DNA of 64,000 nucleotides from Alphaproteobacteria bacterium (GTDB lineage Bacteria > Pseudomonadota > Alphaproteobacteria > Rs-D84 > SZUA-605): contig JAVBPW010000002.1 in the NCBI GenBank assembly GCA_031549385.1, positions 17,841-81,840 of the forward strand, given 5' to 3'. This document shows positions 1-64,000 of this stretch, piece after piece. The translations under genes and the position numbers were made by a program. The stretch's first letter is position 1. The number at the start of each line of letters is the position of its first letter. The notes beneath the pieces were generated by a model. The model made no database searches, was not told the origin of the DNA, and worked only from the letters and a program-made list of their open reading frames with translations.

Positions 1-56
1 TTTACTTGCTTCTATTAGTTTTGAGTAGCTTTGAGTCAACTTTTTTGTTTTAAGTC

Positions 57-84
57 TTGACAAAGTCAGTTTTGCCATTATATT
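57..84 (+). promoter_or_regulatory. candidate sigma70-type promoter
   Basis: TTGACA at 57-62, 16-nt spacer, TATATT at 79-84. The same TTGACAAA...TATATT layout recurs at 225-252 and 22909-22936. Confidence 0.35.
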
Positions 85-91
85 GATAAAT

Positions 92-215
92 GATTAATAA
101 TACAATATACCTGTTTCGCTGCGAAAGCGGCATTGAGACAGCCCCTACAAAAAAATCTTTTTTTGTAACTTTCCTATGGGTGGCCTCTTTTGGCTGCCCT
201 TTTTTATTTATTTTT
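92..215 (+). ncRNA. candidate small RNA, family unknown
   Basis: ORF-free. Bounded by the promoter-like site and an intrinsic terminator (GGGTGGCC-loop-GGCTGCCC at 178-199, then a T-run from 200). Extended hairpin 111-141 is capped by a GAAA tetraloop (123-126). Confidence 0.3.
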
Positions 216-224
216 GGTGAATAT

Positions 225-252
225 TTGACAAATTATAAAAATATGCTATATT
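225..252 (+). promoter_or_regulatory. candidate sigma70-type promoter
   Basis: TTGACA at 225-230, 16-nt spacer, TATATT at 247-252. It points toward an ORF-free stretch and is antisense to def. Confidence 0.3.
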
Positions 253-454
253 TAATATTATAGATGATACGAATCGATTCTATAAGTCTATTTCGAGCCT
301 GTCTTGAAATTAAATTCATCAAAAATTACTAGTTTACTTGCAAGACGGGCCCGCATGCTAAGTCTATATTTAGTTTCATATATAGGGTAAGTGAGAATTC
401 CACAGTTGATACCTTGATAAAACTCAACGTTTTGTAGACCAAATTAGAATATTT

Positions 455-970
455 CTATTCTTCTTCCCATTTTCTTAATATTTTTGCGAATTTTTTTACT
501 GCTAAATCTTTTTTGAGTTTTGATAGGTGGTCAATGAATACAACTCCATTTAAATGGTCGATTTCATGTTGTATACATCTTCCCATTAAACCGTCATATT
601 TGTTTTTGTGTTTTTTCCCTGTTTCATCTTGGAATTCAACTTCTACTTCGCATGGGCGTTCTATATCTACTCCAAGGCCTGGGAACGATAGGCAACCTTC
701 TTCTCTTTTTATTGTGTCAGAACTTGCTTTTACTATTTTAGGGTTAATAAAAATTTGTGGTTTTGGATCTTTGCCTGAATCTGGATGAATTGGATCAATT
801 ACTATTATCCTTTTATTTAATCCTACTTGAGGAGCAGCTAGACCTACACCAGTTGCTTCATACATTAATGATAACATGTCGTTGCATGTTTTTTTTAATG
901 CATCGTCAAAGACTTCTACATCTTTTGAAGCTTTTAATAGGCCTTCATATGGATAAAGGTAGATTTTCAT
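455..970 (-). CDS. def: peptide deformylase
   Basis: 171 aa with the three deformylase motifs GVGLAAPQ, EGCLSFPG and QHEIDHLNG. Confidence 0.95.
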   Translation of the reverse strand: MKIYLYPYEGLLKASKDVEVFDDALKKTCNDMLSLMYEATGVGLAAPQVGLNKRIIVIDPIHPDSGKDPKPQIFINPKIVKASSDTIKREEGCLSFPGLGVDIERPCEVEVEFQDETGKKHKNKYDGLMGRCIQHEIDHLNGVVFIDHLSKLKKDLAVKKFAKILRKWEEE

Positions 971-1031
971 TTTTTCCTTTCATTTGTTATATTTTTCGTT
1001 ATATTTTCTAATATAGTAGAGGATATTGAAA

Positions 1032-2024
1032 ATGACAACTATAAACTTATTCATTTTGCTAGTCTTTGCAGTTATGGCTGTTATTATTTTGGTTTTGTTA
1101 ATTCGAAAACCACAAAGGGAAGATTCTTCTGTTTTATTGCAACAATTGTTCTTATCCCAAAATGACCTTAAAGATAAGGTTGGGGCTCAATTTAATTTAA
1201 TAGAACAACGTTTAGGAGAAGGGCTTTATCAAAGCTCTGTTAAGACTTCTGAAATAATGAATAAGCTTCATGAAAGATTGGCTCTTATAGATGAAGCTCA
1301 AAAGAATATTAAACAACTTGGTGGGGAAGTGGCTAATTTTACTTCTTTGCTTTCTAATAAGCAATCTCGTGGTGCTTATGGTGAAATGCAAATGGAAGAT
1401 TTAGTTAAGGAAATGTTGCCGCCTAATATTTATGAATTTCAATATGTACTTAAAAATGGAAAAAGATGTGATTGCTTGATTAAGATGCCTCAACCAACTG
1501 GTAACATAGTTATTGATGCTAAGTTTCCATTGGAGGCATATCAAGCTTTGATAAGGGCAAATACTGAAGTAGATAAACTTAATGCTGAAAGATTTTTTAG
1601 AGATAGTGTTACTAAACATATAAAAGATATTGCAGAAAAATATGTTGGTGGAGAAGATACTGGAGATAGCGCTGTTATGTTTTTACCTTCTGAATCTGTT
1701 TATGCTGAACTTTTTGGTAACTTTGAAAATTTAGTTAATGTTTCTTTTAAAAATAGAGTTTGGATTACTTCGCCAACTACATTGATGGCTACTCTTACTA
1801 CTATGCGTGCTGTTTTGAAAGATGCTAAGATTAAAGAACAAACTAAAATTATTCAAAAAGAATTGATGGCGCTTAATGATGATATGTCTAGATTGCAAAC
1901 TCGAGTTACTAATTTAGATTCTCATTTTAAATTAGCTCAAAAAGATGTGGAAGAAATTGGAGTGTCTGCTAATAAAATTGTGAATAGATCAAAAAAAATA
2001 CAAGAAATTGAAACATCAGAATAA
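1032..2024 (+). CDS. rmuC: DNA recombination protein RmuC
   Basis: N-terminal TM helix and coiled coil, then an RmuC-type region (SRGAYGEMQMEDL, VIDAKFPLEAY, MFLPSESVY, SPTTLMATL). ATG 1032 follows GAGGA; the track ORF opens at TTG 1026. Confidence 0.85.
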   Translation: MTTINLFILLVFAVMAVIILVLLIRKPQREDSSVLLQQLFLSQNDLKDKVGAQFNLIEQRLGEGLYQSSVKTSEIMNKLHERLALIDEAQKNIKQLGGEVANFTSLLSNKQSRGAYGEMQMEDLVKEMLPPNIYEFQYVLKNGKRCDCLIKMPQPTGNIVIDAKFPLEAYQALIRANTEVDKLNAERFFRDSVTKHIKDIAEKYVGGEDTGDSAVMFLPSESVYAELFGNFENLVNVSFKNRVWITSPTTLMATLTTMRAVLKDAKIKEQTKIIQKELMALNDDMSRLQTRVTNLDSHFKLAQKDVEEIGVSANKIVNRSKKIQEIETSE

Positions 2025-2080
2025 TTATTGATAAACGAATCTAAACTGTTTATTATTAATTTAAAATATTGGAGAGAATA

Positions 2081-2857
2081 ATGTTTAAATTTATTAATGA
2101 AATTGGAAGATTGGCGCTGGGTGCTTTTGCTACTGTTGGAGAATTTATACAATTCCTTTTGAAATCTATTTGGGCTTGTATTACTCCACCTTATTACTTT
2201 TCTTTGATTGTTAAGCAATGTTTTCGAGTAGGGTATTATTCTTTGCCTGTTATTGGACTTACTGCTTTGTTTGCAGGAATGGTGCTTGCACTTCAGAGTT
2301 ATTCTGGGTTCTCTGCGTTTTCTGCTGATGAAGCTGTGGCTACTGTTGTTGCTATTGCTATGGTTAGAGAAATGGGACCTGTGTTTGCTGGACTTATGGT
2401 TGCTGGGCGAGTTGGTTCTGCTATGGCTGCTGAAATTGGAACTATGAGAGTTTCAGAACAAATCGATGCGCTTAGAACGTTGTCTGTGAATCCTTTTTCT
2501 TATCTTATTGCACCTCGTATGATTGCTACAGTTTTAATGTTGCCGCTTCTTGTTTTGATTGCTGATATTATTGGAATATTTGGAGGATTTATTGTAGGTG
2601 TTGATCAACTTGGTTTTAATCCTTCTTTTTATATTCAGAAAACTTATGAAGCTATTGATTACATAGATGTTATGTCTGGTGTTGTTAAAGCACTTGCTTT
2701 TGGTTTAATTATTTCTGCACTTGGTTGTTATAATGGATATAATTCAAAAGGTGGAGCTGAAGGTGTGGGGGTTGCTACTACTTCTGCTGTGGTTTCATCT
2801 TCTGTACTTGTGTTATTACTTAATTACTTTATTACAGGATTATTCTTTACTAAATAG
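2081..2857 (+). CDS. mlaE: phospholipid/Mla-type ABC transporter permease
   Basis: Multi-TM permease with MlaE/Ttg2B-like sequence, directly followed by its ATPase. ATG 2081 follows GGAGA; the track ORF starts at 2069. Confidence 0.8.
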   Translation: MFKFINEIGRLALGAFATVGEFIQFLLKSIWACITPPYYFSLIVKQCFRVGYYSLPVIGLTALFAGMVLALQSYSGFSAFSADEAVATVVAIAMVREMGPVFAGLMVAGRVGSAMAAEIGTMRVSEQIDALRTLSVNPFSYLIAPRMIATVLMLPLLVLIADIIGIFGGFIVGVDQLGFNPSFYIQKTYEAIDYIDVMSGVVKALAFGLIISALGCYNGYNSKGGAEGVGVATTSAVVSSSVLVLLLNYFITGLFFTK

Positions 2858-2866
2858 GAAAATGAT

Positions 2867-3637
2867 ATGAACGTTCAGAAAAATAAAATAGAAATTAAAA
2901 ATGTTTATAAATCTTTTGGATCTAAACATGTTTTAAAAGATTTTAACCTTGATATAAAAAAAGGCGAATCAGTTGTTATTATTGGACCTTCTGGTATTGG
3001 TAAATCTGTTTTATTAAAATGTATATTAGGCCTTTTGGAATGTGATAGTGGAATTATTAAACTTGATGGTCAAAAAATTAATGGGGTTAAAGAAAAAGAA
3101 CGTGATCAAATAAATAAAAAAATTGGAATGCTTTTCCAAAATGCTGCTTTGTTTGATAGTTTGAATATTTGGGAAAATGTTTCTTTCAGAGATATTATGG
3201 AAAAGAAGCAAAACAGATGGGAAGCTAAAAAATCTGCTTTGAAATATTTGGAATCTGTTAATCTTTCTAAAAGTGTTGCTGATATGTATCCAGTTGACCT
3301 TAGTGGTGGTATGAAAAAACGTGTGGCACTTGCACGTGCAGTTGCTCAATATCCTGAAGTGATTTTATTTGATGAACCTACTACTGGACTTGATCCTATT
3401 ACTTCTGATGTTATTAATGATCTTATTATAAAACTTTCAAAACAAATTGGGGCGACTACTATTACTATTACTCATGATATTAAATCTGCTCTTAAAATTG
3501 CTGATACAATTGCTTTTCTTTATGATGGGCACATTATGTGGAAGGGAAGTGTGGAAGAGTTTAAGACAACTAATAATCCGTACATAAAACAAATGAAGAC
3601 TGGGTCTTCAATAGGCCCAATCAAACCCCTAGTTTAA
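2867..3637 (+). CDS. mlaF: Mla-type ABC transporter ATP-binding protein
   Basis: Walker A GPSGIGKS, signature LSGGMKKR, Walker B ILFDEPTTGLD. Adjacent to the mlaE-like permease. Confidence 0.85.
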   Translation: MNVQKNKIEIKNVYKSFGSKHVLKDFNLDIKKGESVVIIGPSGIGKSVLLKCILGLLECDSGIIKLDGQKINGVKEKERDQINKKIGMLFQNAALFDSLNIWENVSFRDIMEKKQNRWEAKKSALKYLESVNLSKSVADMYPVDLSGGMKKRVALARAVAQYPEVILFDEPTTGLDPITSDVINDLIIKLSKQIGATTITITHDIKSALKIADTIAFLYDGHIMWKGSVEEFKTTNNPYIKQMKTGSSIGPIKPLV

Positions 3638-3769
3638 AAAAACTTCTGAAAATTTGATGCAAATAACAAGAGTTGAAAAGTTGGTTCACAATCACGTATG
3701 TTTAATACGCTCATGCGAACACAATTTTCAACTTTCTTATTTTCTCTAAATTTTGATAAGTTTTTTTTT
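3636..3769 (+). repeat. palindromic intergenic element, copy 1
   Basis: About 134-nt imperfect hairpin. The left arm AAAAAAACTTCTGAAAATTTGATGCAAATAACAAGAGTTGAAAAGTTG is near-complementary to the right arm ending GATAAGTTTTTTTTT. Conserved core CACAATCACGTATGTTTAATACGCTCATGCGAA lies at about 3687-3719. Confidence 0.75.
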
Positions 3770-3790
3770 CAAAATAATAAAGTGAATTAT

Positions 3791-6520
3791 TTATAATTCT
3801 TTTTGGCGGGAGAGATACTTGTAATCACTATATGATTTTTCGTCTAACTTTTTTGTTGTGTATGAAGTTTCTTGTTGCTGGTACTTTTTAAGCATTGATT
3901 GAAGCTTTGGTAAAAGTTCTGCTTTTATTTCTTCATAATCTTTTTTTGTTATTGTGGTTTTGCTGTTGTCTATTCCATTTAACTTTATGTATGAAAGTGA
4001 ATTTACTTCTTCGTCTTTGATAAATCCGAATCCTTTGTTTTCTGCTATTAATGCAGCTAATACTAATTGTAATTTTATTCCTTTTTTTATGTCAGATTTT
4101 TCTGGAAGAGTTCCTGTTTTGTAATCTATTACATCATAGGTTTTGTTTGGATACATATTTATGCGGTCGCATTTTGTTCCTACTGTAAAGTCTGGAATGA
4201 TTTGCCATTCACCTTTGTCTTCTGGGTAGCCTTTGTGTTGTCCGAACTCTTTTTCTAATTCGATTGCATAATTTGCTATTGTTCCAAATCTTGATGATAG
4301 AAATGAAGCTGTTGCTAATGATATGTTTGATAATTTTAATTCTCTATCAAAAATTTGTATTAATTCATTTTTAGTTAAAGTTGGATTTAGTGTGAATTCT
4401 TCCATTCCTTTATGGACTATGTTCCCAAAAGTTGCGTGAATTTTTTCTTCATTAGAATCGTCTAGTTTCCTCAACTTTAAAATTGTTTTTGCATATATTC
4501 CATATGGATCTTCAAGAAGTTTTTCTATGTCAGTTGCATAAAGTTTTTTTGGTCTGCTTGATAATGGTGGGTTGTATGAAGATATTTCAACTTTATCAAA
4601 TTCGATTGGAAAATCTGATGATGTGATTTGTTCATAGTTTTCGAATTCTTTTAATTTCAATCCTGAGAAATTCAATATAGCTTCAAGTTTTTCTATAAAT
4701 CTTGATTGTATTTGTGGAGTGCCTAATACTTTTTGACTTCTTGTTAAAAGAACTTCTTTCTGACAAAATATTTGTTCAAAATCGTGGGCTTGAAGGCCTG
4801 TTTTTCTTTTTAATGATGGAAGCTTTAATATTTGTCTTAGTCTTTCATTTAAAAATGGATCTTCATCTTTTTCTTTTGGAAAATGACCTTCATTCAACAT
4901 TGTTAGTATGTATTTGTCTGCTTTGAAAAGTCTTGCTTCTATTGTTCCTAAGATTGTACAGAATTCTTCTTTGCGTGTTTGACGCACTGATTCTGTTGAA
5001 AAGAATTCATTTAAAATAGTTATATAGTTTGATGAATTTATTAAAGTTGTTTCTTTTAATAGTTTGTTTATAAAATCCTTTCCTGCAGAACTTAATTCAT
5101 CATTCCATATTTTTGGATATAGTGATTGAATTACGTCTAAATTTATTTGAAGAAGTTCATTAAAGGAGATTTGACTTGTCTTTAATGCTTCTTTCAATGG
5201 GATTAATTTATTTAAAAATGATTCTAGTTCTTTGACTATATCTTTATATTCATTTTCAAGCTTTTTATAGTGTTTTGTTATACTTGTTATGTTTTGTTTT
5301 CTTAAAACTATTTCAGCTTCTTTTGTATTTTTGAATATTGAAAAAGGTGTCTTTATACAATTTAAAAATGATGCTAGCGAATCAGTTGATATGAATTCAT
5401 AGAGCTTGTTAAAGATTTCTCCAACCAATGTTTTTCCAAAACTGATAGGAAAACTTGTATCGTATGGAATGTTTATTTTATTTAATACAGCTATAATTTG
5501 ATTCATTAGGTTCGTGTTGTCACATACTACACAAACTGATTTATTTTGCTTTATTGTTTTATGAATGTCATAGCATATGCATAGAGCTTCTTGTTCTATA
5601 TCATAGGCATTTAAATATGTTATATTTTCAATTGTTTTATTTGTGAATTTTGAATCTTGCCATGTATGTGTTTGGTCTATTGGTTTATGTAGCTCATGCA
5701 TCAATAATATTTTTTCATCATTTGTAATTTTATACTTTTCATAATTCAAGGATTCAAAATTTGAAAGATCTAATTCTTTTACTAATTGCAATATTGAATA
5801 TTGCGGATGAGTAGGGGATAATTCTTCTTTAAAGTTTAAATATTTTTCATCAAAGCTTGGAAGGAATAAATAAAAATTTTCTTTTGAACTTAGTTTTTTT
5901 ATTATTTTTTGAGTTGGTATTAATGAGGCTGTAGTGCCGGCTATTATTACTTTTCCTTTTGTGTATAAAGAAAGGTAATCACCAAATGATAGGTATGTTT
6001 GAATTTTATCTTTGGTATTATCTGTTAATTCTTTTTCTTTTAAAATAATTGGATAAAATTCAGTTATGATATTTAAGAATTCTATATTCTTTTTTGAGAA
6101 TTCTGAAAGATTTTCTTTTTTGATTTCTTCTAATTTATCCCAAGATATCATTTCTTTTGTTGAAGTGTCTAAAATGTCTGACAGTTCTTTTGCTAATGCA
6201 AAGCAGGATGAGAATTTTAATTCTGGGTTTGCTTTTTGAATTAAAGTGTTTAATAAAAATAATTTCTCAAATTCTGAAATGGTTTTGTTGTTTTCTTTTT
6301 CTATTAAATGAATGAAATTGTCTTGAGCCGAATCGAGAGGCAATATCGTAGGTAGCAATAAACTTGAACTTTTTGAATTTTGTATAAGAAGTTTTTTTAG
6401 TATTTTACATGATCGGCTTGTTGGAAGCAGAATAATATCATTTAAATCAAAATTATCTTGGATAAAGTCAGCTATGACTTCCAAAAATGAGCAATTTAAA
6501 GGAATATTGTATGTTTTCAT
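3791..6520 (-). CDS. addB: AddB-like double-strand break repair nuclease (alphaproteobacterial type)
   Basis: N-terminal ILLPTSRS and GTTASLIP motifs. C-terminal RecB-type PD-(D/E)XK nuclease (DRINMY...DVIDYKTG). Start probably ATG 6520, because the track start 6631 would overlap divergent xth. Confidence 0.65.
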   Translation of the reverse strand: MKTYNIPLNCSFLEVIADFIQDNFDLNDIILLPTSRSCKILKKLLIQNSKSSSLLLPTILPLDSAQDNFIHLIEKENNKTISEFEKLFLLNTLIQKANPELKFSSCFALAKELSDILDTSTKEMISWDKLEEIKKENLSEFSKKNIEFLNIITEFYPIILKEKELTDNTKDKIQTYLSFGDYLSLYTKGKVIIAGTTASLIPTQKIIKKLSSKENFYLFLPSFDEKYLNFKEELSPTHPQYSILQLVKELDLSNFESLNYEKYKITNDEKILLMHELHKPIDQTHTWQDSKFTNKTIENITYLNAYDIEQEALCICYDIHKTIKQNKSVCVVCDNTNLMNQIIAVLNKINIPYDTSFPISFGKTLVGEIFNKLYEFISTDSLASFLNCIKTPFSIFKNTKEAEIVLRKQNITSITKHYKKLENEYKDIVKELESFLNKLIPLKEALKTSQISFNELLQINLDVIQSLYPKIWNDELSSAGKDFINKLLKETTLINSSNYITILNEFFSTESVRQTRKEEFCTILGTIEARLFKADKYILTMLNEGHFPKEKDEDPFLNERLRQILKLPSLKRKTGLQAHDFEQIFCQKEVLLTRSQKVLGTPQIQSRFIEKLEAILNFSGLKLKEFENYEQITSSDFPIEFDKVEISSYNPPLSSRPKKLYATDIEKLLEDPYGIYAKTILKLRKLDDSNEEKIHATFGNIVHKGMEEFTLNPTLTKNELIQIFDRELKLSNISLATASFLSSRFGTIANYAIELEKEFGQHKGYPEDKGEWQIIPDFTVGTKCDRINMYPNKTYDVIDYKTGTLPEKSDIKKGIKLQLVLAALIAENKGFGFIKDEEVNSLSYIKLNGIDNSKTTITKKDYEEIKAELLPKLQSMLKKYQQQETSYTTKKLDEKSYSDYKYLSRQKEL

Positions 6521-6589
6521 AGGTGTAATTTTACTTCCTTTTTGTAATAATACAATTATAATCTGAAGTAGAAGAAAAAGGGGAAATTT

Positions 6590-7360
6590 ATGAAAATTGC
6601 ATCTTTCAATGTTAATTCTATTAGAGCTCATTTAATTAATGTTTTGCAATGGGTGGAAGAAACTTCACCAGATATTATTTTACTACAAGAATTAAAATGT
6701 GAAGAGTTCCAATTCCCATATTGGGACTTTGAAATGATGGGATATAATATTGCAGTTTTAGGACAAAAAAGTTGGAACGGAGTTGCGGTGCTTTCTAAAT
6801 TTAAAATAGAAGACCGAATCGATCATATACCAGGGGGAGATAATTCATCTTCAAGATATTTAGAAGTGTTTACTGGTGGTGTTAGAGTGGCTTCTATTTA
6901 TTTGCCTAATGGAAATCCTTTAGGAGGAGAAAAGTTCAAATATAAAATGGATTGGATGGATGCTCTTCATAAACATATGGAAGTTCTTTCAAAATATGAT
7001 GAGCCAATTTTATTGGGTGGGGATTTTAATGTTATTCCTAAAGATATGGATGTTTATGATCCAGCTTCATTTAAAAATGATGCAGTTATGCAACCAGAAG
7101 TTAGAAAAGCATTTTTCGAATTTGAAAAAACTGGATTTAAATCTGCTAAAGAAATTTTATATCCTGAAAAAGTTATGTATTCTTATTGGGATTATTTCAG
7201 AGGATTGCGCCAAAAAAATAGAGGCATTTTATTAGATTTCTTTTTACTCAATAAGCAGGCGCAAGATAAGTTGGTTGATTTTGGAGTAGATGAGGAGCCA
7301 AGGGATAGACCTCAGTCTTCTGACCACACACCAATCTGGATTGAGTTAAAATCTATCTAA
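6590..7360 (+). CDS. xth: exodeoxyribonuclease III / AP endonuclease
   Basis: 256 aa with ExoIII hallmarks: MKIASFNVNSIR, LLQELK, GGDFNV, SSDHTPIW. Confidence 0.9.
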   Translation: MKIASFNVNSIRAHLINVLQWVEETSPDIILLQELKCEEFQFPYWDFEMMGYNIAVLGQKSWNGVAVLSKFKIEDRIDHIPGGDNSSSRYLEVFTGGVRVASIYLPNGNPLGGEKFKYKMDWMDALHKHMEVLSKYDEPILLGGDFNVIPKDMDVYDPASFKNDAVMQPEVRKAFFEFEKTGFKSAKEILYPEKVMYSYWDYFRGLRQKNRGILLDFFLLNKQAQDKLVDFGVDEEPRDRPQSSDHTPIWIELKSI

Positions 7361-7460
7361 TCAGTTGCGATTCAAAAGGATTAAAAATTCGTTCACAATC
7401 ACGTAGCGTTAGTACGCTCATGCGAACTCACTTTTAATACTTTTGTTCTCACTTGATTAT
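7358..7460 (+). repeat. palindromic intergenic element, copy 2
   Basis: Core CACAATCACGTAGCGTTAGTACGCTCATGCGAA, flanked by complementary arms (TAATCAGTTGCGATTCAAAAGGATTAAAAATTCG versus ACTCACTTTTAATACTTTTGTTCTCACTTGATTA). Fills the gap between convergent xth and comEC. Confidence 0.7.
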
Positions 7461-7490
7461 CTAAATTTTAATGATATTTGTTGGAAGGAA

Positions 7491-9128
7491 TTATTTTATT
7501 TTTTCTAATGATTCATTTCTGTTAAAGAAATAAATTAATGCAGCTACACAACCAAATGATAATTGAAAGCCAACATTAAATAATGAATATGGGGAAATGA
7601 GCAATATTATAAATGCTGAAATGGCTAAATTGTTTAATGAAATTCCACGTCGGTTTAAAAGAATTGCTATTAATCCTATTGTTGTCATTATGAATGTTCG
7701 CTGAATTGGTACTGCACTTCCTGAAATAAAAAAATATGCTAAAGTTATAAAAAATGTTATTACCGCTGCTATTTTCTTTGTGTCTTTTAATTGAGAATTT
7801 GAAATTAATAATAGGCTATATCTGAAAATGAAAAAGCAAATAATAGTCAATAGTCCCATGTGGAAGCCAGATACTGATAGTAAGTGAGAAATACCAGCTT
7901 GCTTAAATGAATTGTCTGAGTCTTCTGGCATTGCATAACGTTCGCCTGTTATTAATGTCGTTGCAAATAAGCGCTCTTCTTTATTTTCACCTTTTAACAT
8001 TTTTTTTATTAACCCATAGCGAAACTTTTCTATTTTTTCTTTTGGATTTAATGGAGGAGTGTCTATTATTTCTATGCCACTGTCTATGTATCCAACTGCG
8101 TCTATGTTTTTATAGTATGCATAAGTTTTGAAATCAAAACCATGCTTGGTTGATTTATTTGATAATGGAAATAATGTTGCTCTGAAGCAAATATTTTGGC
8201 CTATATCTAAGTTTTCATGATTTTCATTTACTTTTAAACGAATCCTTTTTACGTATTGGATACCGTCTTTGTTTAAAGCTTTTAAATTGTTTAAAACTAA
8301 ACGTCTTGATTTATCCATTACTTGAATTTGTTCTATATGAGCTTCAAAGTCTTTTTTAAATACTGGGTATCTTAAAAATTCTCTTTTGTTTAATACTGTG
8401 TGAAGATACATTGTTGATATACCTAACGCAAAAGATAATATCAAATAACCAAAAAATGTAGCAGGGCGATATTTAAAGCTTGGTAGGTATGGAATTTTAT
8501 GATTGTGTTTATATTGTCTTGGAAAGAGTATTCTTTTTAATCCTTGTAAATTGTATTTATCTAATAATTTTATTGTATATTTTGTTAGTTTCTTTTTTAT
8601 GGATTTTAAACTTTCTATAAATTTTCTGAAATAAAAGAATGGTTGTGAAAGCATTTCCATTAAATATTTAAATGGAGTACTGTTTGTTAGCCATTTCAGT
8701 GGTAGAATAGAAAAGAAACCTCTTACCATTGACCATAAAATTCTGAATAATGTGCCTGACATGAAGTATCTTAAATATGAGAATACTTTTAAAACTATGG
8801 TAATTGAGAATATCAAAGCAAACAATTGTGAGAATAATGGTAATAATATTAACAAGAATAAGAATTTTAAAATTTTAAAGAAAACAAATTTAATTATTTT
8901 CATTGGTGTTAGTAAGTTATATCTTAATATTACTTTTCTTATTGTGTTTGAAAAAAGACTGCAAATAAATAAAAGTAAACAAAGAATTATTATAGCATAA
9001 ACAAAAAATGTTTTTAGTTTGAAGAAGATTGCTATACCTAATGCAAAAAAAATTATTAGCAAAAGGGGAAAGTTTTGTTTTTCCCCATTTGCAAAGTTTG
9101 ATAATTTTCTTGTTAGATGTTTAATCAT
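7491..9128 (-). CDS. comEC: ComEC/Rec2-family DNA internalization channel, short form
   Basis: 545 aa. Very hydrophobic N-terminus, OB-fold-like segment (IRLKVNENHENLDIGQNICFRATL), competence-domain motif GISHLLSVSGFHMGLL. No metallo-beta-lactamase domain. Confidence 0.75.
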   Translation of the reverse strand: MIKHLTRKLSNFANGEKQNFPLLLIIFFALGIAIFFKLKTFFVYAIIILCLLLFICSLFSNTIRKVILRYNLLTPMKIIKFVFFKILKFLFLLILLPLFSQLFALIFSITIVLKVFSYLRYFMSGTLFRILWSMVRGFFSILPLKWLTNSTPFKYLMEMLSQPFFYFRKFIESLKSIKKKLTKYTIKLLDKYNLQGLKRILFPRQYKHNHKIPYLPSFKYRPATFFGYLILSFALGISTMYLHTVLNKREFLRYPVFKKDFEAHIEQIQVMDKSRRLVLNNLKALNKDGIQYVKRIRLKVNENHENLDIGQNICFRATLFPLSNKSTKHGFDFKTYAYYKNIDAVGYIDSGIEIIDTPPLNPKEKIEKFRYGLIKKMLKGENKEERLFATTLITGERYAMPEDSDNSFKQAGISHLLSVSGFHMGLLTIICFFIFRYSLLLISNSQLKDTKKIAAVITFFITLAYFFISGSAVPIQRTFIMTTIGLIAILLNRRGISLNNLAISAFIILLISPYSLFNVGFQLSFGCVAALIYFFNRNESLEKIK

Positions 9129-9869
9129 TTAGAATCTCATCATACCGCCATTTACGTGTATTGTTTGACCTGTTATATATTCAGCTTCAGTTGATGCTAA
9201 ATATAATGCTGCATAAGCTATATCTTCTGGTCTTCCAAATTTTTGTGATGGAATTTGATTCATCATAACTTCTTTTATTTCAGGTGAAAGTACATCTGTC
9301 ATCTTTGACATTATAAATCCAGGTGCAATTGCATTTACTGTTACATTTCTTCTTGCAAATTCCATTGCTAAAGTTTTTGATAATCCAATTAAACCTGCTT
9401 TTGATGCTACATAGTTTGCTTGTCCTGCGTTACCCATTACACCTACGATTGATGAGATATTTATAACTCTTCCATAACGTCTTTTTGACATTCCAGCAAT
9501 TACTTGTTGTGTTAATTTAAATACTGCAGTTAGATTAACATTGATAACTTCATTCCATTCTTCGTCTTTCATACGCATTGCAAGAGTGTCTCTTGTTAAT
9601 CCTGCATTGTTTACTAGGATATCAATCTGTCCTGTTAATTCTTCTGCTCTTTTTGCAAAATCTTCAATACCTGGTAAGTTGCCTAAATCAAAATTTAGTG
9701 TAAAAACTCTTTCTTTTAATTCTTCTTTAATAGATTTTAGAGCTTCTTCATTTCTTCCAGTTATTATTACTGTTGCTCCAGCTTGGTGTAGAGTTTTTGC
9801 TATTGCAAGTCCTATCCCAGAAGTTGATCCTGTTACTAAAGCTGTTTTACCAGTTAAGTCAAAAAACAT
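9129..9869 (-). CDS. fabG: 3-oxoacyl-ACP reductase (SDR family)
   Basis: TGSTSGIGLAIA cofactor motif, NNAG, and catalytic S...YVASKAG typical of FabG. The stop abuts the comEC start. Confidence 0.85.
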   Translation of the reverse strand: MFFDLTGKTALVTGSTSGIGLAIAKTLHQAGATVIITGRNEEALKSIKEELKERVFTLNFDLGNLPGIEDFAKRAEELTGQIDILVNNAGLTRDTLAMRMKDEEWNEVINVNLTAVFKLTQQVIAGMSKRRYGRVINISSIVGVMGNAGQANYVASKAGLIGLSKTLAMEFARRNVTVNAIAPGFIMSKMTDVLSPEIKEVMMNQIPSQKFGRPEDIAYAALYLASTEAEYITGQTIHVNGGMMRF

Positions 9870-9933
9870 TATATTTTCCTTTTTTAAAGTTAATTTATTG
9901 TGATTTTAATGATTTTTTTTGCTTTTTCAATCT

Positions 9934-11013
9934 TTACATTTGTTGTGTCAATTGTTCTTGCATTTCAAATGTTCCAAAGATAACCCAAGCTATTACCACA
10001 GCAATTAAAAGGATTGCAACGGAGTTCAAAATATTAGCAATTGATTCAATTTTTTTAATAGAGTCTTCTAAGAACCCGTCTGCTACATTTTCTAATGCTT
10101 CTTCGAAATTATCAAGTTCCGAATAAATTTGTAAGTCGCCTATTAATTCAGTATCTGGAAAGTTTTGTTTACTTAGATATAAAGCGTTTCCTAAGTTTTC
10201 TCCTTCAGAAACAAATGATAATACTTTTCCTATTCTGTCTGCTAGGTATGGAGATGAATTGTCTTTTAAAATTCCTAATGCTTTTGATATAGGTGTTCCT
10301 GATTTTACAAGTGATGATAAAGATAGTAACCAAGATACTCCTGTAAACATTCTGTATAATGACCATGGTGGAAATTTATCAAATATTACTCTGAATCTGT
10401 TTGTCCAAATTGGCATTGTAATAGCTATTGCTGCTACGATTACAATTATTACTATTGGAAATAACCACCAATATAGTGCCATAAAATCTGATACTCCTGC
10501 AAGAGTTAATGCAGTACCTGTCCATATGATTTTTTTACCAGCAGCTTCTGTTAGTGGTGGAACCAAATATAAACTTACCATAATTAAAATTAAGAATACT
10601 AAAACAAGCAAAAATAATGGATAAGCAAATGCGCTTATAATTGGGCCTATGATTCTTGATGATCCATCTGATACTTTTATAACGTGAACTAATGCTTTTT
10701 CTAAACGAGCTACATCACCAACTGTTAACATCAACTTTTCACGAGCTGGAACCCAATTGCCTAATGCATCTCCAAAAGTTTCTCCATTTTCTAATCCTCT
10801 TTGCCATGATGAAATTGCTATTGCCATAGGTTCAGATGGCTTTTTACCATTTACTGATGCAATATTCCATAATCTGTCTAATGATGCCATAAGAGTAAAA
10901 TTATTGCGTAATAGGGCAGCTAGTTTTTTATAAAATTTCAAACGTTCTGTGTTTGAACTTTTAACCATAAATTTTGCGTATGCTAAATTTAAACTTTGAA
11001 GTGATAATGCCAT
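9934..11013 (-). CDS. GspF/PilC-family inner-membrane platform protein (R64 PilR-like)
   Basis: 359 aa, polytopic, with two GspF-like cytoplasmic segments. Its start overlaps the stop of the upstream GspE-type ATPase. Confidence 0.75.
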   Translation of the reverse strand: MALSLQSLNLAYAKFMVKSSNTERLKFYKKLAALLRNNFTLMASLDRLWNIASVNGKKPSEPMAIAISSWQRGLENGETFGDALGNWVPAREKLMLTVGDVARLEKALVHVIKVSDGSSRIIGPIISAFAYPLFLLVLVFLILIMVSLYLVPPLTEAAGKKIIWTGTALTLAGVSDFMALYWWLFPIVIIVIVAAIAITMPIWTNRFRVIFDKFPPWSLYRMFTGVSWLLSLSSLVKSGTPISKALGILKDNSSPYLADRIGKVLSFVSEGENLGNALYLSKQNFPDTELIGDLQIYSELDNFEEALENVADGFLEDSIKKIESIANILNSVAILLIAVVIAWVIFGTFEMQEQLTQQM

Positions 11014-12671
11014 TAGAAAAGCTCCTTTTCATCTAAGAATCCACACCAACGTTCTACATCGTCAATTGATACTAATCCTTTTAACATTTTTTCTATTGCA
11101 TATTCTCTAAGAGAAACTCCACCAAGCTCTTTTTTCCAATATTCAATTGCTTCGTCTGTTTTTCTTTCTAAGGCTAGGCCTAATAGTTTTGCGTCAGGAA
11201 GAATTATTTCAAATACTCCAATACGACCTGTTACACCTTTACCTTTACATACATCGCAACCTGGTCCTTTTGTATATGCCATGTCTGCTTTTTGTTGGCC
11301 TATTGTTTTTAAAGCTCTTCTGTATGCTGGATTATCTGTTGCACCTCTTAATGATTTTTTGCAATTAGGGCAAAGTCTTTTAAATAATCTTTGTGATACT
11401 AATCCTTTCATTAAAGATGCATCGCCTAATTTAAAATCTTCTACACCCATATCAAGAAGACGAGTTAAAATTGCTATCGCAGAATTAGCGTGAAGTGTTG
11501 TCCAAACGTTGTGACCTGATAAAGCTCCACGGAATGTTAAATCCGCTGCTGATTTTGTTCTGATTTCTCCAACCATCATTGCGTCAGGGTCTGAACGAAG
11601 AGCAGCTGCAAGAGCAGATGTAAACGCTGCATCTTTTTCTTCTTCTGTTGCAGTGTTTGTCACAGGCATTTGGCGTGATCCTGGAATAGGGTATTCAGGT
11701 GGATCTTCCACTGTGATTAAATTTATTTCATAATTTCTTTCTTTTAACATTAGAATCATGTTTTGTTGTAAAGTAGTAGATTTTCCAGATCCTGTTGGAC
11801 CAGCTATGATACATAATCCTGTTGGAAAGCTACGCATTTTGTAAAATAATTCTAATTGATGTGGTTCTAATCCTAAAGTTTCTAATCCTCTTCCTGCATC
11901 TTGGCTTGCATACAAAAGTCGCATAACCAAATATTGAGAACCAAAGGCTATTGGATTGAATTGTAAACGTATAGCTAATACATTTCTTGGAAGATATAAA
12001 TCTTTTGAACCACGTAGTGGAGTATCTCCTAATTTTTGTGCTGCTTGGAATTCATTTTGAGCATAGTTTGAGTCAGATATATCAGCAGATGCAAATACAG
12101 AACGTACAAATGCTTCACCCCATGTGCCATCAAATTCCATCATCTTTTGCATTGTACCATCCATTCTGAAAAGAATTGTTGTTTCATTTCCTACAATTAC
12201 GTGAATATCTGATACTCCGCGTTCTGCTGCTTTTGAAACTATATCTACATAGTCTTTTTGAATTTGATTATTAAACGCGTCTAAATTAGGAATTAAATTT
12301 TTCTTTTTTAAATTTTCTTTGTAGATTTCATTTAAATTTCCAAGAGAAGTATATACAGTGCTTGTTATTTTATTTTTTGTTTTATTAAGTAATGAAACAA
12401 AACTTAAAACTTGTCCATCATATTTATGAGTGTTTGAAATTACTAATGTTCCATCTGAAAAATATGCTAAAATGTTTTTTGTTTCATGATTTAATGCTAG
12501 CTTTTCACCTGTATCTGTTAGAAGGCGATTGTTTGGAACAAATAATGTTTTGATTAATTCTGCGGCAGTAATTTCACGTGCTACAGTTTTTGGTTTTTCT
12601 GTTGCAGGTTTTGCAGCGTCTGTTTTTGTAACAGGTTGTGCTGGTGTAATAGGTGTTTTTTGTTCTGCCAT
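11013..12671 (-). CDS. GspE/PilB-family assembly ATPase (R64 PilQ / TcpT / BfpD-like)
   Basis: Walker A GPTGSGKST, Asp box, Walker B, His box TLHANSA, and the tetracysteine CPNC...CDVC cluster. Confidence 0.9.
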   Translation of the reverse strand: MAEQKTPITPAQPVTKTDAAKPATEKPKTVAREITAAELIKTLFVPNNRLLTDTGEKLALNHETKNILAYFSDGTLVISNTHKYDGQVLSFVSLLNKTKNKITSTVYTSLGNLNEIYKENLKKKNLIPNLDAFNNQIQKDYVDIVSKAAERGVSDIHVIVGNETTILFRMDGTMQKMMEFDGTWGEAFVRSVFASADISDSNYAQNEFQAAQKLGDTPLRGSKDLYLPRNVLAIRLQFNPIAFGSQYLVMRLLYASQDAGRGLETLGLEPHQLELFYKMRSFPTGLCIIAGPTGSGKSTTLQQNMILMLKERNYEINLITVEDPPEYPIPGSRQMPVTNTATEEEKDAAFTSALAAALRSDPDAMMVGEIRTKSAADLTFRGALSGHNVWTTLHANSAIAILTRLLDMGVEDFKLGDASLMKGLVSQRLFKRLCPNCKKSLRGATDNPAYRRALKTIGQQKADMAYTKGPGCDVCKGKGVTGRIGVFEIILPDAKLLGLALERKTDEAIEYWKKELGGVSLREYAIEKMLKGLVSIDDVERWCGFLDEKELF

Positions 12672-12672
12672 T

Positions 12673-13695
12673 TTAATTTTGCTTCATTTTTAATGGGTAT
12701 AATTTTTTACCTTTTTCAAAAACTATTCCATCTTGTGGAGATATAGAGCGAACTATTATTCCATCTCCTATTGTTGTTCCTTGACGAACAGTTATTTTTT
12801 TGTTTTGTGGTATATTTAATAAAGTTGCTGTTAAATTTCCACCAATTCCCATAATGCTTTTAATTTCATACACAGATGTTACTTCAAATGTCTTAGAAGA
12901 ATCTTCTGGTTGAACTGGAGTGCTTACTTCTGATACATATGATGGACCTGCATCAGATGGTGCTGAACTTACTGATTCAGAACTTTCTGCACTTACTTGT
13001 TCAAGTTTTCTGATTTCATTATCTAATTTCAATTGGTCTCTTTTTAATTTAGATAATTCAAGTTCCATCTGTTTGTGTTTTGTTTCTAAATCAAGTACAA
13101 ATTTTTCATTTTCAAGTTCTGAAAGTTTTGTAAATAATGAGTCTGAAAAATCTAATGATAGTAATGGATGTAAATATTTTGAATCTGATGGAATTACTAT
13201 TAATTCATTTTTTTCAACTACATCAACAGGTTGTCCATTTATACTTGGAGCAGCTGAAGAATTTGTGAATTGTTCAAAAGGTATATTTGTTGGCTGAACA
13301 GGTTGTTCAGGCATAGGTTGTGGTTGTTGTGGAGCTTCAACAAAAGGAATAGGTTGTTCCTCCATTGGTTGTGGAGCAGGTTCAACAGCTGGTGCTGGTT
13401 GTATTTCTGGAGCAGGCTGAACAATTGGAGCAGGTTGAACTTGAGGTTCATCTGGAAATACTTCGTTTTGTGCAAGAGATGATAATATTTCTTGTTTTTG
13501 TGGGTCTTGCTCTACATATAGTTCATCTTCTGGAATATCTTCGTTTGTGATGTCTACTGATAATGGCATATCGTCCATTAAATCAATTGGTTCTGATGGT
13601 GCAGGCATTGATACGTTAATTTCTTCTTGTGCAGATAAACGACTAGACGCGCATATTACTGCTATTAAAAAAAACAATATACTAATCTTTTTCAT
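12673..13695 (-). CDS. PilP-like type IVb pilus biogenesis protein with a long Pro-rich/coiled-coil insert
   Basis: Signal peptide. PAPxxQP repeats (PAPIVQPAPEIQPAPAVEPAPQP), a coiled coil, and a C-terminal PilP-like beta domain (IKSIMGIGGNLTATLL...RQGTTIGDGIIVRSISPQDGIVF). Confidence 0.55.
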   Translation of the reverse strand: MKKISILFFLIAVICASSRLSAQEEINVSMPAPSEPIDLMDDMPLSVDITNEDIPEDELYVEQDPQKQEILSSLAQNEVFPDEPQVQPAPIVQPAPEIQPAPAVEPAPQPMEEQPIPFVEAPQQPQPMPEQPVQPTNIPFEQFTNSSAAPSINGQPVDVVEKNELIVIPSDSKYLHPLLSLDFSDSLFTKLSELENEKFVLDLETKHKQMELELSKLKRDQLKLDNEIRKLEQVSAESSESVSSAPSDAGPSYVSEVSTPVQPEDSSKTFEVTSVYEIKSIMGIGGNLTATLLNIPQNKKITVRQGTTIGDGIIVRSISPQDGIVFEKGKKLYPLKMKQN

Positions 13696-15019
13696 AAACA
13701 CGCCCTTCAACCTTCCATGTCTGAGACTTTTGATCCCAAACTATTTCTTTAAACTCAGCACTTCCTATTGACCTAAATAGCTTTGCCCACTCTATTATAT
13801 CCAATTTTGAGTTAAAAGTAAACTTCATAAATGAAAATTTTTTAATAATATTTCCATTTATCGCTTGGTCTTCTAAAAATTCAGTCTGAATTTTGATTGA
13901 AGTTCGTTGAGAAAAGGCTAAAAACCTCTTCTTTACTATATCTTTTGGTTCTGTTGGAGCTATACTTACCTTTGTAAATTTTGGTTGTGATATTGAAGTT
14001 GATACATTTTCTCCGTTATCGTCAAATTTTACATTAACATTGCCTAAGATTGGTTTGAAATATTTATCAAACGCTTTTGAAATTATAGAAATATCACCTT
14101 GATTTCTTGTGTATGATGCTTCTATAGTTGTTGGATTACATGTAATAGTTTTTAAATCCCATCCAAATATTGGTTTTGAATATAGAGATACTGCCTTTTT
14201 ACAAATTGCAGCAAATTCTATTATATCATCCATTTCTTGCCATGGAAGAGTTGGGTCTTTTTGTTTTACTATTAAAGGTTGCTCAGGTTGAACTGTTGCA
14301 GAAGTTCCTGGAGCTGTTTGTACAGTTTGTCCTTCAGGTTGACCTTTATCTAATTTTTCTGGCTTATACTTTTCAAGTAATGCAGAATCTTGTTTAGGCT
14401 TTTTTGGAGCAGGGCTTATTAATCTTAATAAAGAGTTTTTATATACTAATGCTATAAATAAAACAAAGATAGAAATCAAAATTATGTTTTGAAGAGTTGA
14501 TTGTTTTTTTAATGGCAATAATCTTTGATAGCTTTCTCTTTCAAATAATTCTTCTATTGTTGTTGGTGATGAACCATCAACTCTCCATTCAACTGGTGCG
14601 ATTTTATATGCCCAATCTGGAAGTTCTAATAATTTTAAATAATGTGCTTTTGCTTCATCTTCTGTTTCAAATAATGCATCATCTTCTGGTAAGATAAGTC
14701 CGTTTCTTACTGCACATAACCAATAACCTTGTTGTGTTTTTAAACAAGATAAAATTGATGGTTTGTCTTTTAATACTGATGTTAATGAAATAGCTGCTAC
14801 AAATTGTTTATCTCTGTGACCTAGTTCACGGAATGCTAGTCCATATTGAGCATTACCAAATGTTTTTATGCAATAATAGTTTGCTTGTGGGACTAATGAC
14901 TTTGATGTTTTTTCTATTTCAAGAAGAGGGTTCTTCTTGTCGTTTAATGGTTGCCAAAAAAGTCCTACTGCGTAAGACTTATTGGCAACTATTATAACTT
15001 GTTTAAAGTTCTTGTTCAT
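13682..15019 (-). CDS. PilO-like (type IVb, PilO2-type) bitopic membrane protein
   Basis: 445 aa. N-terminal AVGLFWQPL motif, a single central TM helix, and a position between the secretin and PilP-like genes, as in R64/ICE pil operons. Confidence 0.5.
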   Translation of the reverse strand: MNKNFKQVIIVANKSYAVGLFWQPLNDKKNPLLEIEKTSKSLVPQANYYCIKTFGNAQYGLAFRELGHRDKQFVAAISLTSVLKDKPSILSCLKTQQGYWLCAVRNGLILPEDDALFETEDEAKAHYLKLLELPDWAYKIAPVEWRVDGSSPTTIEELFERESYQRLLPLKKQSTLQNIILISIFVLFIALVYKNSLLRLISPAPKKPKQDSALLEKYKPEKLDKGQPEGQTVQTAPGTSATVQPEQPLIVKQKDPTLPWQEMDDIIEFAAICKKAVSLYSKPIFGWDLKTITCNPTTIEASYTRNQGDISIISKAFDKYFKPILGNVNVKFDDNGENVSTSISQPKFTKVSIAPTEPKDIVKKRFLAFSQRTSIKIQTEFLEDQAINGNIIKKFSFMKFTFNSKLDIIEWAKLFRSIGSAEFKEIVWDQKSQTWKVEGRVYEKD

Positions 15020-15054
15020 ATTTCCCCTTCACAATATGAAGGAACTACCAATCT

Positions 15055-16629
15055 TTAGTAGGTTGGTGTTCCCCAAGCTTCAGAATGTCTTTCTTCTGGA
15101 TCAAGTGGGGATGCTATGATTTGTGGTGTTATCATGATAACTAGGATATTTCTTTCACTTATTGTTTCTCGTCCCCCTCCAAGAGTCATAAAGTTAGGAT
15201 CACCTACACCATATCTTGTATCTGAATTATTACCTTTTTCGAATCCAGTTAATATCAATGTTTGACCTGATTTTAACACAGCTTCTTGTAAGAATGATCT
15301 TTCTTCAATTCTTGGAAGTTGTAAGTCAATATTGTTGATAGTCATCTTATCGAAGCCTAATAATTCTCTTAAAGACATTTTAAACATTAATAGTAATCTT
15401 CCATTTTCAAAAATGTTTGGTAGAAGTTGTAAGTTAAAACCTACATTTTCTTCTTTAGGTTCTACACCTGTTTGACCTTGATTTTGAGTGAATTCACTAA
15501 TTTCAATCTTATCAATGTATTTAAATGTTTGTGTGTTGTTAACTGGAGCAACTCTGTTATTACGTGTTGTTACAGTTGCTGTTGTTACTACAGAAATTTG
15601 ACCTTGTTTTGCAAGTGCTTGGATAGCTGCAGATGTTCCAGAGAAGTCTTCAAGAGCTCCTGTTCCATTTACAATAGCCATGTTTCCACTTTGCATAAAT
15701 GGTGTTTGTGAGAATGGATTCCTGTATGATCCGTTACCTGTTCCAAGTTCAAGTCCAGCTGTGTTTTTGAAAAGTAAATTTAAGTCTAATCCTACAGTGT
15801 TACTATCGTTAATTGTAACTTGTAAAACTCTTACAGTAATAGATACCATTTTTGATAATCTTCTGTTCTTTTCTTTTACATATTGGCTTACTTTTTCAAT
15901 TGTTGCAGGTGTTCCTGTTACGGTGATTGTTCCTGTTGAAACTGCAACTGTTGCTCCACCATCTGGAACTAATGTTGCTAATTCAGTTTTAATATCATTC
16001 CATTCATCTAATTCAATATTTGTTGTTAGAGAATCGCCTGTTTCACCTTTTTTACCAAGTGACATATTTGAATTATATGATGACTTTGTTGCAAGTGAAT
16101 AGATAGTAAATGTTTTTGTTAACTTTTTGAACATAGTAATTTTACGTCCATCATAATACCAATTTACTCCTGTTTCTGTTCCGATTTTATTTAAAAGACC
16201 AGAAAGGGTTCCTGTATATGATAGTTCCATAGAATCCATATTTTTTGGATCAACAGAATCGTCAAAATCAATTAAAATGTCTGTCAATGCAGTTATTTGA
16301 TTTGCAATATCATTTAATTTTTCTTGCTTGTCTGTTACAATTGTTATTCCTAATGGAGTTTCTAATCTCTTAGGTAATGGTTCTCTGTTTTTTCTGTTTA
16401 CAGATTGATTTCCTAACCAGATGTCTTTTGAAACTTCAACTGTGTCATATTTCAATTGCTTTGCAGGATTTTTTGCACGTTCTAAATTTTCTGCAGCTTC
16501 TTTGTATTGATCAGCAACTTCTGTGTTTACTGACTCAGTTGCCTGAGGATCGCAAGAACACATAAAGAACACTGAAGAAATTACTAGTAAAGAAGTTACT
16601 AATTTATTTTTATTAATCTGCATTTTCAT
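15055..16629 (-). CDS. secretin, lipoprotein type (R64 PilN / BfpB-like)
   Basis: Signal peptide with Cys (FFMCSCD). C-terminal secretin domain (VTTRNNRVAPV..., GFNLQLLPNI..., RNILVIMITPQII). Confidence 0.85.
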   Translation of the reverse strand: MKMQINKNKLVTSLLVISSVFFMCSCDPQATESVNTEVADQYKEAAENLERAKNPAKQLKYDTVEVSKDIWLGNQSVNRKNREPLPKRLETPLGITIVTDKQEKLNDIANQITALTDILIDFDDSVDPKNMDSMELSYTGTLSGLLNKIGTETGVNWYYDGRKITMFKKLTKTFTIYSLATKSSYNSNMSLGKKGETGDSLTTNIELDEWNDIKTELATLVPDGGATVAVSTGTITVTGTPATIEKVSQYVKEKNRRLSKMVSITVRVLQVTINDSNTVGLDLNLLFKNTAGLELGTGNGSYRNPFSQTPFMQSGNMAIVNGTGALEDFSGTSAAIQALAKQGQISVVTTATVTTRNNRVAPVNNTQTFKYIDKIEISEFTQNQGQTGVEPKEENVGFNLQLLPNIFENGRLLLMFKMSLRELLGFDKMTINNIDLQLPRIEERSFLQEAVLKSGQTLILTGFEKGNNSDTRYGVGDPNFMTLGGGRETISERNILVIMITPQIIASPLDPEERHSEAWGTPTY

Positions 16630-17284
16630 CCTCCAATGTTTTTACAACTAATACTTTGTTTCCGAAGTAGAACTTTGCATATGGAGGAGGTGATGCTCTT
16701 CCAAATGATCTTACTAATGCTGATGCTACGTCAGTAAATCTTCCTTTAAATATAGCAGACGCTTTTAAAGGATATTCTCTGTTTGTACTCCAAACAATTT
16801 CCCATCCTTCAAGAGTTGCCCATTCTTCGATAATTTCACGAACTGTTTTTCCATCTTTTGCAACCCATTCGCGAATCATGTCAGGACGATATTCTTTTTC
16901 GCCTTCCATTTGTGATACACCATATTCGTTTATAGTATATACTTCTTGTTCGCTAATCATTGGTGCTACTGGAGCGTTAGATCCAGAAAGAGTTTGATAT
17001 CCATTGTTTTCAATTAATTTAACATTAGATAATTTCATAACACTATCTTCTTCACCATTAATTAAAAAATTATCAGGAGGTGTAAGAGATGCTCCACCAC
17101 TCCATCCATCAGTTGGTGCGTTATTCATATCTTGAGCAGCATGTCCACCAAAATTTAGTGTTTTGTTTTGTGAATAATAATCAGCTTCAGAGCCAATCAA
17201 AGGCCAAGCTGGTGGTGTGTCTGAATCTGCAAATGCAGGGACACATAATAGTGCACAAATAGCAATAATAATTTTGAATTTCAT
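16613..17284 (-). CDS. PilL/TcpQ-domain periplasmic protein
   Basis: Signal peptide. C-terminal segment GKTVREIIEEWATLEGWEIVWSTNREYPL...FKGRFTDVASALV...FGNKVLVV resembles the TcpQ/PilL domain. Overlaps the secretin start by 17 nt. Confidence 0.5.
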   Translation of the reverse strand: MKFKIIIAICALLCVPAFADSDTPPAWPLIGSEADYYSQNKTLNFGGHAAQDMNNAPTDGWSGGASLTPPDNFLINGEEDSVMKLSNVKLIENNGYQTLSGSNAPVAPMISEQEVYTINEYGVSQMEGEKEYRPDMIREWVAKDGKTVREIIEEWATLEGWEIVWSTNREYPLKASAIFKGRFTDVASALVRSFGRASPPPYAKFYFGNKVLVVKTLEDENAD

Positions 17285-17408
17285 TTATTTCCTTCCCCTA
17301 TAAGTCCTTAACTAGTTCCATTTATAAACATATATCTTTATAATTTCAAGAGAAAAATGTAATTCAGATTACTTTAAGTGATAAAGAAATAAAAAGTTTT
17401 ATATAATA

Positions 17409-19541
17409 CTATTTTTTCATCAAAAATATTGGTAGTGGAGATGGTTGAGGAATCGCAGCTTTCTCTTTTAATTTGTCATCTTTAAACCATAATGGTGTTT
17501 CTGCTTCAATTGGATAATCCATTTCACCTTGAATTAATACATAATGTTTTCCAAATCCTATGTTTAGCATATCTTTTGCAGATATAATTCTGCTTTTAAC
17601 CATATTCTTTTCTGTTTCAACTGTATTTCCTTTTTCAGTTTTTTCATTCCAGATTTCATCCCAACCTTTTTTGAATTTGTTTTCAATATCTGTCATGTGA
17701 CCTACTAGTTTTTCGAATCTTTCAGCTGCTTCATTATTGTTTTGTCTAAATATGATTTTTGCTGCTGTATTTGATATCATTGTTTCTACTGCTTCTTTTC
17801 CATATCGTTCTTCAATTTGATTTAAATCTTGTCCAATTAAAAGATATGATACTTTTTGTCCACGACCAATTGCAGGTCCGTTTATAACTGCGTCTAATTT
17901 TGGCATTTGTGGAAATTCGTCAAGTACAAATAATGTTGGGAATGGTCCCATTTTTCCATCACGTTCACTTGTTGAATCTGGTTTGTTTGTTATTAAATAA
18001 CGTGACATTAATTCTATAAAGATAGCAGAGATTTTTCCTAGTGCTACTGCGTCTGTTTGGTTTACACTTAAATAAACAGTTACAGGTTTCATTTTTCCAT
18101 CACGAGGGTCTATCATTCCTCTTAAATATTTAAATTTAATATCATTGCGCATTGTTCTTTGACGAACAGCTTCGTTGTTGAAAATATTTATTTCTGTTAA
18201 GAATGTTGATATAACTGATGCTCTTTCTTTGTCACCTGCATTTGCTAGTTTTGTTAGTTCTTGAATTGCACGACGGGAGTAATTAAAACGTTGTCCTTCT
18301 TTTACTAAACTTTGTAAAATTTCTTTCATTGCGTCTGTTTGACCTGCACTATAATCACCCATTTCTTTTCTTTTATTTATTGCGTCTGCAGTTTTGATTT
18401 GAAGATTTGTTATTAAGTCTAACATCATTGGAAAACAAGCTTCTTTGCCTGTCCATTCTTGTGGAATATTATCCCATGTTCCAACTGGTACAAAATTTGA
18501 TGCATTTAATTTTCCTTCACGAAGAAGTACTAATGCACCTGATGCTAGGTTATCAACCATAGACATATAATATGAAGCTAATAATCTTGCATCTTCTGTA
18601 TCAAATGTGTGGTCTTGCATTCTTTTTAAGAAGTAATCACTTGCTCTTGCTCTTTCACATTTTGATACTATTAAATGTACGAATCCTGTTAAGGCATTTC
18701 GGCCTGCTATTGACCAATATGTGTCACCTTTAGTATTTGATTGAATCATTACGTTTACCATTGATTCTACATACATATCTCTTTCTGGTCCAAGTGGTGG
18801 AATACTATCTGGGGCTAATGGATTCCATGATGGGTAAAAAATTCCTTTTTGTGGGTCGTCTTGTTTTCCCCAATCTATTGTAAATGATACTCCTATTTTT
18901 CCACGGTATCCTGAAGTCATTTCAGAAAGTTCTGGCTTTGGGTCGTTTACTATCATACTTACGGTATCATTTTCAAATAATGTTGCTGCCACAATACCGG
19001 CTGATTTTCCAGTTCCTGGAGGAGCAAAACAAAGTACAGAAAATGTTTCGTTTAATTTTATGTATGTCTTTTTTATTTTTCCAAGAACAAATATGAATCC
19101 ATCTTTTACTATTTTCATGTTTTTAACATCATCTTCAGTTGCTTTATGTCCATCGCCATATGCTTTTACATATTTTTTGTATGGATTTAATTTTCCTATA
19201 AAATATTTTGCTACTGGAGCTGTGAAAAGTGGAAGGAATATTATTCCATGAAACATATCTGGAGCTGTAAAAAATGATGGGAGCCATACATATAAATAAT
19301 AACGGAAGATTTCTAATCCACCTGTTTTTACAATTTCTTCCATATATCTTGAAAATAAAATAGGAAAGTTGTTATCAAAACCATTGCGAGCTAAATATTC
19401 TGCAGGGATTGCAAAAATACAAGCTATGTAAACTAAAACATAGTAAAGAGTCCAGGCTTTTATTCTCCAAATAATGCTCTGGGTCTTTTCTTTGCTTTTT
19501 TTATCAAATGATTTTTCAAATCTTTTTTCAATTAGTGCCAT
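17409..19541 (-). CDS. VirD4/TraG-family type IV coupling protein
   Basis: 710 aa. N-terminal TM helices, Walker A FAPPGTGKSAG, Walker B-like LFVLDEFPQMPKL, and overall TraG/VirD4-like layout. Confidence 0.75.
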   Translation of the reverse strand: MALIEKRFEKSFDKKSKEKTQSIIWRIKAWTLYYVLVYIACIFAIPAEYLARNGFDNNFPILFSRYMEEIVKTGGLEIFRYYLYVWLPSFFTAPDMFHGIIFLPLFTAPVAKYFIGKLNPYKKYVKAYGDGHKATEDDVKNMKIVKDGFIFVLGKIKKTYIKLNETFSVLCFAPPGTGKSAGIVAATLFENDTVSMIVNDPKPELSEMTSGYRGKIGVSFTIDWGKQDDPQKGIFYPSWNPLAPDSIPPLGPERDMYVESMVNVMIQSNTKGDTYWSIAGRNALTGFVHLIVSKCERARASDYFLKRMQDHTFDTEDARLLASYYMSMVDNLASGALVLLREGKLNASNFVPVGTWDNIPQEWTGKEACFPMMLDLITNLQIKTADAINKRKEMGDYSAGQTDAMKEILQSLVKEGQRFNYSRRAIQELTKLANAGDKERASVISTFLTEINIFNNEAVRQRTMRNDIKFKYLRGMIDPRDGKMKPVTVYLSVNQTDAVALGKISAIFIELMSRYLITNKPDSTSERDGKMGPFPTLFVLDEFPQMPKLDAVINGPAIGRGQKVSYLLIGQDLNQIEERYGKEAVETMISNTAAKIIFRQNNNEAAERFEKLVGHMTDIENKFKKGWDEIWNEKTEKGNTVETEKNMVKSRIISAKDMLNIGFGKHYVLIQGEMDYPIEAETPLWFKDDKLKEKAAIPQPSPLPIFLMKK

Positions 19542-19673
19542 ACACCCCTCGTTATATGGATATTTATGTTTCTTTTGTATGATAACCTACTTTCCAAAAA
19601 AAAGAAAGAAAATATTTGCATAACGCATTTGTTTATGCTACAATTACTTATATTTAATAAAGGAGTTTTTGAA

Positions 19674-20012
19674 ATGAATAAAAGATTTTTGCCATTTTTC
19701 GCACTATTAGGAATATTTGGTTTATGTGCTGTGTTGCCAGCAGATGCTTTTGCACAAGCTGCAGTTTTGGCTAAACAAGCAGGTAATGTTTTTAAAAATA
19801 TTAGAACATTAGTTTATATTGCAGCTGCTATTGCTATTATATGGCAAGGTGCAGATATGATTATGAATGGTGGAACAGCTATTAATTGGGCGCCAATAAG
19901 AGGTATTGCTTATGGTCTTATTCTTGTTTATGCAGCAAGCTGGATTGTACAAGGTTTAGTTGCTCTTACAGGTGGTGGCAATGAAGGCGGTATAATCGGA
20001 GCTAATTTCTAG
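19674..20012 (+). CDS. VirB2/TrbC-like small pilin-type membrane protein
   Basis: 112 aa from ATG 19674 (AAAGGAG 8 nt upstream). Signal peptide ending AFAQA, two hydrophobic helices, C-terminal ALTGGG tail similar to VirB2. Confidence 0.45.
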   Translation: MNKRFLPFFALLGIFGLCAVLPADAFAQAAVLAKQAGNVFKNIRTLVYIAAAIAIIWQGADMIMNGGTAINWAPIRGIAYGLILVYAASWIVQGLVALTGGGNEGGIIGANF

Positions 20013-20033
20013 AAATAGAATTTTAAAAAATAA

Positions 20034-20061
20034 AATCCCCTGACAAAAAGGGGATTTTTTT
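20034..20061 (+). terminator. intrinsic terminator
   Basis: AATCCCC-loop-GGGGATT hairpin followed by a T-run. Confidence 0.7.
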
Positions 20062-20117
20062 GTTTGCATTTGCAAGTTTTTTTATTAACCTTATAACTTA
20101 TAAAAAAGGAGACTTTT

Positions 20118-21272
20118 ATGACTACATTAAATAATGAACAACGTTTTAATATTATCACTCGTAATTTAGAAGAAATTATTGGCGAGGATGATTTACGATA
20201 TATGTTGGATAGTGGAGCTCCTATTAATCACTATATAGGTTTTGAAATTTCTGGAAAGCCTCATATTGGACAGGCTTTGATTGTTATGCAAAAAGTTAAA
20301 GATTTAATGGACGCAGGGGTTAATGTTAATTTCTTGCTTGCTGATTTGCATACATACTTAAATGGAAAGCTTAATGGTGATATGAAGTTAATTGCTGAAG
20401 TGAGAGATGGTTACTTTACTGAAATTATTAAAGCTTCAATTATGATGCTTGGAGGGGAACCTGAAAAATTAAACTTTATTAAAGGTGGGGAATATTATGC
20501 TGCCCATCCTGATTACTGGACCACATTTTTAGAAATTTCTAAAAACACTACACTTGCTCGAATTGAACGTTCTATTTCTATTATGGGAAGAACAGATGGT
20601 GAATCTCAAGACTTTGGAACATTGTGTTATCCTCCTATGCAAGCAGCTGATATTTTTGCGATGAAAATTAATATTGTTCAAGGTGGAATTGATCAAAGAA
20701 AAATTCATGTGGTTATGAGAGATGTGGCTAAATATATTAAAACTAATGCGCCTGAATTTAATGGAAAATTTTTAAAGCCAGTTGCTATTCATACTCCACT
20801 TTTACCTGCGCTTGATGCCCCAGCTGTTTGGCCATTGCCTGAAGGTTGTGATATGAAGCAAATGCAAATAGATATGAAGATGAGTAAGTCTAAACCTGGT
20901 GGAGCTATTTATATCGACGATGAACCAGAAAAAATTAAGAAAACTATTATGAAAGGTTTTTGTGCTGAAAAAGAAATTGAATATAATCCTATTTTAGAAT
21001 GGGTTAAAATGATTGTGTTCGATAGAGATGGGAAGGAAATTACTATTGTCAGACCAGAACAATATGGTGGAAATATTTCTTTTAAAGATTATGAAGATTT
21101 GAAAAAGAAATTTGCTGATGGTTTGGTGCATCCTATTGATGTGAAAAACTTTTTGGCAGATTACTTAATAAATCTTTTTGCACCAGCGAGAGAACATTTT
21201 GCAAAATCTCCGTATAGGGAAATGAAAGCAAGGACAGAAGAAATTTTAGAATCAGTTAAAAAGAAGAGATAA
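20118..21272 (+). CDS. tyrS: tyrosine--tRNA ligase, archaeal/eukaryotic type
   Basis: Aligns by eye with M. jannaschii TyrRS (YIGFEISGKPHIGQ, LLADLHTYLN, GGIDQRKIH, KMSKSKP). Confidence 0.85.
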   Translation: MTTLNNEQRFNIITRNLEEIIGEDDLRYMLDSGAPINHYIGFEISGKPHIGQALIVMQKVKDLMDAGVNVNFLLADLHTYLNGKLNGDMKLIAEVRDGYFTEIIKASIMMLGGEPEKLNFIKGGEYYAAHPDYWTTFLEISKNTTLARIERSISIMGRTDGESQDFGTLCYPPMQAADIFAMKINIVQGGIDQRKIHVVMRDVAKYIKTNAPEFNGKFLKPVAIHTPLLPALDAPAVWPLPEGCDMKQMQIDMKMSKSKPGGAIYIDDEPEKIKKTIMKGFCAEKEIEYNPILEWVKMIVFDRDGKEITIVRPEQYGGNISFKDYEDLKKKFADGLVHPIDVKNFLADYLINLFAPAREHFAKSPYREMKARTEEILESVKKKR

Positions 21273-21276
21273 TGGG

Positions 21277-21398
21277 ACGCGTTGAAAATGGGCTGTAAAC
21301 AAAAAGAAATGAAAATTACCAAACAATCACGTATGTTTAATACGCTCATGCTTGGAAATTTTAATTTTTTTCGTTTTCGTTCCATTTTGAACGGTCGT
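21277..21398 (+). repeat. palindromic intergenic element, copy 3
   Basis: Core AACAATCACGTATGTTTAATACGCTCATGC. Arms ACGCGTTGAAAATGG...ACCAA and TTGG...CCATTTTGAACGGTCGT are complementary, with compensatory changes relative to the other copies. Confidence 0.7.
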
Positions 21399-21416
21399 GG
21401 ATAATAAGGATAAGAT

Positions 21417-22832
21417 ATGATAGGGAAAGTGAAAGTATTTAATACTATGACAAGAAAGGTAGAAGATTTTGAGCCAGTACATGCTGGAAAGGTTGGGTTT
21501 TATTCTTGTGGGCCTACTGTTTATTCTGAACCTCATATTGGGAATACTAGAGCTGCTTTGTTTGCTGACTTGTTAAAGAAAATGTTAGTACTTGCAGGAT
21601 ATGATGTTAAACATGTTATGAATATTACTGATGTAGGACATTTAGTTGGTGATAGTGATGATGGTGAAGATAAAATAGAAAAAGAAGCTTCTGCTAAAGG
21701 AATAACTGCAAAAGATATTGCTGAAAAATATACTAAGATATTTTTTGATTATACTTCTGTTTTAAATATTAATATTCCTGATGTTGTTGCTAAAGTTACT
21801 GACCATATTCCAGAACAAATTGATTTTATTAAAGTATTGGAAGAAAAGGGTTTTACCTATCAAACATCTGATGGAATTTATTTTGATACTTCAAAATTAA
21901 ACGATTATGGTAAATTGGCAAAACTTGATATTGAAGGTTTGGAAGCTGGATCAAGAGTTGATGTAGGTGAAAAGAAAAATTTAACTGATTTTGCTTTGTG
22001 GAAGTTTTCTCCATCAGATGGAGCTAAGAGACAACAAGAATGGAATAGCCCTTGGGGTGTTGGTTTTCCTGGTTGGCATCTTGAATGTTCAGCATTATCT
22101 TTAAAATATTTAGGATTTCCTTTTGATATTCATTCTGGTGGGTCTGATGCTATACCAGTTCATCATACTAATGAAATAGCTCAAAATGAAGCATACTGTG
22201 GATGTAATAGTGTTAAATATTGGATGCATGTAGGAATGCTTATTATGCCAGGGGGGGCTAAAATGTCTAAATCTCTTGGGCATAAGCAAACAGTTAAAAC
22301 TGAACTGTTAGATAAGGGTATTGATCCGCTTGCTTATAGATATCTATGTTTGACTGCTCATTATAGGTCGCAAATGATATTTTCTGAGGAAGCTTTAAGA
22401 GATAGTGCAACTGCATTGAAAAGATTACAAGCTAAGGCTTTGAAGATTAAAGAAGAAGCTAAAGATAGTACTACAGTTGGAGAAATAAGTGAAGGGGTTC
22501 AAGGTTTTTGCAAAAGAATTTCAGATGCTTTATTTGATGATCTACAAACTCCTAATGCTTTAGTTGCTTTCCGTGAAGCTTTGGATAGTGATATTTCAAA
22601 TGTAGAAAAGCTATATATTATTGAACGATTTGATTCTGTATTTTGTTTGGATCTTTTAAAAGAAAAAGCAGAATTGGAAATTCCTCAAGAAGTACAAGAT
22701 TTGCTTGAAAAACGTCAAATTGCACGTGCTAATAAAGATTTTAAGGCTTCTGATGAGTTGAGAGATAAGATTGCAGCGCTGGGGTTTGTTGTTAAGGATG
22801 GAAAAGATGGGCAAACTGTAGAAAAGATTTAA
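21417..22832 (+). CDS. cysS: cysteine--tRNA ligase
   Basis: HIGN (HIGH-type) and KMSKSLG motifs. Length and layout match CysRS. Confidence 0.9.
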   Translation: MIGKVKVFNTMTRKVEDFEPVHAGKVGFYSCGPTVYSEPHIGNTRAALFADLLKKMLVLAGYDVKHVMNITDVGHLVGDSDDGEDKIEKEASAKGITAKDIAEKYTKIFFDYTSVLNINIPDVVAKVTDHIPEQIDFIKVLEEKGFTYQTSDGIYFDTSKLNDYGKLAKLDIEGLEAGSRVDVGEKKNLTDFALWKFSPSDGAKRQQEWNSPWGVGFPGWHLECSALSLKYLGFPFDIHSGGSDAIPVHHTNEIAQNEAYCGCNSVKYWMHVGMLIMPGGAKMSKSLGHKQTVKTELLDKGIDPLAYRYLCLTAHYRSQMIFSEEALRDSATALKRLQAKALKIKEEAKDSTTVGEISEGVQGFCKRISDALFDDLQTPNALVAFREALDSDISNVEKLYIIERFDSVFCLDLLKEKAELEIPQEVQDLLEKRQIARANKDFKASDELRDKIAALGFVVKDGKDGQTVEKI

Positions 22833-22856
22833 GAAGTGATAATATATGTTAAAAAT

Positions 22857-22878
22857 GGAGCTGAAAAAGCTCCTTTTT
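22857..22878 (+). terminator. intrinsic terminator
   Basis: GGAGC-TGAAAAA-GCTCC hairpin followed by TTTTT. Confidence 0.65.
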
Positions 22879-22908
22879 GATTGATAAATATAAATTATCA
22901 GATTTTAG

Positions 22909-22936
22909 TTGACAAATATATAAAAAGAGCTATATT
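22909..22936 (+). promoter_or_regulatory. candidate sigma70-type promoter
   Basis: TTGACA at 22909-22914, 16-nt spacer, TATATT at 22931-22936, about 40 nt upstream of the ORF at 22976. Confidence 0.4.
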
Positions 22937-22975
22937 TAGAGTATTCTTAGTAGAAATAAACTTAAAAATAAAAAT

Positions 22976-23455
22976 ATGAGACCAGATGAAATTTTTAATA
23001 ATCTGAAGCAGGGTAAGGCTTCTGTAGAAGATTTTTCCCAATATGTTAGAGAAAATCCTATGAAAGTAACATTTACTGGGGTTATTAACTCTATAAGGGG
23101 TTGGTTTGATCACGTTTTACAAATGCAAATAATTAATGCCTTTATTGATATTCGGCCTATATCAGATGCTGGGTTTGAAGCGTTAATTACCGAGGCTTCT
23201 TTTCGAAAGGGTTTATACTTTTTGGAAATTGTTGTTGAGAAAACAAGGTTTTCAGAAAAAACAGAGGCTGCGTTTGTGTATCAATGTTTGGTGAAGGAAT
23301 GGGATGATTTGTTGAATGATTATTATAAAAAATATAATTTTCATAATGCTACATTTGACTTCATGCTGCAAATTGAAAAGTTTAAACAGACGCTAAACAA
23401 TGCGGTGAAACAAGGAAGGCCACTCAAGTGGCTCCAAAAAATATTGTGTTCATGA
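22976..23455 (+). CDS. hypothetical protein
   Basis: 159-aa ORF with its own promoter-like site and a downstream terminator. No motif recognised. Confidence 0.4.
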   Translation: MRPDEIFNNLKQGKASVEDFSQYVRENPMKVTFTGVINSIRGWFDHVLQMQIINAFIDIRPISDAGFEALITEASFRKGLYFLEIVVEKTRFSEKTEAAFVYQCLVKEWDDLLNDYYKKYNFHNATFDFMLQIEKFKQTLNNAVKQGRPLKWLQKILCS

Positions 23456-23533
23456 GTTAAGTTTTATGTGTTAGTGAAGTGAGATTGGGGGCTAGTGATA
23501 GGCCTCCTTTCTTTTTTATTGAAAAGGTATTAA

Positions 23534-23564
23534 AAAAGAGGGCAATTGCCCTCTTAATTTTTTG
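23534..23564. terminator. bidirectional intrinsic terminator
   Basis: AAGAGGGC-AATT-GCCCTCTT perfect hairpin with an A-run before and a T-run after, between convergent genes. Confidence 0.7.
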
Positions 23565-23574
23565 AAGTTAAATC

Positions 23575-24024
23575 TTATTTAACTACAGATACTCCGCGAC
23601 GGTTCTTTGACCATGCTTCTTCTGTGTTACCCAATACTTCTGGTCTTTCTTTTCCATAAGATATTGTTGTAATACGAGATGAATCAACGCCTTTTGATGC
23701 TAAATATTCTTTAACAGCATTAGCACGTCTTGCACCTAAAGCTTGGTTGTATTCTCTTGTTCCTCTTTCGTCACAATGTCCTTCAACTTTCAAAGCTTTG
23801 TCTTTGAATGTTTCTAGCCATAATGCTTGCATATCAAGAGTTGATTGTGCGTCTGATCTGATATCTGATCTGTCAAAATCAAAGTACACTTTGTTTCCTG
23901 CACGAGCTACGAAGTCTTGTGCTGTTCCTGGTGTTATTCCATCAATTGGATCTGGCAATTGGCTTGTAGATCCGCAAGCTGATAATAATAGAGCAGTCAT
24001 TGCAATGCTTAGAACTTTTTTCAT
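23575..24024 (-). CDS. pal: peptidoglycan-associated lipoprotein
   Basis: Lipobox LLSAC. OmpA_C-like domain (FDFDRSDIR..., EGHCDERGTREYNQALGARRA). Confidence 0.9.
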   Translation of the reverse strand: MKKVLSIAMTALLLSACGSTSQLPDPIDGITPGTAQDFVARAGNKVYFDFDRSDIRSDAQSTLDMQALWLETFKDKALKVEGHCDERGTREYNQALGARRANAVKEYLASKGVDSSRITTISYGKERPEVLGNTEEAWSKNRRGVSVVK

Positions 24025-24107
24025 AATTTTCTCCTTTACTTAAGTTACTTTTAAAAGTATGCTTGCATATTATATAAAAAATAATTGAAAATTGCAAGGG
24101 GTAATGT

Positions 24108-24848
24108 GTGGAAGATCCTATAATTTTGAAAAATTTGTTGGATTTTTTTATTCAAGCAGGTGTGGATGAAAACATCTCTGAAGAAAGCATTGACAATTAT
24201 GAAATAAAGAAATCTAAAAATACTATTACTATTAATAAACAAGAGAATTCTGCGTTTGTTAAAAATGTTTCTGTTTCAGAAAAGACTGAAAAATTCCTTG
24301 AAAATGTTGATACATTAGATGGCTTGAAACAAGCGTTATTTGATTTTGATAATGAATTAAAAAATTATTGTATTAATACTATTTTTGGAAGGGGAGTTTA
24401 TAATCCTATTGTTTTGGTTCTTGGGGAAATGCCTAATGCTGATACCGATAAAAGTGGAAATGCTTTTTCTGGAAATAGTGGTGTTCTTCTTGAAAAAATG
24501 TTAGGTGCTATTGGTCTTTCTGATCAAAATAATGCCTTTTTAAGTTATGTCTTTCCTTATAAAACACCAGGGAATAGAGTGCCTACTACTGATGAAATGT
24601 CTGTTATGATTCCGTTTGCAAAAAGATTGATTAAACTTTTAAATCCTAAGATTGTTATAAGTTTGGGAGTTGTGCCTCTTAATGCTTTGACCGATAACAA
24701 TTATACTATTTCAAAAAATCATGGAGATGTGGTTGATTATAATGGTGTTAAATTTGTTGCTATCCATGAACCTGATGTGCTTTTGATGGATCTATCTAAG
24801 AAGGTGGTGGCGTGGGAAGATCTTCAAAATATCCAAAAATTATTTTAA
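24108..24848 (+). CDS. uracil-DNA glycosylase, family 4, with N-terminal extension
   Basis: GEMPNADTDKSGNAFSG motif (family-4 GExPG...G.PF.G type) and a C-terminal HP-type motif region. GTG start behind AAGGGG. Confidence 0.75.
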   Translation: MEDPIILKNLLDFFIQAGVDENISEESIDNYEIKKSKNTITINKQENSAFVKNVSVSEKTEKFLENVDTLDGLKQALFDFDNELKNYCINTIFGRGVYNPIVLVLGEMPNADTDKSGNAFSGNSGVLLEKMLGAIGLSDQNNAFLSYVFPYKTPGNRVPTTDEMSVMIPFAKRLIKLLNPKIVISLGVVPLNALTDNNYTISKNHGDVVDYNGVKFVAIHEPDVLLMDLSKKVVAWEDLQNIQKLF

Positions 24849-24975
24849 AAACTAATTCTGTTGACTGTGATTCAAAAAGAGTCGAAAGTTCACTTCACAA
24901 TCACGTATGTTTAATACGCTCATGCGAAGATGACTTTCAACTTTTTTGTTCTCGTCTAACATAATTAATTTTTTT
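24847..24975 (+). repeat. palindromic intergenic element, copy 4
   Basis: Core CACAATCACGTATGTTTAATACGCTCATGCGAA. ~50-nt arms (AAAAACTAATTCTGTTGAC...GAAAGTTCACTTC versus GAAGATGACTTTC...ATAATTAATTTTTTT) are complementary. Confidence 0.75.
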
Positions 24976-25066
24976 AAAAAAGTTTGCTCTTGTTTTAATT
25001 TTTTATTTGCTTGAAATTTTGGGAAAATTTTGGTAGCTTTTTTCTATATGTAAAAAGGAGTTTGTT

Positions 25067-25924
25067 TTGAAGAATCCTAAAGTTTCTGTGCTTATACCTG
25101 TATTTAATACTCAAGAAGAACATTTGAGAATGGCTATTGATAGCGTTTTATCTCAAACTTATAAAGACTTTGAAGTTATTATAGTTAATAATTCACCTGA
25201 AAATGCAAATGTAAATAAGGTTTTGAAGACTTATACTGATAAACGTATTAAGTTTTTTACTAATAAAAAAAATATGGGAATTTCAGATACTCGTAATCAA
25301 ATGGTTGATCTTGCAACTGGCGAATACCTAGCTGTTATGGATCATGATGATATTTCTTTGCCTAATAGATTTGAAGAAGAAGTTAAATATTTAGATGCTC
25401 ACCCAGAAGTAGGAGTTGTTTCTTGTTGGGTTAAAACCTATCCTGTTGGTAAATTATGGAAATATCCAGTGGAAAGTTCTGATATCAAAGTTGCTTTAAT
25501 GGAAAAAAGTTTGATTGCTCATTCACCTGCTATGATCAGAAAGAAAGTTTTAACTGATAATAAAATTAAATATGAATCTGCTTTTTCACCAGCTGAAGAT
25601 TATGCGTTGTGGTGCAGATTAATTAATCTTACTGAATTCCATAATATTCCAGAAGTTTTATTCCATTATAGAATGCATGAAACAAATGCTCATAAGGTTT
25701 TTAGTGATAAAATGGAAAAGGCTACTTATGCTGTGAGAGATTTTGTGCAAAAACAAAATCCAGTTTTATATCAACAATATTTATCAAGAATTACCTATAA
25801 AACTGTTACTAATCTTTTTGGATTTATTCCTTTTTTACTTACTAAGAAAAAGGGGAATTGTATTAAGTATTATCTGTTTAGAGTAATTCCTGTGTTTACA
25901 TCAAAAACAAAATCTATTATTTAA
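25067..25924 (+). CDS. family 2 glycosyltransferase
   Basis: VSVLIPVFN start, DD and ED motifs typical of the GT2 GT-A fold. TTG start behind AAGGAG. Confidence 0.8.
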   Translation: MKNPKVSVLIPVFNTQEEHLRMAIDSVLSQTYKDFEVIIVNNSPENANVNKVLKTYTDKRIKFFTNKKNMGISDTRNQMVDLATGEYLAVMDHDDISLPNRFEEEVKYLDAHPEVGVVSCWVKTYPVGKLWKYPVESSDIKVALMEKSLIAHSPAMIRKKVLTDNKIKYESAFSPAEDYALWCRLINLTEFHNIPEVLFHYRMHETNAHKVFSDKMEKATYAVRDFVQKQNPVLYQQYLSRITYKTVTNLFGFIPFLLTKKKGNCIKYYLFRVIPVFTSKTKSII

Positions 25925-26020
25925 AAGATTGTTGTAATTTTTAATAAATTGAATATTATTATAAATAAATAGGATTTAATTCCTATATATTTGTTGTAAT
26001 TTGAATTTCAGGAGTTACCT

Positions 26021-27001
26021 ATGATAAAGATTTTTAAAAAATTGAATAAAAAACATAATGACGAAGGTTTGTATAGAAATACGTATGAAAAACAATTTAT
26101 GAAATCATATGTTGATTTTTTTGAATCTGATAAGTTTGAAGACACTTATAAACGTTTTGTTAAAAATATGGATGAACAAAGCACTCTGGAAATTGCTCGT
26201 ATAGTTAATAGAATTAAATTAGCTTATTACTCTGATGAAAAAAGAATTGATATGTTTAATGAAATTGAAAAAAAGGAAATGAAGCTTTCAAAAGATATGC
26301 AAAAAGATGTTGTTAAGATGTCAGATAATATGTTTTGCTATAAAGATTACTTTATGCCTTTTAATATGTTTGCTCCTGATATTTTTTATTCAGAATGTCA
26401 CGTAAAAGGATTTGATTATCCACAAAGATTTGCTGATAAGGCTATTATGGATGTTGGAGCTATGATTGGTGATAGTGCTATTATTTTAGCTCGTCATACT
26501 AATGATAAGGTTTATTCTTTTGAACCTATTGATACTAATTATAAAGCTTTGCTTGCAACTATTAAAATGAACGAATTGGAAGGTAAAATTATTCCTGAGA
26601 ATTTAGCTTTGTCATCAGAAAATGGAAGTATTACTATTTCTTTATGTTCTGATGAAGTTAATGGTGGCGCTTCTTTTGATGCTCGAAATGGGGAAATGAG
26701 ATCCGTTGTTGTGAAAACTCAAACTTTAGATGAATATGTTGCTAAGAACAAAATTAAAGTTGGGCTTATTAAAGTTGATATTGAAGGTGCTGAACAAGAA
26801 TTTTTAAAAGGGGCTATGAATGTTATTAAAACTCAAAGACCTTCTTTGGCTTTGAGTATCTATCATAAAGTGGAAGATTTGTTTGCAATTAAAATTATTG
26901 TTGATAATTTAAATTTAGGGTATAAATTTAAAGTAAAACGAACCTATGATGGGTTAATTTATAATGAAACACTTTTACTTTGTGAGGTTGAAAAACAATG
27001 A
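26021..27001 (+). CDS. FkbM-family methyltransferase
   Basis: DVGAMIGDSAIILA SAM motif, FEP, and IKVDIEGAEQEFLKGA, characteristic of the FkbM family. Confidence 0.75.
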   Translation: MIKIFKKLNKKHNDEGLYRNTYEKQFMKSYVDFFESDKFEDTYKRFVKNMDEQSTLEIARIVNRIKLAYYSDEKRIDMFNEIEKKEMKLSKDMQKDVVKMSDNMFCYKDYFMPFNMFAPDIFYSECHVKGFDYPQRFADKAIMDVGAMIGDSAIILARHTNDKVYSFEPIDTNYKALLATIKMNELEGKIIPENLALSSENGSITISLCSDEVNGGASFDARNGEMRSVVVKTQTLDEYVAKNKIKVGLIKVDIEGAEQEFLKGAMNVIKTQRPSLALSIYHKVEDLFAIKIIVDNLNLGYKFKVKRTYDGLIYNETLLLCEVEKQ

Positions 27002-27906
27002 TTTATGATTGCTTTACTCTTTTTAATGAATTTGATGTCTTAGAAATTCGTCTTAATGTTCTTAATGATGTTGTTGATAAATTTGTTATAGTTGAAGGTG
27101 ATAAAACTCATTCTGGTTTAGATAAACCTTTGTATTTTAAACAAGTTCAGACAAGATTTGAAAAATTTAAAGATAAGATAATTTATATCGCTGTGGAAGA
27201 TTTTCCACCTTATAACAATAATTCTTGGGAATATGAAAATTATCAAAGAAATTGTATTGCTATTGGACTTACAAAAGCAAAGCCTGATGATATTATTTTA
27301 GTTTCTGATTTAGACGAAATACCAAGACCAGAAAAAATATTAGAATATAAAGATCAAGCTGGAATAGTAACTTTTGAACAAGATTTCTTTTACTATTTCT
27401 TGAATTGTAAGGGAATTCCTGGAAAAAGTAAGAAAGCTAAACGAAGAAGACAAGGCAAATTTTTGGGAACTCGTATGATGTCTTATAAAGATTTTTTACA
27501 TGGTTTGGATAATGTTGATTTGCCTGAAACAGAATATTATATCAAAAAATATTGTACTGGAACTACTGCTACTAAAATTAGACAATATGATAAGGGAGTT
27601 ATTATAAAAGATGGTGGTTGGCATTTTTCATACCTTGGTGGAGTTGAGGCTATTATTAAAAAAATTAAAGCATTTGGACATCAAGAATTTAATTCAGAGA
27701 AATTTACTGATGCTAATAAAATACGAAAACTTATTGAAAGTGGAAGAGATATTTTTGGTAGAAAGCAAGTTATGTTTGAATTTGTAAAGATAGATGATAG
27801 TTATCCTAAATATATTATTGAAAATAAAGAAAAGTATGACTATTTGGTATTTAAGCCTTCAAAGTGGTACAAATTTAAGAGATTTTTTAAGAATTTATTT
27901 AGATAG
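26998..27906 (+). CDS. family 17 glycosyltransferase (GnT-III-like)
   Basis: N-terminus MIYDCFTLFNEFDVLEIRLNVLNDVVDKFVIVEGDKTH matches the GT17 signature. 4-nt overlap with the upstream gene. Confidence 0.65.
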   Translation: MIYDCFTLFNEFDVLEIRLNVLNDVVDKFVIVEGDKTHSGLDKPLYFKQVQTRFEKFKDKIIYIAVEDFPPYNNNSWEYENYQRNCIAIGLTKAKPDDIILVSDLDEIPRPEKILEYKDQAGIVTFEQDFFYYFLNCKGIPGKSKKAKRRRQGKFLGTRMMSYKDFLHGLDNVDLPETEYYIKKYCTGTTATKIRQYDKGVIIKDGGWHFSYLGGVEAIIKKIKAFGHQEFNSEKFTDANKIRKLIESGRDIFGRKQVMFEFVKIDDSYPKYIIENKEKYDYLVFKPSKWYKFKRFFKNLFR

Positions 27907-27954
27907 TTTGAAGATATCTTCCTATTTATTAATCTATAAAACAAAAGGATATAT

Positions 27955-28776
27955 ATGAATACAGACCGCTCAAAAATATACAATATCCGTCTTACGGATA
28001 ATGATCCAAGAACTTATTCTATTAATTGGATTGATAAGAAAAATGCTAAAGTTTTAGATGTTGGTTGTGCATGTGGCGATTTTGTTGAAAATCTTAAAAA
28101 GTTAAAAGAAGTTTCTGCTTGGGGTATGGATTATAATCAAGGAAGCTTGGATATAGCTGAAAAAACAAAGGCGTTTGAGGAATTATTTCAAGTTGATTTA
28201 AATAATTTTGATGAAAATAAATATTCTAAGTTTAATTCCTTTTTTGATTATATAGTTTTTGGTGATGTGTTAGAACATATAATTAATCCTGAAAAAGTTT
28301 TAGAGGTATTTAAAAAGTTATTAAAAAAAGATGGATGCTTTTTAATTTCATTACCTAATGTTGCTCATGCAAGTATTAAAGCTAATTTATTGATTGATAA
28401 TTTTGATTATACAGAAAATGGTCTTCTTGATAAAACTCATGTAAGATTTTTTACTTATAAAACAATTGCTAAATTCTATGCTGATTTGAATTTAGAAATC
28501 TTAGATTATAAATATACTAATTGGGCTGGGATTAAAGGAACTCAATTAAATAATCCATATAAGAAACTTCCGTTTTTAGTAAAAAGATTTATTTTGAAAG
28601 ATCCTCATTCTCATGTTTGTCAGTATGTTACTAAGTTACAAATTTCTGATAAAAATATAGAAGAGTTGAATGAGAAAAATTTAAAAATTTTAAAAGATGG
28701 AACTAAGGGATTAAGAGCTAAACCTAGAGGTTTAAAAAAATTAATTTATAAAGCTTTTAAAAGACTTTTTTCCTAG
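27955..28776 (+). CDS. class I SAM-dependent methyltransferase
   Basis: VLDVGCACGDF motif I and FGDVLEHI...DGCFLISLPN post-I/II motifs. Confidence 0.75.
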   Translation: MNTDRSKIYNIRLTDNDPRTYSINWIDKKNAKVLDVGCACGDFVENLKKLKEVSAWGMDYNQGSLDIAEKTKAFEELFQVDLNNFDENKYSKFNSFFDYIVFGDVLEHIINPEKVLEVFKKLLKKDGCFLISLPNVAHASIKANLLIDNFDYTENGLLDKTHVRFFTYKTIAKFYADLNLEILDYKYTNWAGIKGTQLNNPYKKLPFLVKRFILKDPHSHVCQYVTKLQISDKNIEELNEKNLKILKDGTKGLRAKPRGLKKLIYKAFKRLFS

Positions 28777-28855
28777 TTTGAAAATTTTAATATTTCTTGA
28801 TTAAAGATTAGAATCTGATACACTTTAATATGTATAGTTTTTATATCAAAAATGG

Positions 28856-30865
28856 ATGGGTAAAATGAAACTAGGTAGAAAAGTATTAATATCAACAATA
28901 TCTCTTGTTGTTATTTGTGGATTGGCTTGTACTGTTGCTAATTATTTTAAAAAGAAAAATTCAAATAATTCTCAAAAAGAAGCAACTGCAGTTACTGCAA
29001 AAATGAATGATGCTCTTTTGAGCTATTTACCATTTGAAGATAAACAAGATTTTGAAGATGCTCAAAGAGGATTTATTGCTACTATTGCAGATTTAAACTT
29101 AAAAAGTGAACAAGGGCATACTATTTGGAGTATGACAGATTATGCTTTTTTGAATAATGAAAAAGCTCCAGCTACTGTTAATCCAAGTTTATGGAGACAG
29201 TCTAGAATTAATATGTTTAATGGACTTTTCAAAGTTACTGATAGAATTTATCAAGTACGTGGTTTTGATTTGTCTAATATGACTATATTGGAAGGAGATA
29301 CTGGAATTATAGTTATAGATCCTCTTGCATCTGCGGAAACTGCTAAAGTTGCTTTGGAGCTTTATTTTAAACATCGTCCAAAGAAGCCTATTGTTGCTGT
29401 TATTCATACTCATTCTCATATAGACCATTATGGTGGTGTTAGAGGTATTATTTCTGAGGAAGATGTAAAATCTGGAAAAATTAAATTAATTGCACCTGAT
29501 GGTTTTTTTAAGGCTGCTATTTCTGAAAATGTTTATGCTGGAAATGCTATGGGGCGTCGTGCACTTTATCATACTGGAGCATTACTTAAAAAAAGTGAAA
29601 AAGGTCAAGTTGATGACGGTTTAGGTAAAACAGCTTCAATTGGAACAAATACTATTATAGAGCCAACAACTATTATCAAAACGACTGGTGAAAAAATGAC
29701 AGTTGATGGAATTGATATTGTGTTTTTAATGGCTCCTGGTACAGAAGCGCCTGCAGAAATGTTGATGTATTATCCTCAATTTAAAGCTCTTAATGCCGCT
29801 GAAGATTGCACTCATAATTTGCATAACCTTTATACTCTTCGTGGAGCAGAAGTTCGTGATGCTAATCAATGGTGGAAAACTTTGAATAATGCTATTGAAA
29901 TGTTTGGCTCAGATGTAGAAGTTATGTTTGCTCAACATCATTGGCCAATTTGGGATAATAATAGAGTAAATGAAATGCTTGCTTCTCAAAGAGATATGTA
30001 TAAATATTTACATGATTATTCACTTAATTTAATTAATAAAGGTTATACTATGATTGAGATTGGTGAGTTAGTTAAATTGCCAGAAAATTTAGATAAAAAA
30101 TTTTATAATAGAGGATATTATGGTTCTGTTAACCATGATGTTAAGGCTGTATATCAAAAATATATTGGTTTTTATAGTGGTAATCCTGCTGATCTTTATC
30201 AGTTGCCACCAGAAGATGCTGCAAAGAAATATGTAGAATATATGGGTGGTGCTGATCATGTTATTAGAAAAGCAAAACAAGATTACAAAGATGGAAACTA
30301 TCGTTGGGTTGCTCAAGTTATGAACCAAGTTGTTTTTGCTTATCCTAATAATCAAGAAGCTAAAGATTTAGAAGCTGATGCATTAGAACAATTAGGTTAT
30401 CAAGCAGAATCTGGAACTTGGAGAAATAATTTCTTATTTGGTGCACAAGAGCTTAGAGGTGGAGTTATAAAACTTCCTACTGCAGGAATTGCTTCACCTG
30501 ATACTATTAGAGGGATGACAACAGATATGGTGTTTGATTTAATGGGTATTCGTCTTGATGTTAAAAAAGCTGATGGAAAATTATTATCATTTAATGTAGA
30601 AAATAAAGAAAAAAGTGAAAAATATCTATTAAAATTAAGTAACTCAGCTTTAGTTTATACACAAAATAAATCAGATAATAAAGCTGATGCTACTATTGTT
30701 TTATATTCTTCTTCAGATTTAGCAGAAATTATTGGTGGAATTGCTAAATTAGATGATAAAGTTAAAGCTGGTAAGATTAAAATAACAGGAGATAAATCTA
30801 AATTTGAAGATTTGTTAAATATGCAAGAAGTGTTTGATCAAAACTTTAATATTGTTACTCCATAA
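28856..30865 (+). CDS. alkyl/aryl-sulfatase, MBL-fold (SdsA1/Bds1 type)
   Basis: N-terminal TM/signal segment, HTHSHIDHYGG zinc motif, long dimerisation region and SCP2-like C-terminus. Confidence 0.8.
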   Translation: MGKMKLGRKVLISTISLVVICGLACTVANYFKKKNSNNSQKEATAVTAKMNDALLSYLPFEDKQDFEDAQRGFIATIADLNLKSEQGHTIWSMTDYAFLNNEKAPATVNPSLWRQSRINMFNGLFKVTDRIYQVRGFDLSNMTILEGDTGIIVIDPLASAETAKVALELYFKHRPKKPIVAVIHTHSHIDHYGGVRGIISEEDVKSGKIKLIAPDGFFKAAISENVYAGNAMGRRALYHTGALLKKSEKGQVDDGLGKTASIGTNTIIEPTTIIKTTGEKMTVDGIDIVFLMAPGTEAPAEMLMYYPQFKALNAAEDCTHNLHNLYTLRGAEVRDANQWWKTLNNAIEMFGSDVEVMFAQHHWPIWDNNRVNEMLASQRDMYKYLHDYSLNLINKGYTMIEIGELVKLPENLDKKFYNRGYYGSVNHDVKAVYQKYIGFYSGNPADLYQLPPEDAAKKYVEYMGGADHVIRKAKQDYKDGNYRWVAQVMNQVVFAYPNNQEAKDLEADALEQLGYQAESGTWRNNFLFGAQELRGGVIKLPTAGIASPDTIRGMTTDMVFDLMGIRLDVKKADGKLLSFNVENKEKSEKYLLKLSNSALVYTQNKSDNKADATIVLYSSSDLAEIIGGIAKLDDKVKAGKIKITGDKSKFEDLLNMQEVFDQNFNIVTP

Positions 30866-30872
30866 TAAATAA

Positions 30873-30895
30873 AGCTCCTGAAAAGGAGCTTTTTT
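30873..30895 (+). terminator. intrinsic terminator
   Basis: AGCTCC-TGAAAA-GGAGCT hairpin plus a T-run. The 25-nt sequence is identical to the one at 32954-32978. Confidence 0.7.
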
Positions 30896-30900
30896 AGACA

Positions 30901-30926
30901 CAAAAATAAGGGGAATTTATCCCCTT
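30901..30926 (-). terminator. intrinsic terminator
   Basis: AAGGGGA-loop-TCCCCTT hairpin with flanking A/T runs, just downstream of the minus-strand EF-hand gene. Confidence 0.6.
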
Positions 30927-30945
30927 TATTTTTTAAAAGGTTATA

Positions 30946-31281
30946 TTATTTATTACCTTTTTTTCCACCTTTTTGGCCTTTACCTTCGCCGTCTTTTTTC
31001 CATTCACCTTTATGTTCTTCTTTGAATGATTTCATTTCTTCTTTTGTGATACATCCATCACCATCTTTGTCCATTTTATCAGCATCATTTGCCATTGGGC
31101 CTTTTAATTGTGTTTTATCTAAACATCCATCAACAAACTTTTTTTCCCAATCTGGTTTTTCACCTTTCATACCTTTATGATCGCCTGATGGTTTCCCTTT
31201 TGGACCTTTTGTTGTTGTATCATTAGCCATTACATTTGTTGAAATTAATGCAACTGTTAAAATAAATAATGCTTTTTTCAT
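30946..31281 (-). CDS. secreted Lys/Gly-rich EF-hand protein
   Basis: Signal peptide, canonical EF-hand loop DKDGDGCITKEE, and a KG-rich tail. Confidence 0.6.
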   Translation of the reverse strand: MKKALFILTVALISTNVMANDTTTKGPKGKPSGDHKGMKGEKPDWEKKFVDGCLDKTQLKGPMANDADKMDKDGDGCITKEEMKSFKEEHKGEWKKDGEGKGQKGGKKGNK

Positions 31282-31393
31282 TTTGTTTCTCCTTTTGTTA
31301 AAGTGTTAGAATTTTATCACAAATTTGTCTTGCCAGCAATGATTTAAATTACTATTTTTAGATATGTGCAATTATGCGACAAGTGAGGTTTTC

Positions 31394-32191
31394 ATGCTAG
31401 GGGCTGTTATTGGTGATATTGTAGGTTCTGTTTATGAGTTTAATAATATTAAAACTAAAGAGTTTAAATTCTTTTCTGAAAAAGGATATTTTACAGATGA
31501 TACTATTTTAACTTGTGCATCTGCTGACTGGTTGCTTAATGGAGGAAATGCTAAAGATTTCTTAGTTAAATGGGGAAATAAATATATTAATAGAAATGTT
31601 CAAGCTCCACAAACTCCTTTTGGAAAAGGTTTTATGGATTGGCTGAAGGATAAAGAACACAAACCTTATATGGCTAATACTAATGGTTGTGTTATGAGAA
31701 TTAGTCCTGTTGCTTATTTAATTAGAAATACAAAAGAAGCTTTAAAAAAAGCAGAGCAATTTTCTAATGTTACTCATAATCATATTGAAAGTTTAAATGC
31801 TGTTAGAGCTTATATTGAAACTGTTCATAAATGTTTTAATAAAGAAAATTCTAATAGTGTTAGAAAATATATTTCAGATAAATATGGATATGATTTAACT
31901 AAATCAGTTGATGAAATAAGACAAGATTATAATAAATTTTATTGCACTTGTAAAAACTCTGTTCCTCAGGCTATTGTTTGTGCATTAGAAGCAAATTCAT
32001 TTGAAGATGGAATCAGAAATGCTGTCTCACTTGGTGGAGATAGTGATACTCTTGCTTGTATGTGTGGGGCTATTGTTGAGGCTCGATTTGGAATTCCTAA
32101 TGATATTAAAGAAAAAGCTTTTCAATATTTAGATGATAATATAAAAAAAATTATTGCTCTAGAATATGATGAAAGAATCATTGATTTATAA
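31394..32191 (+). CDS. ADP-ribosylglycohydrolase family protein
   Basis: MLGAVIGDIVGSVYEF N-terminus and C-terminal GGDSDTLACMCGAI metal-site motif. ATG 31394 follows GAGG; the track ORF starts at 31364. Confidence 0.8.
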   Translation: MLGAVIGDIVGSVYEFNNIKTKEFKFFSEKGYFTDDTILTCASADWLLNGGNAKDFLVKWGNKYINRNVQAPQTPFGKGFMDWLKDKEHKPYMANTNGCVMRISPVAYLIRNTKEALKKAEQFSNVTHNHIESLNAVRAYIETVHKCFNKENSNSVRKYISDKYGYDLTKSVDEIRQDYNKFYCTCKNSVPQAIVCALEANSFEDGIRNAVSLGGDSDTLACMCGAIVEARFGIPNDIKEKAFQYLDDNIKKIIALEYDERIIDL

Positions 32192-32241
32192 ATAAAAAGA
32201 TTCTAAGCTGATAATTATCATATTAAAAAAGGAGAAGAGAT

Positions 32242-32940
32242 ATGAAAAAATACTTTGCTGAAGTTATTGGAACTATGGTTTTAGTTTTCTTTGGAGTAGG
32301 TTCTGCAGTTCTTGCAGGAGCTTATATTGGTAATGTTGGAGTTGGACTTTGTTTTGGGGTTGCTGTTATTGCTATGGCTTATGCTTTGGGTGCTATTTCA
32401 GGAGCTCATCTTAATCCAGCTGTTTCACTTGGGATGCTTGCAAGTGGCAGAATGAAAGCTACTGATTTTTTTGGTTATGTAGTTGCTCAATTTATTGGTG
32501 CTACACTTGGTGCATTACTTGTTTACTTTATTGTTATCGGTATGCCTGGTTATACTATTGCTGCTGGTCTTGGACAAAATGGATGGGGAATGGGATATGC
32601 TAGCGAATTTAATTTAACATCTGCTATATTGTTTGAACTTATTGCTACATTTATGTTTGTTAGAATTATTTTGGAAGTTACAGAACAAGATAGTAAACAT
32701 GCAGGATTAGTTATTGGTTTAACATTAGCTGTATTATTAATGATTGGAATGCAAATTACTGGTGGATCACTTAATCCTGCTCGTAGTTTTGCTCCTGCTG
32801 TTATTGTAGGTGGAACTGCATTACAACAATTATGGTTGTTCTTAGTTGTTCCAGCTGCTGGTGGATTGTTAGCAGGACTTGTTCATCGTTTCTTTGGATT
32901 GAACAAAGTTTCAACAAAAAAGACAAATAAAAGAAAATAA
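32242..32940 (+). CDS. aqpZ: aquaporin (MIP family)
   Basis: Six TM helices with the two NPA boxes (HLNPAVS, SLNPARS). Confidence 0.9.
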   Translation: MKKYFAEVIGTMVLVFFGVGSAVLAGAYIGNVGVGLCFGVAVIAMAYALGAISGAHLNPAVSLGMLASGRMKATDFFGYVVAQFIGATLGALLVYFIVIGMPGYTIAAGLGQNGWGMGYASEFNLTSAILFELIATFMFVRIILEVTEQDSKHAGLVIGLTLAVLLMIGMQITGGSLNPARSFAPAVIVGGTALQQLWLFLVVPAAGGLLAGLVHRFFGLNKVSTKKTNKRK

Positions 32941-32953
32941 TTGTAAAAAAATA

Positions 32954-32978
32954 AAAGCTCCTGAAAAGGAGCTTTTTT
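32954..32978 (+). terminator. intrinsic terminator
   Basis: AAAGCTCCTGAAAAGGAGCTTTTTT, identical to 30871-30895. Confidence 0.7.
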
Positions 32979-32991
32979 ATTTATAGTTTTT

Positions 32992-33483
32992 TTAAAAACG
33001 TCCAGATTCCATTTTCATGTCTGGTAAAGTGATTTTATCATAAAATGTATTATCTTGAGTAAAGATTATTTCTTTTATGTCAGATTTATCAACTTGAAAG
33101 ATTGTTACTGGTTGCATTTTATAAGTTAGTTTTTCACCTACCTTAACACTGTAGTTAACAGTTAAAGTTTTGTCTTTTTGCTTTATAGATTTTACTGTAA
33201 CTTCAGTTTGTTTGTCTGTTGGTGTTAATGCAATTGCTATTGTTCTTTTTGCTGAGTCAATTGATGGTTGGTTGGACATTGTTCTTCCTACACCAAAGGA
33301 ATATAAAAATTCATCTTGAGTATCTGCAACAAAGTAATTTACTGGATATTGTAATTTAACAGTATTTTTTAGAAAGTATCCTGTTGATGGATAAAATTTT
33401 ATTTCTGTTGTTTGAGCTTGAGCTTTACAAGCAGCAAGTGCTATAAATCCTACTGCTATTAATGCTATTGGTTTGATTTTCAT
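32992..33483 (-). CDS. hypothetical lipoprotein
   Basis: ATG 33483 follows AAGGAG. Lipobox LAAC. No other recognisable motif. Confidence 0.45.
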   Translation of the reverse strand: MKIKPIALIAVGFIALAACKAQAQTTEIKFYPSTGYFLKNTVKLQYPVNYFVADTQDEFLYSFGVGRTMSNQPSIDSAKRTIAIALTPTDKQTEVTVKSIKQKDKTLTVNYSVKVGEKLTYKMQPVTIFQVDKSDIKEIIFTQDNTFYDKITLPDMKMESGRF

Positions 33484-33621
33484 TTTATGTTCTCCTTTTG
33501 GTTTTATAAGTTTATTTTTATTTAGGAAGTAAATCAATTATTTTCAACGGTTATATTTTTATTGATTAGAAAAAGTATTTAATTATTATTAGAAGTATAA
33601 TAAAAATATTTGGAGGTTAAA

Positions 33622-34032
33622 ATGCAATATAAAACTACTGGAAATGTTGATTTAAAAACTGCTGCTGTTATAGCATTTGTTGGGTTGATTTTTATGTGTG
33701 GGCTGTTTTATATAATGCCTAAATATAATGTTTATAGCAAAAGATTATCAGGAGAAGCTCAATTAGCTGAAGCTGAAAGTAATCGAAAGATTGCTGTTGC
33801 AGAAGCTGAGGCAAAAAAAGAAAGTGCTAAATCTTTAGCAGATGCTGAAGTTATTAGAGCTGAAGGGGTTGCTAAGGCTAATAAGATTATTGGAGATAGT
33901 TTGAAACAAAATGAAAGTTATTTAAGATATCTTTATATTCAAAGTCTTTCTGATTCAGAAACAAGAGGAAATAAAATTATTTATATTCCAACTGAAGCAG
34001 GGTTACCTATTCTTGAAGCAGGAAGAAGATAA
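33622..34032 (+). CDS. small membrane protein with SPFH/band-7 C-terminal-like coiled coil
   Basis: One TM helix, then AEAESNRKIAVAEAEAKKES...AEVIRAEGVAKANKII, reminiscent of stomatin/prohibitin C-terminal regions. ATG follows GGAGG. Confidence 0.45.
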   Translation: MQYKTTGNVDLKTAAVIAFVGLIFMCGLFYIMPKYNVYSKRLSGEAQLAEAESNRKIAVAEAEAKKESAKSLADAEVIRAEGVAKANKIIGDSLKQNESYLRYLYIQSLSDSETRGNKIIYIPTEAGLPILEAGRR

Positions 34033-34039
34033 TTAACCT

Positions 34040-34600
34040 ATGAAATTTATATTAGTTTTTTTAGGAATTTTTCTTACTTCTTTATCAAGTTGGGCTAATG
34101 ATAATCCTTTCTTTGGAAAAGATATGAAACAATCATATGGATTTAATACTGGATTTGGTGTGGACACTGGTTTTATTGTTCCACCTCCTGGACCATTTGT
34201 TCCTTTTACTATTATGAATTTTCAATATTCTATGCCAAATACTTTTTTTGAATTACCTGGACGTCAATCTATTAACTTTGCTCAGACTTTAGGGTGGGGT
34301 GAAGATAGAGGTTGGGATTGGGAAGATTTTTCTATTCCTATTATATATTTATCTGAAGATTTTGCATTTTTTTGGGGAAAAGATTGGTATGTTGGAAGTG
34401 GGTTAGGAATTGGATTTCAAGCTCATCAAAATGATCGTATTGGATCTAAGTTGCTTTTCCAATTTAAACTTCTTGCTGGATATAGGTTTTCTGATAAATG
34501 GGCAGGGGAATTTATTATTCAACATTTTTCTAATGGATCTACTACTGATCAAAATAATTCTTATGCTTTTTATGGATTGGGATTTACTTATAGTTTTTAG
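34040..34600 (+). CDS. PagL-like lipid A deacylase / acyloxyacyl hydrolase
   Basis: Signal peptide, small beta-barrel-like sequence with the HFSNG catalytic-type motif and a C-terminal aromatic residue (TYSF). Confidence 0.6.
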   Translation: MKFILVFLGIFLTSLSSWANDNPFFGKDMKQSYGFNTGFGVDTGFIVPPPGPFVPFTIMNFQYSMPNTFFELPGRQSINFAQTLGWGEDRGWDWEDFSIPIIYLSEDFAFFWGKDWYVGSGLGIGFQAHQNDRIGSKLLFQFKLLAGYRFSDKWAGEFIIQHFSNGSTTDQNNSYAFYGLGFTYSF

Positions 34601-34894
34601 TTATTTGTTACAATAAACTGCATATGTTGTTGGAATGTATATTCCACCTGTCATGAAATCTATAAATCCGTTTAAAGTATTTCTTGTTGTTTCAATTGAG
34701 TTTAAACCTGTTTTTGGACAAGCTTTATCTGCTTGAATTGAACTGCTTCCCCAAAGTCCCCAAACATAATGACGATGAGTTTCAATAAAACTTGCTTGAG
34801 CCATTTTTTTGTCAGGATTATCTAATTGTAAATGAGCTGGCGCACAGCCAGCTAATATTGCAATTGAAAATAATGCAAAATAAAAGTTTTTCAT
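34601..34894 (-). CDS. bor: Bor-family outer-membrane lipoprotein
   Basis: 97 aa, lipobox LAGC. Aligns closely by eye with lambda Bor (THRHYVWGL..., ADKACP..., NGFIDFMTGGIYIPTTYAVYC). Confidence 0.8.
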   Translation of the reverse strand: MKNFYFALFSIAILAGCAPAHLQLDNPDKKMAQASFIETHRHYVWGLWGSSSIQADKACPKTGLNSIETTRNTLNGFIDFMTGGIYIPTTYAVYCNK

Positions 34895-35006
34895 AATTTA
34901 TATTTATACCTTAAATCAAAAGTTTTTGCAATATAATAAATGAAAAAAACTTGTATTATAGAATATCGTCTTTATAATAATTTTTATAATTATAAAAGGA
35001 ATAAAA

Positions 35007-38000
35007 ATGATAAGAAAAATCCTCCCGCTTGTATCCTTAATTTTATTATCAACAAATGTTTTCGCTAAAGAATTAAAAGTAACTAGAATTACTCCAAATG
35101 GTGATGATGTTGAACCTATGTCTCAAATTGTTATTACTTTTAATCAAGATGTTGTTCCAATTGGTGAAATGTCACGTAAGAAAGAAGAAATTCCTGTTAA
35201 GATTACTCCTAATTTAGATTGTAAGTGGAGATGGATTGATAATTCAAATCTTGCTTGTATGCTTGAAGATGGAGATATGAAGGCGGCTACTAAGTATTCT
35301 GTTGAAGTTGGAGCTGTAAAAACTTTAAATGGAGAAGAGTTGCAAAAAACATATGAACATTCTTTTATTACTCGTCGTCCTTTAGTTAGTTATTCTTACT
35401 TCCATCAATGGCAAGGTGCAAATATGCCTATATTTGTTGTGAATTTCGATCAACCTGTACAAATAGATAGCCTTGAAGATGCTTTTTATTTTCAAGATAG
35501 CGCTTCTTCAAAAAAATATGATGCTAAAGTTGAGGTAAGAAAAGAAGAGTCTAGTAGAGTGTTTTATGTTTATCCTGCTGTAGAACTTGCAGCTTATAGA
35601 ACTTATTCTCTTTATACTACTGGAGAATTTTCTTCAAAGTTAGGAGATGAAAAAAGAAAAAATGAAAAGAAAGAATTACAAAAATTTGCTACTTTTCCTG
35701 CAACCCCAAAATTCTTAGGGTTCTCATGTTCAGATGGTGATAATAAGGATGTAAAAGATTATAATGTAGAGGATTGTGATCCGTCTAATTATTCAACTAT
35801 GGTATTTAATGTGCCTGTTAAGGCTAATGCATTGAAGTATGCTAAAGTTACTCCTTCTATTTCAATTGATGAAGAAGAGAATCAAAATCAAAAATATAGC
35901 AATGATAGTTATACTCCAATGATTTGGGATAATAGCCATAGTGTGGGGAAAAAGTATTATGTTTATTTGCCTAGATTCTTGAAGTCTGGGGTTGAATATA
36001 AAATCAGTTTTGATAGTAAATTAAAAGATGTATTTGGAAGAGGTTTTGAAGATGGAGTTGGAACCATTTCATTTGGACCGAGAAGTCCTTATGTTAATGT
36101 GAAGTATTCTATGTCAGTTTTGGAAAAACAGGAACAAACTGAAATTCCTGTGTTTATTACTAATATTTCAAATTTAGACTTTGACTGTGTTAGTGTGACT
36201 GCTGATGGAGTTAAGAAAAAAAGTGAAACTAAAAAATATGATTATCCAAAAAATATAGCTGTTGGAACTTCACTTGGAGTTAGAAAGTTACTTTCAGATA
36301 AATCGGGTATTGTTGCTTGTAAATTAACTTCAAATGATTTGAAAAAGGATAAAAAAGAAGTTTTTGTTTCTATTGTTACCCCTTGGAACTTAAGTATTAA
36401 GGTTGGACATTATAATTCTTCTGTTTGGGTGACTGATATGAAAACTGGACTTCCTGTTGAAGGTGCTAAGGTTTCTTTTTATAAGAGTACTACAAAAAAT
36501 ATTGGTGACAGAGAAGATTTAGATTCAAAAAAGACTGATAAAAATGGTCTTGCAATTCTTGGTGGGGTTAAAGAAATGGATCCTAAACTTGAATTTATTA
36601 ATTCTTGGGATAATGAAAAAGATAAACTTTTTGTTAGAGTAGAAAAAGGTGGTGAACTTGCTATTATGCCATTTACTTATGATTTTAAAGTTTGGATTGA
36701 TGGTATTCCTACTTATTTAGAAAGGGAAAATTCTCATATTAAAGTTTGGGGAATTACTCCACAAGTTGTTTATAAAAAAGGCCAAGTTGTTGATTTTAAA
36801 CTTTTTGTTAGAGATGATTTGAATGAAACTTTAGGATTGGCACGTAAGAAGAAAAGATTCTTGTTTATACCTTATTATAAAACTCCTTCTTTAACTGTTA
36901 CTGTTGTAGATCCCCTTGGAAAAGAAGTTTATAAAAATTCTGGAGTTAAATTATCAAAACTTGGTACTTTTGTTGATGATTTCAAATTGAGCAAAACGGC
37001 TGTTTCTGGAACATATATGATGAAGGCATCTATTGATGATGCAAAGTATTCATCTTTGTATCCTTTAGAATTTGTGGTTTCTGATTTTAATGCTTCTAAT
37101 TTTAAAGTGGAAACTTTATTGAGTGCTAAATCTTATAAGTCTGGAGATACATTGAAAGTGTCTACTGAGGCTAGTTTGCTTTCTGGAGCTCCTTATACTG
37201 CAAAAGAAGCAAGAATTAATGTTGAAGTGCAACCTAGTCATTTTGATGTAAGTAATCCTTTGTTATATAAATATAATTTTCCATATCCTTCATATGATGA
37301 AAAGAATGTTACTGTATTAAGTGAAGATTTTGCATTGAGCACAAAAGGAAAGGCAGAGGCTTTGGTTAAACTGAAAGATTATGATATTCCTTATGCTAAA
37401 ATTATTGTGGAAAGTTCTGTGAAAGACGATAATGGTAAGGCTATTGCTTCATCTTCTGTTGCTGACTTTTTTGGAGTAGATAGATTTATTGGAATAAGAA
37501 ATACTGATTTTGATTACAGAGCAGGAAAAGAATTCCAAATTGAATATGCTGTTGTTGATACTAAAGGTGAAATTGTTAGTGCAGCTTCTGTAAATGGAAC
37601 TCTTGAAATTTCTGAAGTTTCTTTTTCTAAGATAAAAGGAAGTGGAAATGTTTATGAAGAAAAACGTGAACAAAAATGGAGTAAGGTTGCATCATGTAAA
37701 GGAACTTCTTCGATTTCTGAACAATTATGTAAACTTAAAGTTAATAAAAGTGGAGAATATAGAATAACTTTTGAAGGAAAAGATACTAAAGGAAAAAAAG
37801 TTAAAAATTCTTCAGAATTTTATGTTACAGGAAAAGACTATGTTCTTTGGGCTAAAGATAAAGGAGATGTTTCTTTTGTTGATCTTGTGCCAAATAAATC
37901 ATCATATAAAATTGGAGATGTAGCTAAATTTATGGTGAAAAATCCATATCCTGGTGCTTATGCTTATGTTTCAATTGAGAGAAATGGAATTATAGAAACA

Positions 38001-40691
38001 ACAGTTAAAAAACTTAATAATAGTATGGAATTTATAGAAGTGCCTATAAAAGATAACTATATGCCAGGGTTTTATTTGTCAGTGACTATATTTTCACCCC
38101 GTGTTGATAAAGCTCCACAAGAAAGTGCTGATGGAAAGGTTATATTAGATCTTGGAAAACCTTCTGTAAAAATGGGATATATAAGGGTACCTGTTATTGA
38201 TAGTAATAAAAAAATTGTTATGGAAGTTTCTTCTGACAAAGCAAAATACAAACCAAGACAAAAAGCTAAAGTTACTGTTAAGTTGAGTGAAAAAGATCGC
38301 AAAGCTGATTTGACTGCTATTGTAATTGATGAAGGGGTTTTGGAATTACAAAGAGGCAAATTAAATAATTATGACATTTATAGTGCTTTTTATAAATTAG
38401 GAGATCTTGATCTTGTAAACTATAATACTTTACTTAATCTTGTTGGTCGTCAAAAAGTTGAAACTAAAGGTCAATCACAAGGTGGTGATGGTGGTGGTGG
38501 AATTGAAATGAGAAATGATTTCAAATTCATTGCTTATTATAATAATAATTTAAAAGCTAATGGAAGAGGAGAAGCTACCTTTGAAGTTAATCTTCCTGAT
38601 AATTTGACAAGATGGAAAGTTATTGTTATTGCTGCTGGAACAGATAGATTTGGACATAATGTTGCAAATATTGATGTGGATAATGAAATAGAAGTTAGAA
38701 AAGTTGCTCCTAATCAAATTGGAGAAGGTGACAAATCTTCCATTGGATTGTCTGTTACTAATCGTACAGATAAAAAACAAAAGGTAAAAGTTGAAATCAA
38801 TGTGACTGGGGATATTACAAAACCAGTGCAAATTTCAAAAGATATAGAATTAAATCCTATGGAAAAGAAGTCTGTGCTTGCTGATGTTTTAGCCTCTAAT
38901 CTGCCTATTGATGCTTCAAAGGGTAATGGTATTATTAAGGTAGAGGCAAAAGCTTATAGTGCTGAGTTTAAAGATGGTATGGTTTATAGTGTTCCTGTTT
39001 TGAAACTTAGATCTTTTGATGTGGCTACAGAATATAGCTCTTTACCATCTGATCAAAAGGAATTGAAGATACCTATAAAAATTCCAAGTGGTATTTACGA
39101 TGATGTTGGGGGAATGTCTGTTACATTTAGTCCTACATTAATGAGTGGATTGGAAGAGTCATTTATATATATGAGAGATTACCCATATCCATGTTGGGAA
39201 CAAAGATTGTCTGTTGCTGTAATGGCTATGAATTATAAGAATATGAAGAAATATGTTCCTTCTGTTGAATGGAAGGGAGCTGATAGCAATGTGATAAAGA
39301 ATGTTTTAAATACTGCATCTGATTATCAGGCGCCAAATGGTGGTATGACTTACTTTATTGCAGAAGATTCTTATGTTTCTCCATATTTGAGTGCCTATAC
39401 TGCCCTTGCTTTTACTTGGTTGAAGGATAATGGATATAAGGTTCCTAAAGATGTAGAAGAAAAATTACATAATTATTTAAAGAAGTATATGAAAACATCA
39501 GAAAAAGATCTTGTTAAGAATGCTACTATTAGGTCTATTATTTTGTACTCTTTAATAAAGGCTAATAATGCAACTGATTTAGATTTAAATAGATTGCAAC
39601 CTGCTTTGAAAGATATGACATTACTTGGTAAAGCTTATTTTCTTAGCTCTGCAACTGAATTAAAGAATGAAGATCTTAAAAAACAAGCATTGGATGCTAT
39701 TATGGCAAATGCTAATACTACTTCAGGTAAGTATATGTTCTCTGATGCTTATGATTATAAAAATAATACATTCCTTATTACACCTATGCGTGATAATTGC
39801 GTTATATTGTCTGCTTTGACAAAGTTGAATGATGAAAGTATTAAAGAAGTTCCTATGAAATTAGTGCGTACAATTATACAACAACGTAAATCTGGACGCT
39901 GGGTTAATACTCAGGAAAATGTATTCTGTCTTAATGCTTTAAGTGATTATGCGACAAAATATGAAAGTGAAAAAACAAAGCTAAATGTTAAAGCTGTGCT
40001 TGGAAATACTGAATTTGGTTCTGCTAAATTTGATAGTGTTAAAGATAAACCTGTTATTATTTCTAAAAACTTTGTTTCTTCTGATATTGGTAAAAGTCAG
40101 GATTTAAAGTTTGAAAGAGATGGAAGTGGAATTGTTTATACTGAAGCTAAGATGAAATATTCTTATAAAAAACCATTGGAAACTATTAATTCTGGAATTA
40201 GTGTAGAACGTGAATACTTGATTAAGAAAAATGGGGTTTGGGTGAAGTTAACTAAAGGGGCTAAATTAAAAAGAGGAGATTTAGTTAAAGTTAATATTAT
40301 GGTATCTGCACCTGCTGCAAGGTCATTTGTTGTTGTAAATGATCCAGTGCCTGGTGGGTTAGAACCTTTAAATATGGAACTTGGAAATGTTTCATCAGTG
40401 GATGCTGGATATAATTCAAGCAAAAATCCATCTGATTCAATTTACTATAAGAAAAATAATCCTATTGATTTTGGATCATTTTATTCAGGGTTTTATTTCA
40501 AAGAATTAAATCATGATGTTGTTAGATTTTATTCAGATTATTTGAATGCAGGAAATTACTATCTTTCTTATGTGGCTCAAGTTGTTGCTTCTGGAAAGTT
40601 TAATGCTTATCCTGTTTTTGCTCATGAAATGTATGATGAGGATATTTATGGCAAAGGTACATTGGATACGTTTGAAATACTTGAAGATTAG
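35007..40691 (+). CDS. bacterial alpha-2-macroglobulin
   Basis: 1894 aa, signal peptide, Ig-like/MG repeats, thioester motif CWEQ at 39192-39203, followed by pbpC as in the classic operon. Confidence 0.9.
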   Translation: MIRKILPLVSLILLSTNVFAKELKVTRITPNGDDVEPMSQIVITFNQDVVPIGEMSRKKEEIPVKITPNLDCKWRWIDNSNLACMLEDGDMKAATKYSVEVGAVKTLNGEELQKTYEHSFITRRPLVSYSYFHQWQGANMPIFVVNFDQPVQIDSLEDAFYFQDSASSKKYDAKVEVRKEESSRVFYVYPAVELAAYRTYSLYTTGEFSSKLGDEKRKNEKKELQKFATFPATPKFLGFSCSDGDNKDVKDYNVEDCDPSNYSTMVFNVPVKANALKYAKVTPSISIDEEENQNQKYSNDSYTPMIWDNSHSVGKKYYVYLPRFLKSGVEYKISFDSKLKDVFGRGFEDGVGTISFGPRSPYVNVKYSMSVLEKQEQTEIPVFITNISNLDFDCVSVTADGVKKKSETKKYDYPKNIAVGTSLGVRKLLSDKSGIVACKLTSNDLKKDKKEVFVSIVTPWNLSIKVGHYNSSVWVTDMKTGLPVEGAKVSFYKSTTKNIGDREDLDSKKTDKNGLAILGGVKEMDPKLEFINSWDNEKDKLFVRVEKGGELAIMPFTYDFKVWIDGIPTYLERENSHIKVWGITPQVVYKKGQVVDFKLFVRDDLNETLGLARKKKRFLFIPYYKTPSLTVTVVDPLGKEVYKNSGVKLSKLGTFVDDFKLSKTAVSGTYMMKASIDDAKYSSLYPLEFVVSDFNASNFKVETLLSAKSYKSGDTLKVSTEASLLSGAPYTAKEARINVEVQPSHFDVSNPLLYKYNFPYPSYDEKNVTVLSEDFALSTKGKAEALVKLKDYDIPYAKIIVESSVKDDNGKAIASSSVADFFGVDRFIGIRNTDFDYRAGKEFQIEYAVVDTKGEIVSAASVNGTLEISEVSFSKIKGSGNVYEEKREQKWSKVASCKGTSSISEQLCKLKVNKSGEYRITFEGKDTKGKKVKNSSEFYVTGKDYVLWAKDKGDVSFVDLVPNKSSYKIGDVAKFMVKNPYPGAYAYVSIERNGIIETTVKKLNNSMEFIEVPIKDNYMPGFYLSVTIFSPRVDKAPQESADGKVILDLGKPSVKMGYIRVPVIDSNKKIVMEVSSDKAKYKPRQKAKVTVKLSEKDRKADLTAIVIDEGVLELQRGKLNNYDIYSAFYKLGDLDLVNYNTLLNLVGRQKVETKGQSQGGDGGGGIEMRNDFKFIAYYNNNLKANGRGEATFEVNLPDNLTRWKVIVIAAGTDRFGHNVANIDVDNEIEVRKVAPNQIGEGDKSSIGLSVTNRTDKKQKVKVEINVTGDITKPVQISKDIELNPMEKKSVLADVLASNLPIDASKGNGIIKVEAKAYSAEFKDGMVYSVPVLKLRSFDVATEYSSLPSDQKELKIPIKIPSGIYDDVGGMSVTFSPTLMSGLEESFIYMRDYPYPCWEQRLSVAVMAMNYKNMKKYVPSVEWKGADSNVIKNVLNTASDYQAPNGGMTYFIAEDSYVSPYLSAYTALAFTWLKDNGYKVPKDVEEKLHNYLKKYMKTSEKDLVKNATIRSIILYSLIKANNATDLDLNRLQPALKDMTLLGKAYFLSSATELKNEDLKKQALDAIMANANTTSGKYMFSDAYDYKNNTFLITPMRDNCVILSALTKLNDESIKEVPMKLVRTIIQQRKSGRWVNTQENVFCLNALSDYATKYESEKTKLNVKAVLGNTEFGSAKFDSVKDKPVIISKNFVSSDIGKSQDLKFERDGSGIVYTEAKMKYSYKKPLETINSGISVEREYLIKKNGVWVKLTKGAKLKRGDLVKVNIMVSAPAARSFVVVNDPVPGGLEPLNMELGNVSSVDAGYNSSKNPSDSIYYKKNNPIDFGSFYSGFYFKELNHDVVRFYSDYLNAGNYYLSYVAQVVASGKFNAYPVFAHEMYDEDIYGKGTLDTFEILED

Positions 40692-42777
40692 TATTCTTGT
40701 TGTACTTGTCTTATTTGTATTTATTACAATAATAAATCTTTCAAAACTTCCTTCAAATTTAAATGTGGGAAGTTTTGAGAGTTCTCGAATTCAACTTATT
40801 GATAGAAATGGGAAAGTTTTATCTACTGTCTATGATGAAAGTCTGAATTTGGAAGATAATTTAAAACTTTATGAAATACCTGAATTTTTTAAATCTGCTT
40901 TTATAATATCAGAAGATAAGCGTTTTTATTCACATTATGGGGTTGATGTTTTGGCTAAAATTAATTCTGTGTATAAGGCTGTGCGTGGAAGCGATGTTAG
41001 AGGGGCAAGTACTGTTACAGAACAAGTTGTTAGGATTTTAAAGCCTAGGAAACGAAATTTATTTTCCAAATGGTTGGAATTTATTGATGCTTTAAGATTG
41101 GATGCTAAATTTAGTAAAGATGAAATATTTGAGTTTTATTTAAATCAAGTGCCTTATGCTTCTAATAGACGTGGAGTTAAGCAGGCGGCTAATTACTATT
41201 TTGGAAGGTCAGTTGATAGTTTGTCAGAAGAAGAAATGATTGCACTTGTTGTATTAATTCGAGCACCATCAAAATATAATTTATATAAGGGATATCATAA
41301 GAGTTATTTGAAATCTATTAAGATTTTGGCTAATAAAATGGGAAAGGATATTGAAAAGGTTGATTTGCAAATTTATGAAAGAGAAGAAAGTGTTGATACA
41401 TTTCATTTTAATGATTTTGTGAAGGCTAATTTACAAACACTTGGAATTAATAATGGTAAGATTAAAACTACTATAGATATAAATATTCAAAAAGATGTGG
41501 GTGATTTACTTTATAATCATTTGCAAAATCTATCTAAATATGAGGTGAATAATGGAGCTGTTCTTGTAATAGACCGAGCAAGTGGTGAAATTTTAGCTTG
41601 GGTTAATGATAATTATCCAGAGACAGCTAGCTTTGATAAAGTGCTTGTAAAAAGGCAACCAGGTTCCTTACTTAAACCTTTTGCATATGCTAAAGCTTTT
41701 GAAAAAGGTTGGAATGGGGCTACTTTGATTGATGATGAGCCTATGATTACAAAAACTGCCAGTTCTGGGGTGCATAATTTTAAAAACTATAGTGAGAGAT
41801 TTTATGGTATGGTTAGTGCGCGACAAGCTTTGGGAAATTCTTTAAATATTCCTGCTATTAAAACTGCTGAATTTGTTGGAATGGAAGAGTTTTTGAGTTT
41901 TCTTCATGAAGTAGGTTTGACATCATTAGATCAAGATGCAGAATTTTATGGTGATGGACTTGTACTTGGTAATGGAGAAGTTTCTCTTTATGAAATTGTT
42001 AGAGCTTATATGGTTTTGGCTAATCATGGAAATTATAGTGATTTGAAATATTTAAAAGATTCTGTTGTTGATGGTAGAAAAGTAATTACTCCTGAAATTG
42101 CTGATATTATTAGCGATATATTATCTGATTCAAAGGCTAGAGAACTTGAATTTGGTGGAAGAGGGGCGTTAATGGATTTTCCAGTTCAGACGGCGATTAA
42201 AACGGGAACTTCTTCTGCTCATAGAAATGCTTGGTCAGTTGGATATAATAGCAAATATGTTGTTGGAATTTGGCTTGGAAATTTAGATTATTCTAAGACA
42301 ACCAGTTTGACTGGAGCTAATTCGACTATATCTTTGCTCAGGAATATATTTGCTAAATTAAATAAAGAAATTGATATAAAACCTCTCGAAGTGCATAAAA
42401 ATGTTTCATCACAAAAGGTTTGCTCAGATAAAGAATGTTTAGGATTAAAAAAAGAATTATTTGTTGGTGGGCAAAATGTAAAACAAAGTGTAGTTTTAGT
42501 TGCGCAAAAAGAAATGAAGCTTATTATGCCTACTGAAGGTATGAATGTTGCTATTGATCCACGTGTTCCAAAGAACTTACAAAAAATTAAATTCTATATA
42601 GATGCTAAACCAGAGAATTATAAGGTTGAATGGAAATTAAATGATAAAATTATTTATCAAGGAAATGATTCTGACTTCTTTTGGGCTATTGAAAAGGGAA
42701 GTTTTTTATTAGAAACTGTTATTTATGATGGAAGTAAAATAGTATTAAAGCAAAAGACTAATTTTTCGGTGAAATAA
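40648..42777 (+). CDS. pbpC: penicillin-binding protein 1C
   Basis: TM anchor, glycosyltransferase-51 motifs (SEDKRFYSHYGVD, RGASTVTEQ), transpeptidase motifs (SLLKP, SLN, KTGTS), PBP1C C-terminal domain. ATG 40648 overlaps the a2m end. Confidence 0.85.
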   Translation: MAKVHWIRLKYLKISILVVLVLFVFITIINLSKLPSNLNVGSFESSRIQLIDRNGKVLSTVYDESLNLEDNLKLYEIPEFFKSAFIISEDKRFYSHYGVDVLAKINSVYKAVRGSDVRGASTVTEQVVRILKPRKRNLFSKWLEFIDALRLDAKFSKDEIFEFYLNQVPYASNRRGVKQAANYYFGRSVDSLSEEEMIALVVLIRAPSKYNLYKGYHKSYLKSIKILANKMGKDIEKVDLQIYEREESVDTFHFNDFVKANLQTLGINNGKIKTTIDINIQKDVGDLLYNHLQNLSKYEVNNGAVLVIDRASGEILAWVNDNYPETASFDKVLVKRQPGSLLKPFAYAKAFEKGWNGATLIDDEPMITKTASSGVHNFKNYSERFYGMVSARQALGNSLNIPAIKTAEFVGMEEFLSFLHEVGLTSLDQDAEFYGDGLVLGNGEVSLYEIVRAYMVLANHGNYSDLKYLKDSVVDGRKVITPEIADIISDILSDSKARELEFGGRGALMDFPVQTAIKTGTSSAHRNAWSVGYNSKYVVGIWLGNLDYSKTTSLTGANSTISLLRNIFAKLNKEIDIKPLEVHKNVSSQKVCSDKECLGLKKELFVGGQNVKQSVVLVAQKEMKLIMPTEGMNVAIDPRVPKNLQKIKFYIDAKPENYKVEWKLNDKIIYQGNDSDFFWAIEKGSFLLETVIYDGSKIVLKQKTNFSVK

Positions 42778-42778
42778 G

Positions 42779-43069
42779 ATGAAGACATTTAATGAAAAAG
42801 TTTATGACATTGTTCGACATATTCCTAAAGGAAAAGTTATGTCATATGGGCAGATTGCTCAAATGGCAGAAAATCCAGTTGCATCACGTGCTGTAGGTTA
42901 TGCATTGTGCAGAGTTAAAAGTCTTGATGATATGCCATGTCAAAGAGTAGTTTTTAAAGACGGAGCTTTATCTTCAAAATGGGCAGATATGCAATATCAA
43001 ATGTTGAAAAATGAGGGTGTTGTTTTTACTAAAGCAAAAAAAGTAGATATGAAAAAGTGTCAGGTATAG
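42779..43069 (+). CDS. MGMT-family DNA-binding domain protein with variant active site
   Basis: 96 aa, contains only the C-terminal MGMT fold. Active-site region reads PCQRVV rather than PCHRV. Starts 1 nt after the pbpC stop. Confidence 0.65.
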   Translation: MKTFNEKVYDIVRHIPKGKVMSYGQIAQMAENPVASRAVGYALCRVKSLDDMPCQRVVFKDGALSSKWADMQYQMLKNEGVVFTKAKKVDMKKCQV

Positions 43070-43072
43070 GTT

Positions 43073-43594
43073 TTAAAGGGCTGTACCTTTTTTAGGAATA
43101 GTAAAATTTGATACGTTTGTGCCTTCTTTTTCAAGTAATTTGATTTTGGTTTTTATTCCACCAGCAAATCCTGTTAAACTCCCATTTGAACCAACTACAC
43201 GGTGGCATGGAATTATAATTGATATTGGATTGTGCCCTACTGCCCCACCAACTGCTTGAGCAGATTTTATACCTATTTTTTTTGCAATATCACCATAAGT
43301 GATAACTTTACCATATGGGATTTGACATAAAATATTCCATACTTTTTGACGGAATTTTCCACCTGTTGGAGATAATGGTAATTCAGAAATTGATGGTTTT
43401 TTCCCTGCGAAATATTTATCTAACCATTCTTTGGTTTTTATAAATATAGGACAGTCGTTTTTTTCTGTCATTTTTTGAGGTATTGTATTTCCATGATATT
43501 TTTGACCTTCTATCCAAAGTCCAACTAATTTATCGTCCTTACAAGCTAGAGTAAGATTTCCTATCGGTGATTTATATAATGTTGAATAATACAT
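43073..43594 (-). CDS. ogt: methylated-DNA--protein-cysteine methyltransferase
   Basis: Two-domain MGMT with canonical IIIPCHRVVG. Confidence 0.9.
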   Translation of the reverse strand: MYYSTLYKSPIGNLTLACKDDKLVGLWIEGQKYHGNTIPQKMTEKNDCPIFIKTKEWLDKYFAGKKPSISELPLSPTGGKFRQKVWNILCQIPYGKVITYGDIAKKIGIKSAQAVGGAVGHNPISIIIPCHRVVGSNGSLTGFAGGIKTKIKLLEKEGTNVSNFTIPKKGTAL

Positions 43595-43742
43595 TATTTC
43601 TCCTTTGTGAAGTATCTATTATTAATTAGATTAACTATAAATTAAGAAAAATCAATAATAAGTTAGATTTAAAAAGATGTGAATTTAAAGTTCTTGATTT
43701 TTTATATTATAATATTATTCTCTTATAAGAGGAGAATATAAA

Positions 43743-44891
43743 ATGGCTTTTTCGAGAAATTTTCATATGACTATTAAACCTATTGGTGCAGCTTGTAATA
43801 TGAATTGTAAATATTGTTATTTTTTGAGTAAAATAAATTTATTAAATAGTTTTTCAAGAATGTCCGATGAAACATTAGAAAATTTTATTAAATCATATAT
43901 TCAAGCTCAAGATTCTGATGTGGTGTTTTTTACTTGGCATGGAGGAGAACCTACATTACTTGAAATAGATTTTTTTAGAAAAGTAATAGAGTTTCAAAAA
44001 AAATATTCCAATGGAAAATATATAGAAAATGATTTACAAACAAATGGATTATTAATTGATGATACTTGGTGTAAATTCTTAAAAGAAAATAATTTTTTAA
44101 TTGGTTTATCTGTTGATGGAGATGAAAATGGAAACTCTTATCGTCAAGATAATAATGGAAATTCAGTTTTAAAGAAAACTATAGAAGTTGCAAAATTACT
44201 GAAGAAATATAATATTCCTTTTAATACATTAACTGTTATAAATAATAAAAATTCTAAGCGACCTGTTGAAACTTATGAATTTTTAAAAAATATTATTGGA
44301 TCTAATTATATGCAATTTATTCCAGCTGTTGAAATTAAAGATCATGAAAATACAGCTCCAGGATTTTGGAAGGAAAAAATTGAATTAGAAGAATATTCAG
44401 TGTCCCCTGAAGATTGGGGTAATTTTTTAACAGAAGTTTTTAATAATTGGTACGAAAATGATAAAGGAAAAGTATTTATCTTTCTTTTTGAAAATTTTTT
44501 ATCCTTATATTTAAATCGTGGACCTCAGATGTGTTTTTTTGAAAAAGAATGTTCACATGCTATGGCAATTGATAGAGATGGTTCTGTTTATGCTTGTGAT
44601 CACTTTGTTTATCCAGAGTACAATTATGGAAATATAAATGATTTAAATTTAAATGAAATAGCTTTATCTGAAAAAAGGAAAAATTTTGCCAAATTAAAAT
44701 CAAATTTGCATGAACAATGTTTGAATTGTGAATGGTTAAATTTGTGTAATGGAGAATGTCCAAAGAAAAGATTCCTAAAAACTTCTGATAAAAATGTTGG
44801 ATTAAATTATTTATGTGAAGGATATAAAATTTTCTTTGCAAAAACAAAGAAAAGGATGTTGAATTTATCTAAATTATATGATAATGTTTAG
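43743..44891 (+). CDS. anaerobic sulfatase-maturating enzyme (radical SAM/SPASM)
   Basis: CNMNCKYCY radical-SAM cluster and C-terminal Cys-rich SPASM region. Immediately upstream of a Ser-type sulfatase. Confidence 0.85.
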   Translation: MAFSRNFHMTIKPIGAACNMNCKYCYFLSKINLLNSFSRMSDETLENFIKSYIQAQDSDVVFFTWHGGEPTLLEIDFFRKVIEFQKKYSNGKYIENDLQTNGLLIDDTWCKFLKENNFLIGLSVDGDENGNSYRQDNNGNSVLKKTIEVAKLLKKYNIPFNTLTVINNKNSKRPVETYEFLKNIIGSNYMQFIPAVEIKDHENTAPGFWKEKIELEEYSVSPEDWGNFLTEVFNNWYENDKGKVFIFLFENFLSLYLNRGPQMCFFEKECSHAMAIDRDGSVYACDHFVYPEYNYGNINDLNLNEIALSEKRKNFAKLKSNLHEQCLNCEWLNLCNGECPKKRFLKTSDKNVGLNYLCEGYKIFFAKTKKRMLNLSKLYDNV

Positions 44892-44918
44892 TATAAATTG
44901 TTTTCATAGGAGGGAGAC

Positions 44919-47276
44919 ATGAACAAAAAATCTAGGTTTACTACAGCTATTGCTGTTGCTACAGGTATTTCATTTGCACCATTTAATGTTTTTGCTGATT
45001 CACAATTACCAAAACCAGATACTGGTTTTAAAGGTGAAATTAATACAACTATTTTAAATTCAAAACCATATTGGCCTAAAAGACCTACAGCTCCAAAAGG
45101 TGCTCCTAATGTTGTTATTATTATGACTGATGATGTTGGTTTTAGTGCTGGATCAACTTGGGGAGGACCTATTAATACTCCTATACAAGATAAATTAGCA
45201 AATAGAGGTTTACGTTATAACCAATTTCATACAACTGCTGTTTCATCACCAACTCGTGCTGCTTTATTAACAGGAAGAAATCATCATACTGTTCATACTG
45301 CTGGAATTATGGAAGCATCTCTTGGTTATCCTGGTTGGGATACTTTGATGGGAAAAGATACTGCAACTATTGCTGAAATTTTACGTTTAAGTGGTTATAA
45401 TACTGCATGGTTTGGAAAAAATCACAATGTTCCTGATTTTGAAAATAATCCTATTGTTGGTCCTCATGATAGATGGCCAACAAGTTTAGGTTTTGAAAAA
45501 TTTTATGGATTTATAGGTGGAGAATCTGATCAGTATTCACCATATTTATTGCATGATGGTACAGAAAATATTTCACCATATGTAAGTAATCCAAATTATA
45601 ACTTAAATGAGGATTTATCATTTCAAGCATCACATTGGATAAAACAACAAAAATCATTAGCTCCAGATAAGCCTTTCTTTGTTTACTATGTGCCTGGTGG
45701 TACTCATGCTCCACATCAAGTACCAGTAAAATGGTCAAATAAATATAAAGGAAAATTTGATAAAGGTTGGGATGTGGTTCGTGAAGAAACTTTAGTTCGT
45801 CAAAAAAAATTAGGTATTGTTCCTGAAAATACAGCCTTAACTCCACGTCCAGAACAAATTCCAGCTTGGGATTCACTAAGTGCTGCTCAAAAAAAATTGT
45901 ATGCTCGTCAAATGGAAGTTTATGCAGGATATCTTGAACAAACAGATTATGAAATCGGACAAATGTTAAAGACTATTGAAGACTTAGGGGAAATGGATAA
46001 TACAGTAGTTATTTATATACAAGGTGACAATGGTGCAAGTGGTGAAGGTGCTTTAACTGGATCAGAAAATGAAAATTATGTATTTAATGCTCAAGTTGAA
46101 AAATTAGAAGATATAGATCTTGAAAAACTTGGAACACCTGATGCATATAATCATTATTCTGCAGGATGGGCGCTTGCTATGGATACACCTTTTCAATGGA
46201 TGAAACAGGTTGCATCTCATTTTGGAGGATCAAGAAATGGAATGGTTATTCATTGGCCAAAAGGTATTAAAGCAAAAGGTGAAGTTAGATCACAATTTCA
46301 TCATGTAATTGATATTGCTCCAACTATACTTGATATAATAGGAATTGAACAACCAGATAAGGTTAATAGTGTTGAACAAAAACCTATGGAAGGTGTTTCT
46401 ATGAAATATTCTTTCAAAGATAAGAAAGCTGAATCAAATCATAAGATTCAATATTTTGAAATTATGGGATATAAAGGACTTTATAATGATGGGTGGATGT
46501 TGTCAGCAACTCCTCAATCTGCACCTTGGGAACAGGGTAAAAAAGATGGTCCTACATCTGATGGTTGGGAATTGTATAATATAAGAGAAGATTTTTCTCA
46601 AAGTTATAATTTGGCAACAAAATATCCAGAAAAAGTAAAAACTATGTCTGAATTATTTGAAGTTGAGGCTGGAAAACATAATGTTTATCCATTATGGGAA
46701 AATAGTAAAACTTTCATAGTTGTGGATTCAAAAAATAGGCCAAATCTTAATGAAGGAAGAACTGAATTTGTATATAGTGGAATAGTAGATCATATTTCAG
46801 AAGGAATGGCTCCAAATTTCAAAAACACTTCATTTAATATTGAAGCTGAAATTGATTTTGCAAAAAATGTTACACCTGAAGGAATGATATTGACTATGGG
46901 TGGACGATTTGGTGGATTTGGATTGTGGTTTGAAAAGGGTGTTATAAAATTTGGTTACAGGAATCCAAGATATAAAGATTATTATGAAATTAAATCAGAT
47001 AAACCGATTAGTTCTGGAAATCATAAAGTAAAATTAGAATTTAAATCTGATTTTTCTAAGACTAAAAAACCAGGGGCTGGTGGAAGTGCAACGCTTTATA
47101 TTGATGGTAAAAAAGTAGCAGAAGGAAGAGTTGAAAAAACAATACCATTCAGGTTTGGTCTTTCAGAAGGTATGGATGTTGGATGTGATTATGGAACAAG
47201 TATGACACCTTCATATAAAGCGCCATTTAAAATTAATGGAAATTTGAAAAAAGTTGAAGTTAAATTGAAAAAATAA
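44919..47276 (+). CDS. arylsulfatase (Ser-type formylglycine site)
   Basis: Signal peptide. Sulfatase signature VSSPTRAALLTGRNHH (Ser rather than Cys). Metal ligands MTDDVG and GDNG. Confidence 0.9.
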   Translation: MNKKSRFTTAIAVATGISFAPFNVFADSQLPKPDTGFKGEINTTILNSKPYWPKRPTAPKGAPNVVIIMTDDVGFSAGSTWGGPINTPIQDKLANRGLRYNQFHTTAVSSPTRAALLTGRNHHTVHTAGIMEASLGYPGWDTLMGKDTATIAEILRLSGYNTAWFGKNHNVPDFENNPIVGPHDRWPTSLGFEKFYGFIGGESDQYSPYLLHDGTENISPYVSNPNYNLNEDLSFQASHWIKQQKSLAPDKPFFVYYVPGGTHAPHQVPVKWSNKYKGKFDKGWDVVREETLVRQKKLGIVPENTALTPRPEQIPAWDSLSAAQKKLYARQMEVYAGYLEQTDYEIGQMLKTIEDLGEMDNTVVIYIQGDNGASGEGALTGSENENYVFNAQVEKLEDIDLEKLGTPDAYNHYSAGWALAMDTPFQWMKQVASHFGGSRNGMVIHWPKGIKAKGEVRSQFHHVIDIAPTILDIIGIEQPDKVNSVEQKPMEGVSMKYSFKDKKAESNHKIQYFEIMGYKGLYNDGWMLSATPQSAPWEQGKKDGPTSDGWELYNIREDFSQSYNLATKYPEKVKTMSELFEVEAGKHNVYPLWENSKTFIVVDSKNRPNLNEGRTEFVYSGIVDHISEGMAPNFKNTSFNIEAEIDFAKNVTPEGMILTMGGRFGGFGLWFEKGVIKFGYRNPRYKDYYEIKSDKPISSGNHKVKLEFKSDFSKTKKPGAGGSATLYIDGKKVAEGRVEKTIPFRFGLSEGMDVGCDYGTSMTPSYKAPFKINGNLKKVEVKLKK

Positions 47277-47286
47277 ATAGAAATAA

Positions 47287-47316
47287 AAAAAACCGTCATA
47301 ATTGGCGGTTTTTTTT
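47287..47316 (+). terminator. intrinsic terminator
   Basis: AAAACCGTCA-TAAT-TGGCGGTTTT hairpin followed by a T-run. Confidence 0.7.
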
Positions 47317-47396
47317 AATATGTTTAAATTTTTTTCTTGAATTAGTTTCTGTGAAATAATATAATCTTTCTTATAAAGAAGGGGAATTAAGATAAA

Positions 47397-50300
47397 TTGT
47401 ATTGTTGTAATTTAAAATTTTTAGGAATTTTATCTTTTATGCTTTGTGGTTTGTGTGCAAATTTGTATGCAGCAGATTGGCATGTTCCTACTAATTCATT
47501 GGAAGCGGCTATTACTTCTGCATCAAATAATGATAATATTATAATTGATTCAAATATAATAAGTAATCTTACTTTAACTCCAACGCCTTATGTTATTGAT
47601 AAGGTTCTTAATTATTCAAGTAATATCCCTGGTTTATATTCTGTTGGTATGTATGTTAGTACTGTTGCTAATAGTAACAGACATTTTAGTTTTACATCTG
47701 GCGCAAGTGGATCTACATTTACAAATCTTGCTTTAAATAATACTCAAAATGTAGCTGTTGCTAATTCTATATCAAAAGGTGGTGCAATTTATACTGAAGG
47801 AGCTGATTTAAGTTTTACAGGTGTAACATTTGGAGGAAATCAGGGTAATCGTGCATCTGCAGCTGGTGGAGCAATTTATAGTTTAGGTGGAAATTTAATT
47901 ATTAATGATGCATCTGGCTTTACAAGCAGTACTGCTCAAAGTACTACAAGTACTGGAGGAGCTGTTTATATAGAAGATGCTACTTTGGTAACTAATGATA
48001 CTGTTATTTTTAATACTAACAAGGCTGCTTTTGGAGGAGGTATTTATTCCAAAAATTCATCTTTGACTTTAAGTAATACAACAAGTTTTACATCAAATCA
48101 GGCAACTGGTGGGGTAAATTATGGTGGAGCTATTTATCTTGATGGCGGAACATTAGTTTTGTCTGGTTCTAATTTTGCTTCAAATACAGCGACTGGTGGA
48201 GCTGGTGGAGCTATTTATAATAATTTAGGTGTTCTAACTGTTGGAGCTTCTGTTTTTAATTTAAATACATCATTGAATGGTGCAGCTATTTACAATACTG
48301 GTACTTTGAATAGTGTTGGTCTTGCAACATTTACAACTAATACTGCTTCTGGAAGTGGTGGTGCTGTTTATAATACTGGGTCTAACTTGGTTTTTACAGG
48401 CACGATATTTACTGGAAATAAATCAACCGGAGCAAATTTGGGTGGTGGTGCTATTTATAATAGTGGGTGGGATTTAACTATTAATGATGGAACTAGTTTT
48501 ACTTCAAATACTGCTTCTTCATCAGGTGGTAAAGGTGGGGCTGTTTATAGTGAAAATGGAAATGTAACTATTGGAGCAGCAGTATTCACATTGAATACTG
48601 CATCACAAGGAGCCGCACTTTATGTTTTGAATGGAAATATTAATATTGCTGGAACGGTGTCTTTTATGTCAAACACAGCGTCTGCTGCAGGTGGAGCGAT
48701 ATTTATTCAAGGTGTTGATGTGTCTGCTAATATTTCTGGGATAGATTCAAATAATGCAGCTTTATTTCAAAATAATATTAGTAGTGGTTCATTTGATGCA
48801 AATCGTAAAATTGGTGCAGGTGCAATATTTTTTGACGGAATAAACGCTGTTACAGATATATCTTTTGATGGAACTTTTAATCCTAATGATTGTTTGTTAT
48901 GTATTAATTATGCTACATTTGATTCAAATAAAGCATCTTCAGGATTGGCAGGTGCAATATATATTAATAATACTGTTGCCACAATTTCAAATAGTGTTTT
49001 TTCTAATAATTCTACGATATCTTCTAACTCAATGGGTGGGGCTATTTATAATGGGCCTGGTGCAAAAACATATATCGAAAATACTTCATTTTTGAATAAC
49101 TTTACAACAGCTGCGTCTGCTTATGGAGGAGCTATTGCTAATTCTGGTTATATGAAGATGGTTAATGTTACAATTTCTGGAAATTCTTCAAAAACATGGG
49201 GAGGGGCAGTTTTAAATTCAGGTAATTTTGTGCTTGGTGAAGCAGAATTTTATCCAGAAATGACTATTGTAGATAGTTATTTTTATCAAAATTCTTCAAC
49301 TTCTGGTGGTGGTGGTTTATGTATTGGAGATAATGCTATAAAAACAGATGTTATAAACACTAAATTTGTTGAAAATGTAGGTCTTCATGGTGGGGCTTTA
49401 TATAATGAAACAGTTGCTACAATTATAGGTTCAGAATTTAAAGATAATATGACTTTAGTAGGTGGACAGGGTGGTGGTGCTATATGGAGTGGGGCTGATT
49501 GGGCTATTGGTGAAAAATTAGATATTAGCGTTGATGATACAGAATTTACTGGAAATAAATCAAATACTGCTGGTGGTGCTGTTTACTTAAATATTTCATC
49601 AAGTACAACTGTGGATTTAGATTACCCAAATTGGGAATATCCTTCTGTTAATACATTTAAAGTAACAAATTCCACATTTACAAATAACCAGACAATAGTT
49701 TCTGGTCATGGCGGTGCTATTTATGGAAGTGTTACAAAAGGTGGAGATTTAATTCAGGATAGAAAATTGATATTGGATGTTGATAATGTTGTTTTTGATA
49801 GTAATTCTGCTGGTGGAAGTGGTGGCGCTGTTTATGTTACTGCTACTTATGTTGATACAGCTAATAGTAAGATTGGAAGTACAGAAGTAACGATTGAAAA
49901 TTCAGATTTTGAAAATAATACTGCGGGAGTTAGTGGTGGAGCTATTTATAATTCTGTAACAGCTGCTGGAACTATAGCTAATATGACTTTGATGGATGTT
50001 GATTTTGATAATAACTCTGCAGGAACTAGTGGTGGTGGTTTATATTTATCTGGACAATCTGCTACAACAATGTTGAATGTTGTTTTATCAAATGTAAGCT
50101 TTACTGGAAATCAAGTTAAAAGAGTTGCTACTACTGGAACATCTTATGCTTTAACAGGTGGGGCAATTAACAACAATCAATATGTAAATTTGGAATTTCA
50201 AAATAATCATAATTTTGACTCAAATGGGATTGATGGGTCTTTGACAAATATTGGAACTGGGGCTGCTAATTTTGCTTTGACAATGAATTCTTATGGGGGT

Positions 50301-53300
50301 GCTTTATATACAGCTAGTAATAGTGTAATAAATTTAGGAACTTTTGTTTTTAACTTTACTGATAATTATACAAAAGTTATTGTTAATACAACTAACTCTG
50401 GAACTTTTAATTCTACAGCAACAGCAAATTCTGCTGGTGGTGCTTTTTATGATTCTACAATTGGTACAATAGAATTTAATGCAGGAACTGTATTTGATGG
50501 TAATAATGTTAGAGCTGAAGCAAATTCAATAAATACTGGAACTGGTGCTGCAACTGCAACTGCAACTGCATATGGTGGAGCTATTTATAATTCTGGAAAT
50601 GGTATTATTAATATTTATAATTCTTCTTTGTTTATTGATAATAGTGTTACTTCAGTGGCAACTGCTGTTGGTTTGGGAACAGAGACAATAACTATGAATG
50701 CATATGGTGGGGCTATTTATAACACTGGAACAAATTCGGAAATAAATATTATTGGGTTGGAAAAAATTGGTGTTGATGAAACTCATGTTGTTTTTAGAGG
50801 AAATAGTGCAACTGGTGGAGATACTACAACTTTTGGTGGTGCTATTTATAATGCTGGAAAATTAAATGTGAGTTATGCGTTGTTTGAAAATAATACATCT
50901 TCAGGTTCTGGTGGTGCTATTTATTCAACAAATGTATTCAACTTAAATTATGCTGAATTTAAGGGAAATAGTTCAAATATAATGGGTGGTGCTGTTTATA
51001 TTAATGCTACAACAGGTATTTTTAATCTTTTGACTTCAATTTTATTTGATAATAATTCATCTTTGGATGGAGGGGCTCTTTATACGAAGACAACCACAAA
51101 TATTTCAAATACGGTTTTATTTAAAAACAATTCTGCTACTCAATATGGTGGAGCATGGTATGTTAGTTCTGGGACTACAACAATTGATGGGGCTGTTTTT
51201 GATAATAATTCTGCTGAAAATGGTGGAGCTGTTTATAATAATGGAACAATGAATATTAATGGTGGAACAAGTTTTATAAATAATTCTTCAACAAGTTTTG
51301 GTGGAGCTATTTATACTATGCAAAACTTGACTCTTAATTCTACTAATAGTGATATAACTTTTAATAATAACAAAGTTAATGGAATTGGAAATGATATTTA
51401 TATTGGAGGAACAATTGCACGTGCTATAATAATTAATGGTACAGCCAATAATGTTATAATGAATGGAGGGTTTGCAACAAATGGTGCTTCTTCTTCTGGA
51501 AATTATACAATTACAAAATCTGGATTGGGAAGTTTATTAATTACAGCTGATAATTTTGGATTTACAGGAACTTCAACAATATCTGCAGGTCAAGTTATTG
51601 TAAATGGAAAATGGATTAATGGTTTAACAACTGTTTCAGGAACATCTGCTAATAATACATTGCTTAGAGTAACTAGTGATTCTGTTCATGAAAAAGTTAC
51701 TATATCAAATACTGGAACTTTTGAACATCTATCAACATCTTTAATTTCTTCTGAAATTAACAATGCTAATTTTAAATTTACAGTAGTTACAGGTGGAACA
51801 ATGAAGTTTATGGCAGATTCTTCATTGGTTGGACAACTAGCCAAATATAACTTGTTAAATAATTTAGCAAATACTGCTAATGGTTATAATACTGTTTTAT
51901 TTAAGGATTCTGACGTTACATTTGGAACTAATTCTTATCAGAAAATTAGTAATGGCTGGATAAATTATACTTTTCAAAATTCTGTAATTAATTTAAGTAA
52001 TATGTTGAGTGAAACAACAACATTTACTCAGGTAACATTAGATAATGCTACATTGTCTTTTGATGCAGGTTTTAAAGCTGATGGAACATTAGAATCTGAT
52101 AAATTAGCCATTACAACTTTATTGGGAGATAATACTATAAAATTAGGATCTGTTTATATAAAAGATGGTCAAAATGATACAGGATTAAATAAAACATATA
52201 CATCACAGGTCCTTATGCCAGCTGGATTGAATTTTGATTCTTCTTTGACTACTACTGTAAAATCAGATATATATGAATATCAAGCGGTTGTAAGTGGAAA
52301 AAATATAACACTTACTGTAATTGGAGCTGCAAATGAAAATTCATTGTATTCTGCAAATGCTAAATTAGGAACACGTGCTTTTAATATGACTTATTTTGGT
52401 ACCTCACCTTATACATATAATATTGGTCAAAGCTTGAGTACAACAAATACAGGTACTTTTAATGTTGTAGGAAATTCTGCAGCTACAAGTATTATTTCAG
52501 GAATATTAGTGGATTCAACAGGCGTAGTTATTGGAAGTAGTGGTTCTTTCTTTGATATTTCTGGTGCTGTTAATTTTACATTGAGTAATGTTAGTGTTGT
52601 TGATGCCTATAAAAATGGAAATGGATCTGTGTTGTTTGTAACAGGAACAGGAGCTACAATTAATTTAAGCAATTTAATACTTGCAAGAAATGAAGTAGAT
52701 ACATATGGTGGAGCTGTTTATAATGAAAAAACAATTTCTTTTACTGGTTCAAATCAATTAAATGAAAATTCTGCTGGAAGTGGTGGTGCTATTTACAATC
52801 TTAATGGTGGTGTAATTAATTTAACATCAACATCTTTTGATCAAAATATTGCTACTTTTAATGGTGGAGCTATTTATAATGCTGGAACAATTTCATTTAG
52901 TTCATCATCTCAATTTACTTCAAATACTGCGTTAAATGGTGGAGCTGTTTATAATACTGGAAATATAACAATCTTAGGGGGTAGTTCATTTACAAATAAT
53001 ACTGTAACAAATAATGGTGGAGCTGTTTGGAATTCTGGAACTGTGGTATTAAACTCATCTCTTGGAAATATACAATTTTCTGGTAATACAGCAACAGGTA
53101 ATGGAAATGATATTTATAATGATGGTGGAAATATAAATATTAATGGAACAGCAAATGATGTTATTATAGGTGGGGGAATTTCAGGGTATGGAAATATAAA
53201 TAAATCAGGAAATGGAAGATTATTAATAAATGCAAATAGTTCTGGATATATAGGTGTGTTTACTCAAACTGCTGGAACCACTATATTTTCAAGCAACATG

Positions 53301-56300
53301 TTTAATGGAACAAATAATATTACAGCTGGAGTATTGGAACTTGCAAATGGTGGTGTTTTTTCTGCAAATACTGTAGTTGCTTTATCAAATACTGGAATTT
53401 TTAACATTACAACAAATTCAAACATTACTTTAAATAGTGGGAATTTAATTGGGTATAATGGGACTTATGGAGTAGCTAATAAATCAGGAACTGGTGATTT
53501 AACTGTTTCTGGTGATAATTCTTTATTTCAAGGAACTTTTAATCAAACTTCAGGAAGAACTTTTGTTGATGAAACAAGTTTAATGTTTAATGGAATTAAT
53601 AATATTTCAAACAGTTTGTTGCAGATTACATCTTCAAATGTATATGAAAAAGTTAATATTGGTAATAATGGACAATTAATTCATATTTCAAAAACAGAAA
53701 CAGTTTCAAATATTAATAATACAAATATTAAATTTACTGGTACTGGCGGAAATATATTTTTTAACTCTGATGCTTCTTTATTAAATGGCACAAATTATAA
53801 TTTAGTAAATAAAATAGAGAATGGTAATTTAAATACTATTACTTTTAATGATTCAAATGTATTTCTTGGAAGTAATGATTATACTGGTTCAACTGTTTAT
53901 AAATTTGATAATTCTGTCATAGATTTAAATTCAGGAACAATAACAAATGTAGTTTTTTCAAATACAAATTTAAATAATACAAAACTGTCATTTGATGTAA
54001 AGTTTGATATGTCTGGTTCAAATCCTATTTTATTATCAGATACTTTTAATGCTGGAAGTTTGCTTGGTGACACAGATATAGGTATTGGTATAATCAGAAT
54101 TTTAAATGATGATGAAGATACTGGATTGTCTGGAATATATACTTCTCAAGTGTTAACAAATACATCCTCTTTAGTATTTAGTGGTTTATCTGATACTATG
54201 TTTTTATCTACTAATGCTTATGAATATGAAGTAACTACAAATAATAAAAATGTTGTATTATCTGTAATTGGAGCATCAGATATGAATTCGTTATACAGAA
54301 TGAATGATACTGTAAATAAACGTGGTTTTAATATATCTTATTTTTCTGGTTCTACTGTTTACTATAATATAGGACAAAGTTTAGGTACAACTAAAAATGG
54401 AGAATTTATAGTTCAAGGTTTTGATAGTGATCCAGATCATGGTGTTATTTCTGGTAAAATTGTTGATGTAAATAATGACCCAACTGGTGAATATGGTTCT
54501 TTCTTTAAATTAACAGGGTCAACAATATTTACATTGAAAAATTTAACTATAGAGGAAGCTTATTCTTTAAATAATGGATCTGTATTGTATATGACAAATG
54601 CATCATCAACTGCTTTGTTGGAAAAAATAATTATACAAGATAATGAAGTTGTTGAAAATGGTGGTGCTGTTTATGTTAGTGCTGGTTTATTAAGTATAAA
54701 TAATGCTAGTTTTGATTCAAATATTTCTGGAATGAATGGTGGTGCTGTTTGGAATTCTTCAAACAATTCAACAATAAATACAACAAAATTTGAAGATAAT
54801 GAAGCTGTTGGAAATGGTGGTGCTGTTTATAATTCTGGAACTATTACTTTTGTTAATCTGATAGAATTTATTTCTAATAAGGCAGTTAATGGGTCAGCTC
54901 TTTATAATAGTGGTAGTGTAGATTTTCAAGGTGAGGTTGATTTATATTCTAATATTGCTAGTGGTAATGGAGCGATATACAATTCAGGAACAGCTGTTTT
55001 TAGAGGTATTACAACAATTAGTGGAAATGAAGCAGTTTCAGGTGGTGCTGTTTATTTGAATACTGGTACGGTTACTTTTAATGGAGTGTCAGATATAACT
55101 TCAAATGAAGCTACTACTGGAAATGGTGGAGCTGTTTATGTTGCTAGTGGTACAACATTGAATATAAATAATAACATGACTGCTTCTTCTAATACCGCAA
55201 ATTCTGGTTTTGGTGGGGCTATATATTTAGCAGGTAGTTTGAATTTAGGTGGAGCATCGTCTACAACTATCTCATTTAGTGGAAATTCTGATAGTTCTGG
55301 TGATAATGATATTTATATGGTAAATTCTGCTTTATCAATAAATGGACTAGGAACATATAGTTTTAATAGTGGTATTTCAGGAGATACTGGTTCAAGCATT
55401 TCTCTAAGTGGTTCAGGAGCAAGATTCAATGCTGAAATGACAGGATTTAATGGAAGTTATACACAAAGTGGTATTTCATCTATTGCTCAGATATATGGAA
55501 CTTTGAATGCAAATTATACTATTACAAATGGAACAACTAAGTTTAAAGAGAATGCTTTGTCTTCTGGTAAAACTATAACAGTTAACGGAAATGGTATAGC
55601 TCAGTATGAAGGGTTAAATTCTAATAACCTTGGAACAGTTATAGGAACTGGAACATTGGTTGTTTTAAATACTCTTACAAATACAGGAACTCTTGATGTA
55701 GCTACATTACAAATAAATTCAGATCTTGTTAATAATGGAGTTATTGATTCTGATAATACAACAATAAATGCTGATGTTACTAATAATGCAACTATATCTG
55801 GAATAGGAACAACAACTGTAACTTCTGGTGCAAGTTTGTTAAATCTTGGTACAATTTCACAAAATAAATTAATTATTAATTCCTCTGGTGTTGTGGAAAC
55901 AGATGCTGATGATATTATAATTGTTAATAATATTTCTAATAATGGAACACTGATATTTAACTCTGGAGATAATTCCAATATAATTTCTGGTACTGGTATT
56001 GTTTCAATTACTGGAATTGTTGGAAATACTGCTTTGATTTCAACAAACAATTTAGAAATAGTTTCTGGCGCTGAGTTTAGTTCTGATATATCAAAATTAG
56101 CAATTATTAACCCAATAGAAAATGAAGGTGTTTTAAATTTATCCGGTAATGGCAGTTGGACAAAATCTGTTGTTGGAAATGATGGAATAATAACATTTGC
56201 TTCTGGAACAATTAATAATACTGCAGTTATTCAACAAAAAGGTTTTATTGTTAAGAGTGATGGACAGTTATCTACTGATGGAAGTTTAATACAAACAAAT

Positions 56301-58394
56301 ACAGATGGTGTTTTAGTAAATGGTATTTTAAATGTTGTAAAAGGAAATTTGACTACTCAAGATTTAAATCTTTCTAAATCTTTAGCTTCAGATGTTCCTG
56401 TATTTGATTTACGCAGTTCATCTTCAGTTGATGGAGCTTCAATTGTTTCAGTTAACTCAATTAATGCAGACGCCGGAAGTAAAATTTTTATGGACATCTT
56501 TTCAGATGGAACAAGTGACGTTATAAATGTATCAGGAAATGCATTAATGAATGGTGAATTACATGTTAGAGCTGGAGTTGGTACATATAGAAATCTTACA
56601 TTTACAATTATGAATGCTAATAATTTATCTGGAGATTTAATTGATGATATTACAAGTGGTAATATTCCTACATTGGCTTTTATTGATGCTTCAAACATTA
56701 CAGATGCTAGATATGATTATAAATATGATGCAGATTCTAATACTATAACTTTATTTTTCAATGGTATTAATATGAGTAATTTTGCTAATATCTCTGGATT
56801 AACATTCAATCAAACTGAAGTAGCAAAAGCTATGGATAAGGTATCAGAAACTACAGTTGGTGATATGGCAACTATTATTAATGAGATGATAGATATCAAT
56901 GATGAACAAGTTGTAAAAGATGTTTTAAGTGAATTATCACCTTATTTTTTAGCTAATATATTACGCCCAACTCCAAATATTGCAAACAGAGCTCATTTGT
57001 ATGGAAGAATGAAGGATTATTGTGATAATTGCTATGGTGGTGGTTTGTGGATTGATGGTGGTATTAATAATACCAATTTAAAAGGAGATGAGAATTCTAT
57101 TGGTAAATTAAATTCAGTAAAGACTGGTGTTACATTTGGTTATGATTATTATTTAGCTGAAAAAAGAATTTTGCTTGGTGTTTTTGGTAATGTTACTCCT
57201 GAAACAATTGATCAAGGAAATCACAGTGCAGATGTTCAAAATATGGGTGCGGGTGTTTATTTTGGATTGTTGAAAGAAGATTGGGATGCTAAATCAGTTG
57301 TTAGCTTTGGTCTTAATAATTATTCAACTTCTAGAAAAATTTATAATCAGGCTTTGAATTTAAATAGAATGGCTGTTGCTGATTTTGGAGGATATAATGC
57401 TGATTTTGATTTAGAGTTTGGATATAAATTTAAAGTAGCTAAAACATTTAAGCTTCGTCCATATGCAGGTGCTGAAATTCAAATGCTATCATATGATGGT
57501 TTTGAAGAAACTGGTGCAGATTCTTTAAATATGAATGTTTCTTCAGGGTCAAATCTTGGAACATCAGCTCGTATTGGAGTAGGGTTAGAACAAAAACTAT
57601 CAAAAACATCTTGGTATGTTTCTGGAGAATATAATACAATATTGACAGGAAAATATATTGATCTTGAAACAAAATTTGCTAATACAGATGTTAGGTTCTC
57701 ATCTCGTGGTGCTGATATTGGAACTGGGGTTATGGCGTTTAATGCAGGAATTGATTATGATATAGATAAAAGATTTAATGTTTATGCTAGTGCTAATTAT
57801 CAAATGGGTGGTGGATTTGATGTATATGGTATTAAAGCTGGATTTAGGTTTAAGTTTTGCTCTGATAAAAGAGTATCTGCAACTCAGAAGTCTGCTTCAA
57901 ACCAAAGAGATTCTAATCAAGACTTGTATTCAAACCAGGATATATATTTAGATAAAGAGGTATCTTTAAATCAAAGAACAGCATTAGAAGTATCTTCAGC
58001 TCAAAATGTACCAGAAACACCTACAGAATATCGACGTGTTGGTGAAACTTATTATGAATTTGATAAATATACTTTAAATAAATCAACAAAGGAAAAAATT
58101 AAGATTATTGCTAATAATTATAAAGATACTGCTACAAAATTTGTTATAAAAGGACATACAGATTCTATAGGAACAGAAAAATATAATTTATCTTTATCTG
58201 AAAAACGTGCTAATGCAGTTGCTGAGTATATGATAGAATCTGGAGTAAATTCTAAAAAAATAGAATATTTAGGGTTGGGGAGCTATGACCCTGAATATAG
58301 TAATTCTTCATATTATGGCCGTGCTAAAAATCGTCGTGTTGATATAATGATGTTTAATAAAATGAAAAAAACAAAGTTAAAATTATATTTTTAA
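47397..58394 (+). CDS. giant Pmp-repeat autotransporter with C-terminal OmpA-like domain
   Basis: 3665 aa, signal peptide ...NLYA/ADW. Dozens of GGAIY/GGAVY plus FxxN repeats (Chlamydia Pmp type). Autotransporter beta-domain about 57000-57857, ending GFRFKF. Then a linker and an OmpA_C-like domain (KGHTDSIGTEKYNLSLSEKRANAV...NRRVDI). Confidence 0.85.
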   Translation: MYCCNLKFLGILSFMLCGLCANLYAADWHVPTNSLEAAITSASNNDNIIIDSNIISNLTLTPTPYVIDKVLNYSSNIPGLYSVGMYVSTVANSNRHFSFTSGASGSTFTNLALNNTQNVAVANSISKGGAIYTEGADLSFTGVTFGGNQGNRASAAGGAIYSLGGNLIINDASGFTSSTAQSTTSTGGAVYIEDATLVTNDTVIFNTNKAAFGGGIYSKNSSLTLSNTTSFTSNQATGGVNYGGAIYLDGGTLVLSGSNFASNTATGGAGGAIYNNLGVLTVGASVFNLNTSLNGAAIYNTGTLNSVGLATFTTNTASGSGGAVYNTGSNLVFTGTIFTGNKSTGANLGGGAIYNSGWDLTINDGTSFTSNTASSSGGKGGAVYSENGNVTIGAAVFTLNTASQGAALYVLNGNINIAGTVSFMSNTASAAGGAIFIQGVDVSANISGIDSNNAALFQNNISSGSFDANRKIGAGAIFFDGINAVTDISFDGTFNPNDCLLCINYATFDSNKASSGLAGAIYINNTVATISNSVFSNNSTISSNSMGGAIYNGPGAKTYIENTSFLNNFTTAASAYGGAIANSGYMKMVNVTISGNSSKTWGGAVLNSGNFVLGEAEFYPEMTIVDSYFYQNSSTSGGGGLCIGDNAIKTDVINTKFVENVGLHGGALYNETVATIIGSEFKDNMTLVGGQGGGAIWSGADWAIGEKLDISVDDTEFTGNKSNTAGGAVYLNISSSTTVDLDYPNWEYPSVNTFKVTNSTFTNNQTIVSGHGGAIYGSVTKGGDLIQDRKLILDVDNVVFDSNSAGGSGGAVYVTATYVDTANSKIGSTEVTIENSDFENNTAGVSGGAIYNSVTAAGTIANMTLMDVDFDNNSAGTSGGGLYLSGQSATTMLNVVLSNVSFTGNQVKRVATTGTSYALTGGAINNNQYVNLEFQNNHNFDSNGIDGSLTNIGTGAANFALTMNSYGGALYTASNSVINLGTFVFNFTDNYTKVIVNTTNSGTFNSTATANSAGGAFYDSTIGTIEFNAGTVFDGNNVRAEANSINTGTGAATATATAYGGAIYNSGNGIINIYNSSLFIDNSVTSVATAVGLGTETITMNAYGGAIYNTGTNSEINIIGLEKIGVDETHVVFRGNSATGGDTTTFGGAIYNAGKLNVSYALFENNTSSGSGGAIYSTNVFNLNYAEFKGNSSNIMGGAVYINATTGIFNLLTSILFDNNSSLDGGALYTKTTTNISNTVLFKNNSATQYGGAWYVSSGTTTIDGAVFDNNSAENGGAVYNNGTMNINGGTSFINNSSTSFGGAIYTMQNLTLNSTNSDITFNNNKVNGIGNDIYIGGTIARAIIINGTANNVIMNGGFATNGASSSGNYTITKSGLGSLLITADNFGFTGTSTISAGQVIVNGKWINGLTTVSGTSANNTLLRVTSDSVHEKVTISNTGTFEHLSTSLISSEINNANFKFTVVTGGTMKFMADSSLVGQLAKYNLLNNLANTANGYNTVLFKDSDVTFGTNSYQKISNGWINYTFQNSVINLSNMLSETTTFTQVTLDNATLSFDAGFKADGTLESDKLAITTLLGDNTIKLGSVYIKDGQNDTGLNKTYTSQVLMPAGLNFDSSLTTTVKSDIYEYQAVVSGKNITLTVIGAANENSLYSANAKLGTRAFNMTYFGTSPYTYNIGQSLSTTNTGTFNVVGNSAATSIISGILVDSTGVVIGSSGSFFDISGAVNFTLSNVSVVDAYKNGNGSVLFVTGTGATINLSNLILARNEVDTYGGAVYNEKTISFTGSNQLNENSAGSGGAIYNLNGGVINLTSTSFDQNIATFNGGAIYNAGTISFSSSSQFTSNTALNGGAVYNTGNITILGGSSFTNNTVTNNGGAVWNSGTVVLNSSLGNIQFSGNTATGNGNDIYNDGGNININGTANDVIIGGGISGYGNINKSGNGRLLINANSSGYIGVFTQTAGTTIFSSNMFNGTNNITAGVLELANGGVFSANTVVALSNTGIFNITTNSNITLNSGNLIGYNGTYGVANKSGTGDLTVSGDNSLFQGTFNQTSGRTFVDETSLMFNGINNISNSLLQITSSNVYEKVNIGNNGQLIHISKTETVSNINNTNIKFTGTGGNIFFNSDASLLNGTNYNLVNKIENGNLNTITFNDSNVFLGSNDYTGSTVYKFDNSVIDLNSGTITNVVFSNTNLNNTKLSFDVKFDMSGSNPILLSDTFNAGSLLGDTDIGIGIIRILNDDEDTGLSGIYTSQVLTNTSSLVFSGLSDTMFLSTNAYEYEVTTNNKNVVLSVIGASDMNSLYRMNDTVNKRGFNISYFSGSTVYYNIGQSLGTTKNGEFIVQGFDSDPDHGVISGKIVDVNNDPTGEYGSFFKLTGSTIFTLKNLTIEEAYSLNNGSVLYMTNASSTALLEKIIIQDNEVVENGGAVYVSAGLLSINNASFDSNISGMNGGAVWNSSNNSTINTTKFEDNEAVGNGGAVYNSGTITFVNLIEFISNKAVNGSALYNSGSVDFQGEVDLYSNIASGNGAIYNSGTAVFRGITTISGNEAVSGGAVYLNTGTVTFNGVSDITSNEATTGNGGAVYVASGTTLNINNNMTASSNTANSGFGGAIYLAGSLNLGGASSTTISFSGNSDSSGDNDIYMVNSALSINGLGTYSFNSGISGDTGSSISLSGSGARFNAEMTGFNGSYTQSGISSIAQIYGTLNANYTITNGTTKFKENALSSGKTITVNGNGIAQYEGLNSNNLGTVIGTGTLVVLNTLTNTGTLDVATLQINSDLVNNGVIDSDNTTINADVTNNATISGIGTTTVTSGASLLNLGTISQNKLIINSSGVVETDADDIIIVNNISNNGTLIFNSGDNSNIISGTGIVSITGIVGNTALISTNNLEIVSGAEFSSDISKLAIINPIENEGVLNLSGNGSWTKSVVGNDGIITFASGTINNTAVIQQKGFIVKSDGQLSTDGSLIQTNTDGVLVNGILNVVKGNLTTQDLNLSKSLASDVPVFDLRSSSSVDGASIVSVNSINADAGSKIFMDIFSDGTSDVINVSGNALMNGELHVRAGVGTYRNLTFTIMNANNLSGDLIDDITSGNIPTLAFIDASNITDARYDYKYDADSNTITLFFNGINMSNFANISGLTFNQTEVAKAMDKVSETTVGDMATIINEMIDINDEQVVKDVLSELSPYFLANILRPTPNIANRAHLYGRMKDYCDNCYGGGLWIDGGINNTNLKGDENSIGKLNSVKTGVTFGYDYYLAEKRILLGVFGNVTPETIDQGNHSADVQNMGAGVYFGLLKEDWDAKSVVSFGLNNYSTSRKIYNQALNLNRMAVADFGGYNADFDLEFGYKFKVAKTFKLRPYAGAEIQMLSYDGFEETGADSLNMNVSSGSNLGTSARIGVGLEQKLSKTSWYVSGEYNTILTGKYIDLETKFANTDVRFSSRGADIGTGVMAFNAGIDYDIDKRFNVYASANYQMGGGFDVYGIKAGFRFKFCSDKRVSATQKSASNQRDSNQDLYSNQDIYLDKEVSLNQRTALEVSSAQNVPETPTEYRRVGETYYEFDKYTLNKSTKEKIKIIANNYKDTATKFVIKGHTDSIGTEKYNLSLSEKRANAVAEYMIESGVNSKKIEYLGLGSYDPEYSNSSYYGRAKNRRVDIMMFNKMKKTKLKLYF

Positions 58395-58505
58395 TATCTA
58401 TAAATAAAAATCCATCTTAATACTATCTTAAATCCAAATTAATTTTAATCTTGAAATTGTGTCTGTTTGCATTATACTTCGTGGTTAAAGAATAAAGGAA
58501 ACAAA

Positions 58506-59807
58506 ATGATAGATATAAAGAAATTAATTGAAAATCCTGAAATTTATAAGGATAGTATTGCAAAGAGAAATACAAAAAATGTAGACTTAGATTTGCTTAT
58601 TTCTGTTTATAATGAAAAACGAATGACACAACAAAAAGTTGAAGATTTAAATGCTCAAATCAATAAAATTTCAAAGTCTATTGGAAATGTTTCTGCTGAT
58701 GAAAGAAAATCTGTTATTGAAGAAGGACAAAAGTTAAAAGAAACTCTGAAAGAAGTTGAGGCTAAATTCAAAGATTTAGAAGAAAAATATGTTGCTTTGG
58801 CTCTTTGTGTTCCAAATACATTGCCTGAAGATACTCCTCTTGGTTTTGAGGATAATAGCAATATAGAAGTTAGAAAATTTGGAGAACCTACAAAGTTTGA
58901 CTTTAAACCTTTAGACCATGTTGAGTTAGGCAAAAAGTTAGATTTATTAGATTTTGAAGCTGGTGCTAAAACTACTGGTGCAAAATTCTATTTTTTTAAA
59001 AATGAAGTAGTTATGTTGGAAAATGCTTTGAAAAAATTCGCTCTTGATATATTTAAAGAAAAGGGGCTTTATATGTTGAAAACTCCTGATCTTGCAAGAC
59101 AAGATATTTTGATGGGTTCAGGTTTTAATCCTAGAGGTAGTGAAAGTAATGTGTATAATCTTGAAGGAATGGACTTGAGTTTAATTGCAACTGCTGAAAT
59201 TACTATTGGTGGATATTTATCAAATTCTGTTTTTAAAGAAGAAGCTTTGCCTTTAATGTTTGCTGCTGAAAGTCAATGTTTTAGACGTGAAGCTGGTGGA
59301 GCAGGGCAGGAAAATAAAGGGTTATACAGAGTTCATCAATTTGATAAAATGGAAATGTATGCTGTTACAAAACCTGAAGATAGTAATGCTACATTAGAAA
59401 AAATAGTAGCAATTGAAGAAGAAATTTATCAAAAACTTGGACTTCCTTATAGAGTGGTTCGTGTTTGTGCTGGTGATCTTGGATCTCCTGCTTATAAAAA
59501 ATTTGATATAGAAGCATGGATGCCTGGAAAAGGTGAAAATGGAGAATATGGTGAAGTTACTTCTGCGTCTAATTGTACAGACTTTCAATCAAGAAGATTA
59601 AATATAAAATATGCGACAAAAGATAAAAAAGAATTTGCTCATACTTTGAATGGAACAGCCATTGCATTAAGTCGAGTGATTTTGGCTATTTTAGAAAATT
59701 ACCAACAAAAAGATGGAAGTGTAAAAATTCCAGAAGTGTTGATGAATTATGTAGGATTTGATGAAATAAAAGTCCCAGAAAAGTTATTTGAAGATTTTAA
59801 GGTTTAA
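58506..59807 (+). CDS. serS: serine--tRNA ligase
   Basis: N-terminal coiled-coil arm and class II motifs (FRREAG, GLYRVHQFDKME, GTAIALSR). ATG 58506; the track ORF opens at TTG 58467. Confidence 0.95.
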   Translation: MIDIKKLIENPEIYKDSIAKRNTKNVDLDLLISVYNEKRMTQQKVEDLNAQINKISKSIGNVSADERKSVIEEGQKLKETLKEVEAKFKDLEEKYVALALCVPNTLPEDTPLGFEDNSNIEVRKFGEPTKFDFKPLDHVELGKKLDLLDFEAGAKTTGAKFYFFKNEVVMLENALKKFALDIFKEKGLYMLKTPDLARQDILMGSGFNPRGSESNVYNLEGMDLSLIATAEITIGGYLSNSVFKEEALPLMFAAESQCFRREAGGAGQENKGLYRVHQFDKMEMYAVTKPEDSNATLEKIVAIEEEIYQKLGLPYRVVRVCAGDLGSPAYKKFDIEAWMPGKGENGEYGEVTSASNCTDFQSRRLNIKYATKDKKEFAHTLNGTAIALSRVILAILENYQQKDGSVKIPEVLMNYVGFDEIKVPEKLFEDFKV

Positions 59808-59813
59808 TAACAA

Positions 59814-59839
59814 GGCGGAATGATTTTCCGCTTTTTTTT
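59814..59839 (+). terminator. intrinsic terminator
   Basis: GCGGAA-TGATT-TTCCGC hairpin followed by T8. Confidence 0.75.
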
Positions 59840-60054
59840 ATTTGTGTAAATTACTTTATTAATAATCTGTTTTTCATCTAAATTATTTTTAATATATTGA
59901 TATAATATTATAAGTGATTAATAATTCTTTTGTGTCAAAAAGAAATGAAAAGTACTAAAAAATATGACAGTTTTCAAAAACAGGAAAAATTTTTTTAATG
60001 ATTTGACTTTATATATCTTATTTATTAATTTATTATAAATAATAGGAGAATATT

Positions 60055-60741
60055 ATGAATAAAAAAAATATATTAACCGTTTTAATGTTTATAACAATTT
60101 TGTTTTGTAGTATAATTTTGTATTTTACTCAAAACTCAACGAAAAAAACAAGCAATGATTTATATAATGCGGCTGAAATAGGGGATGTTGAAAATACAAA
60201 ATTTTTAATAAAAGATAATTATGATGTGAATTATTCATGTGAAAATAATTGTAAAGGCTGGACGCCACTAATGATTGCATCTGCTAATGGTCATAAAGAA
60301 ATTGTTAGTATTTTGTTGGAAAATGGAGCTGATCCTAATATTCAAAATGAATTAGGAAGAACTGCTCTTCAATATGCTGTGCGCTATGAATTTATAGAAA
60401 TAATTCAAATGTTATTGGATTATAAAGCAGACCCAAATTTAAAGGATTATACTCCTGATAATAATGAAAATGTTAATTCTCCAATGGCTGATGCATTGAC
60501 GCATAAACAAAATACTAAAATCTTAAAAATGCTAATTTTATCTGGAGGTAATCCAAATTATTCTTATTGGGATTTTACTCCTCTTATTGTTGCAGCAAGC
60601 TTTAATGATGTTTTATTAGTTAAACTTCTTCTTGAAAAAGGAGCAAATCCTTTTGTATCAAAATCAGGAATAAGTGTTGAAAATATTTCTAATAATGAAG
60701 AAATTAAAAGTTTAATTAAAAAAGCTCAAACAAATAAATAG
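60055..60741 (+). CDS. membrane-anchored ankyrin-repeat protein
   Basis: N-terminal TM helix, then about 4-5 ankyrin repeats (GWTPLMIASANGHKEIVSILLENGADPN, GRTALQYAV..., TPLIVAASFNDVLLVKLLLEKGANP). Confidence 0.8.
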   Translation: MNKKNILTVLMFITILFCSIILYFTQNSTKKTSNDLYNAAEIGDVENTKFLIKDNYDVNYSCENNCKGWTPLMIASANGHKEIVSILLENGADPNIQNELGRTALQYAVRYEFIEIIQMLLDYKADPNLKDYTPDNNENVNSPMADALTHKQNTKILKMLILSGGNPNYSYWDFTPLIVAASFNDVLLVKLLLEKGANPFVSKSGISVENISNNEEIKSLIKKAQTNK

Positions 60742-60779
60742 TCACCCCTCTGTTTTTGGGCATTGTATGTAAATGAGCT

Positions 60780-61060
60780 GAAAATCGTAAAATTTGGATT
60801 TTAAAAAGGCTTACAGGGCGACTGTATGAGCCGGAAACCCTGCAGAAGTCCGGCGGATCTGGGCAATAAAAAAGCCTTGCATACACAAGGACAATTTAGT
60901 GGTCGGGAAATAAATAAAACCAGTGCAAGCCATACAGGACATGGATTTGCTAGATATATATTATCAAATAACAGGGAATTTACAGGGAAAATTGATGTTT
61001 TTTGAAGGCAGTAAACTCAAAATTTCCATATTTTCCGCCAATTCTAGCATTTTTAGTCAA
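60780..61060. other. GC-rich ORF-free island, possible structured RNA or foreign-gene remnant
   Basis: Local G+C is visibly far above the flanks (for example GGCGACTGTATGAGCCGGAAACCCTGCAGAAGTCCGGCGGATCTGGGC). Several hairpins (GCCGGA..TCCGGC, CAGGG..CCCTG). No ORF of at least 60 aa on either strand. Confidence 0.3.
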
Positions 61061-61137
61061 AAAATTAACAGGAAATTTTAAATTAGTTATCAGGTAATAA
61101 TCTTGCAAAAACAGTTAAAATTTGTAATAATGTCAAT

Positions 61138-61605
61138 ATGTATGAAAAATTGAAAAAATATAAAAAAATCTATATTATTGGGGCATGTGGTAGTGGAAAA
61201 ACAACATTTGCTCAAAAGTTGGCTAAATATTTAGATTATCCTAATTTTACACTAGATAATGTGTACAGATATAAAGAAACTCGTGCAATTTGTTCAGAAA
61301 AAGAACGTACAAAAATATTAAACAGCATATTAAATCAAGAAACATGGATTATAGAAGGTGCACAATGCCATGATTGGATAGAGAGCATCTGGAAAAATTG
61401 CGATATTGTAATCTTATGCAATCCATCAGCATTAACAAGAATCTTTTACATTTCAAAAAGATATATTTTGAATTTGATAAGGGGGAAACATACAGATTTC
61501 CTGGTAGATATTTTTGCTACTATTAAATTTAAGAGAAACTCTTTGCCTAAATTTCAAGAATATGTTAAGAAACATAGAAAGGAAATTATTAAATTATTTA
61601 AATAA
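61138..61605 (+). CDS. small P-loop NTPase (adenylate-kinase/topology-modulation FlaR-like)
   Basis: 155 aa with Walker A IIGACGSGKTT close to the N-terminus. Size and layout match AAA_17/18-type kinases. Confidence 0.55.
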   Translation: MYEKLKKYKKIYIIGACGSGKTTFAQKLAKYLDYPNFTLDNVYRYKETRAICSEKERTKILNSILNQETWIIEGAQCHDWIESIWKNCDIVILCNPSALTRIFYISKRYILNLIRGKHTDFLVDIFATIKFKRNSLPKFQEYVKKHRKEIIKLFK

Positions 61606-61690
61606 CCAGGACTTTTATGGTTATTTTTTAAAATATGCTGCATTTTATTCATAACAGCCAAATTACTTTATATAAAAAGAGATTTTGAAA

Positions 61691-61726
61691 TTTTAAAAAA
61701 TAGAGAGATTTTACAACCTCTCTATT
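61691..61726 (-). terminator. intrinsic terminator
   Basis: Perfect 9-bp stem AATAGAGAG / CTCTCTATT (61699-61726), followed on the minus strand by TTTTTT. Begins 3 nt after the small-ORF stop. Confidence 0.7.
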
Positions 61727-61729
61727 TGG

Positions 61730-61825
61730 TTAACATTTCATCCATTGAGAAACTTCTCCACGCCAAGTAGGATTTAGTTTTGTTTCAATCCTTTTTAACG
61801 CAAGAAGTAATAGTTTTTTTTCCAT
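61730..61825 (-). CDS. untracked 31-codon ORF, candidate precursor peptide
   Basis: My own translation: MEKKLLLLALKRIETKLNPTWRGEVSQWMKC. AGGAG lies 7 nt upstream of the ATG. It sits 45 nt downstream of the radical-SAM/SPASM gene and is followed by a terminator. Confidence 0.4.
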   Translation of the reverse strand: MEKKLLLLALKRIETKLNPTWRGEVSQWMKC

Positions 61826-61870
61826 AATTATCTCCTTTTATTTATGTTAACATATACACAATAAATATTT

Positions 61871-62930
61871 TTATAGAACAAGTTTTTTTATTTCTTTGTA
61901 AAGTTTTTTTCTTTGTTCACAATAAACAAATATTCCATCGTGCGCCATTAGATTGTCTTTAACTCTCGTTGCAGGACAACCATTTCCACAAAACCTGTAA
62001 AATTCACATTTATGACATTTTTCAGGCATTTGTAAAAATACTTTTTTAAAATTTTTATATGCAATAGTTTTTTGTAAATTTTGTAAATCAGTATCTAATA
62101 TATTTCCATAACTAGCTAGTGATCTTAAATACTCACAAGGATAAAGCTGCCCTTCAGGGTCAATAGAAACCCAATTTAAACAAGATTTATCACTGCTACA
62201 AAGATTTATAGTTTTATCTGATAACCATGCAATAACTTCATCTAATTCTCTAATCATAATTTCAGGATCATTTGATTTTAACCATAAATGTAATATATCT
62301 TTAAGATATAAAAACCACTCATCTGCATTTATGCTAAAATTATCTTCAAAAGAATCAAAAACGGGACTAAATTTAATTTCTTTAAATCCATTATTTATAA
62401 CAAATTCGAAAACTTCTTTTGGATATTTAATAAATTCCTTTGTTACTGTTATTATAACAGGGGGATTTATTCCATTATCTCTTAGAATGTTAAACTCCTC
62501 TCATTACATTTTCAAAAGAACCTATTCCGTCTTTATAAATGCGATTTGTATTATGAATTTTTTGTGATCCGTCTAAACTAATACTAACTTTAAAATCATT
62601 TTCTTTAAAGAATTTTGCAAAATCGTCTGTTATTAGTGTAGCGTTAGTTTGAATTAAGTTTTGTATTTTATGTTCTTCAGTTTTATACTTATTAAGTATT
62701 TTAACAAATGTTTTATAGAATTCAATACCGGGGATTAAAGGTTCTCCGCCATGCCAAGAAAAGAAAATATTTTTTTGATATTGAAAGAATTTTTTTACTG
62801 TTGCCTCTAGTATATTTTCTGGCATTATTTGTATTTTTTCCTTAGAGAAAGGGGCTGCATAGCAATATTTGCATTTTAAATTACAGTTGCTTCCAACTGG
62901 TTTTACTTGTATTCCAAAATTTTTCATCAC
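61871..62930 (-). pseudogene. radical SAM/SPASM (anSME-like) gene interrupted by one frameshift
   Basis: N-terminal half 62490-62930 (CNLKCKYCY, SWHGGEPL). The SPASM half continues without a stop in the +1 frame from about 62497 down to 61871 (...EFNILRDNGINPPVIITVTKEF...CHKCEFYRFCGNGCP). A single frame switch is needed near 62490-62500. Confidence 0.7.
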
Positions 62931-64000
62931 ATTTTATTCTCCTTTTTTAGTTCCATATCCATATATTTCTTAATAATTTCTTTATCATAAAATCTTATTT
63001 TACAGCTTGGAAGCATTAACATTCTGCTTATTTGTAAATCTTCTAAAAATGGTAAGTCGTGACTTACAATAACAAGTGTTCCTCCATAATTAGTTAAAGC
63101 TTTTGCCATTATTTTTTTTGTTGGAATATCTAAATGATTTGTAGGTTCATCGAGAAGAAGTAGATTATTTTGAGCAATACATAGTCTTGCAATTTCAAGT
63201 CTGCTTCTTTCACCAGGGGATAGTGTTTTAACTTCTTGAAAAACTTTATCACCTTTGAAGTTAAAAGAACCTAGTATTGTTCTTATTTGGCTATCGTTAT
63301 AGTTTACACTTGATACTGCGTCCAAAATACTCAATTTTTCATCTATATTTGAATGTTCTTGTTCATAATATCCTATTTTTGTTTTATTTCCAACTTTTAT
63401 GCTACCTTTATCTGACTTTAATAGGCCTGCCATTAACTTTAGCATAGTTGATTTTCCAGCGCCATTTGCCCCAATAATAATAAATCGTTCATTTGGTTCA
63501 ATTTCAAATTCAGCATTTTTTATAACAGGTTTATCTTGAGTATAACCGAAATTTACACTATGAACTTCAATAGGATTTTGAGTTTCTTGTTTTTCTACCT
63601 TTAAATCTATTTTAATTTCTTTTTGTTTTTTAGGTGGTTCAAGCATATTTTCTTTCATTTTATCAAGTAATTTTTCTTTACTTTGTGCCTGACGCTTCAT
63701 TTTTCCAGACTTGCCTTTTTGTGTATCTATAAATTTTTGCAAATGTTCTATTTTTAAACTTTGATTTTTTAATTGTTTTTCTAAATGTAAATTATTTTCT
63801 TCAACTTGTGATAGAAACTTCTGGTAACTACAATTATAAATATTTGTAGATTTAGTTTGATTATCAATGTATAAAATTTTATTTGCTAATTTATTTAAAA
63901 AATCTTCGTCATGAGAGACAAATAGAACAGAAATTTTTAAATTTTTAAGGTAATCAATAACCCAATCTTTCGTTTCTTTATCTAAATGATTTGTTGGTTC
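62927..64000 (-). CDS. ABC-F family ATPase (partial, runs off the window)
   Basis: My translation shows the frame stays open to base 64000 (EPTNHLDKETKDW...). Charged interdomain linker, second ABC domain with GANGAGKST, LSPGERSRL and LLLDEPTNHLD. The stop overlaps the radical-SAM start (ATGTGATGA). Confidence 0.85.
   Translation of the reverse strand, partial: EPTNHLDKETKDWVIDYLKNLKISVLFVSHDEDFLNKLANKILYIDNQTKSTNIYNCSYQKFLSQVEENNLHLEKQLKNQSLKIEHLQKFIDTQKGKSGKMKRQAQSKEKLLDKMKENMLEPPKKQKEIKIDLKVEKQETQNPIEVHSVNFGYTQDKPVIKNAEFEIEPNERFIIIGANGAGKSTMLKLMAGLLKSDKGSIKVGNKTKIGYYEQEHSNIDEKLSILDAVSSVNYNDSQIRTILGSFNFKGDKVFQEVKTLSPGERSRLEIARLCIAQNNLLLLDEPTNHLDIPTKKIMAKALTNYGGTLVIVSHDLPFLEDLQISRMLMLPSCKIRFYDKEIIKKYMDMELKKENKM

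Follow-up and report, generated by a model that had tools for sequence, protein, structure and literature searches.

[quoted passage not shown] The pilus clusters of IncI1 R64, IncI2 TP114, PAPI-1/SPI-7-type ICEs and the Thalassospira xiamenensis plasmid NZ_CP004389 share one gene order, comprising a TcpQ/PilL-like protein, a PilN secretin, PilO, PilP, a GspE ATPase and a GspF platform. The same families were identified in the same order within the window, i.e., the whole 64-kb stretch of DNA analyzed here, where they likewise adjoin type IV secretion genes. The block comprises the following features:

7491..9128, minus strand: 3'-truncated comEC, 545 aa (PF03772, 140 bits, profile positions 1-140 of 270; DUF4131)
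9129..9869, minus strand: fabG, housekeeping 3-oxoacyl-ACP reductase (TIGR01830, 322 bits, above cut-off)
9934..11013, minus strand: GspF/PilC-type inner-membrane platform at the R64 PilR position, 359 aa (PF00482, 74 bits)
11013..12671, minus strand: GspE/PilB-type assembly ATPase at the R64 PilQ position, 552 aa (PF00437, 232.9 bits)
12673..13710, minus strand: PilP-like protein, 345 aa (weak match to TIGR03021, 27.2 bits, cut-off 34.65)
13682..15019, minus strand: PilO-type (PAP_PilO/PilO2) assembly protein, 445 aa (PF06864, 56.1 bits, cut-off 26.7)
15055..16629, minus strand: PilN-type type IVb pilus secretin, 524 aa (PF00263, 55.9 bits; best NCBIfam match TIGR02520, 253.6 bits, below the equivalog cut-off of 287.65)
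16613..17284, minus strand: secreted TcpQ-domain protein in PilL/TcpQ-like position, 223 aa, first gene of the conserved pil core (PF10671, 61.3 bits)
17409..19541, minus strand: VirD4/TraG-type type IV coupling protein, 710 aa (PF02534, 163.7 bits; PF12696, TraG-D_C; PF10412, TrwB_AAD_bind)
19674..20012, plus strand: TrbC/VirB2-family small membrane protein, 112 aa, divergent from virD4 (PF04956, 30.3 bits, cut-off 27.9)
20032..20058, no strand assigned: bidirectional terminator-like hairpin between trbC and tyrS, 10-bp stem with T runs on both sides

The nine minus-strand ORFs, all intact except comEC, run head to tail from virD4 to comEC with successive gaps of 124, -17, 35, -29, 1, -1, 64, and 0 nt. 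The run reported in a first-pass annotation, including its largest gap, is thereby reproduced, and Pfam and NCBIfam searches supported all ten family assignments made there (VirD4, TcpQ, secretin, PilO, GspE, GspF, FabG, ComEC, and VirB2, with PilP only weakly). The same annotation had read the block as a single hybrid machine for DNA uptake or export, assembled from a type IV pilus secretin, ATPase and platform plus VirD4 and a VirB2-type pilin and linked to ComEC, and had known of no description of this combination. T4SS and type IVb pili are, however, already known as a pair from conjugation, and reading the block as a new hybrid machine is not supported. We consider it probable that the block instead reflects rearranged genes of these known partner systems, a vertically inherited VirB-type T4SS and a type IVb pilus with dispersed genes, and that fabG and comEC are bystanders.

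A type IVb pilus is recognizable in the window from its PilN-family secretin together with the GspE ATPase, the GspF platform and the TcpQ/PilL-like protein, in the order L-N-O-P-Q-R. We compared this operon with 80 related loci of uncultured Alphaproteobacteria, which represent at least 80 species-level genomes among 261 matches. The order tcpQ-pilN-pilO-pilP-pilQ-pilR is the same in 68 loci, the other 12 being cut by contig ends and consistent with it, and the operon sits among housekeeping genes in relatives. Individually, the TcpQ-domain gene is present in 70 loci, the PilO position is kept in 76, and the GspF-type platform directly follows the ATPase in 77; orthologues of the ATPase, which carries a CxxC...CxxC motif, are 54–67% identical across the 80 loci. 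The PilP-like protein has a signal peptide and a Pro/Gln-rich linker, and a similar-sized gene occupies its position in all relatives examined. Identity to plasmid type IVb proteins is only 23–32%, with the TcpQ-domain protein 32% identical to that of the Thalassospira plasmid pilus cluster and the secretin ~27–28% identical to its nearest plasmid relatives, type IVb secretins including BfpB. The Thalassospira plasmid, which also bears T4SS genes, has a TcpQ-PilN-PilO2-x-ATPase-GspF-pilin cluster with which the window operon is colinear, and PilO has a tblastn match to Thalassospira PilO2.

Unlike conjugative type IVb clusters, the window locus has no genes for pilin, prepilin peptidase, PilT, PilM or PilV. 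A six-frame scan of the 64 kb for class-III signal motifs yielded no prepilin, and tblastn searches of the window for VirB3, VirB4, VirB8–11, prepilin peptidase and pilins found none. The machinery had been called pilin-less, a description that its relatives contradict: PilS-family prepilins (PF08805/Bundlin) are encoded just downstream of pilR in about 51–60 of the 80 related loci, many of which also carry a PilT-like ATPase there, as in the conjugative clusters. This argues that the machine uses ordinary type IVb pilins, and the window genome most likely encodes its PilS prepilins elsewhere. Within the sub-clade of the window (L001–L014 and similar loci), neither pilin nor VirB4 genes were seen close to pil.

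Conjugation regions of the IncI or ICE type typically contain gene families of this kind, so the block might be a fragment of an ICE or conjugative plasmid recently acquired by the chromosome. Its composition is nevertheless native, with a GC content of 0.28–0.34 compared with 0.26–0.34 in the flanks, and it is flanked by core genes. When the remaining large ORFs of the window were scanned with Pfam, only core, metabolic or surface genes were recognized, and the ~7 kb past its left end carry core genes as well. No tRNA lies within the 64 kb or the ~7 kb beyond its left end, and neither integrase nor relaxase was detected among the scanned ORFs or in that extension; the reported lack of these two genes, and of prepilin and VirB4, is thus borne out for the 64-kb window, which displays no tRNA/att flank or deviating composition either. 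Furthermore, plasmid homologues are only 23–35% identical and the operon is kept in at least 80 species-level genomes. In contrast to conjugative type IVb clusters, it is chromosomal and inherited vertically throughout the lineage, and neither a relaxase nor an integrase nor a shufflon was seen. A recent acquisition is therefore extremely improbable, in line with the first-pass view.

The T4SS is represented in the window by a coupling ATPase and a VirB2/TrbC pilin. In VirD4, two N-terminal transmembrane segments are present, and the Walker A and B motifs read PPGTGKS and DEFP, respectively; the Walker motifs and ~90 other positions are invariant among 30 orthologues that are 43–77% identical. 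The TrbC protein combines a signal peptide ending in AFA (followed by Q), two transmembrane helices and a Gly-rich tail; its start is most likely at 19674 (MNKRF..., 112 aa) rather than at position 19566 of the mechanical ORF. PF04956 was matched by all 11 aligned family members (best E 4.7e-12), and a PDB sequence search and a Foldseek search with a single-sequence model both gave no significant hit.

Unlike in the sister clade (clade B), trbC is not followed by virB3 or virB4 in the window. At least 52 clade-B loci carry TrbC homologues divergently beside the pil operon, and where sequence reaches further these genes head a T4SS operon of three trbC copies, a VirB3-like gene and VirB4, matching the B2, B3, B4 order of VirB/D4 (P-type) systems such as that of the Erythrobacter aureus plasmid NZ_CP031358. 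The sister-clade VirB4 (810 aa; PF03135; TIGR00929, 364 bits) shares 35% identity across its full length with VirB4 of this plasmid operon, and the window VirD4 is 32% identical to its VirD4 over 96% of the length, i.e., both lineage proteins are ~32–35% identical to their counterparts in one canonical VirB2-B11/D4 operon. Loci L033 and L064 instead have the VirB4 block on the downstream side of pil, indicating that the trbC/VirB4-pil linkage survives rearrangement. Type IV pilus and T4SS genes are thus linked non-randomly, trbC and pil being neighbors in more than one arrangement.

VirD4 behaves differently. It directly adjoins pil solely in the window and in L001 among all relatives examined, lies 3.6 kb from pilR in L166, and is otherwise found beside recF or other housekeeping genes or in an operon of its own; no pil gene lies close by in any of 80 metagenome loci centred on VirD4, and VirD4 never adjoins VirB4 in the lineage examined. 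TrbC homologues adjoin virD4 in L164 and L001. Compared with the NZ_CP031358 operon, the T4SS genes of the lineage are dispersed, the window holding VirD4 and VirB2 only, and VirB2 is multiplied, one copy being a 600–720-aa fusion. VirB4 is absent from the window, L001 and L164–L166 loci. Pfam, NCBIfam and tblastn searches recognized no VirB6, VirB8, VirB9 or VirB10 in the window or within ~7 kb downstream of VirB4 in L167 and L033, pointing to a non-canonical T4SS; these components may be divergent, or their genes may lie elsewhere. Relaxase genes were likewise not found near VirB4 in the lineage loci examined.

A comparable organization is that of the rvh (Rickettsiales vir homologue) T4SS: this VirB/D4-type system is likewise chromosomal and inherited vertically, its genes are split over several loci, and some components are duplicated. 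Its virD4 sits with virB8–virB11, unlike in the window lineage, and it is not known to have a type IVb pilus partner. An assignment of the window lineage to the Rickettsiales is uncertain, as it derives from database labels only.

How much of the proposed hybrid can be retained follows from these linkage patterns. Besides the lack of prepilin, VirB4 and relaxase in the window, it draws on the immediate neighborhood of trbC, virD4 and pil in the window and L001, on pairwise links that recur in other loci (trbC with pil in clade B, trbC with virD4 in L164, virD4 close to pilR in L166), and on the unrecognized VirB8–10 outer-membrane core near VirB4 in relatives. Yet the same operon encodes bona fide prepilins in relatives, often with the PilT-like ATPase, and the supposedly orphan VirB2 has its normal assembly partners in the sister clade, while VirD4 is usually far from pil. 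The non-random linkage of pilus and secretion genes hence stands, whereas one composite machine is very unlikely.

Alternatively, the block could be a decaying remnant, in which the T4SS and perhaps the pilins were lost from the window sub-clade, virD4 and trbC are relics or re-used for an unrelated purpose, and only the pilus operon, or nothing, still works. The missing VirB3, VirB4 and pilin genes near pil in this sub-clade would fit, as would an eroding gene order: in L166 neither tcpQ nor the secretin gene directly precedes pilO-pilR, L164 has a rearranged order, and the window comEC is truncated. However, the other eight minus-strand ORFs are intact and the invariant positions of VirD4 are maintained across its orthologues. 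Between the window and L001, TcpQ, PilN, PilP, PilQ and PilR are 50–68% identical, PilO only 36%, which argues for continued selection. We therefore regard decay as unlikely, and retain the reading of rearranged partner systems.

Competence systems pair a type IV pilus with ComEC or, in Helicobacter, ComB with ComEC, and like them the window has pilus and T4SS genes near comEC. This proximity had suggested DNA uptake or export. Unlike in competence systems, the window gene is an incomplete comEC located behind fabG, and no relative shows a link between comEC and pil: among the 80 related loci there is not one with fabG next to pilR, comEC follows lpxB in relatives, and both genes adjoin pil solely in the window. 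fabG, placed between pilR and comEC, shares the strand and is outside the pilus system. The comEC product retains its OB/DUF4131 domain, whereas the Competence domain (PF03772) is incomplete, with only its first half present. Its two nearest relatives measure 830–831 aa and the alignment stops at their residues 554–555; relative to such proteins ~275–290 C-terminal residues are missing, and it aligns only to residues 72–384 of a 673-aa ComEC. The window does not contain the missing part at any other position. A naturally short comEC, as first annotated, was rejected because the gene is cut mid-Competence domain and its relatives reach 830–831 aa. Nothing supports a DNA-uptake role for the block.

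On the reading that we favor, genome rearrangement in an uncultured low-GC Alphaproteobacterium would have brought three things together. The first would be the vertically inherited chromosomal tcpQ-pilN-pilO-pilP-pilQ-pilR operon, whose pilus would be built from PilS-family prepilins, with pilins, PilT-like ATPase and prepilin peptidase presumably encoded elsewhere in the window genome. The second would be two VirB/D4-type components, coupling ATPase and VirB2/TrbC pilin, left after VirB3, VirB4 and other T4SS genes, which the sister clade keeps beside pil, moved elsewhere or were lost in the window lineage. Housekeeping fabG and the truncated comEC would be the third, as bystanders. By analogy with IncI plasmids and PAPI-1-type elements, pilus and T4SS most likely act as partners: a retractile type IVb pilus would make and stabilize cell-to-cell contact, and the VirD4-fed T4SS would translocate a substrate, possibly DNA or protein effectors.

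Weighing against this reading are the failure to see pilin or VirB4 genes close to pil in the window sub-clade, the non-canonical T4SS of the sister clade and the recurring closeness of VirD4 and pil. The last occurs in three lineages with differing layouts, directly adjacent in the window and L001 and spaced in L166, and could indicate a functional tie more direct than a partnership.

The nine minus-strand ORFs are consecutive at 7491-19541, with spacings of 124, -17, 35, -29, 1, -1, 64 and 0 nt. Promoter-like sites occur in the block at chance level (60 found versus 61 expected), so that nothing is said here on operon structure beyond gene spacing. Every family named in the first-pass annotation is backed by Pfam or NCBIfam profiles, with a weak match for PilP, a narrow one for TrbC and a sub-cut-off one for the PilN secretin. 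The features, in order from virD4 and ending with the divergent gene, are:

7491-19541, minus strand, the nine-gene block:
virD4, VirD4/TraG coupling ATPase (PF02534, 163.7 bits, plus TraG-D_C and TrwB_AAD_bind)
tcpQ, TcpQ-domain protein (Pfam/NCBIfam support)
pilN, secretin (top NCBIfam match the type IVB PilN family, 253.6 bits, under its cut-off)
pilO, PilO (PAP_PilO family support)
pilP, PilP (weak, 27.2 bits against a cut-off of 34.65)
pilQ and pilR, GspE-type ATPase and GspF-type platform protein (Pfam/NCBIfam support)
fabG, FabG (score exceeds the equivalog cut-off)
comEC (7491-9128), ComEC (Pfam/NCBIfam support)
19674-20012, plus strand: trbC, divergent small gene (TrbC/VirB2 Pfam, 30 versus 27.9 bits, a narrow pass; probable true start 19674, 112 aa)

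A six-frame scan of the 64-kb window returned no class-III (prepilin) signals, and tblastn identified no VirB3, VirB4, VirB8-B11, prepilin peptidase or pilin in it. ORF layout, family assignments and these absences together confirm the initial observation. The region is also native, as had been stated: GC content is ~30% from end to end, the remaining large ORFs of the window are core, metabolic or surface genes, and ~7 kb beyond its left end, taken from another assembly, likewise carry core genes. No tRNA and no Rfam match were found in the window, and no relaxase was seen. A recent ICE fragment is accordingly a highly improbable origin and was rejected, as mobile-element hallmarks are absent (no tRNA, uniform GC, core flanks).

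Relatives of VirD4 and of the pilus ATPase number in the hundreds in metagenome-assembled genomes of uncultured Alphaproteobacteria, some labeled "Rickettsiales bacterium" and many from animal and human gut samples. We compared 80 genome loci centered on the ATPase, 80 metagenome loci centered on VirD4 and several single contigs. The order tcpQ-pilN-pilO-(pilP)-pilQ-pilR is intact in 68 of the 80 ATPase-centered loci and the other 12, broken by contig ends, are compatible with it, confirming synteny of the pil core in related genomes. These loci fall into two sub-clades, of which the sister clade to that of the window, clade B, comprises ~60 loci, including Proteobacteria bacterium CAG:495. 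Clade B carries a family-less gene of ~550-650 aa directly before tcpQ; a ~557-aa representative, located in the slot of VirD4, was considered as a VirD4 and rejected, being unrelated to it. Downstream of pilR, clade B harbors a gene of ~200-230 aa followed by at least one prepilin with a G|xSMVE-type signal and often a PilT-like ATPase. In locus L022 this prepilin matches PF08805 PilS and Bundlin, and the next gene encodes a 332-aa T2SSE ATPase. Prepilins of this type are found in 51-55 of the 80 loci. The window's sub-clade (L001-L011, L013, L014 and similar loci) has no pilin or PilT-type genes after pilR. PilS-type prepilins downstream of pilR in relatives speak against a pilin-less machinery as proposed in the first-pass annotation; judged from these gene neighborhoods, it would work with ordinary type IVb pilins, whose genes are not in cis in the window's lineage. 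A Thalassospira xiamenensis plasmid presents the same order as the window, TcpQ-PilN-PilO2-x-ATPase-GspF-major pilin, at 23-32% protein identity; there, prepilin peptidase and a PilT-like ATPase come first, and T4SS genes adjoin the cluster.

The last two genes of the block are bystanders. In none of the 80 loci is pil accompanied by fabG, a housekeeping reductase gene, or by comEC; in relatives, comEC sits after lpxB. The comEC ORF of the window ends within the Competence domain (profile positions 1-140 of 270), its stop codon lying only 130 nt from the convergent xth, and no other part of the window contains the missing portion. Alignment to the 673-aa ComEC of L119, a related locus, is limited to residues 72-384. 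In a search of 1.8 billion library proteins, the two nearest relatives measure 830-831 aa and align only up to their residues 554-555, and the other matches listed are nearly all about 580-890 aa. Because comEC is truncated and unlinked to pil in relatives, its linkage carries no weight, and the proposed ComEC-coupled DNA uptake was rejected. The comEC-xth spacer contains a short, relatively GC-rich stretch without Rfam match (7380-7440). Residues ~40-227 of the truncated ComEC form a hydrophobic, Lys-rich insertion of ~190 residues between the first TM segment and the OB domain, seemingly shared by the 830-831-aa relatives (aligned from ~residue 25) and absent from typical ~680-aa ComECs.

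For the TrbC protein, a word-based homolog search matched only the query itself. We therefore built a custom HMM from the window TrbC, the two Pfam TrbC copies of L164 and the counterpart in L001, and ran it over all fetched loci. In most clade-B loci it identified homologous small genes that are divergent from the pil operon and placed upstream of it. PF04956 is matched by all 11 aligned representatives (best E 4.7e-12), and the family shares a signal peptide ending in A-x-A|Q, two TM helices, a conserved loop Trp and a Gly-rich tail. Searching PDB sequences with the TrbC profile yielded no significant match; a single-sequence AlphaFold model is helical with low confidence (pLDDT 67.6), and Foldseek with it found nothing significant, the pKM101 N-pilus pilin appearing at E = 8.6 only. 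By tblastn, no fewer than 52 loci contain TrbC genes, and VirB3/VirB4 are present in every locus whose fetched sequence extends far enough. The clade-B T4SS operon starts with two trbC genes and a 600-720-aa protein whose N-terminus is TrbC-like, followed by a 93-96-aa VirB3-like protein, an 810-aa VirB4 (PF03135; TIGR00929, 364 bits) and five to six secreted, apparently coiled-coil-rich proteins of no recognized family (15105-22157 in L167). An orphan status of VirB2, or of VirD4, is not supported. The 600-720-aa fusion (L167 10001-12157; L168 10001-11815; left ends of L019, L043 and L046) combines a complete TrbC/VirB2-like module, with signal peptide and two TM helices, with a long C-terminal extension.

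Loci L033 and L064 differ in having the VirB4 block downstream of pil. The T4SS-pilus linkage outlasts this rearrangement, an argument for a functional partnership, and bears out the association of T4P-type and T4SS-type genes noted initially. The first-pass annotation took the block for a single pilin-less hybrid machine; in favor of this idea, no VirB6/8/9/10 core is recognizable adjoining VirB4 in any locus. As relatives carry prepilins and their TrbC genes sit with VirB3 and VirB4, we regard one machine as quite improbable, and the first-pass interpretation is borne out in part. The lineage VirB4 is 35% identical over its full length, and the lineage VirD4 32-35% identical, to the counterparts in an Erythrobacter aureus plasmid operon, which is canonical (VirB2-B3-B4-...-B8-B9-B10-B11-D4).

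VirD4 is usually located away from the pilus genes: none of the 80 VirD4-centered metagenome loci has pil genes within reach. Relatives at ~50% identity follow recF in housekeeping surroundings, and in L165 VirD4 has murC on one side and other core genes on the other. In a gut group at 43-47% identity, VirD4 belongs to a separate conserved operon, with two paralogous membrane proteins (~160 and ~420 aa, sharing a "WNFD/WRFD" motif) upstream and two small proteins (~200 aa and ~150-175 aa) downstream. A DUF6476 protein and two acidic proteins of ~320 and ~500 aa also lie upstream (example L120 5272-13250; likewise L097, L105, L111, L119 and L161), and none of the neighbors except the DUF6476 protein has a Pfam family. 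The nearest VirD4 relative, in L164 (77% identity), is arranged as cysS, virD4 and two TrbC genes, with no tcpQ downstream; the window's layout of trbC divergent from virD4-tcpQ is repeated in L001 only. A few unrelated VirD4 loci have type IVb-like prepilin genes at distances of 1.4-4 kb from virD4 (including L090 13645-14010; L120 16290-16853; L092 ~7477), and pilin enrichment near VirD4 was dismissed, 5 of 39 long loci being too few for an association.

In L166, virD4 is found 3.6 kb past pilR, beyond serS. There (1-6400), pilO-pilP-pilQ-pilR is directly preceded by a phosphofructokinase gene, with no tcpQ or secretin upstream of pilO and a 160-aa reverse-strand gene inserted before pilR, which further indicates that the operon is eroding in the sub-clade of the window. 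Such erosion would fit a decaying remnant, an explanation we consider unlikely, since Walker A/B motifs and many further positions of VirD4 are invariant in 30 orthologs, placing the protein under selection.

The best-supported reading, and probably the correct one, is that a VirB/D4-type T4SS and a type IVb pilus form a partnership passed on vertically, for which IncI plasmids and PAPI-1, with their conjugative type IVb pili, provide the model (PMC9045228, PMC5297154, PMC6232867). The pilus would draw cells together and stabilize contact, the T4SS would transfer a substrate, DNA or effectors, and in the window's lineage gene dispersal would have left VirD4 and one VirB2 gene next to the pilus operon. 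As a long shot, because no VirB7/9/10 is recognizable next to VirB4 in any locus, the chromosomal system may have lost this outer-membrane core and rely on the co-inherited type IVb secretin/assembly complex as envelope conduit, VirD4 and VirB2-like proteins feeding a true T4SS/T4P chimera able to transport DNA or effectors with no need for a mobile element that carries a relaxase.

Both the components and the T4SS/type IVb pilus pairing have precedents, the latter in conjugative plasmids and ICEs. In this large uncultured group of Alphaproteobacteria, the pair appears chromosomally fixed, with no mobile-element hallmarks, and its T4SS set is unusual, with several VirB2 paralogs including long fusions, no visible canonical core, and VirD4 apart in its own conserved operon. 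In the literature we found no description of such a pair as a fixed chromosomal trait of an entire uncultured alphaproteobacterial lineage or of such a non-canonical, dispersed gene set, and nothing specific on orphan VirD4 with type IV pili or on the T4SS of RF32-type Alphaproteobacteria. The gene content points to a putative domesticated contact-dependent system for transfer of effectors or DNA in a widespread, so far unstudied group. For annotation, seemingly orphan VirD4/VirB2 genes and pilin-less pilus operons can result from gene dispersal, and comparison with a sister clade resolves them.

Other genes of the window touch on lifestyle. Ankyrin-repeat proteins are often T4SS effectors in host-associated bacteria, and one of 228 aa is encoded at 60055-60741. 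A giant ORF of 3665 aa (47397-58394) carries numerous Chlamydia-PMP-type repeats along with an OmpA domain at its C-terminus, and probably encodes a huge surface adhesin; both proteins hint at host association. An alkyl sulfatase (28856-30865) and a radical-SAM/SPASM enzyme adjoining a 785-aa sulfatase (43743-47276) are compatible with a mucin- or host-glycan-associated gut lifestyle. At 35007-42777, a PBP1C-type transglycosylase/transpeptidase comes directly after a bacterial alpha-2-macroglobulin of 1894 aa, with an overlap of ~146 nt between the mechanical ORFs.

Follow-up and report, generated by a model that had tools for sequence, protein, structure and literature searches.

A type IVb pilus gene string led by a VirD4/TraG-family coupling protein gene in an uncultured gut alphaproteobacterium

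Gene content of the locus

The window analysed here, a 64-kb stretch of DNA from an uncultured invertebrate-gut alphaproteobacterium, harbours on its minus strand a seven-gene string in which the gene of a type IV coupling protein (T4CP) of the VirD4/TraG family comes first, as the first-pass annotation of the sequence had proposed, followed in order by genes for a TcpQ/PilL-like protein, a PilN secretin, PilO, a PilP-like protein, a T2SSE ATPase and a T2SSF protein (Table 1). A VirB2-type pilin gene is divergent from that of the T4CP, with a start-to-start spacing of 133 bp. The flanks of the locus include tyrS, cysS, fabG and comEC, the last being located two genes past the end of the pil string.

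Table 1. Positions of the genes, motifs and signals of the T4CP locus, in coordinates of the 64-kb window.
Feature	Position	Strand	Evidence
PilR-type inner-membrane platform protein (T2SSF)	9934..11013	-	Pfam T2SSF, E 1.3e-20, two repeats
PilQ-type assembly ATPase (T2SSE/GspE superfamily)	11013..12671	-	Pfam T2SSE, E 6e-69
PilP-like protein, 345 aa	12673..13710	-	No Pfam match; place between PilO and ATPase as in R64-type clusters
PilO (R64/PAPI-type pilin accessory protein)	13682..15019	-	Pfam PAP_PilO, E 3.7e-15
PilN-family type IVb pilus secretin	15055..16629	-	Pfam Secretin
TcpQ-domain (PilL-like) lipoprotein gene	16613..17284	-	Pfam TcpQ, E 9e-17
VirD4/TraG-family T4CP, divergent subfamily, 710 aa	17409..19541	-	Pfam, fold
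Walker B box LFVLDEFPQMPKL, T4CP aa 537-549	17895..17933	-	D541, E542, F543 and P544 invariant in 21-sequence family alignment
Walker A (P-loop) FAPPGTGKSAG, T4CP aa 172-182	18996..19028	-	G176, G178 and K179 invariant in 21-sequence family alignment
VirB2/TrbC-type T4SS pilin gene, 112 aa	19674..20012	+	Pfam TrbC, RBS, signal peptide
Bidirectional intrinsic-terminator-like hairpin after the VirB2-like gene	20032..20058	.	10-bp stem, T-runs on both strands

Family and predicted fold of the coupling protein

The reading frame of the 710-aa protein is intact and starts with ATG. Both boxes singled out in the first-pass annotation were located, FAPPGTGKSAG as the Walker A motif and the second as Walker B, with the NTP-binding cores GTGKS (aa 176-180) and DE (aa 541-542) invariant in 21 homologs. 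The proposed N-terminal transmembrane (TM) helices were recovered as well, as a strongly hydrophobic stretch (aa 27-52) and as long predicted helices (aa 14-117) that precede the NBD in an AF2 model. This model (pLDDT 81.7) comprises a TM region, an NBD and an all-alpha domain, the last taking the form of an all-helical insertion in the NBD at ~aa 275-463. Its top matches in Foldseek were Cagbeta (E 2e-19) and TrwB (E 6e-14), with HerA/FtsK-like ATPases ranking well behind them (HerA at E 8.5e-7 or worse).

In Pfam, the protein matched T4SS-DNA_transf (PF02534) at 163.7 bits (E 8.8e-48; gathering threshold 20.1), and also TraG-D_C (PF12696; 66.1 bits) and TrwB_AAD_bind (PF10412; 55.8 bits). 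The above-threshold PF02534 match and the ranking of Cagbeta and TrwB as best folds speak for a T4CP rather than a P-loop ATPase of another family, and on sequence and predicted structure the product is a bona fide type IV coupling protein.

The score of the protein was below every NCBIfam VirD4/TraG/TraD equivalog cutoff (NF010472, NF010424, NF010450, NF010453, TIGR02759, TIGR02767 and NF045973). The best value was 124.7 against a cutoff of 250 (CD1115), followed by 114.7 bits for the VirD4 equivalog (cutoff 728) and 99 for IncP TraG (cutoff 674); the equivalog alignments cover the C-terminal half of the protein only, and the SXT/TOL TraD models gave no match. Being far under all curated cutoffs, the T4CP is therefore assigned to a divergent subfamily, a placement that draws on its profile scores, on the closest annotated homologs and on how the fold matches ranked. 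Cag5 was the sole PDB sequence match of the T4CP family profile (E 3e-6).

The type IVb pilus gene string

The TcpQ, Secretin, PAP_PilO, T2SSE and T2SSF matches of the string are all above Pfam gathering. The secretin, at 253.6 bits, falls just under the cutoff of the NCBIfam PilN model (TIGR02520; 287.65) and is 26-28% identical to BfpB and to plasmid type IVB secretins, while the PilP-like protein, at 27.2 bits, falls just under that of NCBIfam pilP_fam (34.65). The order PilL-N-O-P-Q-R is that of R64/PAPI-type clusters and is identical to that of the Thalassospira plasmid cluster. A gap of 124 nt, with no terminator-like site within, separates the T4CP gene from the TcpQ gene.

The 64-kb window yielded no gene for a pilin, a prepilin peptidase, PilV or PilM, and Pfam returned neither a Peptidase_A24 nor a pilin match among the scanned window ORFs. 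A strict pattern for the canonical prepilin motif found none in the window either, in a scan that is insensitive to R64-type pilins: the positive control, a Thalassospira R64-type pilin without Glu5, was also missed, and motifs therefore cannot establish the absence of pilins of this type. Within the string itself there is no room for PilS, PilU or PilV, because fabG comes 64 nt after pilR.

A VirB2-type pilin gene beside the T4CP gene

The start of the VirB2-type gene was placed at M37 of a 148-aa ORF, where an AAGGAG ribosome-binding site (RBS) lies ahead of the ATG at 19674. The encoded protein, which carries a signal peptide and two hydrophobic/TM segments, matched Pfam TrbC (PF04956) at 30.3 bits (E 5e-7; gathering 27.9), and gave a weak hit to plasmid VirB2 in a profile-profile comparison (E 1e-3, probability 20%). 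A homolog search by word index returned the query itself only. VirB2/TrbC genes were found near the T4CP gene in four members of the window's T4CP subclade, which consists of about eight genomes (six of these in the first tree). Relative L003 carries two tandem VirB2-like copies above Pfam gathering; the copy of L004 is divergent from the T4CP gene and below gathering (E 0.033); that of L016, also below gathering, is a solo gene between lipid A and polA genes, 6.5 kb from the T4CP gene.

The first-pass annotation had stated that the T4CP is encoded with no other core gene of a type IV secretion system (T4SS). This holds for VirB4, VirB6, VirB8-B11 and relaxase, none of which was detected in the 64-kb window by Pfam or phmmer, but not for the pilin, given the VirB2/TrbC-type gene next to it; integrase and tRNA genes (the latter searched with ARAGORN) were likewise not found in the window. 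The Pfam scan covered 42 proteins, essentially all non-overlapping ORFs of >=100 aa, the others of that length being shadow ORFs nested opposite annotated genes, and by phmmer reference VirB proteins were compared with all six-frame ORFs of >=50 aa. The only VirB11-like matches in the window and related loci are PilQ-type ATPases. As a VirB2-type pilin gene adjoins the T4CP gene, a VirB-type T4SS encoded elsewhere is indicated.

Chromosomal setting and transcription

The GC content of the locus is 0.32-0.34, versus 0.26-0.34 over the remaining window, and cysS-OmpA-UDG synteny is common to the window and L003, where the T4CP is 77% identical. Origin of the locus from a mobile element was considered and rejected, since integrase, tRNA and relaxase genes and a GC anomaly are all missing from the window. 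The locus sits in the chromosome and is no recent mobile element.

Exactly matching metatranscriptome contigs were mapped to the T4CP gene (18593-18808), the secretin gene (15014-15177, 15810-16167 and 16215-16416) and pilO (13777-13932), at a low depth similar to that of cysS and fabG. The contigs are short, low in depth and located within genes, with none across a gene junction.

These data bear on the idea that the locus is a decaying integrated conjugative element, which would once have carried a VirB-type T4SS and an R64-like thin pilus and of which the present genes would be leftovers. Both gene sets do have gaps in the window, with VirB4-B11 missing from one and pilin, peptidase and PilV from the other, and conjugative plasmids such as that of Thalassospira do join a full type IVb cluster, a T4SS and a T4CP; R64 and PAPI-1 too combine a type IVb pilus cluster with T4SS/T4CP genes (PMC12857230). 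Yet all seven ORFs and the VirB2 gene are intact, the T4CP motifs are invariant across hundreds of species, inheritance is vertical with chromosomal synteny kept, compositional anomaly, integrase and tRNA are lacking, and T4CP and pil genes are covered by RNA contigs. Decay of such an element is thus highly improbable, having already been largely refuted by the conservation data.

Distribution of the T4CP family and its gene neighbourhoods

Among 8000 candidates scored, 986 were homologs of the T4CP, and the family spans at least 472 species genomes, for the most part MAGs of gut Alphaproteobacteria, with many from human, ruminant and insect guts; several relatives carrying homologs are labelled 'Rickettsiales bacterium'. 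Gene context was surveyed within +-10 kb of the T4CP gene in ~160 related loci (about 2.5 Mb in all). In ~155 of these 160, the gene stands alone between housekeeping genes and pil genes are missing from the surrounding +-10 kb, and VirB4, B6, B8-B11 and relaxase genes were found within +-10 kb in none of the ~160. With no channel gene in the window or in these loci, the postulated T4SS has thus been seen in no genome of the T4CP family.

In the gut clade, a polytopic membrane protein of 379-415 aa is encoded directly upstream of the T4CP in 67 of 82 loci (median gap -15 bp), preceded by variable charged proteins of 500-690 aa, and proteins of 210 aa and 153 aa are encoded downstream. The partner proteins scanned (c1, c2, c5, c7 and c10) had no significant Pfam match. 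Neither the window nor its subclade has any of these operon partners; therefore, the gut-clade operon cannot explain the window locus. Two further candidates were rejected: RecF as a conserved upstream partner, an SMC_N/RecF-like gene being upstream in 5 loci only and the common partner being the Pfam-less membrane protein; and a prepilin gene ~3 kb from the T4CP gene in gut-clade loci as a second link between T4CP and type IV pilus (T4P), which is not operonic because rng, maf and dksA intervene.

Presence as a lone chromosomal gene across at least 472 species genomes, with its ATPase motifs strongly conserved, would suit a T4CP that lost its cognate T4SS and was exapted for another role, either in trans with T4SSs that co-resident mobile elements carry or as a membrane DNA/protein translocase with lineage-specific partners, in which case the adjacency to pil genes would be historical and functionless. 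T4CPs of mobilisable plasmids act in trans with other T4SSs. The conserved gut-clade operon of Pfam-less partners, the scores under all curated equivalog cutoffs and the lack of T4SS genes over the 2.5 Mb of family neighbourhoods are all in line with exaptation. On the other hand, a resident T4SS is favoured by the VirB2-like genes that accompany the T4CP in the window's subclade, the gut-clade partners are missing from that subclade, and we know of no T4SS-independent function established for VirD4-type T4CPs. Overall, exaptation of an orphan T4CP appears unlikely.

Linkage of the T4CP gene to the pil genes

The T4CP-pil string was found only in a small subclade, with the two parts adjacent in two other genomes and 3.6 kb apart in a third. 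The seven-gene order T4CP-pilL-N-O-P-Q-R, with the divergent VirB2-like gene, recurs where the T4CP is only 52% identical; the T4CP-TcpQ-secretin order is present in L008, and pilO-R are located 3.6 kb from the T4CP gene in L178. Where the two parts are adjacent, the T4CP-pil gap is 45-124 nt with no terminator, and this, together with an order kept to 52% T4CP identity, may reflect selection for co-expression. Parallel divergence over the same lineages is seen in the secretin and T4CP families.

The linkage is nevertheless partly loosened. In L170-L174, TcpQ-secretin pairs are split from pilO-R and the pil genes sit among housekeeping genes. For L003, linkage was counted neither way, since its T4CP contig and the L169 pil contig do not overlap and have poly-G/poly-C artefact ends; the sole T4CP-pil exception in the gut clade, L076, can be expected by chance. 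The pil-linked T4CPs (window, L007, L008 and L178) are found on several branches of one subclade and thus fit a single ancestral cluster, the clade that holds them being recovered in ~70% of NJ bootstraps and the pair of window and L003 in 100%. A recurrence limited to a small subclade and partly loosened therefore points to an old, eroding linkage. The arrangement is described in no Hepatincolaceae, Holosporales or Rickettsiales genome paper among those searched.

Comparison with known secretion and pilus systems

The closest cultured homologs of the window T4CP are those of the Erythrobacter aureus YH-07 plasmid (WP_115418087.1), Sphingosinicella p1 and Microvirga pMVF16-3, with identities of 29-32% across 85-96% of the length, E values as low as 5e-97 and a shared length class (~690-730 aa) and Pfam architecture. 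Each of these three plasmid genes closes a complete VirB2-B3-B4...B8-B9-B10-B11 operon, with a MobA/MobL relaxase gene upstream in two of the three (Erythrobacter and Sphingosinicella), whereas the window gene is chromosomal, has a VirB2-like neighbour only and is followed by type IVb pilus genes. The ancestry of the T4CP clade lies in VirB operons. The best structural matches, Cagbeta (H. pylori Cag5, PDB 8DOL) and TrwB (R388, PDB 1E9R/1E9S/1GKI), have target TM-scores of 0.64-0.69 and share the NBD plus all-alpha domain architecture at a sequence identity of only 11-15%; both are encoded with full T4SSs and function with them.

The Rickettsiales rvh system, the textbook example of a T4SS dispersed in islets, is similar in being chromosomal and vertically inherited, with scattered or duplicated virB2 copies and with T4SS genes among housekeeping genes. 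In Rickettsia, virD4 is contiguous with virB8-B11, an arrangement that would mark an RvhD4 protein but was found neither in the window nor in the related loci; unlike in rvh, no VirB gene other than VirB2 was located within 10 kb of the T4CP gene in any relative.

IncI1 R64 (pilI-V with an I-type, Dot/Icm-like T4SS) and the Thalassospira xiamenensis plasmid have TcpQ/PilL and PilN-O-P-Q-R in the same order as the window. Their clusters carry a prepilin peptidase and a major pilin and are embedded among I-type T4SS genes, whereas the window string has neither; the window secretin is ~27% identical to the plasmid ones, and the T4CP is not of the DotL/TrbC type. The R64 thin pilus functions as a contact device, assisting transfer by the T4SS (PMC12857230).

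For PAPI-1 and elements of its ICE type, transfer requires a type IVb pilus, and VirB4 plus a VirD4-like T4CP are the only clear T4SS homologs (Carter et al. 2010, as reviewed in PMC12857230); the published model is a chimeric T4CP/T4P translocation, with VirB4 and VirD4 cooperating with the PAPI-1 pilus (PMC12857230). The likeness to the window lies in the physical association of a pilL-N-O-P-Q-R type IVb cluster with a T4CP gene. However, PAPI-1 is a mobile island with VirB4, relaxase, integrase, a full pilus set (pilS, T, V and M) and a TraD-type T4CP, while the window has no VirB4, relaxase, integrase or pilin gene and its T4CP is of the VirD4/TraG type and chromosomally fixed. The combination of VirB4, relaxase and integrase on one island that defines PAPI-1-like elements was thus not found in the window.

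A more reduced relative of the proposed PAPI-1 model would be a chimeric machine in which the T4CP, perhaps with the VirB2-like protein, works with PilQ, PilR and PilN and exports DNA or protein without a VirB4 channel. A published precedent, in which transfer depends on a T4P and the T4SS gene set is minimal (PMC12857230), favours such a machine, as do the VirB2-T4CP-pilL-N-O-P-Q-R order kept at 52% T4CP identity (partial in L008 and L178), the short gaps without terminator between T4CP and pil genes, the lack of a T4SS channel gene near any family member (window and ~160 loci), the VirB2-type pilin gene adjoining a string with no T4P pilin gene of its own, the parallel divergence of secretin and T4CP families, and the place of comEC two genes past the string. 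Against this, the linkage exists in 3-4 genomes of one subclade only, with ~155 other loci having no pil gene within 10 kb, the relatives' pil genes are split and set among housekeeping genes, the gut-clade T4CP has other conserved operon partners that are absent here, and PAPI-1 keeps VirB4, a relaxase and a TraD-type T4CP, none of which is present or matched in the window. To our knowledge, no mechanism is known by which a T4P machine would assemble VirB2 or take T4CP substrates. Such a chimera is considered improbable. The same doubt applies to its most specific form, an operon-level module in which a VirB4-less T4CP, the VirB2-like protein and a pilin-less type IVb machine would constitute a minimal hybrid translocon of T4CP and type 4 filament for DNA or protein, going one step further than the PAPI-1 model.

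Discussion

The best reading of the locus, to which we assign about an even chance, is a dispersed VirB/D4-type T4SS plus a historically linked, possibly cooperating type IVb pilus. The T4CP would be a functional, inner-membrane-anchored and presumably hexameric VirD4-type coupling ATPase of a subfamily that is fixed in the chromosome and vertically inherited in uncultured, mostly gut-associated Alphaproteobacteria. It may recruit relaxase-DNA or effector proteins and pass these to a VirB-type channel, whose remaining genes, VirB4-type machinery included, would be dispersed elsewhere in the genome, the VirB2-type pilin gene probably being the one other T4SS piece that stayed nearby. This lineage disperses multi-gene systems, as exemplified by T4CP and pil genes, and absence from 64 kb therefore says little about the presence of a channel. 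The pilus string would represent a separate type 4 filament machine, with a linkage to the T4CP gene that probably stems from the ancestor of the small subclade and is eroding through rearrangement.

If the linkage is functional, the pilus would most plausibly provide cell-cell contact for T4SS transfer, like the R64 thin pilus, and service of the T4P secretin as an outer-membrane conduit of the T4CP is the less plausible role. The first-pass annotation had pointed to the secretin as the only adjacent channel candidate. The linkage on which this idea drew does recur (in the genome with 52% T4CP identity, in L008 and in L178), but the VirB2 neighbour and the ~155 of 160 solo loci do not favour it, and it is further weakened because the closest cultured homologs end VirB2-B11 operons.

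Several features of the family count against a dispersed T4SS. Even in rvh, virD4 stays beside virB8-B11, and no channel gene was found in the window or in any of the ~160 related loci. The pil string has no pilin or peptidase of its own, and the sole pilin-like gene nearby is of VirB2 type. The gene order is kept to 52% T4CP identity with a short gap devoid of a terminator, the VirB2 calls in L004 and L016 are below threshold, and the T4CP is under all curated cutoffs.

T4CPs are seen as substrate receptors inseparable from a VirB4-containing channel. The large conserved VirD4-like subfamily defined here, which is new relative to the literature searched, is found away from recognisable T4SS genes other than its VirB2-like neighbours (in ~160 loci) and in one subclade heads a type IVb pilus string. 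If dispersed VirB genes exist, a Rickettsia-style scattered T4SS would reach into free-living or extracellular gut Alphaproteobacteria and would open a way to study their effectors or DNA transfer. If there are none, the subfamily would provide the first demonstrated case of a T4CP that departed from the T4SS, and the long-discussed idea of a T4CP/type IV pilus chimera would become directly testable in a minimal gene set.

Results

The first-pass annotation had assigned the 710-aa protein to the VirD4/TraG family of type IV coupling proteins (T4CPs), and Pfam, motifs and predicted fold agree. T4SS-DNA_transf matched with 163.7 bits (E 8.8e-48), TraG-D_C and TrwB_AAD_bind also matched, and G176, G178, K179, D541 and E542 showed no variation in a 21-homolog alignment. 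An AlphaFold2 model with this alignment as input is confident (mean pLDDT 81.7), comprising a helical N-terminal membrane region (aa 14-117) and a split alpha/beta NBD with the all-alpha domain as an all-helical insertion (~aa 275-463). The top Foldseek match was Cagbeta, the VirD4 homolog of H. pylori (E 2e-19), followed by TrwB (6e-14), with HerA-type translocases far lower. Given the matches, motifs, fold and this order, the protein is a true T4CP, and any other P-loop family is ruled out. Its sequence is divergent within its known kind: phmmer found no match among PDB sequences, the family profile matched only Cag5 there (3e-6), and none of the curated NCBIfam VirD4/TraG/TraD cutoffs is even approached (115 vs 728, for example).

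Features of the window and of loci in relatives (L-numbers; window coordinates unless a locus is named)
Feature	Position	Strand	Remarks
ComEC competence channel	7491-9128	minus	two genes past pil string, after fabG
GspF-type platform protein	9934-11013	minus
GspE/PilB-type ATPase	11013-12671	minus
PilP-like protein	12673-13710	minus
PilO	13682-15019	minus
PilN-family secretin	15055-16629	minus
TcpQ-domain (PilL-like) protein	16613-17284	minus	downstream of T4CP
T4CP, 710 aa	17409..19541	minus	ATG start; Pfam match
Walker A FAPPGTGKSAG	aa 172-182 of T4CP	minus
Walker B LFVLDEFPQMPKL	aa 537-549 of T4CP	minus
VirB2/TrbC-type pilin, 112 aa	19674-20012	divergent from T4CP	Pfam TrbC/VirB2 above gathering threshold
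Alpha-2-macroglobulin (1894 aa), then PBP1C-type transglycosylase/transpeptidase	35007-42777	plus
Intact radical SAM/SPASM gene; sulfatase	43743-47276		adjacent genes
3665-aa protein	47397-58394	plus	many Chlamydia PMP repeats; C-terminal OmpA domain
Ankyrin-repeat protein, 228 aa	60055-60741	plus
Radical SAM ORF; SPASM ORF	61871-62257; 62490-62930	minus	~230 nt between
379-415-aa protein	L024 8868-10004; L034 8765-10009		directly 5' of T4CP
Its smaller paralog	L034 8215-8694
Charged variable proteins	L058 6591-8087; L066 5929-7929; L073 6101-8158		1.5-2 kb upstream of T4CP
Type IV prepilin	L034 15195-15815	minus	leader ...NQTG/ATMLETLGVL...
673-aa protein (cluster c8)	L078 365-2383
Major pilin, R64-type cluster	L177 20839-21414		annotated; Thalassospira xiamenensis plasmid

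The T4CP gene does stand first in the pil-like string, as noted at first pass; TcpQ, secretin, PilO, PilP-like, ATPase and platform genes follow on the same strand. Adjacent pil genes overlap or almost touch, and the 124-nt gap between the T4CP and pil genes holds no terminator-like site. Short, exact, low-depth contigs of the same-study metatranscriptome lie inside T4CP, secretin (n=3), pilO, fabG and cysS, with none on VirB2 and none across a gene junction; they are weak evidence of expression and uninformative on operon structure. The proximity of comEC here, and of a plsY-dprA pair to TcpQ-secretin in two relatives' loci (L170 and L174), hints at a possible DNA-uptake pilus or may be coincidental synteny.

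The first-pass statement that no other T4SS core gene is present is not strictly true, since a TrbC/VirB2 gene adjoins the T4CP. It begins 133 bp upstream of the T4CP start, with an RBS, a signal peptide, two hydrophobic segments and a strong bidirectional terminator on its 3' side. No other VirB gene, relaxase, integrase or tRNA was found in the 64 kb. Annotation covered essentially all non-overlapping ORFs >=100 aa, other long ORFs being opposite-strand shadow ORFs, and all six-frame ORFs >=50 aa were compared with reference proteins of two plasmids (VirB2, B3, B4, B5/6-like, B8, B9, B10, B11 and MobA); the sole VirB11-like match was the pilus ATPase. GC content is even across the window, and housekeeping genes (tyrS, cysS, fabG) flank the locus.

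Elsewhere in the window, the giant 3665-aa protein is probably a surface adhesin, the alpha-2-macroglobulin and PBP1C-type genes form the classic A2M-PBP1C pair, the intact radical SAM/SPASM gene and sulfatase look like an anSME-sulfatase pair, and the adjacent radical SAM and SPASM ORFs could represent one radical SAM maturase gene that is split or frameshifted. In Rickettsiales and Legionellales, T4SS effectors are often ankyrin-repeat proteins; the 228-aa protein could therefore be a candidate substrate if a T4SS exists.

The T4CP-pil linkage recurs in relatives. SZUA-605 (L004/L007) has the identical order T4CP-TcpQ-secretin-PilO-unknown-ATPase-platform, with a 52% identical T4CP and, divergent and upstream of it, a 114-aa gene of VirB2 architecture (weak TrbC match, E 0.033); in L008 the same string begins before the contig ends. 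GCA_016937865.1 (L178/L170) carries pilO-P-Q-R 3.6 kb upstream of the T4CP and TcpQ-secretin ~17 kb from it on the same 36.7-kb contig. In the 77% relative, two VirB2 genes follow the T4CP (L003) and the pil string lies on a separate contig (L169); the L003 3' end and L169 5' end (both JGI sample 3300042603) carry long poly-G or poly-C runs, sequencing or assembly artefacts exactly where the two might join. L006 and L016 have a T4CP without pil linkage, L016 with a lone VirB2-like gene 6.5 kb away amid housekeeping genes. In neighbour-joining trees, all these genomes form one subclade (~70% of bootstraps); the pil-linked T4CPs are spread over several of its branches, which fits one ancestral cluster now being broken up. 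The secretin family parallels the T4CP family in distribution (71%, ~50%, then ~40% in the gut clade). Since TcpQ-secretin is detached from pilO-R and set among housekeeping genes in most relatives, the lineage scatters multi-gene machines, and absence from a 64-kb window is therefore weak evidence.

Among cultured organisms, the nearest T4CPs are encoded on Erythrobacter, Sphingosinicella and Microvirga plasmids (29-32% identity, 85-96% of the length aligned). Each gene closes a VirB2-B3-B4...B8-B9-B10-B11 cluster, with a MobA/MobL relaxase upstream in the first two. This places the origin of the subfamily in P-type VirB/D4 conjugation systems.

Among 8000 scored candidates, 986 were T4CP homologs, those listed being 44-77% identical and from MAGs named, for example, 'Rickettsiales bacterium' or 'Alphaproteobacteria bacterium'; of the species-representative genomes scanned, at least 472 carry a relative. 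Sources are mostly human, ruminant, bird and termite guts, the window itself being from an invertebrate gut metagenome. A decaying ICE remnant is contradicted by the conservation data and is highly improbable. A screen of ~160 T4CP loci, up to 10 kb each side, used the reference VirB proteins along with the pil and VirB2 proteins from the window; it found VirB4, B8, B9, B10 and MobA in none, and no pil genes in ~155.

In a large gut clade the T4CP belongs to a conserved operon of its own. Directly upstream, in 67 of 82 loci (median gap -15 bp), is a 379-415-aa polytopic membrane protein (N-terminal TM helices, Pro-rich linker, conserved C-terminal domain), often preceded by a smaller paralog; the arrangement recalls dotM-dotL, so by analogy it could be a T4CP adaptor. 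Further upstream are charged, highly variable 500-690-aa proteins, candidate substrates or effectors with a short motif in common (for example, DIISYMYREWFLAS / DVIKYMYEDWLLAG), and downstream are 210-aa and 153-aa proteins. Pfam gave no significant match for the membrane protein, its paralog and the charged proteins, nor for any of the representatives scanned (gut-clade clusters c1, c2, c5, c7 and c10), and none of these operon partners occurs in the window or its subclade. An exapted orphan T4CP, acting in trans or with new partners, is possible and on balance unlikely. The c8 cluster, located ~7.5 kb 5' of the T4CP gene in 21 loci, includes the 673-aa protein, whose match to a eukaryotic-type protein kinase domain just equals the Pfam gathering threshold.

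In several gut-clade genomes a canonical type IV prepilin gene, abutted by a 148-aa ORF, lies ~3 kb downstream of the T4CP, with rng, maf and dksA in between (L034, and at the equivalent place in L028, L037, L039, L043, L046, L063 and L064); the lineage thus does produce classical type IV pilins. The L177 major pilin is without the canonical Gly-1/Glu+5 prepilin signature, so simple motif scans miss the R64-type class.

Discussion

The likeliest reading, at roughly even odds, is that the VirD4-type coupling ATPase is functional and serves a VirB-type T4SS whose other genes are encoded elsewhere in the genome. The neighbouring VirB2 gene would then be the visible sign of that system, and the type IVb pilus string an ancestrally linked, mechanistically separate machine, whose help would be limited to cell contact, like that of the R64 thin pilus (PMC12857230). 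What chiefly counts against this dispersed-T4SS reading is that the VirB4-type machinery it requires was unseen in every family locus examined (~160, up to 10 kb each side). A VirB4-less chimera of T4CP and type IVb pilus would have a partial published precedent in PAPI-1; we consider it rather improbable.

The T4CP is a new, divergent subfamily of an already known protein kind, and what is unusual is its genomic organisation. Across hundreds of species, in the loci examined, it is always apart from T4SS genes except the VirB2-like one; one subclade has it at the head of a pilin-less type IVb pilus operon, and in another it has lineage-specific unknown partners. A literature search found no description of such a detached subfamily or of the T4CP-pil arrangement. 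The T4CP is probably a scattered T4SS component, with a real minority chance that it operates outside a canonical T4SS.
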